Positions 1-64,000 of a stretch of 64,000 bases of DNA are shown in pieces. The stretch covers positions 52,764,001 to 52,828,000 of the forward strand of contig NW_024704742.1 of assembly GCF_018977255.1 (NCBI RefSeq). The letters run 5' to 3'. Source of the DNA: Callorhinchus milii. Its lineage: Eukaryota. A program made the translations under genes and the position numbers. The first letter of the stretch is position 1, and each line of letters begins with the position of its first letter. The notes under the pieces were generated by a model. The model was not told the DNA's origin. It was given only the letters and a program-made list of their open reading frames with translations, and made no database searches.

Positions 1-601
1 TTTGTATGCACTTAAAAATATATAGTGGTTTTGCTCAGGCCCAGGTGAATAAAAACATAAATATTGTATAGCGGATAGCAGAATAAGGATTAATATTGAA
101 AACAATGTCAACATGGTCCACTGACTAAAGGTATGGCTTGTACAATGGTTAACACAAAATAAGCTTGCCAATCCTTCTTAAGGTATTCATATCATGTGAT
201 TAGGTAAATTAATGGGCTAGAAATGTCTCAAGTTTCCCGCAATATTTACTTCAAATCTAATAACAGATTAAAAACTGATAAACAGCTCCTTCTTGTTTTA
301 AATCGAGTTCCCTAATGGATGATGCACAAATCAATATCTCAACCTGGCTTTAGTAACTGTAATGGAATCTGTATGGATTGTAAATGACTTGGCAGACATA
401 ACTCAGGGGAACTATACAGCAACAAGATTGATTGAAACTCCAATCCAATGATTTTTGTGTGTGATAGTGTTTAATTCCATTGAAGCTTCACTTGGATCCT
501 ATTATGCAGATTGAATACATGATATCTTCTGAATTGTGTTCATAGGCGTTGAACAAAGTAAGTTTGTTAAATGTTCCACACCTGGAGGTCTGCTTAAAGA
601 G

Positions 602-728
602 ATGTCAGCGATACTGAGAAATGAGTTAAAGAAGAAAATCTTTAAACCAAATGGGGATCGGCTGTTTGCTGTGGTAGAAATAATAACATCAACACAGGAA
701 GATGCAAGATATTACCTTTGTAATTCAG
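602..728 (+). CDS. EXOC1L: EXOC1L coding exon 1
   Basis: ATG at 602; MSAILRNELKKKIFKP...RYYLCNS; donor G|GTAATA, phase 1. Confidence 0.88.
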
Positions 729-3700
729 GTAATATTAGCACTTATACATAGTAGCATGTTGTTCCCATTATCTATTATTTGTGAATATATATTTGACAAG
801 CTGCAAGAAATTTAATTTTAATTTACTTTGATGAGTCGAGAGCAAGTAAAGAATGGGCATGGTTATTTTCTCAATACACTAAAATTAATCTTTAAAGGGA
901 CTCCAATAATTATAAAACAAGGTTGAATAGTTAAATAATTAAACTAAGTTTAAACACTACAATAAACCAATTCGTTCATAAACAATCACCTGGTTTGTAA
1001 GCACAATGATTGCTGCTTTAAGTCTGCATGGACTTGTGATATTTCACATTTTACTTTTGCTGTTTATGTATGTGCTCATTGCTTAATTTCTGATCTTCTC
1101 GAACTGATGGGTTTGCAGAATTTAGCTTGAAAGAGTGATTACTTCCGTTTGTCTGAAGAATTCTAGAAGATGGTCTCGGCTTCTCAACCTTGTATCATCT
1201 AACTAAATGAAATACGTTTTATACTAATTTGAAATAAGGAGCAATTTTTATTATCTCTTTTGCATGCATGATACTTTCCACTAATTCAGTGCCAATTAGT
1301 GGGATGATAGCTTCTCTCAATTGAAGTTAAGTCACTAGCTCAAAAAAAAATTGGTCACCAATCCACAACTCTTTGTGGGACCCTGTTGTGCACAATTGGC
1401 AATACATTACAATACATTCACTTTACAATATATTCTGTGAAGTGCTTTGAGATGTCTTAACAATGTGATAATCCTTGCATTTGATAAGGATTATTATTAG
1501 TAGTAACTAGCATGAGCCACTGTGGGCTTGCAGTTCTCCCAATTCACAAGAATTCTGTCTGTCCAGTGTCTTAGGACGTCCTCCCGAAAGGCGCTATACA
1601 AATGTAATTTTGTTGTTGTTGTTGCGGTTGCCTTGAGTAATCTTTGTGCTCAACAATTTGCTCACTATTCAATAAAGAGAAGGGAGTTTCTCCCAGTGTC
1701 CTGGATAACAATCCCTCCAAATAAAATTGGTTACTCCCTTCATGGCTATTTATGGGATATTGCTGCGTGCAAATTGGCTGCCATGTATCCTTTTGAATCA
1801 TTTTGAAATGTCCTCACAATGTTTATATCAAATGCAAGAATCTTTTATTATTATTATTTTGACAATGTTGGGATGTGGTATTTACCAGACGCTGACAGTC
1901 AGGGATTTGGGCTCGAGCTGGGTGTTGGGATCAGGAGGGGTGGAAGGCAGGGAGGGCAGGGGAAAGGAGGATGACAGAAGACACAGTCGAAGAGGAGAGT
2001 CTTGTGACAGGCTTTTAAGGAGGCAAGGGAGGGGGCGAGGTGAAGGGACTGTGGGATGGATTCTGAAGGCCCAACCGCCAATGGCTTGTATCAAGACCTT
2101 CCTCTGCGATTGTGCTTTTGGTCATCTTTCCACCACCACACCCCTTGCGCTACACTCCTGACTGAAACCCACAGCTCAGATACAAACACTTCATTGTCCA
2201 GCACCTTGGGACATCCTCCAGACATGAAAGGCACAATATCAATGCAGTTTGTTATTGTTGTGTTGGAGGAGAACTGCATTGACTGAGAGGCCATCCTTTG
2301 CATGATATGTTATAATAATATAATAATCCTTGCACTTGATATAGCGCTTTTCACATTGGGAGGACGTCCCAAAGCGCTTCACAGAACACACTGTAAAGTG
2401 AATTGACTGTATATTTGTGGGGGAACGCGGCAGCCAATTGCACACAGCAATGTCCCACAAACAGTCGTAGATTGAAAATGACCAATTTATTATTGTTTTT
2501 GGTTTTGGAGGGATTATTATTAGGCGTGTGGAGTAAGGAAACTTGCCCAAGGTTTCGCCCTGCCTGGAATTGAACTCAGGTCTCTCGCTTGCAAAGCGAA
2601 TGCTCTAACCACTGAGCTACAGGACTCCACAAACCAAGTTAAACCAAGATCATGTCTATTGGTTCAGGTGGATACTTACTGATCCCATGACACTATTTGA
2701 CAAGAGAAGGGAGTTTCTCCCAATGTCATTTCAAATAATCCTCCAGATAAAATGGTCATTTATTTCATTACTGTTTGTGAGAACTTGCATTGAGCAAATC
2801 AGCTGCTGCATTTACAGTCACCACAGTTGATAAAAATTACCTGTGAAGTGTTTTGATGCTTTTTGATAATATAGGTGCCAAATCAAAGCAAGGATTATTA
2901 CCAAATTATTTATAGCAAAACTCTATGATGTTGCAATATCGTGAATGCCTTTTTGTAAATCTTATAGTCCACATGGTCTCAAAGACACATAAGAATATAA
3001 GGCACAGAATGAGGGAAGGTCATTTGGCCCTTAAAGTCTGCTCCCTCTTCCATTGCACAAAATCTATTCTAACTTGAACTCTATCTCCACAAGCATTGAT
3101 GTTTTCTGATCCCAAAGGCAATCAAGCAAAAACTGGCCTCTTTCACCCCATCCCTTTGATCTTTAGGCATGCATCAGATCATATCTATTGACAAACTAAT
3201 AACCATGGCTAGAAATGATTGATAAAAAGATACCACAGAGGCTAGAAATGATTGATAAAAAGATACCACAGCGGCACTAGTTGTATTGGCTGGTAACTCC
3301 CAATCAATCAACGCTGCTTTGAGCGGATTTTCACCAAACTTGAACATTTTATCTAAATTAATTACATTTAGCCTTATATTATATTACTTTGTTTAAAGAT
3401 TTAAATTTCAGCTTCTCTAACAGCTTCCTTTGGCAATCAATGTGATGAAGCTGTCTGCCAGCAATAAAAATATCCGGTCAAGAACATTAGGTAATCTTAT
3501 AGTTTTCCAATCCAGTTTAGAGAAGATGCTTGTAACTGAGTCAACTATCCTCATACATCCTAAAGTTTACTCAGTGATTTATTCTTCAGGATTGTGGGCT
3601 CTACAAACGACCTCCAAATGTAGGTCAAAGATCAGGTTAAAGATCAAGACAACAGGAATGCTCAGGTAGTGGTAACTGTGACTCTTTTAGTCGTCCCTTA

Positions 3701-6700
3701 ACATTTACTTGAACTGCTACGTTCACTATTGGTTACTTATATGAATGGCTCTCTCCAGGTCCCCTATCCCTTACTGTATTAAACATTTCTGACTCAAGCC
3801 TTGATTCTGTCCCTGTGTGAATCCTCTACATTTACTTTTCCTTCATGAGATTAACATAACTATGTTATGATGAAAACAGAAAAGAAAAGGATGCAGTTGA
3901 TATGAAATTTTTTGGTCAGTCAAATGTCTGACAGATGCAAAAACCCATCAACGTGCTTAACAGTATCCAAATCAGATGGAGAGTGCCACATATGTATGCA
4001 ATTTACACATGGAAATTTCCCTGTGTCTGAAATGGAACGTGCACTCTCTTCGTGGAAGACCTCACCCTGCATATTAATTCTGGAGAGTATAAGGCACAGG
4101 TTGTCAAGAGCCCAGGATGGGGGACCCAAGAGTGTGCGATGGAGTTGTTATTGAGTTTAACCAGCGAAGACTAGGTAGTTTGCCATTGAAACCACTATCT
4201 GGCAAGCTTCCCATGCAGACCTACCTATCTCAGGAACTGGACTGCTGAGACTTCCACAGAGTACTGTCTTCATTCCAACATTCTGTTGCTGGACACTTTG
4301 CCAATCTTAGCTCCAAGGAAACCCTGCTTACCTCCTTCCCCAAGGAGTTTAATGATTGTCCATTATTTGTACCTCAGAACAAGTTTCATTGATACCAATA
4401 ACTGGATGAACTCACTTAACTGTTGGAATAAATTTATGGATTGTACAGGGCCTGAGTGCTAAGTCATTTGTGTGATTTATTCTTTAATAGTGTTAAAGAG
4501 TGTGTGAATGACACACAAATCTACTTTGCCTCCTCCAGTACCAACTCCAGTATTCTATCAGCTTGCCTGGCAGATATCATAGCCTGGATGAGTGCAAACT
4601 TCCTGCAGCTGAATGCAGGACAGAAAACAGAAGCCATATCCTTGGCTCCCGTTAATGTCTTCACTCTGTGGATCTAAACTCCTCAACCACCCTGGGCTCT
4701 CCCTCACACTCACTGAACCAGTGCGGAATCTAGGCATCCAGTTCGACCCCCAGCTGTCCTTCCCCTCCCACATCCGCTCCCTGACCTTCTTCCACCTCCA
4801 CCACATTGCCTGCCTCCGACCGTACATTACCCCAAATACAGCCAAAACCCTCGTGCATGCGTTTGTCACCTCCCGCCTGGATTACTCAAACGCACTCCTC
4901 GCCGGTCTCACCAGCTCCACTATTCAAAAGATCCAGCTCATTCAGAACTCTGCTGCCCACATACTGATCCGGACCAAACTCCATACCCACATCTCACCAG
5001 TTCTGGCCAGGCTCCACTAGCTCCCTATCACCGAACAAAATTTACTTACCCACTCTCTAATCTTTTTCAAGTCCCATCTGAAAACCTTCCCCTTCATTCG
5101 TGCTTACCACCACCTGCCCCCATTGCTAGGAGTCAGGCTCCGTCACTGTTAAGAGCTCTGAGATGCAAACTCCGTGGAAGGCGCTATATAAGTGCAAGCT
5201 GCTGTTGTTGTTATTAAAATGCACACACATAATTATATGAGTTATTTTTATGTTTTATCATATATTATTTGTTATCATTAAGAAAAATAATATTCTCTGA
5301 TCATTACTTTCTCATTACAGTAACAAATTGCCAAGACGTGCAAATAACATTTGTGAAAATCATGACTTCCAATCAAAATGAACAATATGAAAAAGTCAAT
5401 ACATGGCACCTTAAAGATCTTAAGCTCTTGGATGGCAAAGAAGCGGATGAAGTGAGTTACTGGTCAAATCACTTGTGTTGGGTTGCATTTATTTTCTCAT
5501 AGAATATTCATTGGCTTCCTATTTTACAGACATATCTATTTCCCTCTTTATGATGTTTCATATTTATCAAGTTTTAAAGTTTACAAATGTTCATCAGCGC
5601 CACAGAGTCTTGCAAGACTGTGTGATGTACAGGACATTGTCTGGACAAAATGCTCCTTACCCTGTGGGTGCTTTTGCCAGTGAACATGGAGTGTAGATAG
5701 AGAGCCAGAGAGCCTTTTAGACAATAATACATCTTCAAAATTCAATACCGGCAATTAATATCTACTTGTATCACTTTCATGTATGAGTGAATCATTACAA
5801 ATGGAATATGCAGTACAACTCATATAAGTCTTATTTTTATAGATCGTATAATCACCTAAATTGTACCTTCACCCAGGTCCCATTCAACTTCCTATCAAAA
5901 CCACTTAGATTTCTTTGCACTACTTGTATTACTCACTTCCTGACTCACAATGGCGTTCCCTTTACCCTCCATTGCTCCCACGCTTACTGTCTGCCTTGAA
6001 TTGCGGGAAATGTAGTCTTGATCCGTCAACACATTCGCAGAAGTATCTCATTTCCTGCGATTCAATGCGATTTCAATCCATGCCGATAAGTGGGCATGTG
6101 GCAACAGGTCAAGACATATTGAATCTCGGAAAATGACCGCATGCAAAATTACCGGCTGGAGTGACGAACTACCGTGTTCACACTTCCCGGATGCATTAAG
6201 TTATGCATGTGCAGTGTAGATTATTGATTAAATCGGACTTTCTACGACTTCTACGGTTTGCCTGCAACTCAGACTTCAGGTAAGTCAGATTGAATGTTAT
6301 GGTCACAACTGATAGGATTTATGTGAGCTTTACTGTATTGTAAAGCGAATAAAAAAAGTTTGTTCAAGGGTTGAGGAGATCGGAACCAACTCTGTAACAA
6401 ATGTGTTCTGCTTATAAAAGTCTTTAAGGATATAAGTCCTTAGATAAGTCTTTCATGAAAACCAGCGAAAAAGAATAATCATATATTATTTCAGACTGAA
6501 ACTGTTCAGTAATAAAGGTTGTTATATTGACATGAGTCTAATTCATTCTATATTAATTCATTGCCCAATTAAAGTCTGCTCTGTCAATAAAAACTTTAAT
6601 TATAACCATTCACAGTGGAGTGTTGACAGAGCTAATTGAGTCGTACATTGAAACCTGTTAAGTATCATTGAACATACTTATAGATATAAGTAGAGAACTA

Positions 6701-7577
6701 AATTGGGATATCTGAATTCCCATTAATATTTATGGCACACCTTGTTTGGCATGACAATTTTGAAGTAGCCATTGTTGCTAATGTAGTTACTCTGTTTTTA
6801 GTGAGGCTATAAATAGAAACAAACACACCCTCTCCTTTCCTGATTATTTCTCTTGATAGCACTTGTGCCCTGGGCATTACCCTTTATTGTGGCCCAGTAG
6901 GTAAATGTTACTCATACCCAGCTATAAGGACTTGTAGGAGATTGGTCCAATGGTTCCTCTCATTCCCTTCTTATGACAAGCCAATTGTGAATCCAAAGCT
7001 GGAATTTGGATTCACAATTCAAATTGTGAAATATTTGACACAACAAGTCCAGTTTACAATTGTTGCAATTTAGACTCCATTAATTCTTAGTAATGCTTCT
7101 AAAATTAATCACACCATAACATGATGTCATGTGCTGATAAAAAAANTATATACTCAGAAAAATACAACCAATTTAGGCAAGGATGAACTTTTTGCAATCT
7201 TTGAAGTGACTAAAGAGCAGAGACTTAATTCCTGGTGTATGTTTTTTCCCAAAGAATGTATTTAGTAATATTTTTTCTAAAAGGAACCTTTCACTAATTT
7301 CTCTTCATTTAACTTATAGGACAATCCACACTTTGAGATGCATTTTGACAAAATTTACAACTGGGAAGCGTCAAGTACAGCCTCCAAATATGCCTTTCTC
7401 CGATGTTTACTGGAGCTCAATAATATCTACTTAGGGGAGGAGATTGTTTTTGTAAATTTTGACACCAATTACTTATATGAGAACAGTGCTACTATCAACA
7501 AAGGGGACTGTTTGCTTGTCATGAATCTATGCGTGCTGTACTTCTGTAACTGTGTGTGTTTGTCTCTGTATAAATGA
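602..7577 (+). CDS. EXOC1L: Exocyst complex component 1-like; join(602..728,5321..5451,7320..7577), 171 aa
   Basis: Three GT-AG exons (127+131+258 nt; intron phases 1 and 0) give MSAILRNELKKKIFKPNG...[44 protein letters not shown]...[24 protein letters not shown]. This is paralogous to the EXOC1 N-terminus in this window and matches the recalled EXOC1L length, motifs and synteny. Confidence 0.92.
1880..2262. mobile_element. Two L2 3'-end fragments head to head (- ~1880-2083, + ~2092-2262)
   Basis: Both match the LINE 3' UTR seen at 28700-28986. Confidence 0.7.
2312..2631 (-). mobile_element. Young tRNA-derived SINE (Deu-type body, L2-like tail)
   Basis: Reverse complement is nearly identical to 50026-50356. 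Confidence 0.9.
3207..3272 (+). repeat. 33-bp tandem duplication
   Basis: GGCTAGAAATGATTGATAAAAAGATACCACAG(A/C) x2. Confidence 0.9.
4510..5213 (+). mobile_element. 5'-truncated L2-clade LINE (RT C-terminus and 3' end)
   Basis: Frameshifted DTQIYF...WMSANFLQLN...RNLGIQFDPQLSF...LVHAFVTSRLDYSNALLAG; ends in (GTT)n. Confidence 0.88.
5321..5451 (+). CDS. EXOC1L: EXOC1L coding exon 2
   Basis: Acceptor CTCATTACAG|, donor GAA|GTGAGT; 131 nt, the same size as the paralogous EXOC1 exon. Confidence 0.92.
7320..7577 (+). CDS. EXOC1L: EXOC1L coding exon 3 (terminal)
   Basis: Acceptor [24 protein letters not shown]...CVCLSLYK then TGA. Confidence 0.92.
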   Translation, partial: [85 protein letters not shown]

Positions 7578-8832
7578 AAATTGCACAAAGTGCTTAAACA
7601 GAATTGTACACTTCCCCTGTCAATATCTTGATAATAGTGTTTAATCCTTTTAATGACCGAATGATTTTTTTTGCTTCTGAGAATCAACTATGTTTCCATT
7701 ATGGCTTAACATTATGCCAAACACAACCGATATATATTCATTTAGATTCTTCCCACTTCTTTCCCGGAAAGTTCAATTATCTGAATCTAGATCAAAAGCC
7801 CCAAAATACCCACTAACATAGAATGCAAAATCAATGGAAAATGCTTCCTAGTTCATACAGAGAGTCAGTAAACTATGAAGGTAGCAGCTATCTTGGAGGT
7901 AGATGGATCGTTCAGATAACTATAGGGAAAGATTAGACAGATCAGGTAAGCCATAGCTAAATATGTATTCTTCTGCATAATGTTTACTCTCTGGTTTGCG
8001 ATGTTCCCAGCTGGTAACATGGTTCTAAAATACCATTTCACTTCTGTAGAATGGACATTAGCTGAGAAATCGTTCAATTAAGGATACACTGTACTATTTT
8101 CTTAAAGGGACTAGTGCACCTGAATGCAAAAAATCGAAGCAAATCAAAATTATGATAATGTGAGTTAATTCAAATTAGATGGATTTTGGCTGCTTTATAT
8201 TTTATTATTTGGCTTCAGGCTTATCCTTACTGAACCTTTTCAGACCGAAATGCAATATATAACTGAGACAAATGCAAAAAAAATTATTTTAGTTTGGATT
8301 TTGTGCAAAAATTATTTTGCTGTGTTGGAAGGGTACATCTTCCCTTTATTATATACCCACCGGTATCTTAAGATGATAATAGGAATGTAGAAACCAGTTT
8401 TTCGTACTGAATAATTGAAATGAAGTTACTAATAATAGTGGAGAAGTACCACTATCACAAATGAATGTTTATTCTGCTTATTCAATTATTATCAAAATAA
8501 AAACTGAATTACGCTTCCTTAAATGGAGCTTTCACAACTACAGTACTACTAACATTTCCAGATAGCCTACCAAATTAACCTATTGAAAATTCAACAGTAT
8601 TTTCCATCTAAATAAAAATGAATGAGGCAACTAATAACTATATGAAAACATGGTCACTACCCTTCTTTCTGGCTCAGCATCAAGTCCCACCACTGTTAAA
8701 TACTCTGAGACATTACCCCACCATAAATGCAAGTTGCTGTTGTTGAACATATACATCTATGAGAAGTACAAAAGAACATAGCATAAATTTTCATCGGTCA
8801 AGACTTGTTTTGTGTCAGATTGTCTGTGTGGA

Positions 8833-9148
8833 GTCGTGGAGTCCTGTAGCTCAGTAGTTAGAGCACTCGCTTTGCAAGTGAGAGACCGGAGTTCAATTCC
8901 AGGCAGGGCGAAACCTTGGGCAAGTTTCCTTACTCCACACAGAGCCTAATAATAATCCCTCGAAAACAATAATAAAAATTGGTCAGTTTCAATCCACGAC
9001 TGTTTGTGGGACATTGCTGTGCGCAATTGGCTGCCGCGTTCGCCCACAAATATACAGTCAATTCACTTTACAGTGTGTTCTGTGAAGCGCTTTGGGACAT
9101 CCTCCTGACGTGAAAAGCGCTATATCAAATGCAAGGATTATTATTATT
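8833..9148 (+). mobile_element. Young tRNA-derived SINE
   Basis: A-box TAGCTCAGTAGTTAG, B-box GAGTTCAATTCC, (ATT)n tail; flanked by direct repeat TGTGTGGA (8825-8832 and 9150-9157). Confidence 0.9.
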
Positions 9149-10119
9149 GTGTGTGGATTCCTAAGAACATAAAACATATTTAGGGCAGGAGAAGACCATT
9201 AGATCCTGTCCCTTTTGAAAGTTCTCAATCATAGCTACTGCTTTCAACTGCTTTGTAATGATGGAGTTTTCAGCAGTAATTTATAGGATTAGATAAATTG
9301 CAGAAGATTGCTCTTGCCAGGCAACATCAAATTATAGATTTGCTTCCTCATTGGCTCAGCATGTTTATCCAGTGAGCAGCTGAGCCTTACAGACTGGATG
9401 GATCTCAGGTTCAATCCATGGTCAATCGTGAGAAATGTAATTGTAGTCGGTATAACACGATGGGCTCTAACATTTGCTTTAACCAACCAATATTCCCCTC
9501 CGAATCATTATCCAGCCATTCTTACTGGAAGCATGCATATTCTTCCATTGTATATATCTATTTTTTCAATCGTCAGTGTACATTATTCAAAACTAGGTCT
9601 CAATCGTTAGAAGACAGTGTTCTACCCACTGAACCACTCAGTCCCCAGAGTGGCTCCATTATTGTTATTTGATGATATCTTAAAATAAAGATTCTGCCTT
9701 TCTCCCGCTCATGATGTCACTAATTATTAATCCCGACAAAGGGATCTATTATTGACCGATCACTGAAAATAGTCCTCTCCATAGTGATCTGCTTGCTACG
9801 GAAATACATTTTTAAATTTTAAATATTTTAAATGCAAAATACACAGTCAATCCACTTTACCATGTATTCTGTGAAGCACTTTGTGACGTCTCAGTTATAT
9901 AAGGCGCTATATCAAATGCAAGAGTTATTATTGTTAGTACTTATGTGCAATCTCAGAAGAAATATGCAACAAAAAGATGATTATTTTTAAGAGATTGACA
10001 CACAATAGACACCATTTCAGAACATTTAGCTGAAGGGATCTAACTTATAGTCCATTTCATGGCTCAAGAGAAGACATCAAAGATATTGATTGGAAGACAG
10101 AATGCAAACTATCTTTGCT

Positions 10120-10345
10120 CCCAAGTCTTGGCTCTTGCCAACCTACTCCTAATACATTACTGGAATTAGGTAAGCAGGATGTGTTCCTCTGAAGAGAGAA
10201 TGTGCAATCCATTCCAACCATCTATCTCTGGGATTTCATATGTAGGTGTGATGCATGGAATTCTCAGCTTGCTTTGAATACTCCTAAGCATAGTGATGAG
10301 TTTTCACATGTGTCAGACACTCGGCTGACCCCCTCAAAAAAATTC
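10120..10345 (+). repeat. Unclassified ~210-bp dispersed repeat; other copies at 11180-11392 (+), 15575-15770 (+), 18240-18435 (+), 3910-4115 (-), 11535-11740 (-)
   Basis: Shared motifs GCATGGAATTCTCAGCTTGGTTTGGATACTC, GGTGATGGGTTT and TGTGTCAGACAC..GGCTGA, then a short A-run in most copies. Confidence 0.8.
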
Positions 10346-12419
10346 AAGAGGCATCAAACCCAATTGTTGATTCTTATCAGTACCTCGGTGGACACCAACC
10401 TTTGCCTGGACTCTGTCCTGGAGGACCAGGCAGAGAAGGAGCGAAGGGCATTCCCATCTCTACTCAAGGACAGCAAGGACCCAATGCAGGTCAAGCTTGT
10501 GGCATGTAAGACTATGTGCAAACATTCCTCCTTTATGGATCTGAATTCTTAGGGATGGAGCAGAGAGGCTCCCTCCAGCCTATTTGCATAGTTCAGGATC
10601 AAGCAGTGAGGTGGATTTGTGACAAACACACGGAAGAGCTACAGGGAGCGAGGGCTCCAGCCTACACTGATTTGTACTAAGCTCCGTGGAGGCATACTAA
10701 GTTTTGTGGCTCATCAGGAAGCTCGCAAGAAGTTCCTGGTAACTACCATTCACCTAGTGAGGACTTAAACCTGCTTGTTGGATTTCAAATGACCAACTAC
10801 TGATTATCCTCCAGGGTGGGGGAGATAAATGGAGTTTCCTTGGTGCTGAACTGGCTGTTTGGTAATGGAGTGTCAGAATCAAGTCCACCCTCCATGCAGT
10901 CTTGGTAGCCCAGATTCTGAGCCAGATGGGTCTGCAGTATTCCAGGGCACTGCTGATGACTGCATAGACAGTTTGGCTATCGGCAGGATCTGGAAAGGCA
11001 GACAAGTCACTGGGTGCACGGAATCATCCCACTTAGCTCCTGTTAACCAAGAAAACCAAAGCCCTAACGGGTAGAGGACAAGCAGAGGGATTAACTGGAC
11101 AAGAAGCGGGAAAACTTGCCAGGCTATGTGGTTTTAACTGGTTAGACTCCAGCAGTACCCTAACACACACTCTCGTGTCCCCAAGCCTTGGGTCTTGCCA
11201 ACCTGCACCAAATAATTTCCAGAATTAGGTGAGCAGGATGTATCTCTCCAGGGATAGAGAGTGGATTCCATTCCAACAAACATCTTTGGAATTTCCGTAT
11301 GTTGGTGGGATGCATGGAATTCTCAGCTTGGTTTGGATACTCTTGAGCTTGGTGATGGGTTTCCGTATGTGTCAAACACCTGGCTGAACACCTTTTATAG
11401 AGGATAATGTCTCGGAACGCTTTACAAAAACAGGGTTGGACGCCAAGGGCTGAGGGGGGAGAATTGGCTATAGGCTTTAAGGGGAAATTTAAAGATTTAA
11501 AGGCAAATAGAGGGGCTGAGAGAGAAGGGAGAGGTTTTTTGCCAGCCGGGTGTCTGACACATGCGTAAACCCATCACCATGATAAGATTCTTCAAACCAG
11601 ATTGAGAGTTCCACGTATCTGTGCCACCTACACATGGAAATTTCCCTGTGTCTGAATAGAATGTGCACTTTCTCTTTCTCTGGAAAGATGCATCCTGCTT
11701 ACCTAATTCTGGCAGGTTAAGCACAGGTTAGCAAGAGCAAAGGCATGCATTTGTGTGTCACTTCCTGATGCACATAACAGAAAAAATGAATTGATTCTCT
11801 TCCAGATTTTAAAAAAGGTCCCCAAAACCTTTATATTTAGCTTTTGCTCACGTTAAGCATATTTTTTAGTGCACCATTCATAGGGGGGAAAGGGAGAAGC
11901 TGAAACATATTCGAATCCCCAGAGAAAAGTACATACAACTCAGAGCCAATGAAAGGTTTATATATTACTGATCTACTAAATACTGCATCTATCCTGGAAG
12001 TCTGAATTATGCACTCGGAGGGAGAATTCTACCATTCTGATTGCATTTGGACTTGTCCTATATTCTTAGCATGCCAGAGAATTTGGGAAATGTGTCTATC
12101 ACGTCTTACTTTGAATCCAGTTACCTGTAGAGTACATAAAAGTTTCAAAATTATTATTGATAATAATAACCCTTGCATTTGATACCGTGCTTTATCATGT
12201 CATTGAGAAGTGTTCCACCGAATTTTACTGCAAATTGAATTGACAATATAGTTTGTTGTCGAAATATTCGGACAGGATTCAAGAATTTGCTAAATGCTGC
12301 ATGCTCTGCTAACCCAAGAGAACAGGGTGAGTGCATTGTACTCAGGTGCAATCTCTCGCCCTGGCCACAGAGCCCTGAGACTGGTGGAGCCACAGCCTGG
12401 CACAGATGTGCCAGGATCA

Positions 12420-12625
12420 ATGATGGCGGCGCTCCAGTTGTCACAGCGCGAGCCTGATGTTGACGTTGCTTCCCGCAGGCGCCGGAAGCGGAAGTGATGG
12501 TGTGTGTATAGGGAAGTCGTCACCCGGAGATGCGCGAATGACCGTCGCCTTCCGACCGCTGGTCAGTGTTTACCCTGAGAGGGCGACCTGGGCCGCCAGC
12601 CCGGAACTGCTATTGTACAAGGTGA
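12420..12625 (+). promoter_or_regulatory. Putative EXOC1 CpG-rich promoter and non-coding first exon
   Basis: Local CpG cluster. YY1-like GATGGCGGC at 12422-12430, TGACGT at 12461, tandem ETS/GABP CCGGAAGCGGAAGTG at 12482-12496. Candidate donors CTG|GTCAGT (GT 12562) or AAG|GTGAAG (GT 12622). The first coding exon has its own acceptor just 5' of the ATG, so an upstream non-coding exon is expected. Confidence 0.65.
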
Positions 12626-12626
12626 A

Positions 12627-14325
12627 GGGGGGGCTGGGGGGTCAGGGCTGGGGGCTGGGGATCAGGGCTGGGGGGGGGGGATCAGGGCTGGGGGGTGGGG
12701 ATCAGGGCTGGGGGGGTGGGGATCAGGGCTGGGGGGTGGGGGCTGGGGGGTGGGGCTGGGGGGTGGGGATCAGGGCTGGGGGGGTGGGGCTGGGGGGTGG
12801 GGATCAGGGCTGGGGGGTGGGGATCAGGGCTGGGGGGTGGGGATCAGGGCTGGGGGGTGGGGATCAGGGCTGGGGGGTGGGGATCAGGGCTGGGGGGTGG
12901 GGATCAGGGCTGGGGGGTGGGGATCAGGGCTGGGGGGGTGGGATCAGGGCTGGGGGGGTGGGATCAGGGCTGGGGGGGGTGGGGGATCAGGGCTGGGGGG
13001 TGGGGGGTGGCGATCAGGGCTGGGGGGTGGGGGCTGGGGGTGGGGGTGGGGATCAGGGCTGGGGGGTGGGGATCAGGGCTGGGGGGTGGGGATCAGGGCT
13101 GGGGGGTGGGGGGTGGGGGCTGGGGTTCAGGGCTGTGGGGGCTGGGGGGTGGGGATCAGGGCTGGGGGGGTGGGGATCAGGGCTGTGGGGGTGGGGATCA
13201 GGGCTCTGGGGGGTGGGGATCAGGGCTGGGGGGTGGGAGGTGGGGATCAGGGCTGGGGGGGTGGGGATCAGGGCTGGGGGGGTGGGATCAGGGCTGGGGG
13301 GTGGGGGGTGGGATCAGGGCTGGGGGTGGGGGCTGGGGGTGGGGGTGGGGATCAGGGCTGGGGGGTGGGGATCAGGGCTGGGGGGTGGGGGTGGGGATCA
13401 GGGCTGGGGGTTGGGGGGTGGGGGCTGGGGGGGGTGGGGATCAGGGCTGGGGGGTGGGGGTGGGGATCAGGGCTGGGGGGTTGGGGGGTGGGGGCTGGGG
13501 GGGTGGGGATCAGGGTTGCGGGGTGGGGGCTGGGGGGTGGGGGTGGGGATCAGGGCTGGGGGGTGGGGCTGGGGTTCAGGGCTGTGGGGGCTGGGGGGTG
13601 GGGATCAGGGCTGGGGGGGTGGGGATCAGGGCTGTGGGGGTGGGGATCAGGGCTCTGGGGGTGGCGATCAGGGCTGGGGGGTGGGAGGTGGGGATCAGGG
13701 CTGGGGGGTGGGGATCAGGGCTGGGGGGGTGGGATCAGGGCTGGGGGGTGGGGGGTGGCGATCAGGGCTGGGGGGTGGGGCTGGGGGTGGGGGTGGGGAT
13801 CAGGGCTGGGGGGTGGGGATCAGGGCTGGGGGTGGGGGTGGGGATCAGGGCTGGGGGTTGGGGGGTGGGGCTGGGGGGGTGGGGATCAGGGCTGGGGGGT
13901 GGGGGTGGGGATCAGGGCTGGGGGGTTGGGGGTTGGGGGCTGGGGGGGTGGGGATCAGGGCTGCGGGGTGGGGGCTGGGGGGGTGGGGGTGTGGATCAGG
14001 GCTTGGGGGGTGGGGGCTGGGGGGGTGGGGGTGGGGATCAGGGCTGGGGGGGGGTGGGGGTGGGGATCAGGGCTGGGGGGGTGGGGGTGGGGATCAGGGC
14101 TGGGGGGTGGGGGCTGGGGATCAGGGCTGGGGGGTGGGGGCTGATGATCAGGGATGGGGCGGTGGGGGCTGGTGACAAGAGATGGGGGGCCTGGGAGCTG
14201 GTGACAAGGATGGGGGAGTGAGGGCTGGGCTGGGAGCTGGTGACAAGGATGGGGGAGTGGGGGCTGGGCTGGGAGCTGGTGACAAGGATGGGGGAGTGGG
14301 GGCTGGGCTGGGAGCTGGTGACAAG
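12627..14325 (+). repeat. G-rich minisatellite (unit ~GGGCTGGGGGGTGGGGATCAG, ~55 copies) followed by 3-4 copies of a 40-bp unit
   Basis: Read directly from the sequence; extreme G skew. Confidence 0.95.
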
Positions 14326-14835
14326 ACCATTAACATTTGTGGTAATATTTTTATGGATTGAACATTTAACGCAGTCACACTCTTTAAAGTAATTGCAAGT
14401 TATTGTAGTTTTTAGTCAGGTTGTTTTCACAGGGCAGAATTCCATCTTACTTGACTTGCAAGTACCCAGATTTGCACATGGAGTTAAGATTGGCACTTTT
14501 TAATATTTGTAATGTACTTAGATATTGACATGTATCTGTTTTAGAATTACATTTGTGGATTTGACTTTGATATTGTAGCAAACATATGAAAGATTTTGAG
14601 TGAGAACTTAATGTCAGCAAAATTACTTTATCAAACAGCAATTACTTCTTGAAATTTATTAAGGCTTCTTTGCTGACTTCAGATTTGCTCATTTCATAAT
14701 TCTTATGAATCAACAACTCAATGATGGGGAAAAAGCATGATTTCAACCCAATGTGTCTTCAGTTTTTAACATGGTCTACTGCTGTAAAAACAACAACTGA
14801 TAATTCATGCAAAACTTTATTTGTCAGTTTTCAAA

Positions 14836-14959
14836 ATGACTGCGATCAAGCATGCTTTGCAAAGAGATATCTTCACTCCAAATGATGAACGATTGCTCAG
14901 CATTGTTAATGTCTGCAAGGCAGGCAAGAAAAAGAAAAACTGCTTTCTGTGTGCTACAG
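14836..14959 (+). CDS. EXOC1: EXOC1 first coding exon
   Basis: [13 protein letters not shown]...CFLCAT; donor G|GTACGT. Confidence 0.96.
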
Positions 14960-17900
14960 GTACGTTCTATAATCTTAGAAATAGCCCTAATACCACAATG
15001 TTGCATTTAATCTTAGTGAAATGACTAACCCATTAATAACAAAAGGTTTAATTTACAGCAAGTCTTAATATCTGTGCCTGTTGTGAATTGTGAGCTCTTT
15101 GCACTTCAGGTTCCTATCTATATTATATAAATTAAAGCAAATAGAAACTGGTAGAGAATTAGTTTTGTCATAAAATAATTCAGGGTATGTGAAACAAACT
15201 ATCAGTACCTGGTGGAACATGGAACTATAAAGATTTTCAAAAAGGAACTGGAAAATTTCTGAAATTAAAAGGATTCGGCGGTATGTGATGTTGAATAAAT
15301 CTTGTATGAAGTTGGACGGGTTGGCTAGAGGGAGGAATGATCTGCTTCTGTCTGAAACATACCACAGTGGAGCCCGATAGCACAATAACTGGTGTGCATA
15401 AAATCCCAACTTGTGTTATAACGGTAGTGTTTCATTCTCTGCATGTGTACAGAAAACCTCAAAATGCCAGCTGGCTTTTCATACGTTAAAAATGGCTGAC
15501 TTCTGAATCATTGGGTTGCTGCAGGAAATTAGGTTTTTCATAATTATTAATAATTGGCCAAATGTTTGTGACCTTGTCAAGGGTTGCATGTTAGAAATTC
15601 CTGTGTATGGAAAGAATGCGCACTTCCAGGAGAGAGTGCACATCCCATTGCAGGCATGGGCATTTCCATCTGTAGGTAGCATGCGTGGAACTCTGTCTGG
15701 TTTGGATACTCTTAAAACATGGTGATGGGTTTCTGCATGTGTGAGATACCCATCAGGCAAAAAAAAAGACAATGAACTGTTCTCAAACATCAGACATTTT
15801 ACCTATCAGACTGGGACTAAAATTATAATCAAGTTCTTAATTGTTCCAGAACAATATCAGAAATGTTCACAAAATCAAAAATTATTGACCTTTAAACGTT
15901 TGGTTCTTTTCAGTAACAACTGAGCGACCAATCCAAGTAAATGTCGTGAAAGTGAAGAAATCTGATAAGGGAGACTTCTACAAACGCCAGACAGCGTGGG
16001 TCCTGCGAGACCTAGCTGTGGTCGATGCCAAAGATGCGAATAAGGTGAGATGTGAGATAATTTAAGTCCTGAATAGAGACTTGTGCTCTATTAAATTACT
16101 GTTAAAAGCATCTTATCCCTGTTGGGAATCGAACCCAGGTCGAACCCAGTGCTCTAACCACTGAGCTACAGATCATGTTTTGGTATTGCTGATTAACAAA
16201 ACTCAGTGTGACCCAGCAGCTTCTGGTAAATTATTAGACTTTTAATAAGTTCTCAGTTATGTTGATACATGAGCCATTTTGTTTTGGAGTACATATGGAG
16301 GCCTGTGGTTCAATGGTTAGAGGACTCACCTCGCAAGTGAAAGACCTGGGTTTGATTCCCGGGCAGGGCAAAACAGTGGGCAAGTTTCCTTCCTCCACAC
16401 ACCTCTGTTTACGTAGCACTAAAAAGGAACCCAGTCGTTAGTCGATCGGTGGTAATAATTCCTTCAGAAAATATAAAAATAATGAATTGCTCACTCAATC
16501 CATGACTTTTTGTGGGACACTGCTGTGCGCAATTGGCTGCCGCGATTCCCCCACAAAAATACAGTCAATTCACTTTACAGTATGCAAGAATTATTTATTA
16601 TTACATAGGAACAGCGAGAAGTGAATAATCATTAAGCAGTGTTTCTTACCATCTTGGCAAATAACAGTGATTATCAGAGAGATAACACCATGATTTTAAA
16701 TGGGTTTGCAATCTAGGCCACTCTTACTGATTATGGGTACCAGTCAGCAAAGCATCAGCGGTGCTTTCTATTAATCTAAATACACCAGTGAATCAGATAA
16801 AGGCATATTTAAAATGGATCTCAAGTGCAGCTACGCTGATCGTCAACTTGGATGTTCTAATATTCCATTTGTGATACTTCTGACTGACCAAATTCTTGTC
16901 TTCCATACTTCCAGGAAAATCCAGAGTTTGACTTGCATTTTGAAAAAGTTTATAAATGGGTTGCTAGCAGCACGGCAGAAAAAAATTCTTTTATCTCCTG
17001 TATTTGGAAACTTAATCAACGATACCTTCGCAAGAAGATTGAATTTGTCAACGTTAGCTCACAATTATTGGAAGGTAAGTCCTGATATGGATGTGAAAAA
17101 TCTCAATGGAGAATTTGAACGCATCATCTAATTTAAACCAGAACAAAAAAATCCTTATTGTGTTTTGAGTATAGTGATGATTGAATCATTGAGCACGATT
17201 GGTTTCTGTGCAGTTACTTTCTTACACTCCTGTGTGGATGTTTCATGTTAGGGTAATGCAAATTGACTGCTGAAATTGAAGGTTATAAAAACATATCTAT
17301 CAGTAGTAGATTGAACTTCTCTCCAGGCTTGCAAAATAACTAGTGTCTTTGGGATACTGATGATTTCTACATAACAATTCTGCTTCTGGTCCAGTTTTTC
17401 ATTAATATATTTTTGTGGTTATTTAGAAAAAGGGAAACGTTTCCATTAAATGTAATAGAATATAGTATTTTATTTCATGGTGCTAAAAGATAGTGTGTGG
17501 TGTATTGAATCTTTTTAATTGCTGAGCCATCAAATTAATGCCTCTTTATGGTATTATTGAATTGCTTTTATTCATATTTGCCTTCTAAGTCTGTCTTCTT
17601 TAGTAAACTTGAGGCAGGATTATTTTAATGTTTCTTCTGCTTTACCTGAAGTCCCAGTGTTAATAGGTGGATGTGAGACATCAGAATAATATGGAACCTT
17701 TTAAAGATTTAGATGGCTGTATTACTGTCTGTTGCTATGATTCCTTGCTTATCTTCCTTTAACCCACTTTCTCCATTCTTTCTTTGCAAAGAACTTCCTA
17801 AAGTTACAGAAGGTTGGTAATATTTTCTTACTTTTTTCTTCCTAATGCATTTCTGCTATTTGTGTGCTTTCTCATCAAGTGCAGCACAGGGGTTCAAATA

Positions 17901-20900
17901 ACATTTAAGAATATTTTCTGGAAAATCTTACATCCCGTTGCTTCCTCCTTTTCCCCCTTTCTGAGCCTCCTCTATGAGACATTCTTGAATAAAGTATCAA
18001 GCTTATACAGGGTTAGGATATTAGCTTTTGAGTTTTCTTTCCGATTCTATTGACCTCTTAAGTTGAACTTTACCATTTCATTTAAGAAGTCGTTTGTTCA
18101 TGTGGTGCAACTGCAAACCAGCAATACTTTAAAATAATGATTTAAGTAGCCTGTTGTATTTTTCTGATTTTAAAAGAAGCAATTGTAGGATTAGGGACTT
18201 TTACTGTTAAGGAATTACTCCAGACATGTTCCTTTAAGTAGCGCTTAATACTTTCCAGAATTACGTAAGCAGAAAGCGTCCCTCCTGGGAGAGAATGTGC
18301 ATTCCATTCCCACAATCTATCTGGAATTTCCATGTGTAGGTGAGATGCATGGAAATGTCAGCTTGGTTTGGATACTCTTCAGCATGGTGATGGGCTTCTA
18401 CATGTTTCAGACACCCGGCTGACCTAAGGAAAAATTATCTTTTCTTTCATTACCCCACCTTCCCCCCTCCAATCCAGTCATCATTTTAAAAGTCAGCATT
18501 TAAGCTGCTTGTTGTGTGAAGTAGATGCATTTAAAAAATCAAAGGTGGTCTCTCAAAGTAGGATCTCCATAGGAGGTCTATTTTCTAAGGTTTTGCTACT
18601 CCAATTAAAATTGAAAACTAATAGCAATCATGAGTGCCATTGCTTACCAAAGAGATCACTTGCTGACTTGGCAGGAGTGCATCAACCTCTGCCACACACC
18701 ATTGCTGTTGAGAGTTGTACGTTTGATTTATGACTTAACTTTTTATTATGTTTTGACAGTCAGAAGCTGCCTATTGACATTTTAACTTAGACCACACAAA
18801 AGGCTTGTGCTAAATATTTGCAGCTGGTTTCACAATTTTGGAAAGGAGGCCAAACAAACCTGTGTTGATTTTCTGCTATCTGTTTGGTTCACACTTTGTA
18901 TCCATTCGAGCTGGTCAGTACAAAAAAAAGTGTATAGGAAGAATCATTTTTATACATAGGTGTTACCCATGTTATTTTAGGAATGTATAGGAATTACCCA
19001 TGTTATTTTCATACATTGATAGGAATTACCCGATGTTATATTCGCGCATAGGAATTACCCATATCATTGACTGGCTTTTGTTAATGTGGTACAAGTTTTG
19101 AAAGTTCAGAAATGTATTTAAAATAATTCTTATGTTTTATATTTTGTTGTTGAGGTTTTTCTGAATTGATGCAAATGAAAGTAATTAGAAATTCTCACAT
19201 TCCAAATATACAGGTAGTTTCAGTAATCGCAATGTAAAATAAAATCACCAGCTATTCAAAAAATAACTTAGTAACTTGGGCAAATTCATGCAAAAATGAT
19301 CAAACTTCCTTTTTTTTTATAGATTGTATTTTTGTGATTGAAAATAGTTATTGAAAATGGTATTACCCACAGAAATGGTTTTAAACTATAGGATTCTTAA
19401 CTCTGTGCTAAAGATTTTTTAAAAAATAATTACGTTGAGTTGTGGTATAAGCAGCTTTTGATACTCCACACGAGTCTCCGGCCACTTCTTACTCTTTCCC
19501 AAAGCCTTCTATTCCCCTTCTCTCTTGTGGTCTAACTTCCTCTTGACTGCATCTGAATCCAGCACCGCTTCAGTCAGCGAGTTCCACAATCTCACTAGTC
19601 TCTGGGTGAAGTAGTTCCTCTTTAATTCTCATTATAATAATAATAATAATAATCCTTGCATTTGATATAGCGCTTTTCACGTCGGGAGGACGTCCCAAAG
19701 CGCTTCACAGAACACACTGTAAAGTGAATTGACTGTATATTTGTGGGCGAACGCGGCAGCCAATTGCGCACAGCAATGTCCCACAAACAGTCGTAGATTG
19801 AAAATGACCAATTTATTATTGTTTTTTTTATTTTGGAGGGAATATTATTAGGCTCTGTGTGGAGTAAGGAAACTTGCCCAAGGTTTTTCCCTGCCAGGAA
19901 TTGAACTCAGGTCTCTCGCTTGCAAAGTGAGTGCTCTAACCACTGAGCTACAGGACTCCACGCGGCAGAGTTTGGGTATACTAGATCTGCAGCACACTGT
20001 TGCACTCACTTAAAACTATCAAACTCATTTCCTGCACGTCAACAACAATATTACCGACAAGAAATACTGAAGATCGCCTACGGTGCCAGTAGGTGAGGGT
20101 AGTGGTGGGTGGGGAGAGGAGGAGGAGGTAGGGAGGGAGGGAGGAAAGGGGCATGGTCCTGAAGTACAGGACTGTATTCAAAGATACTGAATTCCACAGG
20201 AAACCAGATGAATGTCACGTTGATCATTGGGAAGGTCGCTTCGATACCAAACCCGGCCACGTGTGTTGAAGCCAAATTTGATAACAGAGCTCTTCACCCA
20301 GCAGAAATTGTCTGTTTGGTACACAAATGTCCACAATCGAACCCCTTTCAGTTTGATACTTGCTTTCCATTTTGTAGGCAGTTAGGACCTTGCACTTATT
20401 TGAACCCCTGAGTACAGTGTGAATCCATTACGTTAATTGCTTTTAGTTTTGGCTTTCATATCTAGGGCTTCTTGAAATGTTGCACAAACCAAGATACTAA
20501 TAAATACTGGCTTTAGTTGTTAACCCATTGAACCCTTGATGCTCTTTTAAAATGCACACACATTTCCTGTTGTGTAATGTGCATGAGTGTTTTTTATACA
20601 GTAGAATTGTAGCAATATGTGGTATACTGTAACAAATAGTAATTAACAGGATTCCTGAAATAAATAAACTTTTTGTGAGAGACAGATAATAGCTGATTTT
20701 CTGTGTCGCATTGTTCAATAGCATTAAAATAAGCCATAAATAAGTGGACCTGAGTGTTTTATCCTCCCAATTGAAGGAACATATTGTGCTAAATAATAAT
20801 CCTTGCATTTGATATAGTGCCTTATCATGTCTTCAAGACATCTCAAAGAGCTTCACAGAATATACTGTAAAGTGAATTAACTGTATTTTGTGGACAAAAC

Positions 20901-23900
20901 AGGATTCCTAAAATAAACAAATGACATGGGGGGATGTTTGTTTGTATATTAACTCGTATTCCAAACAACTTTTTTGAATTTTTTTTGAAAAATATATTTA
21001 CTATATGTGCAAAGAGAAGACTTTTATCAACACTATTTTTAAACCTTGATAGAGCACACTTATTCATGCAAATTATCAAAGAAAAGAGATTTTGGAATAC
21101 TTTGTTATACTACATTTTAGGTATAAAATTCAGGCCTAAAGTACAGGTTCCTTCCCTGCAGATACTAAAGAAAAGCTATTGGTCTCCTATTTGCTATTTT
21201 CATCTGCATCCGGTAACCAGTCTGGTTTCTTCTTTCCTTAATAAGAAAGAGAAGTAATTAATTCCAATTATGCCATAGTCATCACTTTTTTTGGCCCGAC
21301 ATCAAACTACTGTGCTAAATGAGCCTAAAATTCAATGTTCATAAACAGGAAGTTAATTATTGCTTTCTAATTTGATAATATCAGGTTATAGCATTTACAA
21401 TCCTAAACCAGCCAAACCAAACAAATTGCTATTCAAAATCCAGTTAGGGACTGATTGTGTTTTACTTGCTGCCCTTTTACCGGTTTGAGTTCATGTGTTT
21501 TGTGTAAGTTACAATTAGCAACTCGATTTCAGCTTGAGAATATTGTATTTTGGACCCTACTGTCAACTCAGTTTAGCTTCAGAGGTACCAAATAAGATCA
21601 GTAATTACATAATTTACAAACTTTAGAATCGGAACACAATCTTTAATTGTGCTGTATTCTAAAGTGTGATTAATTGAAATTGTTTTACCTATTTTCCTAA
21701 AGAATCTGTTCCAAGTGGTGAAAATCAGAGTGTGGCTGGTGGGGACGAGGAATCCTTGGACGAATATCAGGAGCTGAATGCAAAAGAAGAACAAGACATA
21801 GAGATAATGATGGATGGATGTGAATATGCTATCTCAAATGCTGAAGCTTTCGCAGAAAAACTTTCTAGCGAACTACAGGTGTTGGATGGGGTGAGTATTA
21901 GAATGTGAAGAGAAGTTACTATAATGTTATTTTAGGTGAGACAATTTTGCATATGGTTTGTTTGAAATCTGAAGATCACATTGTGTTCTGCAGTGATTTT
22001 TATTCATTTATTCCTCCGAAAGCTGAGGCTTTTTGGTATGGATGAGCCACTTCAGGGGGGAGGGGTGGCGGGGTGGGGGGTAGTAGGGTTACTCTAGGGT
22101 ACCTCCTCAGATTGCTTTACAGAACAGTAATGGTAGATATCTGAAAGCTGGTTGTCTGCCTGTGATCACATTAATGTACCTGTGAAGGGTAAGTACTTGG
22201 CCCTCAAAATTGATTGACCAAAATAATAAAACCTTTTCAATGGTTAAGTACTGTCTTCTACATTAATTCTTGGAGTTGCCTTATTTCTGAAGTATCATAC
22301 CAGCCCTTACGTTAACTGTACAAACTCCTGACCTTCTCTGTGGTTTTTCCCCTTTTATCTTTAGGCCAACATCCAGTCAATCATGGCTTCAGAAAAGCAG
22401 GTGAATATTCTGATGCAGCTGCTGGACGAGGCACTTAAAGAGGTGGATCAGATTGAACATAAACTGAGCAGCTATGAAGAGATGCTGCAAAGCGTAAAAG
22501 AGCAAATGGACCATATCTCACAGAGCAACGACCTGATCCAGCTCAGTAACACTAACAACCTGAAGCTCCTGGAAGAGATAGAATTTCTAGTAGTAAGTGA
22601 ACTCTCCTTTCTGTTATACCCAACTTCTTTTTCCTTCAATTCTACAAGTTTAAATCCTGTAGGAGTGGTCTATTATCCTGAAATACTCTGATAACCTAGA
22701 CTTCAACAACACAACTGAATCAAACCTTCTTGATCAATGAAAAAGGACAAAGTGAGTTTGTGAACTATTAAACCATGAGATCTTAGAGTTCATTAAAGCT
22801 AATTTTTCACCAGATAAATCTTTATATATTTTTGATTCTGTAAATTGAAGTGATTGAACACAGTGAATAAATTGCAGTACGTTGTATACTGATATGATTG
22901 TTTTGTGTGACTTTTACTGTGTACTGCTGTTACAAAAAGTTTTAAAAAGCTGCATCTATTGCTGTCCTATTAGTTTTACACTTGGAGAAAGTGATCGAAC
23001 ACATCAGATTGGAATTGCCTTTTCAATTCAAATCTGCTCTTTTTTAATCCTGTTTTTGGTCAGAGTAGCCCCATCAACAGTATATTGTTGCTGTTCTCGT
23101 TCACTTCACATGCAAACTAATCAGGAGGCACTTCCTTGGACAAAAGCCAATCTATTAGGAATAGATAGAAGAAACAGATTTTGAGAAGCGTATTCAGTGC
23201 AGTTTGAACAGAAAAAGTGAAGGAAACTGAGATTGGAGCAATAAATTACCACTGAACGTAAGTCAAAACATATTTTAAAAAAAGTTGTGAAAAGCAATTA
23301 TTTAGCTCTAATATGTATTGTAGAGAAGTAGTGCACAATATTTTTAACATTGTTTTTTCAAACTTTAAGTATAAAAGCTGTCTTACTGCAATATTTTAGA
23401 CTCCACTGTTTGAAATGGGATCCAATGTGTTTAATTTCCATTTACAGAATCATTTGGATCTATCCAAGGGTCATATTAAAGCCCTCACAGATGGGGATCT
23501 TTCTTCTTCTAAAGGCATTGAAGCATGCACGAACGCTGCAGAAGCCCTCTTGCAATGCATGAATATAGCCCTTCGCCCAGGTATTGTAACTATAGTTGTA
23601 TAAGTGGATGCTTAGTATCATTACAACTGGAGATCAGTTAATTTATCTTAACTATTCTATGCAATATTACCCAATTTCAAGAAAAAGCTCAGAACTCCAG
23701 ACTGGAAAATTAGGCTCTTAATGACTAATTTTTTTGGAATAATGGTTGTTTCCAAACTGTGGCAATCCTGAGGCCCTGTGAAGTGAGCTGCAGATAAATC
23801 TTGAGGTCCTTTTTTGGATTCATTTTAGTCTAAACCATAATAGCATTCCGAAGGGACCGTTCCCTTCGTGACTCCCTGGTTCATTCCTCCCATCACCACC

Positions 23901-26900
23901 AACAGTTGCTCTCCTCCCACCGGCACCTTCCCATGCCAGTGCAGGAAATGCAATACCTGCCCTTTCATTTCCTCCCATACCACTGTCCAGGGCCCAAAAA
24001 CAGTTTTCAAGTGAGACAGTGAGTTACGTGTACTACCACCAATGTAGTTTACTGCATTCACTGCTTGATGTGGTCTCCTCTACACTGGGGAGACGAAACG
24101 CAGATTGGGCGACTGATTTGCTGAACATCTCCGTTCTGTCCACAAGCACAACCCTGAGCTTCCGGTTTCTTGCCACTTCAACTCTCCCTCCCATTCGCAC
24201 TTCTGTTTTTGTTTCAGATTTCCAGTATTTTGCATTTTCTATAATAGTCCAGTCTAGTAGATTAGGCAAATCAGCAAACCCGGCTGACAAGTAAAATAGA
24301 TTGGGTAAAAATCTGCAACATAGAACAGATGGTGGTTGGAGCAGGGTTTCTGCCCTCTGCTGGAATAGTCAACCTTTTTTAGTGTAATTCTTTCTTTGAA
24401 TCTTTGGACTATCACCTGTGCAGGCCTTTTAATTACTGCAGTTGGCTTCCATGTGCAAAACCAGCGGTTTTCAGTTTATAGCTGAAAAGGACAACTTGCA
24501 TCAGTTTACAACAGTTTGGTTCAGTCTGGGAGCCTTGGCAAGCTTGGTAGCTGTTTCTTCCCATGTGCCAAAAGAATTAGCTTCGCGTATCACTTTGGGC
24601 ATGCAGTTGTCATCACTTTTGTGTGGCATGTGGGGACAACCTGAATCAAAAAATCAAGGACATATAACACATATTTTTTTTCAGTTTCTAACTCCTATGA
24701 ATTAAATGCAATCTTGAAGTGTAACCATTTACCAGGAATAAAAATGAGAGAATCCTTTCGCACAGCTAAGATGGGGGGTGTTGTTAATGCGTTCTGTGCA
24801 AAAAAAACCAAAAAAGTAAAATTAAGCTATTTGTCTATATTTCAATTTTAGGACATGGTCATCTTCATTCAGTGCAGCAGCAGCAACAGCAGTTTAAAGA
24901 GCTTCGTGAGCAGTTTGCTCGGAGACTTGCCAACCATCTTAATAATGTCTTCGTCCAACAGGTACACTGAATAATTCATTTTTATGAATTATAGAATTAA
25001 CTTGTTGATTTCAATGGCAATCACCTATATTGGGAAGAACTTAAGAAACATTCTGTGTCCCTTCTTACATAAACTGTACTTTGACCTTCCTTTAATCCCA
25101 TCAATATTTTAAATCAGTAGATATACTTTCACATCCTTAGCCCAAATTTTTTTTAAAATAGGATACACTCATCTTTTATAATTGATGAACTGAGTATAAC
25201 TGACATGGTGGAAATAAGGACAACTGACAAAAGAATCCTTTGCGGGAATCCACATCCATTAAAAATAGACCTTACAGTAGCCACTTTGAAGTGACGCTGT
25301 GAGTTAGGTGCAAGACTGACTGTGGAAATGAAAGCATGATGCAGTCATGCAAACTCGCAATGTTCAATATTGTTCAGTATTAAAATATAAAATCACTATA
25401 CAGTGTATCCTGTGAATTGCTTTAAGATGTCCTATTGATGCGAAAGGCACTATATCAATGCAAGGATTATTATATGAAATCAAATGGTCAGCCCTTGGTA
25501 TGATTGTAAAGAAAGCTTAAAAAAAAATAACTTTGCATTGACATAGTATCTTTCATGTCAGGAGAACATCTTAAAGTGCTTCACAGGATTTACTGTGAAG
25601 TGTAGTGATTGTATTTTGTAGGTTACAAGCCGACTGGCAAAATAAGTTGCGCGCATATTCCAGAAGGCATTGAGCTGGTTTGGATACTGTTACAAATCTG
25701 CACGTTCATCAAGATTTTAACCCATTTGAAACCAGTTTGAAGTTTCATCTTCTCTAAACCTAAGCTTCAAGGACTTCTAGACCCTTTGATGATGTTAATT
25801 TTGTTATGTGTTTCAAGCCAGTTATTCAAGCTCTCCTACAAGTTCATTTGGTTGCCCTTGTCATTGTATCAATACTGATAATCTTATATTGTTTATCTTT
25901 TTCTTTGTTCTGTGCTACACTTTTCATGTTTTTGTTCTTAAATCAGTTCACTCAGAATCTCACCCTGTACTATCGTAGAGCCTCCTACTACTCAGTTTCT
26001 GTGAGTACAATAAGCATGGATCATACTTCAGCCCTTGCTACTTGTCAGGCTTTTAAAAATATTTGTGAATTAAATGCAGCTTTCAAAGTTTGAATATTTT
26101 CCAACAATTTTATGAAATAATTTTTGCCACATTCCTGAGAAAGGTAGAGTATCTTAAATTAAGATTAGTGCTTTAAAACTCAGCATTCATTGAATAAACT
26201 AAAATCTATAATTTTATACTTACTGTAGAAATGCATTGCATTATTCCAAAGATTAAATCTTTGTGAAGCTTAATAATAGCTGATGCTGCTTGGCATACAG
26301 TAGAATTATTTCTCGTTTCCTATTATCTTAAGAGTTTATTTAAATAAATAAAAGCCTGGATTTTGGCTTCCCTTAATGTGTAGGATTTAAATCTAAGCCT
26401 GAATGCCTAATATTCTTAGCTCTTGAAGGATGATTAAGACTAAAATCATGTCTTAAAATGCAAGATTGGGCAGAATTTTGGAAGATTCTTAAATTCAGTC
26501 TTAATTTGGAAACTTTTTTGTTGCACTCTTTAACAACTGCAGAACATTAAGATTGAATTAGATTTTTAAAAATTCTGCACAATTGATGTGCAGCAAAAAA
26601 TGAGGCTAAGACTATGAAATATTTGGGGCCTCAGGTGACTTCTATTTTTTAACTTTTGAAACTGCACCAGAATTCTGTAATTTTAACCAGGTAAGTTCAG
26701 CTAACTCAGCAAGATTTTTCAATCTCCCAGGGAAGTTCACTGATGCCAATTCATCCTTCAGAAAACCTACTTCTGATTAAAGGTTAAATGTATTTTACTG
26801 AACCCACACAGTTGCCATGTAATTTTTGAGAGTTGTCTGTGCACTTTAAACAATGTGCCCTCTATTCATCATTTTACAAAGATTTATGCTTTAGAATTGA

Positions 26901-29900
26901 TGGCTGGGGAACAAACAGTTTGTGCACCACTCCCTAATGTGTTAGCAAAAATTGAGTGCTCCACACAGTTCTATGGTGATGTACCTTGTTTGGAATTTAT
27001 GATGCCCCTGATAAAAGGGCAAATAAGTCAGTGTCCAGATGTCATCCATTTATTATATTTATGATTACTCTGATGATTCAGTGAAATGCATTTTCCCCTT
27101 TAAGGCAGGCTGTGATGATTTTCCTTAAATTTGATTGTGTCGCTTGCCCTTAATGCTTTGGATTTGGGTAAGTAAGCTTCCAAACTCTGCCAGAATTTCA
27201 GTTAGCAAGTTGAAATTTGGATTTCAGAAATGACGCATGAAATGTGCACTAAATCCTAGTCTATTGTATATGTTGTACTGTCAGCTAAATTTGCTGCTTT
27301 AATTTATTGTGGATTTGCAAAGAAAATGGCTGTTGCTTTTGCTGGTGGTGCAGTGACTTATCTAAACCTTGATGGGTCAATGGCCTGTTTCTGTGGTATA
27401 ACATTCTAAGATACTATAAACATTTTAAAATGGTTTATAGTAACTTAGAATCCTAGCCTGTTGCAACTTGCTTTTAATGTTTCAGAAAGTGTTTTTAAGA
27501 ATTTCATTTTATTAAAGTAATTACTGCCAGTGAACCAGTAGCCACAATGCTGGATTCAACTTAACTTGAAATTTGAACTCTGGGTAGGTCGGGTTTCTTG
27601 TTCTTGTGGAAGAGTAATCACTTCCTGCTCTCCTAGTTTGGAAAGGCAGTAATTTATATATTTATGTGTATTACAGCAATTTCAACACAGCAAATATTGT
27701 GACAAAAAGAGCTTGCCCACCCCGAGAGATTAGGGAAATGTTTCTAATGAGAGAGAATTAATTGTCTCTAACACTTCAAGCTTTTGTTTTGATTTTAAGA
27801 GTGCAGGAGTGTATGCGGGTGCACTGGTTAAAGAATCACTGTGTAAATCACCACTAAAATAATAGTTCTTACATCTAGTATGATGCCTTTCATGTTGGGA
27901 GCACAGAAGTGTATAACAAGGTATACTGTAAAGTGTAGTTACTGTGTGTTTGGGTGAACATCCACAGAGAAGATCTTTATTTCATAAGTTCTGCAGTATA
28001 TTTTGCAATGAACATGATTATTATCAAATTGTATAGTGTATGATATATATGCCAGTTACATAGTTTAAAAAATGGACTGAACAAATTACCTGTTCTGGTT
28101 CAGAATGACAGTCTTGCATTGAGCAGAATAATGTATACTCCTCTACAAGTGTTATGTGTTACACTGAGGCAACTATGTTGTGCAAGAATGTTGCACTCGG
28201 CTGATGTAATAGAGCTCAGCAGCATTTATTGGGAATGATTAGGCATATAGCAACTCACTGCTACTAAAGTGACACCACCCAGCTCAAACCTCAAAGGGTT
28301 TTCAGCTCACAGTGGTTCACAGGGAAGTAATTTTGGGCAGTTTCTTTCACTGCATGGGTGAAATAAATTTACACATATGATGTGATCACTTCTCATGCAG
28401 TAATGGCCTACATACGTTTTTGTATCAAATGGGACAAAAAAAACAAATACAGAGTCACCCTGTTATAGCCCCTCCCTTCCAAAACTCTGCAGCCCGTGTC
28501 CTCTCCCGCACCAGGCTCCGCGACCCTATCACTCCCCATCCTCACCCAGCTCCAGTGGCTTCCCATCACTCAGAGGATACAGTTCAAGATCCTGGTCCTC
28601 ACCTTCAAAACCCTTCACAGCCTTGTTCCCCCCTACCTTTGGGAACTCCTAACTCGCTACGAACCTGTCCGCTCCCTCCGCTCAGCGAGCTACAGCCTGC
28701 TTCACGTGCCCCATCATTGGTAGGCGGGTTTTCAGCCTCTCTGTCCCCACCGTGTGGAACTCCATCCCACAGTCCCTTGGCCTTGCCCCCTCCTTTGCCT
28801 CCTTCAAGACCTATCTCAAGACCCTCCTCATTGACTGTGCTTTCGGTCACCATCTTACTCCTACCCTCCCCGCCCTCCACTCCTCCTGATCCCAACCACC
28901 AGCTCAGGTGTGGATGGCTGACTGTCCAGCACCTTGGGATGTCCTCCTGACGTAAAAGGCGCTATACAAATGTAATTTGTTGTTGTTAACACGGGTTTGC
29001 TTATAGCACTGGTATCCTGTGGACATACACTAACCAGAAGTACACCGGCTTCTTGTGCTGGCTAACCTCCAGGACAATAGCTCTCCACCCGTGGGCTATT
29101 TGCCAGAAGCACTGTTAACATCCCTTCCAGTGTGCTGGCATTGCTATGAAGATTTTGTTTTTCTTCAGATTAAGAACCTAAAACTTAGACTAAGAAAAGG
29201 CTTCTGTTCTATCAAACCTGTTCCTTCCAAGCCAAACTACTATCATGATCTCGACCCCATCATCTATTTCTAGAGGCATATTGTACAGATATTATATGCC
29301 CTCATCCTTTATGTATATTATAGCTAGACTGATTGTTCTTTTTTTGCTTTGAATTCTGGAATCAAAGTTTCATAATCGTTTATATTATTCTGGTCCCTGC
29401 TGAAGGCTGTTTTCGGAATAGAAGGGAGAAAATATTAAACTAGGGGAGAAGGAAAAAAGCACAAACCCAATTGATCATGTTTGAACTGATTGTGTTTGAC
29501 ACTGATATTTTTCAGGGACATGACCAGAGCTCCACCCTGGCTCAACACTCGATTGAACTGACTCTACCTAAGCATCAACCTTTTCATCGCGATCTACTCA
29601 GATATGCAAAGCTGATGGAGTGGCTAAAGAACACTGACCATGAGAAGTATGAAGGTCTGAATAAGGTAAAAAGATCTCGCTCGCTCCAAGCCACAGGAGC
29701 AAGTTTGGGTTTTTCTGTTCCTTTTGCCATGTGCCGTATCTTTGAACGTTCCATGAGCAGTCTGGCCATTCATATGGCAAAACCATATTGCCTCACATAA
29801 AAGAATCACATACTGTTCTTTTTCTTTTACTCTCTCTTTCACTCTCTGCCTTTTTCTCCTTCTGAGTCTCTCTTTCTTTCTCTCTCTACCATATCTCCTT

Positions 29901-32900
29901 TTCTCTTTGGCAAGCAGAATAGGGATTAAAACAATGTCATAAATTCTTATGTTTTAGATAGCTGTCTATTTTTTGCCTTCAAAGTAGGTTGGTTGACCTT
30001 AAGCATTTTAATGGTTTTTAAAAAAAAACTTGAAAGTCGGAATTGATCAATAAAGCCTTTTGGCTCAACATTTATAAGTTTTTTTCAGTGCTATAAAGTG
30101 CTTTTATAATCATGAATGTGCAAACATTTCATTGCAGGTTCTAGAGCTACAGGCCCTTCAGTGTTCAATAAAAAAAATTGAAAATTAATTCTGCACTGTT
30201 ATGATATGAGTGAAACACTAAAAGATTAAATAAATTGGGAAATAATTAAGCTCTACTTTACTACAATTATTGATCTATTTTGTAAAATTAGTTTTATGAC
30301 AAGCAAAGCATTAAAAAGAATATTAGGAATTTAATTAATTTGTCAGTTAGCACACAGCCTCAACCCAGTTCTTAATTGGCATGTCCTTTCCTGTTCTTGA
30401 GTTGCGTTTTCTCCACATCAAACAATACATATTAAACTTGGAATTAATATCCTTGAATTAACTATGTTTCTTATATTGGTGTGTGTTATTTGTTGTTACT
30501 AAACACAGTATTGGTATTATTGTCTGATATGAACTAATAATACACTCAGTTACTTGTATTGTTGTCCAGTTTTGTAATCCTTGAACTAGTTTTGGTGTCT
30601 GGTAGAATGCAGCCCTGTTAATAACACTCTTCACTGTAGCTCCAATTTATTTTTAATGTGAATTCCATTTAATGTGCATCCTTGTAGTTGGCCTGGGTTA
30701 TAATGAGGATGCACTGTATTTGCTGTTGGCGGATTCAGTATAATTGATTATGTCCAATGCTTTGTCTTTTATTCTGTTTAATTGTTAAATAGGAAATTCA
30801 TTACTTCTTTTGTTATTTATTTGAAACCCTATTTAACGCCTGCCCATCTGTTTGTGCAAACACAAATGATTATTCGTAAATGACAGCTGGATGCAAAAGA
30901 GTGGCAAAGCTGCTAGGCATTCATGGGGCTACTCTTTCCAATGATCAAGTCAAGGAAAACCTTGTATCTTACCCTTCGGCAATGCTTACCATTCACTCTC
31001 ATAGGACTTGTGCCCTACACAAGTCCTATTGGCAACTGCAATATTTTATAATCCACAGTTGAATTTGGCACAACATAATATATTAAAGAACTAAATTTGC
31101 AGTTTTTTTTCCTTTACAGAATTATGTAGATTATATATGTAGATTATATGAACGGGAAATTAAGGAATTCTTTGAGGTTGCAAAAATCAAAATGACTGGC
31201 ACATCAAAAGAAGGAAAAAAGTTTGGTAAGTTGATTCTCCTGTGAGCTGAGCCATTCATGCTGCTGACCAATGCTAAATGCAAAGGATTCTGAAGACTGA
31301 CAAGTGTTTAAAGCATTTCACATGGATTGCATTCCTGGTGTATTTGACTGTCAAAGTTACCAAATATAATTTCTGTAAATAATTAATTGTCACTAATAAC
31401 TTTTCATTGCCATATACCAATATTTTAGGGTATTCAATGACTGAGAAATGACAGTGTTTACAGTTTACAAAGTTTGGTACAGATTGAGTTTAGATTCAAA
31501 ACCCTTCAGCTAAAAAGAGTTATCTACCAGTTCTACAGACGTTAGGTTAGTGTTGGCAAGCAGTTTTGAGTAGACACATGAATGGAAGTATAATATTTCT
31601 ATTAACTATTTTCTGAAGATTTTTGGTTATGTCGTCAATTTTAACCATGCTTATTATTTAACTAGATTCAATTGCCAAGGATGGCTTTAAATTTGAATAT
31701 TGTCTGTAGCTTCACCCTTGCAACAACATGAAAGTCAGTCTAGTTTTTTGTGCTCCTTTGCTGATGTAATTTAACTGCAATGTTTCCTGCATGAATACAA
31801 TAACTATTTATAGGTACAGTAAAATAAATAGTTGAAACCATTGAAAACATTCATCCATTAAACTTTCATGGTAATATTTGAATTGTAGTTTTTTTTAAAA
31901 AGATTTCAGATTTTCAAAATTAGTTTGTCAAAACACCCTTATAATAATTCTTGCATTTGATATAACACCTTATCATGTCATTTTCTTAATCACTCTAATT
32001 ATTTTAAAATAAATTCTATGTTTGTGGAATCAGAAAAAAACATACAATCTTAATGTGGCTGGATTGTAACTGATACTATTACTTAAATTATAATTTCTGC
32101 TGTGTAACTGATGCTCAGTTTCACTTACCTTTTGAGAATTTAATTTTTGGCTGAGATCCTAGAGTTTTAACGTTCATAGATAAAGTGAAATCCTTGGACA
32201 GCTTTTATTGTGAAGAATTCTTTTAAAATGAAACAGTAAGAACGTCAAGTTTGTTTTGTCAAATTTGCACATCTGAAATTGCGTCAGATGCAATTTGTTG
32301 AGGAGACTGTTCAATAATAAGAAATAATTTATAATAATCTTCATTTGATATTATGCCTATCACACCAGGAGATCATCTCAAAGCAGATTTTTTCAAGCAG
32401 TGATTGTATTTTGTAGTCAGTGTAAATATTAAGAATTTTTTTCAATCTCAGTGAAAATAGGATTGTGATCCTGTAGAGGGAACCATGAAAGAATAATGTG
32501 TATTTTATAGTCGCATGCTTTGGCTGTTGTACAGAATAACATAACACAAGTGTAGCTATGTTATGCTCGCATGTATGTATTTCTCGGCTAGCACCTAACT
32601 AACATCCTTCATCTGCACGGTGTGTGCTACCGGCATATTATTTAACCTGTCTTTGTCTTTTGACGCCTGCTATCTAATGCCATGCAGCTACGCTTCCTCG
32701 AAAAGAGAGTGCTGTCAAACAGGATCCCGAGAGTGAGTACTGCTTCCTTCATCAAACTGCTTTCTAATATCACTCACTCCAGTCTTTACTGACAGGAAAA
32801 TGTTAACATTGATTTTACTAAAAAAATTATAAAATTAGATAGTACCCTCTTGCTCCGAGCTTTGTACAAGGTTTCAAGTAGCTTAAAAAGTCGATCAATG

Positions 32901-35900
32901 CTTTTCTGACGAAGAAATATTTCCTTCCGGTGTGTGTTGCAAACAGCTTACTTCTAAATGTTTATGGAATAATTTGGTGCTTTAAGAACTGCTGGGTTAA
33001 TGCCTTAGTTAGTCTGTATAATCTGAGTAATGGGTAGCCAACGGCCTTTTGTTTATGCTTCCTGCTTTCTGCTTCATACTGCAGACTTTTTTTTAACGGA
33101 AAAAAGCAAAACAATTCAGATGAACTGGTTTGATATTATGAAGATGCTCAGTCTTCAATTCCTCTCTCACCAAGTTCCAACAGTTGGAATTTGTGGGGAA
33201 GGAGAGAACGGAAGGAAAGTGGGTGAATGTAGGATTGTGCTTCATCATGAGCATTATTTTTAATCTACATATCTTTCCTGTTCACCCAAGAAATAAATAA
33301 CTTTACTCCTGAGAGAAAAACAAAACAACTTGTTTTGCAGATTTAAGTGGACTGAAATGAGAAATTATTCACAAAACCTAGTAAATATGTAAACCAACAA
33401 TTTATCTAAATTGAATCCTCCTGTAAGGTTTTAGATAAAGTATTCTGTTTTTAGCAAAATAAATCAGGTCTGAACATTTCACTGGAAATTAAATCCTGTA
33501 CAACTAATTGGCACTAGTAATCGGAGTAGTTGTTGCCGTTATTCATTTAGATTGTTGAACTACAGGTCTTCATGGAAGTTCTGGGAAACTTACTGGCTCC
33601 ACCTCCAGCCTCAACAAGCTGACTGTGCAGGGAGCAGGAAGCCGTCGCTCTCAATCGTCCTCTTTACTGGACATGGGAAACATGTCCTCATCGGACCTCG
33701 ATGTAGCCGACAGAACTAAGTTTGATAAGGTAACAAACAGTCTTATCAATAAACTAAATTCACCATCCCTCTATGTAGAGCGATGGAAATATTCAACTTC
33801 TTGGTGAATTTATTACTTTGTGCATTAATTTCCCCAAGGCACACATGTTTTTTCAACTTGAGACAAAAATTAGATGCGGTGCTCAGAGTCTACCACAAAA
33901 TGTTACAGTTGGTATTTTAAAAAATACATGCATGTTCGGGATTAATAACCATTAAAAAAATTTATTTAACTGTAAATGTATCTATTATCCATAAAGCTCA
34001 GAGCTAGAGTCTTGCTATGCAACTTATAAGATGATGATAATATGCAAACAGTGTGATTAATTTGTACTTATGGGATGATAGGCCACTATGCAAATCGGGA
34101 AACGTGCTTGGAAGTTAGAATTGGACAGACTCCAATACAACAGTGTTGGAATAATAATCGTATTCGATAGAGTGCCTCATCACTTCATCTGGACGTCTCA
34201 AAGTGCTTTACAGAGTATATTGTAAAGTGACTTGACTGTATATTTTGTGGGAGAAACGCAGCAAACAATTGCACACAGCAGTGTCCCACAGTCATTGAGC
34301 GACCAAATTATAATTATTTTATTCATTTTTTTGAAGGGATTAATACCACCGGAAAAGCAATTGGAGATTGACTAACAGCCAGGTTCCTACTTTCTGCTAG
34401 GTAAACAGTGGTAGTGTAAGGAAACTTGCCTTAAGAGTTGTACGGTATATTCTGATTTTATCGGTTTAGTTCTGTAGACCATTATAGAAGAGATCCAACT
34501 TGGTTGCCTCATACTCAACATTGATTCTCTTTGTGTAGATATTTGAGCAAGTCCTGAGTGAGTTGGAGCCCCTTTGTCTGGCTGAGCAAGATTTCATCAG
34601 CAAATTCTTCAAGCTACAACAGAATCCTGCTTTACTGGGGACAATAATGGTATGATATGCTTACATTTTATTGATAAATCTTTGGTTTGTTAAAAAGAGC
34701 CATAGTCTTTATTACCTGAGAAGGGAGGGAAAAAGACAACCGTTATTTTCATCATGTGTTCGTGGCCTTCCAGTGCAGTACATCATTATGTCAAATTGCT
34801 TCACAAACAAAACCTTTGCCAAGCACTTTAAAGTTTGAAGCTACTTATGGTTAGTTGATGAAGCCATATTACTGCAACATTACTTTTTCCTGCAGTACGT
34901 CTGAATTTCTCATTGATGCATTAGGGAATTTGTTTTGACCGTTCAGCATTTTTAATACCATCGGAAGTTTAAAATGAAATTTAGTGGATTAGTTACTTAT
35001 GGATTTCATGTTTCCTTTTGTATTCCTGATGTTGATTAAAACCATTAAAGATTGTCTTGTCATTTAAGATAGTTTGTATAATAATTTCCTTCAATATTGT
35101 AACTTAACTAGAAGTGTGAGCAACTTCATTACTATTGCACACAAAGCCTAACCCTAAAAAAATTCAACCATTTGCTTGTTGGATAAAATAAGGCTCAATG
35201 TTGAACCTTGTAGTAGACTAGATGCTCATGAGGCTATTAATGGAAGTAGTCAACTACTGACAGTATAGAAAAAAGACGATTATCCTCTCTACTTTCGAGT
35301 AGTTCCATCGTGGATAAGGAAACCCAGCAGATAATTGGTCATCATTAAAATACAAACTTGCTACATTGCTAACTGCAAATTTCTCGAGATTATTCCTGAG
35401 TCCAAATCATTAATGTGAACAACAATGGTCCAAATACTGATCCTTGTGGAACATCACTGCTCACCCCCTGCCAGCCAGATTTTCTTATTATTTTTGTGGG
35501 ATCTTATCAACTTATAATTTAATTAATTTTTTCAATTTGTATTTGTTATCAATGTCAACAATGGCTGCCGTGGATGTCATTTCTTGTGCGTGCGTGTGTG
35601 TTAGAATGAATTGCTAATGACCTGTATCCATGGCAACCAGACAATCCAGAAGACATATTTTTGTAATTAGTTTGGAATTTTGTAAAATAATAAAATTTAC
35701 TTTATCAATGAAAATGTATTTTTGCTAGATTATAGAAAATCTCCCAAAATTATTCATGTTTACAGATTTCTTCAGCAACCCTAAGCACAGTTGTACAAGT
35801 ACAATGTGACATTGTAACAATCTGATTGCTATGTCTATTTATTAGACAATTAACTTTCTGAAGTAGAATTCAGTCTAACTATTAGTGTATAGACAACTGT

Positions 35901-38900
35901 CTCAATTTTATAATTCTGGCACCTCCAACAATGCAATACTCTCCCAGCTCTGGAGCCATCATAGACTCGTGAGCTCAAAATCCCGATACAGGTCTTGAAC
36001 CTACAACCTTCTGACTCACAGTGTTTCCAACTGAACCAGGCTGACACATACCCAAGCCAACAATAAAGTAACTGTCTTTGAAATGGAATATACACTCTGA
36101 CGTATAGGTTACTAGAATCTGGCTTTTATTCATAATAGGTGGACTCTGAGGAGATGGACGGGGGAATCCTATCTCGACAACAAAACCCTTTGGCAGATAA
36201 ACACTCTGTGCCATCAGAGTAAGTAACACCATCAGAGAAAGTAACAGCATTCAGTTAGCAGACTCTCTAATCATGTCCTCAACATCAGAGTAATCTTTCT
36301 GGGATCTGTGTTTTGATCAATAATAATAACAATAATAATGATCCAAGACATTAAACCCAATGTTTGTTAATACACTTTTGGGTTCTAATAACTTATGAGA
36401 TGTAATTTAGGCCTGAATTTTTTATTTTGTTTAAACTTCTTGAAATGTATATAAAACTTCAAATAATTGTGCAATTTTTTATTTGCCTGTAATGGTGTAA
36501 CACACTAATGGTTTGTGTAACTGAGGTTAAGAAAGGTAAACATCAGGTGCAGTGTTTGTTTGTGGTTGAATACAACAACAAAATTACATTTGTATAGCGC
36601 CTTTCATGTTGGGAGGACATCCCAAGGCGCTGGACAATCGGTGTTTCTGACCTGAGCTGGGGGTCGGGATCAGCGAGGGTGGAGGGCAGAAGGGGAAGGA
36701 GGGTGATCGAAGGCACGTTCGAAGAGTAGGGTCTTGAGGTGGGTCTTGAAGGAGGCAAGGGAGGGGGTGAGGTGCAGGCACTATGGGATAAAGTTCCAGA
36801 GGGTGGGGGCAGAGTGGTTGAAGGCCCACCCGCCAATGGTGGGGCAGGCGAGGCGGGGGAGGTAGTTGGCAGGTTGGTCGGGGTTAGGAGGTTGCAGAGG
36901 TAGGGGGGGAAAGGCCATGGAGGTGAGGTGAAGGTGAGGACCAGGATCTTGAACTGTATCCTCTGTGTGATGAAGCCAGTGGAGTCGGGCGAGAATGGGA
37001 GTGATAAGGACACGGAGCCTGGTGCGGGAGAGGACGTGAGTTGCAGAGTTCTGGATGATCTGCAGCCTATGGAGCGAGGAGTTGGGGAGGCTGACAAGCA
37101 GAGAGTTTGAATAGTTATGGATGTTATGAATGCATGTTTGAGGGTTTTGGCGACCTGCGGTGTGCGACAGTGGCGGAGCCAGGCAATGTTCCGGAGGTAG
37201 GGGAAGGCAAAGCGGGGTCATGGCACGAATAATTGTAAAAGAATATGTAAATATCTGTTTAAAATCTATATTTTATCATTGCAGAAAAGAGGAGGCGGGA
37301 ATTATCCGGTCAATGATGATAAAGGTTTTCCGCTGTATTGAGCCGGAGCTGAACAACCTAATTTCACTTGGTGACAAGATTGACAGCTTTAACTCCTTGT
37401 ATATGCTCGTGAAGATGAGCCATCATGTTTGGACAGCAGAGAATGTGGATCCTGCCTCTTTCCTCAGTACCACATTAGGAAATGTCCTTGTGACAGTTAA
37501 AAGGAATTTTGACAAATGCATTGTAGGTGACTATTTAAAAAAAATCTAAACCAAATAACCAGTTTAACTTAAATTATGCATTATGATGTTGGGTTTCATA
37601 TGGTAAAGGAACGTATCCAATGGGATCCTAACATGTCCCTTGTTCCTACGTAACTAAGAAAAATGCAAACTGGAAACATGAAATGTGAAATGTAACTGAA
37701 TATAATCGTCCTGAATAAATTCATCACCTTCTAGTGCTGGTAGCAGAAAGTCCACAATATCTTTGCTTAAAATTCAATTCGTATTTTATGAGTTACACAG
37801 TTTTAACCATCAAAATTTTAAAAAATGTGTGTTTTTGATATGGCATTACAATGAACTAGTTTGGTACTTGTGTGTGACTCTGTAACTGTTGTATAGGAAC
37901 ATAGGATTGTACAGAACAGGCAAAGATCATTTGCAGATCATAAGAGGTTAAGATGAAGAAAACCCTTCAGACAATTTTATCTCATGCTCCCAGAATACTC
38001 ACCCATTGCCCTCCATTTGGCCGGTCTCATTACAAAAAAAATATTAAATTATTCTAGCTATAACAGTATTCTACTATAACAGCCCATAATCAATGTATTT
38101 GCCAGATTGCTATCTAATTACCTCTTGAATTTGCTGACCCAATCTGCCCCCACATCTACCTTGCATAGTCCTTTCTACCTACAGTATTTCACCGTGGTCT
38201 GTGTAAAGCAATTAATCCTAAACTGGTCACCTATATTTTAGGTTTCATCCTGTAAATATTCCAATGTTAATTTGCTTTTGTGTCCTTCACGCTTTTAGTT
38301 GAATCAAATTAAGCAGATGGAAGAAGTGAAAATATCAAAAAAAAGCAAAGTTGGAATCTTGCCTTTTGTTAGTGGATTTGAAGAGTTTGCGGAACTGGCC
38401 GAGTCCATCTTCAGAATTGCAGAGCGCAGGGGTGATCTGAACAAGGCTTACAGCAGGCTTATCCGAGCTGTGTACAACAACGGTGAGGGACTGATAACAT
38501 CTGAACGTGAGCAAGGTGTTTTAGAGCTTTTACTGTAGTGCTTACGGTATGGTACATTTATTCTTGTTCTCAGTGGAAAAAGTGGCTAATGAAAGTCAGA
38601 AGACTCCTCGAGATGTGGTGATGATGGAAAACTTCCACCACATTTTTTCAACCCTCTCTCGCCTCAAAATCGCCTGCCTAGAAATCGAGAGAAAGGAAGC
38701 AAAACAGAAATATACAGAGTACCTGCAAGCTTATGTCATATATTCTCTGGGACAACCGCTTGAGAAACTTAACGTGAGTCTCCTTTACCTCACTAGAAAT
38801 CAATACAATTAAGCCTCTGCAAATCTGAAATTGGTAAGAGTTCTCTAAGGACAGCATATGTTTTGTTTAAAAACGGAAAATGACTGTGGCATTTTTTTAT

Positions 38901-40821
38901 TCAACTATTAATGTTCTTGTTGGCTTGTTTATCTAAATTGTGACTGTTTCTTTCATGAAATGCTTCAGTGGATGATTTTATTCTTGAAACATTTGATGAA
39001 GTAAGAGTGTGTAACTGACTGTTATTGTACACAGTGTGTTCACGTTCTAGGACTAACTAACTTTTATTGTGGATTCAGCATTTCTTTGAAGGCATCGAAG
39101 CTCGTGTGGCACAAGGTATTCGAGAGGAGGAAGTCAGTTACCAACTAGCTTTCAACAAGCAAGAACTCCGTAAAGTTATCAAAGAATATCCTGGAAAGGA
39201 AGTCAAAAAGGGGCTGGATAACCTGTACAAGAAGGTGGATAAGCATCTCTGTGAGGAGGAGAATCTGCTGCAGGTAAGCTTGTGCAGAGTGGAATAGTCG
39301 TACAAGAATAAGATCATGTCCATTACTTCTGATACAATGAGATCCAATACAGCATGTGATAACGGTAATCTTTACGTTTAATTTAGCGCCTTTTCATGTT
39401 GGGAAGAGGTCTCAAAGCATGTTGCATGATATCCTGTAAAGTGGCTTGATGTATTTTGTGGGCAAACATGGCAACCAATTTGCATACTGCAATGTCTCAA
39501 AACTTACCATGAAGAGAATGACCGTTAATGTTATCAGTACTATAGTACAACGCATTCATAGGAGCATTCACTGACTCCCTCTTGTCTCCTACACGTAGCC
39601 TCTCTTAGATTATAATTATGCATACTATCCAAATATTGTAAATTGTCTGTTTAGACATTTTGAGCCTTTTTATTTCTTTATTTTTCCTACGCAATACAGT
39701 GTACAACAGAGAGCCGATATTAAACATTTAATTGCGGCCACTGTAGATAATTGGAAATCATACAAAATACAACTTGGCTACATTGCTAACCAACACATTC
39801 TTCCATCAGATGTACTGTCACCACAGATGTACTCTTCCTAGCTTTCTTTCTCTGACTTTTTTTTCCCTCCGAGTCGCTCTCTCACCTCATCTCTTTTCCT
39901 CTTGTCTGAGGTGCGTATCTCTAAACTCTTTGCCTCTCACTTTCTTGGACATTCTCTGATACTTTGTCTGATTCTCTCCCCATCTCGCATCCTGCTGCTG
40001 CCATGTTTCACTCACAAAATACACAGTCATTTCACAATGTATCTTGTGAAGCGCTTTGAGATGTCTCAACAATGCGTTATATCAAATGCAAGTATTATTA
40101 TTATAGATTGGTAAATAAGCACTTAACTTCACACTACTGGCTCACATGGTCCTATTATCCTTGTGCATATACGCACAACTGGAGCATCTCACAGCTCCCA
40201 AGTTTGCTTCTGTATTGGAAGTGAAACAAGTGGACAACCAGATAATTGGTGTGCAGATATGTTGCGGTCTACTATGTATCCAGGTGGCGGTAATAATTTA
40301 AAAAGTTATAAATAAAAGAGCATGGGAATTGTTAGGACATGAAAAGACTTAGTACTCAACCCTAGCTAACTATTTTCATCATATCCCTCATTTCTTTTTC
40401 TTTCCAAGAGCCTGTCTAGTCGCCTTGTGAACCCATAGATCTGCGCTAGTAATTGATAACGTAAGTTATCAACTAATGTCTCCTGGTGTTTAAAATCTTT
40501 AGGATATTGACCAGATCAATCAGGCCAATCAATCCCTTTCATATAAATAATAAGAACCTTGAAACTACTCTATAAATGTTTATGTTGGCAGTAACCTGTT
40601 AATGAATGACTGGTATTTGTGTAAAATCCTGACCCCCTTTGCTGATGGTGATTTCTTTATCCCCACAGGTTGTGTGGCATTCCATGCAGGATGAGTTCAT
40701 TCGGCAGTACAAACACTTTGAGGGTCTGATAGGTCGTTGTTATCCTGGATCTAGCATTATAATGGAGTTCACAATACAGGACATTCTGGAGTATTTCTCT
40801 AGTATAGCCCAGTCTCACTAA
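14836..40821 (+). CDS. EXOC1: Exocyst complex component 1 (Sec3); join(14836..14959,15914..16044,16915..17074,21703..21890,22365..22592,23448..23580,24852..24961,29516..29665,31120..31225,32688..32732,33566..33729,34539..34649,36139..36218,37285..37522,38299..38482,38574..38773,39079..39273,40669..40821), 2700 nt / 899 aa
   Basis: Runs from [41 protein letters not shown] to [19 protein letters not shown]. All junctions are GT-AG and phases add up to a continuous frame. Confidence 0.97.
15914..16044 (+). CDS. EXOC1: EXOC1 coding exon
   Basis: [50 protein letters not shown]| ... |GTGAGA. Confidence 0.95.
16294..16603 (+). mobile_element. Older, longer subfamily of the same SINE
   Basis: Diverged tRNA head; extra central segment CTCTGTTTAC...GTTAGTCGAT shared with the 53240 copy. 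Confidence 0.8.
16915..17074 (+). CDS. EXOC1: EXOC1 coding exon
   Basis: [19 protein letters not shown]...VSSQLLE; CCAG| ... |GTAAGT. Confidence 0.95.
17792..17812 (+). CDS. EXOC1: Candidate EXOC1 21-nt alternative microexon (ELPKVTE)
   Basis: Long pyrimidine tract then TTTGCAAAG|AACTTCCTAAAGTTACAGAAG|GTTGGT; phase 1-1 and frame-preserving. Confidence 0.75.
18955..19065 (+). repeat. Degenerate ~30-bp tandem repeat, 4 copies
   Basis: ATAGGAATTACCCATGTTAT core. Confidence 0.75.
19633..19962 (-). mobile_element. Young tRNA-derived SINE
   Basis: Near-identical reverse complement of 50026-50356. Confidence 0.9.
21703..21890 (+). CDS. EXOC1: EXOC1 coding exon
   Basis: [34 protein letters not shown]...ELQVLDG; donor |GTGAGT. 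Confidence 0.95.
22365..22592 (+). CDS. EXOC1: EXOC1 coding exon
   Basis: [17 protein letters not shown]...EEIEFLV; TTTAG| ... |GTAAGT. Confidence 0.95.
23448..23580 (+). CDS. EXOC1: EXOC1 coding exon
   Basis: [13 protein letters not shown]...[14 protein letters not shown]| ... |GTATTG. Confidence 0.95.
23843..24200 (+). mobile_element. Penelope-like element relic, GIY-YIG endonuclease region
   Basis: Broken frame [16 protein letters not shown]...[13 protein letters not shown]...NVVYCIHC...[23 protein letters not shown]...HFN. Confidence 0.85.
24852..24961 (+). CDS. EXOC1: EXOC1 coding exon
   Basis: [43 protein letters not shown]| ... |GTACAC. Confidence 0.93.
25947..26000 (+). CDS. EXOC1: Candidate EXOC1 54-nt alternative cassette exon ([18 protein letters not shown])
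   Basis: Long U-rich tract then AATCAG| ... TCT|GTGAGT; phase 0-0, no stop, fits between ...VFVQQ and GHDQ... Confidence 0.7.
28476..28986 (+). mobile_element. L2 LINE 3' fragment
   Basis: FQNSAARVL...[20 protein letters not shown]; tail GGCGCTATACAAATGTAATTTGTTGTTG. Confidence 0.88.
29516..29665 (+). CDS. EXOC1: EXOC1 coding exon
   Basis: [38 protein letters not shown]...EGLNK. Confidence 0.95.
31120..31225 (+). CDS. EXOC1: EXOC1 coding exon
   Basis: [35 protein letters not shown]; donor |GTAAGT. Confidence 0.95.
32688..32732 (+). CDS. EXOC1: EXOC1 45-nt cassette exon ([15 protein letters not shown]), equivalent of mammalian alternative exon 11
   Basis: CATGCAG| ... A|GTGAGT, phase 1-1; peptide matches the recalled mammalian [15 protein letters not shown]. 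Confidence 0.9.
33566..33729 (+). CDS. EXOC1: EXOC1 coding exon
   Basis: [18 protein letters not shown]...[12 protein letters not shown]. Confidence 0.95.
34155..34430 (-). mobile_element. Degenerate SINE copy lacking the head
   Basis: Tail and body motifs (CAATTGCACACAGCAGTGTCCCACA, GGAAACTTGCC) recognisable. Confidence 0.7.
34539..34649 (+). CDS. EXOC1: EXOC1 coding exon
   Basis: [37 protein letters not shown]; donor |GTATGA. Confidence 0.93.
36139..36218 (+). CDS. EXOC1: EXOC1 coding exon (divergent linker)
   Basis: [31 protein letters not shown]| ... GA|GTAAGT; 80 nt supplies the required phase 0 to 2 change. Confidence 0.88.
36572..37225 (-). mobile_element. L2 LINE 3' fragment
   Basis: [18 protein letters not shown]...[11 protein letters not shown] on the - strand; same tail. 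Confidence 0.88.
37285..37522 (+). CDS. EXOC1: EXOC1 coding exon
   Basis: [26 protein letters not shown]...VKRNFDKCI. Confidence 0.95.
38299..38482 (+). CDS. EXOC1: EXOC1 coding exon
   Basis: [24 protein letters not shown]...RAVYNN. Confidence 0.95.
38574..38773 (+). CDS. EXOC1: EXOC1 coding exon (after a 91-nt intron)
   Basis: [23 protein letters not shown]...GQPLEKLN. Confidence 0.95.
39079..39273 (+). CDS. EXOC1: EXOC1 coding exon
   Basis: [32 protein letters not shown]...EEENLLQ. Confidence 0.96.
40669..40821 (+). CDS. EXOC1: EXOC1 terminal coding exon
   Basis: [28 protein letters not shown]...SIAQSH then TAA. Confidence 0.96.
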
Positions 40822-43735
40822 AATATCACAAACAGCAGCCAGGTCATTTTAGTTGTGGTCCTGTTTGATCTCAACTTCAAAAAATTGTCATTGTAACATT
40901 AACTATTTAACTCTAGCTGCACATTGCAACATAGATGCTCAGCTAAACAAACCAAAGCAGAAATGCAAGTAGTAATTCTGTTGATGGCTTTAACATACTA
41001 GCATACTTGAGTTGAACCAAATGTATAAATGTATAAGGCTGCGTCAGCATAGTTTCTTGTCTGTTGCGAGACTTTAAGAGAACATTTCCGTTACTATGTA
41101 AAATAGCGGATTTGTAAAAGCATTTTTAATATTTGAGACTTGGCATTATCGGAAATTCTAGCAACAAGTTTCCTGCAGCGTATTTTAATTAAGTCCATAA
41201 TTTTGCCTTAACTAACGACTTTTTTTTTAGTAGGTTTTTCTTGAGGGAGATTCATGAGACACTGAGACCATTAGTGAACAGGCTAACAGGAGCAGTCAGG
41301 ACCTTGGTGACAGAGTCAGTCAGAGGTGCTTTTGGCCATACTATCAGAGTTTGCTTATTAAATTCAGAAAAATCTGCATTAACTCAGGATTATTATTGTA
41401 GCCATTGTCATTTAGCAGACAGAGTTGAGCAGCAAAATCAAACCCCTCTCAATAGCACTTTCCTCATGAAAAATGTATTGGCTCAGATAAATTAATGTTC
41501 TGGAATGAAGTAAGTACATTAGAATTTCTCTCCGCTGATAATAATTACTTCAATAATTATGTTGAATCACAAACAAAAAGCTGGAATCTTGAACAGGTGG
41601 GGAATGATGTATTGTGAAATTGCTGAACAAATAGAACTGTTTGGTTTGTCCTTAGACTAGTTTTACATTTGGTTTACAGGGTGTTAACAAAATCCTGTTA
41701 CCCCATATGTTTCCTACATGGCACTGACCAACACCTGAAACGTGTAGAAGAATGATGGTAGTTGTATATAGAATTACTTAATTGTATTCAATGCAAATAT
41801 TTAACTGTATTTAAGATGGCCAGAGGATTGTTTTGTGTGAGGGCCATCATTTTCATGGCAGATTATGATCCATCGCCATGTTCCTTAAGGTGATGCAGTG
41901 ACAAGGTGAAATGCATCTCTGACAGCTTGACAGCTTGTTGCAGATCCTGATAGTCTCATATCACTGTTTTGTAATGGAGTAAGAGGACTTGTGGACACCC
42001 TGTACAATGAAACTATGATTTATATACTACTTGGATTCTGTTTTACCATTTCTCGGCAAACTGTCAGTCTTACAGATAGCTGCCCTGTGGCTTTAGCTGT
42101 GTTTTGTAAGCTAAGTGTTTGCCTCTATGTCCTATAATGGGAGTTGGACTTTATGAGCTAATCATGTAAATAGTAATTTCCTTCTATAATGTTTTTCGGG
42201 CTAAATTTTGTTCAGCATAAAACTCTCTACTATCCAATTCTAGGAGAATTGTGAGCAAAGGGGCTTTGCTCGCGCTTTTTTTGTCACTAAAATATGCAGA
42301 TTGCCCACTGGAATTCAACCCAAATGTCAAAGATGTCATTGTCTTATAGGAACAGCCATGTTACAATAGTTCTAATTAAATTACAAAGGATTCACACATA
42401 TACACTCTCATTTTTCAATACTACTAAAAACTATTTTGGCAAATATGATCCACAATTATAAAATTGGAATCTGCATTAGATTAGTGTTTAGGCATAATTT
42501 TTTTTAAAAAAAGACTTTATTTTATGCATTCTGCTTCTCATATTTCTTGTGAGAATGACCATTTATTTAACATAGAAAAACAGCCGAGAAAATCTGATTT
42601 GAATTCAATACATGGATATCATTCATGCATTCCTTTGTTATTCTTTAAGTTCCATAGATTTAGGTAATAATACAAAAAGGATGTTTTCACTTTAATACAA
42701 CAAATATCTGATATTTCTATCTCGTTCTCACAACACGTATTTACGGACCTTAGAAAAAACACCATTGTTAACCATGTTAAGATATAATGAACACATTAGC
42801 CACAATGCATTATTTTTTTATGTAACATAACACTAATCATGACTTATTTTGCAAGGTTTGCTAAAATAACAACTGCTTTTATGCAGCATTATGAAAGGAG
42901 GCTTGACATTTCTGACAGCTGGAGATATTTACTGCAGTATTTCATATGCTTATTGTTAAATATAAGACTTGTAGCAGACCTAAATCATGTTCCAGTTAAT
43001 TAAATTTTTATTGTAAAGATTATAAGCAGCCATTTAACAAGTATGAGCTCTTGGCTTACTCTATTATGTTTTGAGAGGGGCAGTAGGATGGCAGAAGGAG
43101 CTATTTGGGGTTGATGTGAACGTAACCTGAAGATTGATTTAGCTTGAGATTTTTGAATGTACATCAAGGAAACGTTTTGTGCATTATGTGCACTCACTCC
43201 AGCTTCACTATTGTTTCATAAGGATTTGGTAGAATTGCATAGTCAGCAGAAGTGTTAGTAAAGGGGGAGCTTTATTATTTATTTGCACAAAAACATTTCT
43301 GGTCAACTGAATAATGTTTAGTTAGACGAGCACATTTCTGAATATCTCCATGTGCTTCTAGTGTAGGACCTTTGATAATAAATGTGTTTACCAGGAAATG
43401 TGGTGCAACTAACCAACCATCAGGGTATTTACATTCCTACATCTGCACGTATGTGCATTGTGGGGCAAGGCAAGTACCTTCTTTGTGGTAAATATTTCAG
43501 ATATTATTCTGGAAAATTATGGTTTTAAGTTTATATTTGTTCGAGCTCTAGGCACTACCAGTCAGCAAATGATTTGTGTTTAGCCTTCAGCCATGCTGTC
43601 GTCAATGACGTGTGTAATAAGGAGTTATAATCTGCTGAGGGAATAGATTCTGTGAACAAACTGTGCACTAATAACTATGTATCACTGAATTCAAAACACT
43701 ATTAATAAAAGAAAGTGAACTTCATTCCTTTTGTA
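40822..43735 (+). other. Probable long EXOC1 3' UTR with candidate poly(A) signals
   Basis: About 2.9 kb of AT-rich sequence with no recognisable repeats; AATAAA at ~43377 and ~43703; SINE-derived sequence resumes at ~43770. Confidence 0.45.
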
Positions 43736-44239
43736 AGTCTATCTTTCACTATAATTCATGGAATATGGCTGTTTGGGCACATTGCTGTCGCAAACTGTGC
43801 CACCGCGTTTGCCTACAAATGCACAGTCAATCCACTTCACAGTAAATCCTGTGCAGCGCTTTGGGACTTCTTCGCAACATGAAAGACGCAATACAAAAAA
43901 ATGTAAGCAATGTGTCCATTTCATCGACTTGGTATTGTATTTTGTATTCCACAGAGTTCAGAGTCAAAATTGCTGTGAAGCTTTGCAGTGCGTATCAGAG
44001 GGATGGTGAGGACTCGGGCAGCACATCTCGTGCAATTCCTATTAGGAACAATTTAGAAACAAGAAAGTAACACTGGGCACAACGAGCCCCTTCTTGCTCC
44101 TCAACAACAACTTGCATTTACTATGTACGGTTATTTATTCAATCCCCACCCAATTGATTTCTCAGCACATTTCTCAATCCATTTTCTACACAGGATACAG
44201 TAGTTCTGGACCCCAGAACTATTGAACTAGAATTAGTTA

Positions 44240-44510
44240 GGCCATTTAAGAGTGAAATCAGGAAGGATGTTTCCACTCAAAGGGTGGTAGAAATCTGGAA
44301 TCCTCTCCCCCAAAAGGCCGTGGATTCTGGATCCATCCACACCTTCAAGAGTGAGGTTGATAGATTTTTGGTAGGTCAGGATATCAAGGGATATGGGGAG
44401 AAAGTGAGAAATTGGAATTGAAAGGATTAGTTGAGGTACAGATCAGCCATGGTCTAATTAAATGGCGGAACAGGCTCGCAGGGCTGAATGGCCTCCTCCT
44501 GTTCCTATGA
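44240..44510 (+). mobile_element. CR1-clade LINE 3' end
   Basis: STQRVVEIWNPLPQKAV...FKSEVDRFL followed by GGGCTGAATGGCCTCCTCCTGTTCCTATG, typical of fish/shark CR1; antisense CR1 scraps at ~19460-19630 and ~51770-51990. Confidence 0.8.
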
Positions 44511-45216
44511 CCCATTTCTAATAATGTTCTACCGCTGCCCACCACGAGTGCGCAATAGCCTATAATATTGCACAAAGCTAATCAATAAATCTCAGCTGTT
44601 TTTTCAAATGTGCTCAACGTCAACTTAATGGTTCACTGGAAGGTTCAGCAGAGGTCCCCAACGACGGCAAACACGCCAATGAACAAGTATTTTGCTTCCC
44701 GCCCCCATCGCAAGAAAATTTACAGCGTTTCCAAAAGAGCCGCCGCGCACTTCATCCACGTGTAGCGGTTTGTGTCCCTCTGGTGTCTGCTCCGCCGCTG
44801 GTGCTTTCTCCGCCGTGACAGACGTCACCCTTTTAATGGAAGGATTTTTTTTTTCTTCTCCGCACGACCAAACTATTCACAGACGGGGACACTTCTGTCA
44901 AGGTTTTCCCTCTTAAATCTACTTTGTTCCTCCCGACGTGAAAGGCGCTCTATAAATGGAATCTTCTTGTTGTTGTTGTTGTTGTTGTTGTTCCAGGGGA
45001 AGAATCCCAACTTTTCAACAACAATTCGCACTTACGCAGAAGTCCATCGCGCGGAGTCGTGTATTGGAGCGATTAACGGGGGTGGAACCTGCGGCCAAGA
45101 CGGGGGGGAGGGGGGGGAGGGAGGGGGGAGGGAGGGGGCGACTGTGGGCACAAGAGGAAGGTCCTCGCGATCAGAAACTGGGCCGGAACTCGGGCAACGC
45201 GGGCAGGTCCTCTCCT

Positions 45217-45830
45217 CCGGGGGCAGTGCAGTGCAGTGCCGGGGGCCGCCGCTGGTGGCGCTGTTCCCGGGGGGGGGCAGTGCAGTGCCGGGGGCCGCCG
45301 CTGGTGGCGCTGTTCCCGGGGGCAGTGCAGTGCCGGGGGCCGCCGCTGGTGGCGCTGTTCCCGGGGCAGTGCAGTGCCGGGGGCCGCCGCTGGTGGCGCT
45401 GTTCCCGGGGGCAGTGCCGGGGGGCGCCGCTGGTGGCGCTGTTCCCGGGGCAGTGCCGGGGGGCGCCGCTGGTGGCGCTGTTCCCGGGGGCAGTGCCGGG
45501 GGTCGCCGCTGGTGGCGCTGTTCCCGGGGGCAGTGCAGTGCAGTGCCGGGGGCCGCCGCTGGTGGCGCTGTTCCCGGGGGCAGTGCAGTGCCGGGGGCCG
45601 CCGCTGGTGGCGCTGTGCCCGGGGGGGGGCAGTGCAGTGCCGGGGGCCGCCGCTGGTGGCGCTGTTCCCGGGGGGGGCAGTGCAGTGCCGGGGGCCGCCG
45701 CTGGTGGCGCTGTTCCCGGGGGGGGGCAGTGCCGGGGGCCGCCGCTGGTGGCGCTGTGCCCGGGGGGCAGTGCAGTGCAGTGCCGGGGGCCGCCGCTGGT
45801 GGCGCTGTTCCCGGGGGCAGTGCCGGGGCC
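45217..45830 (+). repeat. GC-rich minisatellite, 13 units of 39-51 bp (CAGTGCCGGGGGCCGCCGCTGGTGGCGCTGTTCCCGGGG)
   Basis: GCTGGTGGCG counted 13 times between 45251 and 45804. Confidence 0.95.
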
Positions 45831-46058
45831 GCGCGCCGTTTTTGAACTTGTTGCCGCGGAGCCGCGAGGGCCGAGACCGCGGCGGAGAGCAGCGGAGAGG
45901 CCGAGACTGGGCCGCGGGTCAACCCGGACACCGGACACCGGGACACCGGACACCGGGACACCGGACACCGGGACAGGCCGCGGGCAACAGGCGGAGGGGC
46001 AGCGGGAGAGAGAGAGAGAGAGAGAGCGCGCGGGGCGGCCCTGAGCCTCCGGGAGACA
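45831..46058 (+). promoter_or_regulatory. Putative CEP135 core promoter (CDE/CHR) and non-coding exon 1
   Basis: CpG island. CGCGC-N4-TTTGAA at 45832-45846 has canonical CDE/CHR spacing. Donor ACA|GTGAGT with GT at 46059. The ATG exon has an acceptor CCAG| at 52800. Confidence 0.6.
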
Positions 46059-46140
46059 GTGAGTGACAGCGCGACCCCGAGCACCGCCATCATCATCATC
46101 TTCATCATCATCACAGACTCACTGCAGCTCCAGTGCAGAG

Positions 46141-48626
46141 CCCCACAACACCGCCCAACAACACCCACACACCCCCACACACACCAACAACCCCCACACC
46201 CCACACACACCCCCACACACCCCAACACACCCCAACACAACACCGCCCAACAACACCCCCCACACCCCACACACACACACCCCACACAACACACAACACC
46301 GCCCAACAACACCCACACACACCCCAACACCCCACACCACACACCCCCACCACCCCAACACACCACCCCCAACACACACACACCACACACACCACACACA
46401 CCCCAACACCGCCCAACAACACACACACACCCCACACACACACACCCCCACACACACACAACCCCCAACAACACCCACACCACCCCAACACCCCACACAC
46501 ACACACCCCCAACACACCCCAACACACAACACCCCCACACACCAACACACACACACACCCCAACACCCCACACACACACACCCCCAACACACCCACACAC
46601 ACACCCCCCAACAACACACACACACCAACACACACACACACCCCAACACCCAACACACACACACACCCCACACACACACCCCCACACAACACACAACACC
46701 GCCCAACAACACCCACACACACCCCAACACCCCACACACACACACCCCCAACACACCCCAACACACAACACCGCCCAACAACACACACACACCAACACAC
46801 CACACACACCCCAACACCGCCCAACAACACACACACACCCCACAACACCCCACACACACACCAACACACCCCAACACAACACCGCCCAACAACACACACA
46901 CACACCACACACACCCCCCACACACACACCCCAACACCCCCAACACACCCACACACACACACACCCCCAACACACCCCAACACAACACCCCCAACACCCC
47001 CACACCCACACACCACACCCCACACAACACACAACACCGCCCAACAACACCCACACACACCCCAACACCCCACACACACACACCCCAACACACCCCAACA
47101 CAACACCGCCCAACACCCCCCACACCCCACACACACACACCCCCAACACACCCCAACACACAACACCGCCCAACAACACACACACACCACACACACACCC
47201 ACACACCCCCCAACACCCACACACACCCCACACCCCAACAACACCCACACACCCCAACACCCCACACACACACACCCCCAACACACCCCAACCACACACC
47301 CCCAACAACACACACACACCACACACACCCCAACACCCACACACCCCACACACACACACACCCCAACACACCCCAACACCCCACACACACACCCCAACAC
47401 ACCCAACACACAGCAACCCCAACACACCTCCACCACACACACCCAACACCCAGCAACCCCAACACGCCTCCACCACACACACCCAACACCCAGCAACCCC
47501 AACACCCACACACACACACACCCCACACACAACCCCACACACCCCAACACCGCCCAACAACACCCCACACACCCCCACACCCACACACACCCCCACACCC
47601 CAACACCCCAACAACACCCACACACACCCCCACACCCCAACACCGCACACACCCACACACACCCCACACCCCAACACCGCCCAACAACACCCACACACCA
47701 CACACACACCCACACACCCCCCAACACCCACACACACCCCACACCCCAACAACACCCACACACCCCAACACCCCACACACACACACCCCCAACACACCCC
47801 AACACACAACACCGCCCAACAACACACACACACCACACACACCCCAACACCCACACACCCCACACACACACACACCCCAACAACACCCCAACACCCCACA
47901 CACACACACACCCCACACACAACCCCACACACCCCAACACCGCCCAACAACACCCACACACCACACCCCACACACACACCAACAACCCCCACACCCCACA
48001 CACACCCCCACACACACCCCAACACACCCCACACCCCAACAACCCCCACACCCCACACACACCCCACACACACACCAACACACCCCACACCCCAACACAC
48101 CCCACACAACACACAACACCGCCCAACAACACCCCCCACACACACCAACACACCCCAACACACCCCCCATACACACAACCCCACACACCCCAACACCCCA
48201 CACACACACCCCCACACCCCAACACCGCCCAACAACACCCACACACCCCAACACACCCCAACACCCCCCCCACACACACACACACACCCCAACACACCCC
48301 CCACACACACCACACACCCCAACAACACCCACACCCCCCACACACCTCACACACACCCCAACACCCCACACACACCCCAACACCCCCCAACACACCCCAA
48401 CACACCCCAACACACCCCACACCCCAACACACCCCACACCCCACACCCCAACACACCCCCCACAACACCGCCCAACAACACCCACACCACACACCACCCA
48501 ACACCCCCACACACCCCACACAACACCACCCAACACCCCCACACACCCCACACAACACCACCCAACACCCCCACACCCCCAACACTCCCCCCCACACCCC
48601 CAACAGACCCTCCCCCCCCCCCCCCC
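46141..48626 (+). repeat. C/A-only low-complexity tract with recurring CACCGCCCAAC
   Basis: About 2.5 kb almost devoid of T and G; 18 CCGCCCAAC counted. Confidence 0.95.
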
Positions 48627-48689
48627 GGGAATCAAGCTCCCGATATTCCGCCTCCTCCCAGTTTTCTGATATAACAATAATAATAAACC

Positions 48690-48985
48690 GTTTATTATGT
48701 GTTTGTCGCAGAAACTGTTCACATCTTCACACCGTCTCAAAGCGCTTCACACGATGTACTTACTGTGCGCTGCAGTGTAGTGACTGTGTGTTTGCTGACT
48801 GTGAGCGGCAGAAGTGAGCAGTTTTGTTTGTGGGATTGCCGGCCATGACGCCGGGAGAAACTCCCTTCCCTTCTGGAATAGCGGGATCTCTTAACGTTCA
48901 CCTGAACGGGCAGACGAGCCTCGTAATGTCTCATCTAAAGGACGGCTCCTCGGACGGTCAGGGTTCCCAGCGCTGCATTAAGATG
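48690..48985 (-). mobile_element. Old Deu-domain SINE relic
   Basis: GGGATCTCTTAACGTTCACCTGAACGGGCAGACGAGCCTCG...GTCTCATCTAAAGGACGGC resembles the recalled antisense Deu core of SacSINE1/AmnSINE-type elements. Confidence 0.65.
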
Positions 48986-48997
48986 ACTATGAGCCCA

Positions 48998-49830
48998 AAT
49001 TCTGGAGCTCCATCCCACAGTCCCTCCGCCTCAACTCCTCCTTTGCCTCCTTCAAGACCCGACTCGAGACCCTCCTCTTCGACCGCCCTCCTTCCCCTAC
49101 TCTCCCCGCTCTCTGCCCCATCCTGATCCCAAACACCAGCTCGGATGTGGATCCCGACTGTCGGAATGTCCTCCTGATGTCAAAGGCATTTTACAAATGT
49201 AATTTGTTGTTGTTGAAGTTCCTCTGTAAACCTACAATCCCACCTTTTTGTTTTCTCGGCGCTAAACTCTCCTAACCCTTCGCCCGTAATCTCACTCGCT
49301 CAGCTTTCCCTCTTTTCTCCCACATTACCAGTCTGCGTCTCTACCCCCACTCAAGGCTTTCAAGACCCTCATCCACACCGTCATTTCTAGGCTTTTATTT
49401 CAAGCTCACAGAACTTCCCAACCCCCTCGCCGGATCCTGGTCCTCACCTACAAAGCCCTCCATGGCCTCGCCCCACCCTACCTCTGCGACCTCCTAACCC
49501 CCTACCAACCCGCCCGCTCCCTCCGCTCAGCCGGCTCTGGCCTGCTCCAGGTCCCCCGACCCATCCGACCCACCATTGGCGGAGAGCCTTCAGCCCCTCT
49601 GCCCCCAACCTCTGGAATTCCATCCCCCAATCACTCCGCCTCACCCCCTCCTCAGCCTCCTTCAAGTCCCGCCTCAAGACCCTCCTCTCCGACCATGCTA
49701 TCGGCCACCCCCCCCCCCCCCCCGACCCCAGCTTGAGTCTGAAATGCTGTACACTGTCCAGCGCTTTGGGACGTCCTCCCGACGTGAAAGGCGCTATACA
49801 AATGTGTTGTGGTTGTTGGTTGGTTGTTGC
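48998..49830 (+). mobile_element. Two tandem L2 LINE 3' fragments (~48998-49215, ~49240-49830)
   Basis: ILVLTYKALHGLAPPYLCDLL; each ends in the conserved tail and (GTT)n. Confidence 0.8.
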
Positions 49831-50025
49831 ACAAGTTGCTGATCGTCCACAACTGTAGTTCTCACCAGACTGTGTGAGCCTGTCATCCCATCCCTGCTGA
49901 ATTCCATCGGTTCGCCATCCACCAACGGATCATATCCTCGATCGCACTTCCAAGTCTCACCTCGCTCCACGTTTTACCCGGGACTTTACTGCCCCGGATA
50001 CTCCCTCTGCTCAGTCTATTTTATG

Positions 50026-50356
50026 TCGTGGAGTCCTGTAGCTCAGTGGTTAGAGCACTCGCTTTGCAAGCGAGAGACCTGAGTTCAATTCCAGGCAGAG
50101 GGCGAAACCTTGGGCAAGTTTCCTTACTCCACACAGAGCCTAATAATAATCCCTCCAAAACCAAAAAACAATAATAAATTGGTCATTTTCAATCTACGAC
50201 TGTTTGTGGGACATTGCTGTGCGCAATTGGCTGCCGCGTTCGCCCACAAATATACAGTCAAATCACTTTACAGTGTGTTCTGTGAAGCGCTTTGGGACGT
50301 CCTCCCGACGTGAAAAGCGCTATATCAAATGCAAGGATTATTATTATTATTATTAT
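50026..50356 (+). mobile_element. Young full-length tRNA(Ala-like)-derived SINE
   Basis: A-box, anticodon-like arm CTCGC-TTTGCAA-GCGAG, B-box, body GGGACATTGCTGTGCGCAATTGGCTGCCGCG, LINE-like tail and (ATT)n. Confidence 0.92.
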
Positions 50357-50989
50357 GTCACCGCTTGATCCAGTGAACTTTGAGCCATTCTGTCCCCTCT
50401 TTCTGGAAACTGCATCCTGGAATCCCTCGCCTTGCCCCCTCCCCGCATTAAGACTTATCTTTTCAAACACGCTTCAGGTCACCTGCTCCCCCTCCACCAG
50501 CTCCAATCAGCTGTTTGACGCCTGAGACCGCTCCTGACATGAAAGGGTCTATATGTGTAATTGTTGTTGTTAAACAGTACTATTGGTGCAATCTAAGTAG
50601 TGTACATCTACATGTAAACACTTTAGTCAATAGTTGTGTAAATAAGTAATGAACCGAGAGTTGTAATTAGAGGGTGTACAATGAGGAACGTTAATGAGAG
50701 CTGCTCAGCTATGTCGTTGGATAATGATCCTTGTATCTACACTGGAGAGAGCAACATGATGCCACTGACAACATTATACTGTTATATTGTTAACTGACTA
50801 AAACCGCAGTCTGATCAGTAAAGCAGTGTGTTATCATTTCAAAGTGCTATTTGCCAAAAGAAGCGCAAGTCGGGGTGTAATTTCACTCTGGATCCAGGCT
50901 GTTGTGAAAAATTCAGGAAGGAGAGGATGTGACTGGGACCAGCGGACACTGTGCATCTATTGCAAGCTTTGCTGAAGAAAAAGAGCTGT

Positions 50990-51290
50990 GTTGTCAGGGA
51001 TGGTGTCCTTTCGACGAGATGTTAAGCCAAGCTCCCACCTGCCTGTTGAGATGGATGTTAAAGAACCCTTAGTCATATGAAAAGAGAAAGGAAAAGTTTC
51101 TCCCAGTGTCCTGGACAACAATCTTCTAGATTAATTGATCATTCACCTTGTTGTGGACTTTGCTGTGCACAACTGACTGTACAATGACTGTATGTTTGCC
51201 CACAAACGTAGTCACTCCACTCCACAGTAATTACCTATTGTGGCTTTGCAATGTTACCGGCAATTAATCAAATGCAAAGATTATTATCCT
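50990..51290 (+). mobile_element. Old Deu-domain SINE relic
   Basis: GTCCTTTCGACGAGATGTTAAGCC...TGGATGTTAAAGAACCC...TTTCTCCCAGTGTCCTGG; related remnants at ~1660-1858, ~2660-2900 and ~35905-36055 (-). Confidence 0.65.
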
Positions 51291-52837
51291 TTTTATACAA
51301 CAGGAAGTTTTGCATCATGTTCTTAAAAAACATCTTAAATGTTTAGTGCTGTGGTTGTTGTTACTTCTGCGTGTGTTTCTCAGACATTCTCTCTTGCTGT
51401 GGCCCCGCTGTCTGTTTGCCTCAGTGACATCCTTTTCAACCGCCTATGGGTTCAATTTCTTTTCCCCACCAAAAAAAGTAAGCTTTAGTCAGGTGGATAT
51501 TCTGGGAGGATCGGATCTCGTGGGTCAAAGGGCCTTCTTTAGCCAAACTTCTAATGATCCAGACCAGAAGCTACAATCTGTAATGCACTACCGGACTAAA
51601 CATCTGTTGAGACACAAAGTATTGAAAAATGACCATTGTATGAATTGCCTGTGCCTTCTGACACCGTATTGTTGTGAAATTTGATGCGTTATCATATCAA
51701 GCAGTGAACAGATCACATGGGGTTAACTATTGTTAGTTACTCTGGATTTGAAAGCTCCCAATTATACAGTCACGAGCGAACGATTTGGCCCATCAGTCTA
51801 TCCTGGAGGTGTTCTCCATGTAAAACATCTAAACCAATCCTACTCTCTCGCTCACTCTCCGCACCCTTAAATATTCCCCTCTTCAAGCAGCTAATTCCCT
51901 GTTAACATCATTTCTAATCTGTGTTTCAGCGATGGTTTGTGGTGGAGATTCCACCCACCACTGTGTGAAGGTTTTTTTTTTACAATTCCTTTCGTGTTTC
52001 GGATTGTTTTTATTCTGGAAAGCAGGTTGTGCAATGGCTGTGCTGATGCCACCGTTGCAAGCAGTGGTGTTGTCAGTGTGTTCCTCCAGCTTGTGTAAAA
52101 ACTAGGCGCGTATGTAATTTGAATGAAACACCGGATTTCTCACGGTCCTCGTACCAGTTATAAATCGTCCAATCTCCAGTCGCCCCTCTTTAACATTTAT
52201 GTCATACAACGTCCATTATTCGGTAGCCTCTAAGTCTCGTGCGCAGATGAACCGCAATCTCAGATGTGCCATTCAGCAGCGGTGGCTGCGTCAATCTTAG
52301 AGATCCATAGGGCTTTCGTCGAGGACAGTACAGAGCTTAATTACAGTAATAATTTACATTCAATGTAGAGATCGGAGGAGGGACATCTTAAAGTGCTTCA
52401 AAGGACACACTGTAAAGTCGCTGTATTTCGTAGGTGACTGTTTAGCTGTTGATTTCTTGAACTCCCACTCTGGTACTTTTGACTTTTGGTACTTTAGGGG
52501 TTTTACCCTCTTCTCCCCTTTGGTGGGCGAGCGGCCTGACTGCCCGGGAGTGTAGTGACTGTCAGCGCCGGCCCTGTTGCTGTGCTCGGTTTCCTTTGTT
52601 CTTGGTCGGTCGGTTCTAGTCCTGTGGTTCTAATTCCTTTGGTTGAGTGACGTCGTTCCAGATTACATTCTTCATGGCCGCAGTGGAGGGAGTGGGAAAA
52701 CATCGAGCTGCGGGCTACTGCCTACGGGCAGAAGGCTTTCTTTGATGTCTGTGCTCGGGGTCACGTTTACGTTGTGTTTCCTGCTTGTCTCGGTATCCAG
52801 GATTTTACCCACGTTTTGCTGTTGAGAATCACTGGAT

Positions 52838-52950
52838 ATGACGACCGCCTCGGAGAGAAAGTTCATAAACCTGCGGAAACGCTTGGATCAACTTGGCTAC
52901 AGACAGCCTCTCGGGATAGAGTCCCTTCCGCTGGTGGAGAAGCTTTTCAG
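52838..52950 (+). CDS. CEP135: CEP135 first coding exon
   Basis: ATG at 52838; donor AG|GTACAA, phase 2. Confidence 0.95.
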
Positions 52951-55900
52951 GTACAATGGCAAGAAATGCTGTAGTATATTTTCTGCCAGCATACTTTCAA
53001 ATAATCTGAGAGCTTGTTTGATGAAGAAAAATGTTCTGCCCAGGCGCAGGAGAACTTGGCAGGACCTTGCCTCATGAGCGGGTTAAGTCATTTCATAGGA
53101 CGGTTGTGCCAGAAAGGCGGAGAGGGTCCAATTCTTTAGCTGCTCCTGACAATCCAAATTTTGACAAAATTGAAACAAAATTTACCGACTTGACAGCGAG
53201 TTTCAAGTTTCGTGAAACAAGCCAATGCAGAAATCAACTTGTAGCTCAGTGGTTAGAGCACTCGCCTCGCAAACAAGAGACCTGATTTTGCTTTCCGACA
53301 GGGCGAAATGTTGGGTAAGTTTCCTTACTCCACAAGCCTCTGTTTACCTAGTAGTAAGTGGGAACTTGGTTGTTAGTCGATTGGCGGATGGCTTTTCCAG
53401 GGATAATAATCCTTAAAAAAAAAACAATAAGAATTTGGTCACTCATTCCACGACTGTTTGTGGGACATTGCTGTGCGCAATTGGCTGCTACGTTTCGCCC
53501 ACAAATATACAGTCAATTCACTTTACAGTATATTCTGTGAAGCGCTTTGAGACATCTGGAAGATGTGAAAAGCGCTATATCAAATAGAAGGATTATTATT
53601 ATTTATTATTATAATCTGCGATAAATCTGTACATGTCCAGCAGGTCATGCTGTTTGAGTTTTGGGTATGTGCTTCCTGCGTAATATTCTAAAAGCTGTTG
53701 TTGTTTTGCAGTGATTTGGTGCACACAACAGAAAGCCTCCGCAATGCCAAGCTGTCATGTGGGAAAACCGAGAAGGAGATTGAGAACCTGGACGCTGTAC
53801 TTGAGCCGTACAGGACTGAGAATGGACAGCTTGTCAGGGAAAACAATATGCTGCACCAACAATTACTAAAAGTAAAGGAAGAGTCAGATCACCTCTGCAG
53901 AGGTAAGTTTGCATGCAGAAAAGTTATTGAAGGTAAGTGAAGGAGGTAGAGCAAACGTAAACAAATTTACATTTAAATAATACCTTTCAAGTCAGAGGAT
54001 GTCCTTGGGCTCTGGACAGTCCTGGCTTGGGACCTGAGCTGGGCTTAAAGTATTCATGAAACAATATACAATAATTATTTACCCAGCAAAGTACTCCTTC
54101 ATTGCTGCAAATGCATCAGCAGGTGTACAGCATTCAGAGCCTGGTTTTATTTTGTGTGTTCCACGTGTATGTATTGAAAATTTAAGTCTTATTTTAAAAG
54201 CCTTTGACCCAGAAAGTACTTATTAGATCAGGACACATGCTAATAAATAAACATCAGACAGTATTGGGTTTACAACCCCATCTTTTGCTCTTTTGGAATT
54301 TCCATCTTTGAGGTCAGTCTTCATTCAAGAGGTTGTGATAATAATAATGATCCTTGCGTTTGATATAGCCTTATCGCATTCTTTATGTCTCAAAGCACTT
54401 TGTAGAAAAAACTGTAAAGCGAAACTGTGTATGACTGCATATTTTGTGGGTGAAACGCAACCAATTGCACACACCAGTGTCCTACAAACAGCCGTGGATT
54501 GAGTGACCAAATTATTATTTTTACCTGGTCCATCTGTTACTTGCTGTTCTAAGGAGAAACTTGTTAATTGACTTTCCTGTTAAATTACATTATGGGTAAG
54601 GATTTGCACCCTGACCTAACTTCATTGAAAGTTACTGTGCTGTTTGTTGAGGGGATGGGAACATCAATGGCTGTTGATAGACATTACCAATTATTTTCAT
54701 GGATATTCTACAATTTTTTCTCAGAATTTATTTTGTCAAATTTCTGTATCCTGTACTGTATTGGTAAAAGTTTTAAGAATTATTTTATACCTCAAAAAAC
54801 TTATCACTCAAGGGAAAAGGGCTCAGAGGCGAAATATCAGGAGTGGAGAGTTAGGCACATGTATAAATACACAAATAAATGTGGTTGGGGTATTGATAGC
54901 ATGATGACAAGTGGTAGTGAAAAGTTAAGCCAGGGTCGAGTTATCAGGAGTTTACTGTATAAGACTATTTATTTTCCAACCGCTGTTTAAATTGGATCCC
55001 ATTATAACACAGTAGTGTGGATCCATAAAATCAGACACCACGTGATAATGGTGATGTCACTAAGCCACAAATTTCTGCCGAAAGCCACTCAGGAACTGCT
55101 CTCAAGAACATATTCAGCAGTTGCTGGGATATGCATGGAGGCCATATCTCAACAACAACAACAACAACAAGATTCCATTTATAGAGCGCCTTTCACGTCG
55201 GGAGGACGTCCCAAGGCGCTGCACAGTTGGGTCATGACCCGAGCAGGGGGGAAATGGTCAGGGTGAGGGGAGGGAAGGGAGCGAGGAGGGGGAAATGGTC
55301 AGGGTGAGGGGAGGGAAGGGAGGGAGCGAGGAGGGGGGAAATGGTCAGGGTGAGGGGAGGGAAGGGAGGGAGCGAGGAGGAGGAAGAGAGTCGAGAGGGG
55401 AGCTGAAGGCTCGGTCTCCTGCATATCATGCACAGAAAGTGAGCTATTCAGCACTGGAAACCACAAGTGTACTATATTTCCTGTAAGCTTTGGATCGATG
55501 GTGTGTCTGCACTATATATAGACCCACATGACAATAATATCGATATACCAAAGCACAGTATGATGGGCCCTGGCTGTATATTTTATACCTTCTGTGGCAC
55601 AGGTTATTTAGCATAAAGAAACATTTTGAATTAACAGTATCCTTTTATTTATTTTTGGCTTCTTTACTCACAGGAGAGACACAGGAGAGAAGGCAATTAA
55701 ACTATCCTATTTGCAAAGAGCATTTGCAAAGACTGAAATTTTAGATTCATAGTTAAACAGGAACCCTTCAACAACAACAACAAATTACATTTGTACAGCA
55801 ACTTCCACGTTGGGAGGGCATCCTAAGGCATTGGACAGGGATTTGGACCCGAGCTGGGGGTTGGGATCGGGAGGGGTGAAAAGCAGGCAGGGTAGGGGTA

Positions 55901-58900
55901 GGAGGGTGACCAAATACACGGTCCAAGAGGACTTGAGACGTGTCTTGAAGGAGGTAAGGGAAGGAGCAAGGCAAAGGGACTATGGGATGAAGTTCCAGGG
56001 TGGGGCAGAGAGGCATCAAAACTATTTAGTCCTTGGAACCTGTTCCCCAGTTCATTAGATCATGATGAATCTTTTAATCCCAGCTCTGAATATCCTTTTA
56101 TATTGCTACTTCCCAAATACAGTTCTCACCCCCTTATCTTGAATCCGACATCTCGCTTATATCGACAAAAAAGTGAAGTTCCGGTCACTTCTCTGCACAT
56201 TAATGCTATAAACGTACCATCGATCTCAACACTTATGTCTACAAATTGTTTAGGTCCCTAACAGTATTAAAGGCATTGTTTTATTGCCACTTATGTCAAC
56301 AGTGTACTCATAAATGACTACTTTTTACATCCATTACTATTTTTATAGATAAGTTAATGTAATTGTTGTAAATAAGGTAATGAAAATAGATGCAAGTAAG
56401 TGGTTCAGAAATTGTAATTAAATGCATGACTTTTTAAAATGAGTCAATGAAAATAAATGTAAATATATGTGTTTTACATATGAGAATCATATAGTTCTAT
56501 GGTACATGGTACAGAAATTTTATTATCAGAACAAGTATTGTCCACTTGTCCTTTGTCAACAAAACACTTATGTCGACAAAATTCAAACCCATAAGTAGGT
56601 GGGGCTGTATTATCTCTCATTTAGATATCCCAATTAATTCTGTATCTCATTCCACATTGACACAAGAATGTGAAGAAATGTTTTCTGCTGTCCCTTACCA
56701 ACTTAATTTTAAGATTATCTCCTTTCATGAAATACACTTTTTCTGTCAACATGACTGTAAAGCCTCATTATAATTCATTCAGATCCCAGAGCTAGAAATC
56801 CAAATACAGTGTCTTGTCAGCATGTTAATATTTTAGCTTTATTTCATATCCAAAGATTGAAACCAGGTATTAGATCATTTGACCTATTGAATTGAAGCCA
56901 GTATGACGGGATAGTGATTTTGTTTCACTTTGTTTCTGATGCAAAGATTTGAAAGCCACTGTTCGGAAGCTGGAGCATGACACTGCAGACCTGAAGTTCT
57001 TAAATAACCAGTATGTGCACAAAGTGAGGTCACAGGAGAAGGACAGTAAAATTAAGACTGAAAAAATCCAACAGCTCCAGGAGAAAAACCTACAGGCTGT
57101 GGTGCAAACTCCAGGTAGGTGCAGCCTCAGAATCTGAGCTTTATTCCTTCTTCCTCGACCCAAGTACAAGGTGTCCACAAAAACCTCTTACCCCCTGTTA
57201 CAACACAGTGATATGAGAGAATGGAGGAGCTGAAACAAGCTGTCAGAGATGCATTTCACCTCCTCACTCCATCCATGTTACGGAAGATGTCGCACTGAAC
57301 ATGGTGCTAGATCATTATCTGCCGTGAAATGATGGTCACACCGATCCTCTGGAAGTTTGAATACAGTTAAACACTTGGACTGAATACAATTAAGTACTTC
57401 TAAATACAATTATCATCATTCTTCCACATGTTTCAGTTTTTGGTCAGTCCAATGCAGAAAGAAATTGGGTAACAGAACGTTATGGATACCTTATACATAC
57501 ACTCTACACATTAATTTGCAACACCACAGTTCTTTGTTATATGTAAGTTTGGAAGAACTTTCTACTCCCCCCCCCCCACCCCCACTGACCTGTTGTAAAC
57601 AGGCTTTAAATCTGGTGACAACAGTAAAGGGAAAGGGTTATATTTCAGTAAGAAACATAGAATGTTAAATCATAGAAATTTACTGCACAGAATGAAGCCA
57701 TTTGGCCAACTAGTCTTTGCTCATAGGTCATTCATCTCTGATATCTCTTCTGCATTATGGATTCCAATGGCCTAGTAGATAATGGGCTTTTTGATGATTC
57801 AAGTCTGCACTGATGTTTTTCTTGACATAAATCATCTAATCTCTCCTAATCATCCCCTTTATCCTTTAATATTCTGCTTTCCAAGTATCTACTGTTGTTC
57901 CTGTTTTAATAGAATATATGGATTCTGCTTAACAAAACTGCTTGAACAATAGATCAGTGTGGATAAACATAAAACATCACCTTATATTATAAAAATTATA
58001 ATTATTTGTCCTACAGCTATGAACTTATTTCAAGTTTTGATTCTCACTCTATTTAGAAACACATTATGGTGAAAAGGTAATTCTGAAGCTAATTTAAATT
58101 TTAGCCATTCTCCCCAAATAAACCAACAGCACACAAATTTATATCAGCATTTTATACCAGTAAGACACAATCCATAACATCTAATATTAAAAAGCACCCT
58201 GTTTCACAATCTATGATCCACTTCTGGATTATTTCCTTAATCCATTGAATTTGTGGAAAAAAAATTAGTCGCAGTGTAGTTTGTACAATCTTCTCTCACT
58301 ATATTCTCTTCTAAAGATATTTGACTTATTTTTCCTTGACAAATGATTCTACAGACACTAACTGCACTGCATTCCTTATCCCAACCTTTATATATGTGTG
58401 AATAATCCCTAGTGGTGGTCACTGGATACTGATCAGGAGTGGGTACCCTGTCTGATTTCAATACCCCCCACCCTCCTCCATTTACAACTGGCACTGATGA
58501 CGATTGTAATTCCGACTGACAGAAATCAGCAAACTCAGTGCGCGCTAGGATTTGAGCTAACAACCTTCTGGTCTGCATATTATACTGGATGGTGGTAGCT
58601 TTGTCAACTAAGCCACGTGAGGGAGGGGGAGTGAAGCTCCCATTTGATAATATTTAATGTCTTGGTTACTTATTGTTTGTGTCACGGCTTGGCTATCGTA
58701 CTGTGACTAAGTACAGTACCCCTTGTGATAATAGTGGTATCAGTGTCTGATGTGCCTTGTCTTGTCTGTAGTTCTTGCCCTTTGCGATGTAAAGAATTTG
58801 GGCGAATTCATGAATCAGAAAGACAATGTGGTCTCAGACTCACTGACATCATAACAACACTGATATCACAAATGGTTGGGAAACACAGTGACGTCACAGA

Positions 58901-61900
58901 GCAAATAGACCTGTGTAACCCAGTTACCGAGAAGTTTGTGTACTCTCTCACTGAGGAGCATCACTGAGAACAGGGGGTCGAAATGCTGTCAAACTGCAGA
59001 GATGTCAAGATTAACTGGTGTTGGGGCAGTTTGTTTTATTTAAACCTCCACCTTCAAGTGGAGGAGCAGGATCTGGCAAAACGTTATTAATAAAACACCA
59101 AAATGGAACATGTTTGTACGTACATAAACAACATTTAAGTGAAACATTTATATAGCGCTTTTCACAACATTTATATAGTGCCTTTCATGTCGGGAGGACG
59201 TTCCAAGGCGCTGGACAGTCAGGAATTCGGATCCGAGCTGGGAGTTGGAATCAGGAGGGAGGGAGGGTAGGGATAGGCGGGTGACCAAAGGTACAAGCCT
59301 GCTGAGCAGAGGGAGTGGGTAGGTCTATAAAGAATTAGCAGGTCACAGCTGTAGGGGGGAGACAAGGCCACGTAGGGCTTTGAAGGTGAGGACGAGGACT
59401 TTGAATTTTGAACAAGTTTTGCACGCTGAAGGAAAAACAGACGTCAAATGAAAACTCGGCTCCTTAGATCTGTTTGTCGCACAAATGTGTTTCTTTGTCT
59501 CCTCAGGTGGTAAAAAACGGTCCATCCCATTCCGTCGACAGCGAATGCAAATTGACCATCCCGTCCCCCCCTCAGGGATCTCATCAGCACCTTTACCTCA
59601 TTGTGATGATCCATATGTTCTGGACCTCTTGAAGGTGGCTGACTGCAGGTATTTATGATTCATATCTGAAAATACAAACCACCAACAATTGAGTTACTGG
59701 GCAGAGAGCTGGATAATAGCCCTGCCTAGACCATCACTGTAAATCCAATGAAAGAGGACTTTAATATTGACATTGTTTTGAATGGTAAAATGGACCCTCT
59801 ATTGAAGTAACTATCGAAAGTAATTGTATACAATTAAAAGCCCAAGTAGAAAGAATGGACTTCTCTAATGTTGAACGTGATCAGTGTAAAGTGATTGTTC
59901 TGCTACAAAAGAACAGTAGAGTAATGTGTGCTAACCTGGTTTCAGTTTGGTAAAGCTACCAGCAGGGGGAAGTCTCCCAGAATGGTTTGCTTTCTGTTTT
60001 GATCTGATGAGATATTTTAGTGAAGACATAGACGCAATAAAATTCTAATCGGAAGAAGTGGAAAATAATCATTACTATGAAGTGACGTTCCCTTTGTGTA
60101 CTATGTTTTTGTACTAAGTTAATCGGGAAAAAATCTACAAAGACACATCTGAAGCAGCATAAATTCCTAGTGTGGATCTCGAGCTAATTGTTTTTATGGT
60201 GTTCTATTCCCAAATTTTAAATGTAGATTAATCTAACCTTTATTTAGAAGTGGACAATCTGGGCAGTAACTCACAGATTATACAATAACAGATTTCCAAG
60301 TTCTTGGTTAAGGCCGTGTTAGACACTAGAGTGTATTATATAGTCATTTCAAAAATGACAGCTATGCATCATGTAATGCAACACATTACATAACAAAGTG
60401 TAATAAAAGGTGAAATTATAAAATGCAAAGTGGAGAGTGCAGAGTAAGTGGGAGGGAGAAGGAGACACAGTATGCTGGGTGCCTAAGCTGCTTTTACATA
60501 GCCCTGCCTCTCACCACTTTTAATGGATAGATGCCCCATGCTTGTCTGGAACTACCAAAAAGACTTCAGTCACAAAGATGAGTTTGTGCAGGTAATGATG
60601 GTTCTCTGAGTGTCTCCATATAGAAAACAGACTGTGGCCATCTTTCACATACATATACGAGACAATGTACAATATGCCCTCTATTAACCTCTAAGAAACA
60701 TGATTCTCACTAATTTTGAGAACAGGCTGATGTGTACATATGGTATAGAGCAGATGGAAGGGAGGGACAACAGCACTGATCCAAAGTAAAATGGTATTTT
60801 TACCTCAGTAATTGCCTCAGTATAACGTCACTGTACTGAACTGTCATGGAAACTTCACATTCATTAATTCTGATTTTTGTACATTTGGAGTTATATTACA
60901 ATGCCTATAGAGTGCTTTTGTTGTGCTACATACGGAATATTTGTAAAATTGACATTCAGCTTTAAAGAACTGAGCAAAGATGTGTGCATGAATGCTCTGC
61001 AAGCTAACAATTGATTTGAAGAGATATGCGACATTTACAGTAAAACTCGCATAAATCGCATCAGTCAGGAACATAGCATTTAGCCAAAGTATTTATAGGC
61101 CGACTTGTAAATGTCAGATTTTTTATGACTAACACATAACAACAAACACATTTTCCACGCTTGCTTCAATGGTGCAGTAATAATAATCCTTGCATTTGAT
61201 TTAGCGCCTTATCACATCTTCTAGACATCTCAAAGCGCTTCACAGAATATACTGTAAAGTGAATTGACTATGTTTTGTGGGTGAAACACTTTACTGTACT
61301 TACTGTACTGTGCATGCATACTTCAATGCTGACGGTAAATGCGGTAGGGGCGTTACGAGTTAGGAGATGATTTGCATAGAATTTAGGATGTATTTGAGAC
61401 CAAGAAAACATTACAATTAGCCATTTATCCAATTTTATGAAATGCGATCAACGCAATGAAATCTTAAGAGCTTTTTTGGTGGAAAACTGAATAGGTGCAT
61501 GTACGACCTAGGCAATTATATGATTTATAAGAATAAGAGTAATTTTACTGTACTCAACACATTAATGACTGTGGTGAGAAAAACAATACGTACTCTCTGA
61601 AGGTGATAGAATAATGGAACACACTGCAGAAGGCCAGGGTTTAAACAGTGGAATTGTGCACAGACATGCCTCAATGCAAGAGCAGAAGCTTCCAGACTTG
61701 GTGGGTGTATGTGTGTGTGTGTGTGAAATGACAAGATCTAAAGCTGTACTTGACTGCTTGTTATATTAGAGTGAATTAATGTGCTGTTGGGGGTGATGGT
61801 AATTCAATGCAATTCGTTCAAGGCAATCATTTGTCTCGAATTTTGCTTGTGGAGATGCATCTGCAGGACCCAGTGAACAGAAATACTTTTTATAAAAAAA

Positions 61901-62202
61901 TCTAATCCTGTTTAATTTAATCTAATCTCTCCTTCAGTACACTTGGTTCTGTTCTTTACAGTATTACCATGTGGTTAATAACACGGCTGATTTACTTGCT
62001 CCAGGAACTAGTTTTAGGAAACACTTTTATTATTTGAATTTTCACTAAATCTGCATGTATTTTGCCACCTCAGAGAGGTAGCATGGATTTTGATAGTTAT
62101 GATGTTGCTTATTCCAGAATACAGGATCTGCAGAATACAGTTGATAGATTGAACGATGAACAGGAGCGAGCTGATCGTGACGTAAGGAAGTTCAAGAGAC
62201 AG
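52838..62202 (+). CDS. CEP135: Centrosomal protein 135 kDa, 5' part; join(52838..52950,53712..53902,56947..57114,59507..59648,62118..62202), 233 aa, continues beyond window
   Basis: MTTASERKFINLRKRLDQLGYRQPLGIESLPLVEKLFSDLVHTTESLR...LKFLNNQYVHK...AVVQTPGGKKRSIPFRRQRMQID; GT-AG junctions, consistent phases, synteny with EXOC1. Confidence 0.96.
53240..53612 (+). mobile_element. Longer-subfamily tRNA-derived SINE
   Basis: Same head and tail with an extra central segment. Confidence 0.85.
53712..53902 (+). CDS. CEP135: CEP135 coding exon
   Basis: DLVHTTESLRNAKL...LEPYRTENGQLVRENNMLH; donor |GTAAGT. Confidence 0.95.
55246..55385 (+). repeat. Purine-rich ~42-46 bp tandem repeat, 3 copies
   Basis: GGGGGAAATGGTCAGGGTGAGGGGAGGGAAGGG... 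Confidence 0.85.
55768..56015 (-). mobile_element. L2 LINE 3' end
   Basis: (CAA)n plus tail and 3' UTR; similar pieces at ~55150-55230 and ~59150-59410. Confidence 0.8.
56120..56607. mobile_element. Degenerate Tc1/mariner-pogo (Tigger-like) MITE
   Basis: TA|CAGTTCTCACCCCCTTAT ... ATAAGTAGGTGGGGCTG|TA imperfect terminal inverted repeats; internal repeats of (C)ACTTATGTCGACA. Confidence 0.6.
56947..57114 (+). CDS. CEP135: CEP135 coding exon
   Basis: LKATVRKLEHDTADLKFLNNQY...QEKNLQAVVQTP; donor |GTAGGT. Confidence 0.93.
59507..59648 (+). CDS. CEP135: CEP135 coding exon
   Basis: GKKRSIPFRRQRMQIDHPVPPS...DDPYVLDLLKVAD; CTCAG| ... |GTATTT. Confidence 0.94.
62118..62202 (+). CDS. CEP135: CEP135 coding exon
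   Basis: IQDLQNTVDRLNDEQERADRDVRKFKRQ; TTCCAG| ... |GTAGGA; phase 2 to 0. Confidence 0.88.
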
Positions 62203-62384
62203 GTAGGAATGTTTTAATCTGAACATCAGTCTTTGCCTCATGTCCAAAGGATGTTGTTTCTATTGTATGTCAAGTGGCATTGCAGTACAGGGGGGCACTT
62301 CTGCCCGCGTCTTGTTTTATGCTTTAGAGATACTGGTGATGGAGAACAGTCTGAGAGCAGATATTTTACAATACAATTTACATT

Positions 62385-62935
62385 TATATACAATACAAAA
62401 TTACATTTGTAAAGGGTTTTTCACATGGGGAGGACGTCCCAATGCGCTGAACAGTCGGGGGGCAAAGAGGCTGAAGGCCTGACCGCCGATGGTGGGGTGG
62501 GCTGGGCAGGGGACATGGAGCAGGCCAGAGCCTGCTGAGCAGAGGGAGCGAACAGGTTGATAAGGGGTTAGCAGGTCGGAGAGGTAAGAGGGTACGAGGC
62601 CATGGAGGGCCTTGATGGTGAGAATAAGAATTTTGAACTCGATCCTCTGAAAGATCTGGAGCCAGTGGAGCCAGGCAAGGGTGGGTGTGATGGAGGCATA
62701 ATGCCTGGTGCGGGAGAGAACACAAGTTCTGGATGATCTGCAGCCTGTGGAGGGAAGATTTGGGAAGACCGACAAGCAGGGCATTGGCATAGTTGAGCTT
62801 GGATGTAATGAAGGCATGTAACGCCTTGTTGGGAGGACGTCTCAAAGCGCTTGACACTGCTTGGCTGTGCACCTGAGCTGGGGATGGGGAGGGGAAAGAT
62901 GACCGAAAGCACAGTCAAAGCGGTAAGTCTTGAGA
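62385..62935 (-). mobile_element. L2 LINE 3' fragments
   Basis: [32 protein letters not shown] and RIEFKILILTIKALHGL on the - strand. Confidence 0.85.
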
Positions 62936-63624
62936 TGTTTTGTGAAGCATTCCACCTCCGGTGACCTCATGATACGGTGTTGTGTGACCTCATGAAAGGG
63001 GATCACCAGCTAAACCGTTTCTGCTTAAAGAGAGAAAAAACACACTATGTCGTAGTACCTACACCATCAAAACATCCCAAATGATTTAATAATTACTGTT
63101 ACTACAAGGAGGGCACTATTTTAAAGAGACCATTGAGTGACACACAGCGAATGGACTGCTCGGGTGCAACATCAGTAAATAGTCGGGGAATCCGAGGAGT
63201 GGATTAAACAAGACAATGAATTGATAATGATTTTGAATTGTTAAATTCAACTCCCAAACACCATGATTTCAATCAAAAACTACCTTCTGTTGTCATCAAA
63301 GTTACAATTCAGGACATTACATTATTAAATAATACCCTTGGTTTGCATAGGGTTTGTTCTCTTGTGGAGTATTTGCTAATCATGCTTTAGGTATCTAAAA
63401 CCGGTGAAATTAACTGCAATTTGGGTTAGTCCGGTCTGCCCGGTTCTCACAGCAATGAACCCTTACTCAGAGGCCATCCTTATATAAAGGCCACTTTGGC
63501 CCAGACCCCTGAGAGGTTGTTGAAGACAGGTTTGACTATATCAAGGGGCATTGTAGTGAAGGGAGGCACCTCTCCCTTTACTACAATGCTGCTTGATATA
63601 GAGTCAAACCTGCTCCAGTCAGCT

Positions 63625-63913
63625 CTACGTCCGCCGCCCAGCCCGCCCCACAATCGAGCCTTCAGTTTCTCTGCCTCCACCCTTTGGAACTCCATCCCAC
63701 ATTCCCTCCGCCTCGCTCCCTCCCTTGCCTCCTTCAAAACCCGTCTCAAGACCCTCCTCTTCAACCATGGTCGCCCTCCTACCCCTACCCTTCCTGCCCT
63801 CCATCCCCCTTGATCCCAACCCCCCCGCTCGGGTTGAGGTCAGTGATTGTCCAGCGCCTTGGGACATCCTCCTGACGTGACAGGCTCTATACAAACGTAA
63901 TTTGTTGTTGTTG
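63625..63913 (+). mobile_element. L2 LINE 3' end
   Basis: RAFSFSASTLWNSIP...FKTRLKTLLF; tail and (GTT)n. Confidence 0.85.
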
Positions 63914-64000
63914 TCTTGTTTTATACTTTCGACATACTGGCAGTGAACAGTCAATATGGGTTGCAATTTGAAGTGCCACAACTGTTAACCTGAATTTTAC

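What the first reader, a model, noticed from the sequence alone, without database searches (positions are those of the whole stretch)
45217..45846. Minisatellite whose unit is a full-length CTCF-like site, 13 co-oriented copies against the CEP135 promoter
Seen: 13 tandem units of (T/G)GCAGTGCC-N7-GCCGCTGGTGGCGCTG. The 7-nt spacer and core are invariant in length; unit-length variation is confined to the G-run and to the number of CAGTG copies. The array ends directly at a CDE/CHR-like element. Known: CTCF binds CCASYAGRKGGCRS (11/14 match here) and zinc fingers 9-11 read an upstream TGCAG-type motif at about this spacing. Inference: one promoter-proximal CTCF site was amplified into a variable-number, CpG-dense and therefore methylation-sensitive array. 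It could act as a directional loop anchor or insulator between EXOC1 and CEP135.
Basis: partly seen in the sequence, partly recalled or inferred. Interest (0 to 1): 0.72.

Follow-up and report, generated by a model that had tools for sequence, protein, structure and literature searches.

The report
Damaged CTCF site repeated before CEP135
Just upstream of the centriole gene CEP135, an elephant-shark-type genome carries 13 tandem copies of what looks like a binding site for the genome-organising protein CTCF with one base missing, where humans have a single strong site that switches the promoter on; whether CTCF still binds these copies is untested.

Summary
The array is real: 13 units of 39-51 nt plus a partial one, ending at a CDE/CHR block that matches the human CEP135 promoter at 14 of 17 bases (by eye). 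The host's CEP135 matches Callorhinchus milii. The unit is not an intact CTCF site. One gap at the A of the AG step repairs both faults (16.9 bits, canonical spacing, 0 of 1500 shuffles). The human CEP135 promoter has one strong CTCF site on the same strand, upstream of the same CHR, and mutating it cut reporter activity about 5- to 8-fold in four cell lines (published). So the array most likely descends from the promoter's CTCF site, one base short. If it acts, it is as a cluster of weak sites that supports the promoter, not as an insulator. Binding, methylation and copy-number variation are untested. The scan noted another CTCF-motif minisatellite (at XPA) in this genome, not this locus.

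The parts
45217..45809 (+). 13 full minisatellite units, 39-51 nt: C2-3, G4-9, (CAGTG)1-3, CC, 7-nt spacer, invariant core, TT or TG; 5 CpG per unit
45810..45830 (+). partial 14th unit (G5, one CAGTG, then G4), running into the CDE-like bases
   Evidence: covered by two X1 contigs
45232..45263 (+). first of 13 CTCF-like modules (upstream motif, linker, core lacking matrix column 9); the others end 45312, 45357, 45401, 45441, 45480, 45520, 45570, 45615, 45664, 45712, 45756, 45807
45616..45634 (+). second, G-run register of the CTCF matrix in a G9 unit (9.2 bits, p 7e-5 uniform); like sites of 8.0 bits in units 2 and 12; reached by 55-91 of 1000 shuffles
45831..45836 (+). CDE-like G/C hexamer, 4 nt upstream of the CHR
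   Evidence: definition in PMC4176359
45832..45848 (+). 17-nt block matching the human CEP135 CDE/CHR block at 14 of 17 positions; holds CHR TTTGAA at 45841-45846 (the human CHR is on the other strand in the same register)
   Evidence: by-eye comparison
45850..46058 (+). putative non-coding exon 1 of CEP135; start inferred from the CHR, end from the only GT[A/G]AG donor between 45000 and 48800 (GT at 46059)
   Evidence: human exon 1 has the same donor word about 113 nt after its CHR; no RNA support obtained
45922..45975 (+). small 7/15-nt tandem repeat in the putative exon 1; 15 nt shorter in run X1
44792..44803 (+). single 12-nt copy of the unit's core, in an 18-nt tandem pair (44780-44815), 454 nt before the first core
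   Evidence: 0 of 300 flank shuffles give a shared 12-mer
52838..52948 (+). first coding exon of CEP135, 7.0 kb downstream of the array
   Evidence: 37 of 37 residues identical to P0004
40661..40821 (+). last coding exon of EXOC1; stop 4.4 kb upstream of the array
   Evidence: Pfam Sec3_C-term; sequence; stop

Best explanation
The array is the CEP135 promoter's ancestral CTCF site, lacking the A of the AG step, amplified 13-fold by local tandem duplication (inferred; about 0.75 for this origin). Each copy keeps the half read by zinc fingers 3-5 almost perfectly and an upstream motif, but fingers 6-7 and 9-11 meet their bases one position out of register, so each copy is at most a low-affinity site (inferred from structure and matrix). 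Thirteen such sites, plus the G-run register in long-G units, in a CpG island would give modest summed occupancy that does the job of the single strong human site: supporting basal activity of the promoter next to the cell-cycle CDE/CHR element (inferred, not shown). G-run and CAGTG slippage would tune it.
For: Gapped register: upstream motif 8 of 8, canonical 8-nt linker, 16.9 bits, 0 of 1500 shuffles for each of two unit types; even ungapped, upstream motif plus core at 7-9 nt is reached by only 3 of 1500; none of 98 upstream-motif matches elsewhere in the window is followed by such a core. Matrix columns 10-19 score 12.6 of 13.7 bits. The geometry (9-nt upstream motif, 8 nt, CC) is that of the reference probe in PMC10287918. 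Human CEP135 promoter: a 13/14 CTCF core on the same strand, about 177 nt upstream of the orthologous CHR (by eye; about 21 bits by hand); picked from ChIP-seq peaks; log2 mutant/wild type -2.85, -3.08, -2.21, -2.56 in four lines, one of 9 of 168 CTCF sites active in all four. No other strong motif in the shark promoter region: best are 9.7 and 8.6 bits. One lesion only, and no CpG decay in 65 CpGs. The two-part motif is shared by lamprey, chicken and human.
Against: Ungapped core 0.4 bits, p 1.8e-3, 733 of 1500 shuffles, against 17.9 and 16.5 bits for real motifs in this window. A strong upstream site does not rescue a defective core in vitro, and fingers 1-7 read contiguous triplets, so a gap inside the core cannot simply be skipped. 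The human site has no upstream motif at 8 or 9 nt (1 and 2 of 8, by eye) and lies 177 nt, not 48 nt, from the CHR. The T of TGCAG arises from CAGTG doubling. No orthologous shark, ray or chimaera promoter could be read. The matrix is recalled, not fetched.
Confidence: 0.37

Rival explanations
1. Same origin, but the copies are dead: the deletion ended CTCF binding and the stretch was amplified neutrally, as other promoter and splice-site pieces seem to have been in this genome.
For: Core score at chance level; defective cores fall into non-specific binding whatever the flank; three misses on columns where the unit's base has a frequency of 1.4-2.3%. The unchanged core is not proof of selection: 0 of 3 substitution types fall in it, and units are not independent. 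Earlier scan notes report several promoter or gene-end minisatellites in this genome (unchecked).
Against: The human counterpart carries most of the promoter's activity, so silent loss would need a substitute, and none strong is seen. Apart from the one gap the site is undecayed. The linker keeps its length in 13 of 13 units while the neighbouring G-run takes five lengths.
Confidence: 0.3
2. Chance look-alike: an ordinary G-rich, Chi-containing promoter minisatellite built from a 12-13-nt subunit; any effect is through other GC-box, E2F-like or zinc-finger factors or through G+C content.
For: 11/14 is reached by 990 of 2000 shuffles and on both strands. Each unit holds the Chi octamer, 13 of the window's 18 copies, listed with the minisatellite core among recombination motifs. 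The unit's self-match peaks at shifts 12 and 13 (21 and 19 of 40; no shuffle control run). An E2F-like heptamer occurs in 11 units. A 12-nt copy of the core, also without the A, lies 454 nt upstream, which may point to a motif of its own.
Against: It leaves the exact upstream-motif geometry (0 of 1500) and the same-strand human site unexplained. The array is not G-quadruplex-prone (G4Hunter mean 0.80, no short-loop motif) and does not fold better than shuffles (3 of 4 tests at 41-164 of 200; one at 13 of 200).
Confidence: 0.23
3. One reading: 13 occupied, co-oriented CTCF sites form a directional loop anchor or insulator between EXOC1 and CEP135.
For: Upstream-motif sites are typical of insulators, 2-4 tandem copies were needed in one screen, and one paper gives a linker range of 2-7 bp around a usual 5, which would admit this spacing (4 by my conversion). 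A reverse motif at 24348 and forward motifs here and at 59956 would be a divergent arrangement.
Against: Core at chance level; predicted dosage-dependent insulation needs strong sites, and tandem arrays of non-boundary sites did not insulate; the human counterpart was found activating in plasmid reporters, where looping is largely absent; the array lies 11 nt from the CHR, inside the promoter.
Confidence: 0.1

Closest known systems
Human CEP135 promoter CTCF site (Whitfield et al. 2012, PMC3491394; passages and supplementary row seen)
   Same: Same gene, same strand, upstream of the same CDE/CHR block.
   Different: One strong intact core without an upstream motif, 177 nt from the CHR, function shown; here 13 one-base-short copies with an upstream motif, 48-592 nt from the CHR, function untested.
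DXPas34 minisatellite beside the mouse Tsix promoter (PMC3149622; passages seen)
   Same: CpG-rich 30-34-bp monomers, each said to hold a CTCF site, next to a promoter, lineage-restricted.
   Different: Proposed origin from a mobile element; regulatory role tested in mouse; here the unit seems to come from a resident promoter site and fails the core test.
Full-length CTCF sites read by zinc fingers 3-11 (PMC10287918 section and supplement, PMC10484683 and PMC12885311 passages)
   Same: Upstream motif identical to the reference probe's first 9 bases in 9 of 13 units; G-rich half of the core nearly ideal.
   Different: Core one base short; in the ungapped register three near-invariant positions are missed and the linker is 7, not 8 or 9.
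DXZ4 macrosatellite (search listing only) and promoter VNTRs with transcription-factor sites such as HRAS1 or INS (recalled)
   Same: Tandem CpG-rich repeat with repeated factor sites.
   Different: DXZ4 is far larger and a shown chromatin hinge; for this array neither length polymorphism nor binding is shown.

Membership tests
CTCF site, core | Matrix match at p < 1e-4 and above composition-matched chance | tested here: not met
   0.4 bits, p 1.8e-3 uniform, 3.7e-4 at window GC, 0.011 at 80% GC; 733 of 1500 shuffles; recalled MA0139.1
CTCF site, core | C, A and A at matrix columns 4, 6 and 9 | tested here: not met
   G, C and T, frequencies 0.023, 0.014, 0.020
CTCF site, core | G-rich half read by fingers 3-5 | tested here: met
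   12.6 of 13.7 bits, columns 10-19
CTCF site, full length | Upstream TGCAG-type motif | tested here: met
   8 of 8 informative positions in 9 units, 7 of 8 in 4
CTCF site, full length | 8 or 9 nt between the upstream 9-mer and the core's first C | tested here: inconclusive
   7 nt in the ungapped register, 8 nt only with the gap; one paper allows a wider range
CTCF site, full length | Occupancy in vitro or in vivo | not testable with these tools
   No C. milii CTCF data found; none existed in 2017
Insulator / loop anchor | Enhancer blocking or a contact boundary at strong oriented sites | not testable with these tools
   The strong-site condition is not met
VNTR | Tandem units of 10-60 nt | tested here: met
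VNTR | Copy number differs between individuals | tested here: inconclusive
   Run X1 holds a unit type absent from the window (13 of 40 31-mers) but no record spans the array; a homopolymer error in the assembly is not excluded
CDE/CHR promoter | TTTGAA near the start site with a G/C-rich element 4 nt upstream, conserved | tested here: met
   the start site itself is inferred
CDE/CHR promoter | DREAM/MuvB binding and cell-cycle expression | not testable with these tools
   Human CEP135 is in a LIN37-dependent repression list but was found only in the all-genes sheet of PMC4176359
G-quadruplex minisatellite | G4Hunter at least 1.2 or four G3 tracts with short loops | tested here: not met
   mean 0.80, 15% of windows at 1.2 or more, no short-loop motif

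The most novel reading that the evidence does not exclude
A natural swap of affinity for number: an activating CTCF site kept at the CEP135 promoter since the common ancestor of jawed vertebrates lost one base in the chimaera line and was compensated by 13-fold amplification, so that unit count, G-run length and CAGTG count act as a heritable dial on CTCF occupancy and CEP135 expression. It would also show CTCF using a core one base short or a 7-nt linker.
Probability: 0.22. Interest if true: 0.72.

Novelty: new variant of a known kind. Interest (0 to 1): 0.5.

Why it matters
CTCF-motif minisatellites beside promoters are known, but here the likely single-copy counterpart is a human site whose effect has been measured. 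That makes a direct test possible of whether many weak CTCF sites can replace one strong promoter site, and of how CTCF tolerates a one-base gap in its core. If the copies are inert, it is a neat fossil of a dead site and a warning that consensus counts such as 11/14 mean little in 80% GC DNA.

Tried and rejected
No whole genome is held for this window, so no genome-wide count of such arrays and no background of real minisatellites was possible; shuffles stood in. Run search: 24 listed, 14 hold part of 43300-46140, all one species label, no RNA holder listed; no evidence on expression or on other species. Laying 4 of those runs on 45759-46140: the three guessed-RNA runs gave only two short pieces on the small repeat, or nothing, and the part with the splice donor was skipped as repeat, so exon 1 and the start site stay inferred. 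G-quadruplex and hairpin readings not supported. The G-run register is not beyond chance (55-91 of 1000; the value printed for unit 11 belongs to its neighbour). TRF reported only part of the array. Rfam on 40000-54000: one tRNA-like hit, none at the array. Pfam and solved structures did not name CEP135; the protein search did. PMC6251859, PMC5716687, PMC10290554, PMC5006368 and PMC7471279 added nothing decisive. No look-alike stretch in earlier findings. Chi as a functional signal rejected: it is a bacterial RecBCD signal (established knowledge).

Full report
Observation. The array is as described. Parsing gives 13 full units at 45217-45809 (39-51 nt) and a partial unit to about 45830. The 17-nt core is identical in all 13 and occurs nowhere else in the window; the spacer is 7 nt in all 13, with sequence variants in 3; the first G-run takes 4, 5, 6, 8 or 9 G and CAGTG occurs 1-3 times. 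Every unit has 5 CpG and none has decayed. The region is 81% G+C with CpG observed/expected 0.71, against 0.38 for the window. A contig of run X1 joins two units with no differing letter in its aligned pieces, and a second runs from the last core through the CHR, so the unit sequence is not peculiar to this assembly. That contig holds a unit type not in the window (13 of its 40 31-mers are absent), and X1 lacks 15 nt of the small repeat at 45926. No record spans the array, so copy-number variation is not shown.

Setting. Exons at 38299-40821 match Pfam Sec3_C-term. Exons from 52838 on match CEP135; the best named hits among 937 are Callorhinchus milii at 98-100%, then sharks and rays at 91% or less. 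The ATG is 7 kb from the array, so 'promoter' needed a test. The supplement of Müller et al. 2014 (PMC4176359; passages and supplementary rows seen, one file unreadable, the other cut when stored) lists for human CEP135 a conserved G/C hexamer at +68 and CHR at +78 and prints the promoter. By eye, window 45832-45848 matches that block at 14 of 17 bases, and both are followed by the same donor word, 218 nt later here and about 113 nt later in human. EXOC1 and CEP135 are neighbours on one strand in human too. CHRs lie at or near start sites. So the array ends within a few bases of the CEP135 core promoter. The start site and exon 1 are inferred; the RNA test gave no answer.

Is the unit a CTCF site? 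All matrix scores use MA0139.1 counts recalled from memory. Of 1500 dinucleotide shuffles of a unit, 733 do as well; 990 of 2000 reach 11/14. The misses are at columns 4, 6 and 9, where the unit's bases have frequencies of 1.4-2.3%; columns 10-19 give 12.6 of 13.7 bits. The same paper finds that even the best upstream site cannot rescue a defective core. Against a flat rejection: upstream motif plus ungapped core is reached by only 3 of 1500 shuffles, and PMC12885311 (passages) gives a linker range of 2-7 around a usual 5.

One base short. If matrix column 9 is skipped, the unit has the upstream motif at 8 of 8, the canonical 8-nt linker and a 16.9-bit core; 0 of 1500 shuffles match that under the same freedom, for either of two unit types, and the gapped core alone is reached by 18 and 40 of 1500. 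None of 98 upstream-motif matches elsewhere in the window has such a core. The model is post hoc and the repeat was picked from many, so this alone is weak. Since fingers 1-7 read contiguous triplets (PMC10484683, passages), the gap should cost most of the affinity.

The human counterpart. The printed human promoter holds a 13/14 CTCF core on the same strand, about 100 nt before the annotated start and 177 nt before the CHR (about 21 bits by hand, not run through a program). Whitfield et al. 2012 (PMC3491394; passages and supplementary row seen) chose this site from ChIP-seq peaks and mutated it: log2 mutant/wild type was -2.85, -3.08, -2.21 and -2.56 in K562, HCT116, HT1080 and HepG2, one of 9 of 168 CTCF sites active in all four lines. 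The authors note that an insulating effect within the promoter could also give this result. This is independent of the motif statistics and raises the odds that the shark unit descends from a promoter CTCF site. It does not prove orthology: the human site lacks the upstream motif, lies further from the CHR (177 against 48 nt for the last unit), and no third species could be read. The two-part binding mode is shared by lamprey, chicken and human (PMC5504073, passages), so it should hold in a chimaera.

Mechanism. Shown: tandem structure, promoter position, failure of the intact-site test, the one-gap fit, the human site's effect (published). Inferred: descent from that site (about 0.75); weak summed binding that supports the promoter (0.37); an inert relic (0.30); a chance look-alike (0.23); a strong insulator or loop anchor (0.10). 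For weak function: only one lesion, no CpG decay, constant linker length, no other strong motif nearby (best 9.7 and 8.6 bits). For inertness: the in vitro behaviour of defective cores. For chance: the Chi octamer in each unit, a 12-13-nt internal period, the T of TGCAG made by CAGTG doubling (9 of 13 units), and a lone 12-nt copy of the core upstream. Against the insulator: AkitaV2 modelling and the experiments it cites say weak tandem sites do not add up to insulation (PMC11828424, passages).

Known relatives and novelty. DXPas34 is a CpG-rich, CTCF-motif minisatellite beside a promoter (PMC3149622, passages). Earlier, unchecked notes of this scan describe another CTCF-motif minisatellite at XPA and other amplified promoter or splice pieces in this genome. 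Searches for CEP135 with CTCF and promoter (8 papers), for C. milii with repeats and CTCF (top 20 of 1,422 listed) and for CTCF minisatellites (top 30 of 409) showed no description of this array; subscription journals, and shark CTCF ChIP-seq data cited, were not searchable. It is a new variant of a known kind: an amplified, damaged copy of a site whose single human counterpart is known to matter. Interest 0.5.

Noticed in passing
window 46141-48605: A 2.45-kb degenerate AC-rich repeat (strong strand skew) at the start of the putative first intron of CEP135.
   Followed up: no
window 44780-44815: An 18-nt tandem pair that shares 12 nt with the array's core and overlaps a weak reverse CTCF match at 44771 (8.6 bits), at the upstream edge of the CpG island.
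   Followed up: partly
window 45841-45846: The CHR reads forward here and reverse in human within the same aligned 17-nt block: two substitutions flip it while the G/C hexamer stays upstream.
   Followed up: partly
window 59956-59974 (+) and 24348-24366 (-): Two strong core-only CTCF motifs (17.9 and 16.5 bits) in divergent orientation around the EXOC1-CEP135 junction; no upstream motif at 8 nt.
   Followed up: partly
window 12629-14330, 55247-55385, 45103-45140: G-rich repeats with high G4Hunter means (2.34, 1.77, 3.11); the last lies 80 nt upstream of the array.
   Followed up: no
window 45922-45975: Small tandem repeat in the putative 5' untranslated exon; 15 nt shorter in run X1.
   Followed up: partly
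window 50036-50098 and about 53240-53580: tRNA-like head (Rfam RF00005) of what looks like a SINE with a short-repeat tail; a second copy by eye in the next intron.
   Followed up: no
window 43377, 43704, 44584: AATAAA words 2.5-3.8 kb after the EXOC1 stop; its 3' end may lie close to the CEP135 CpG island.
   Followed up: no
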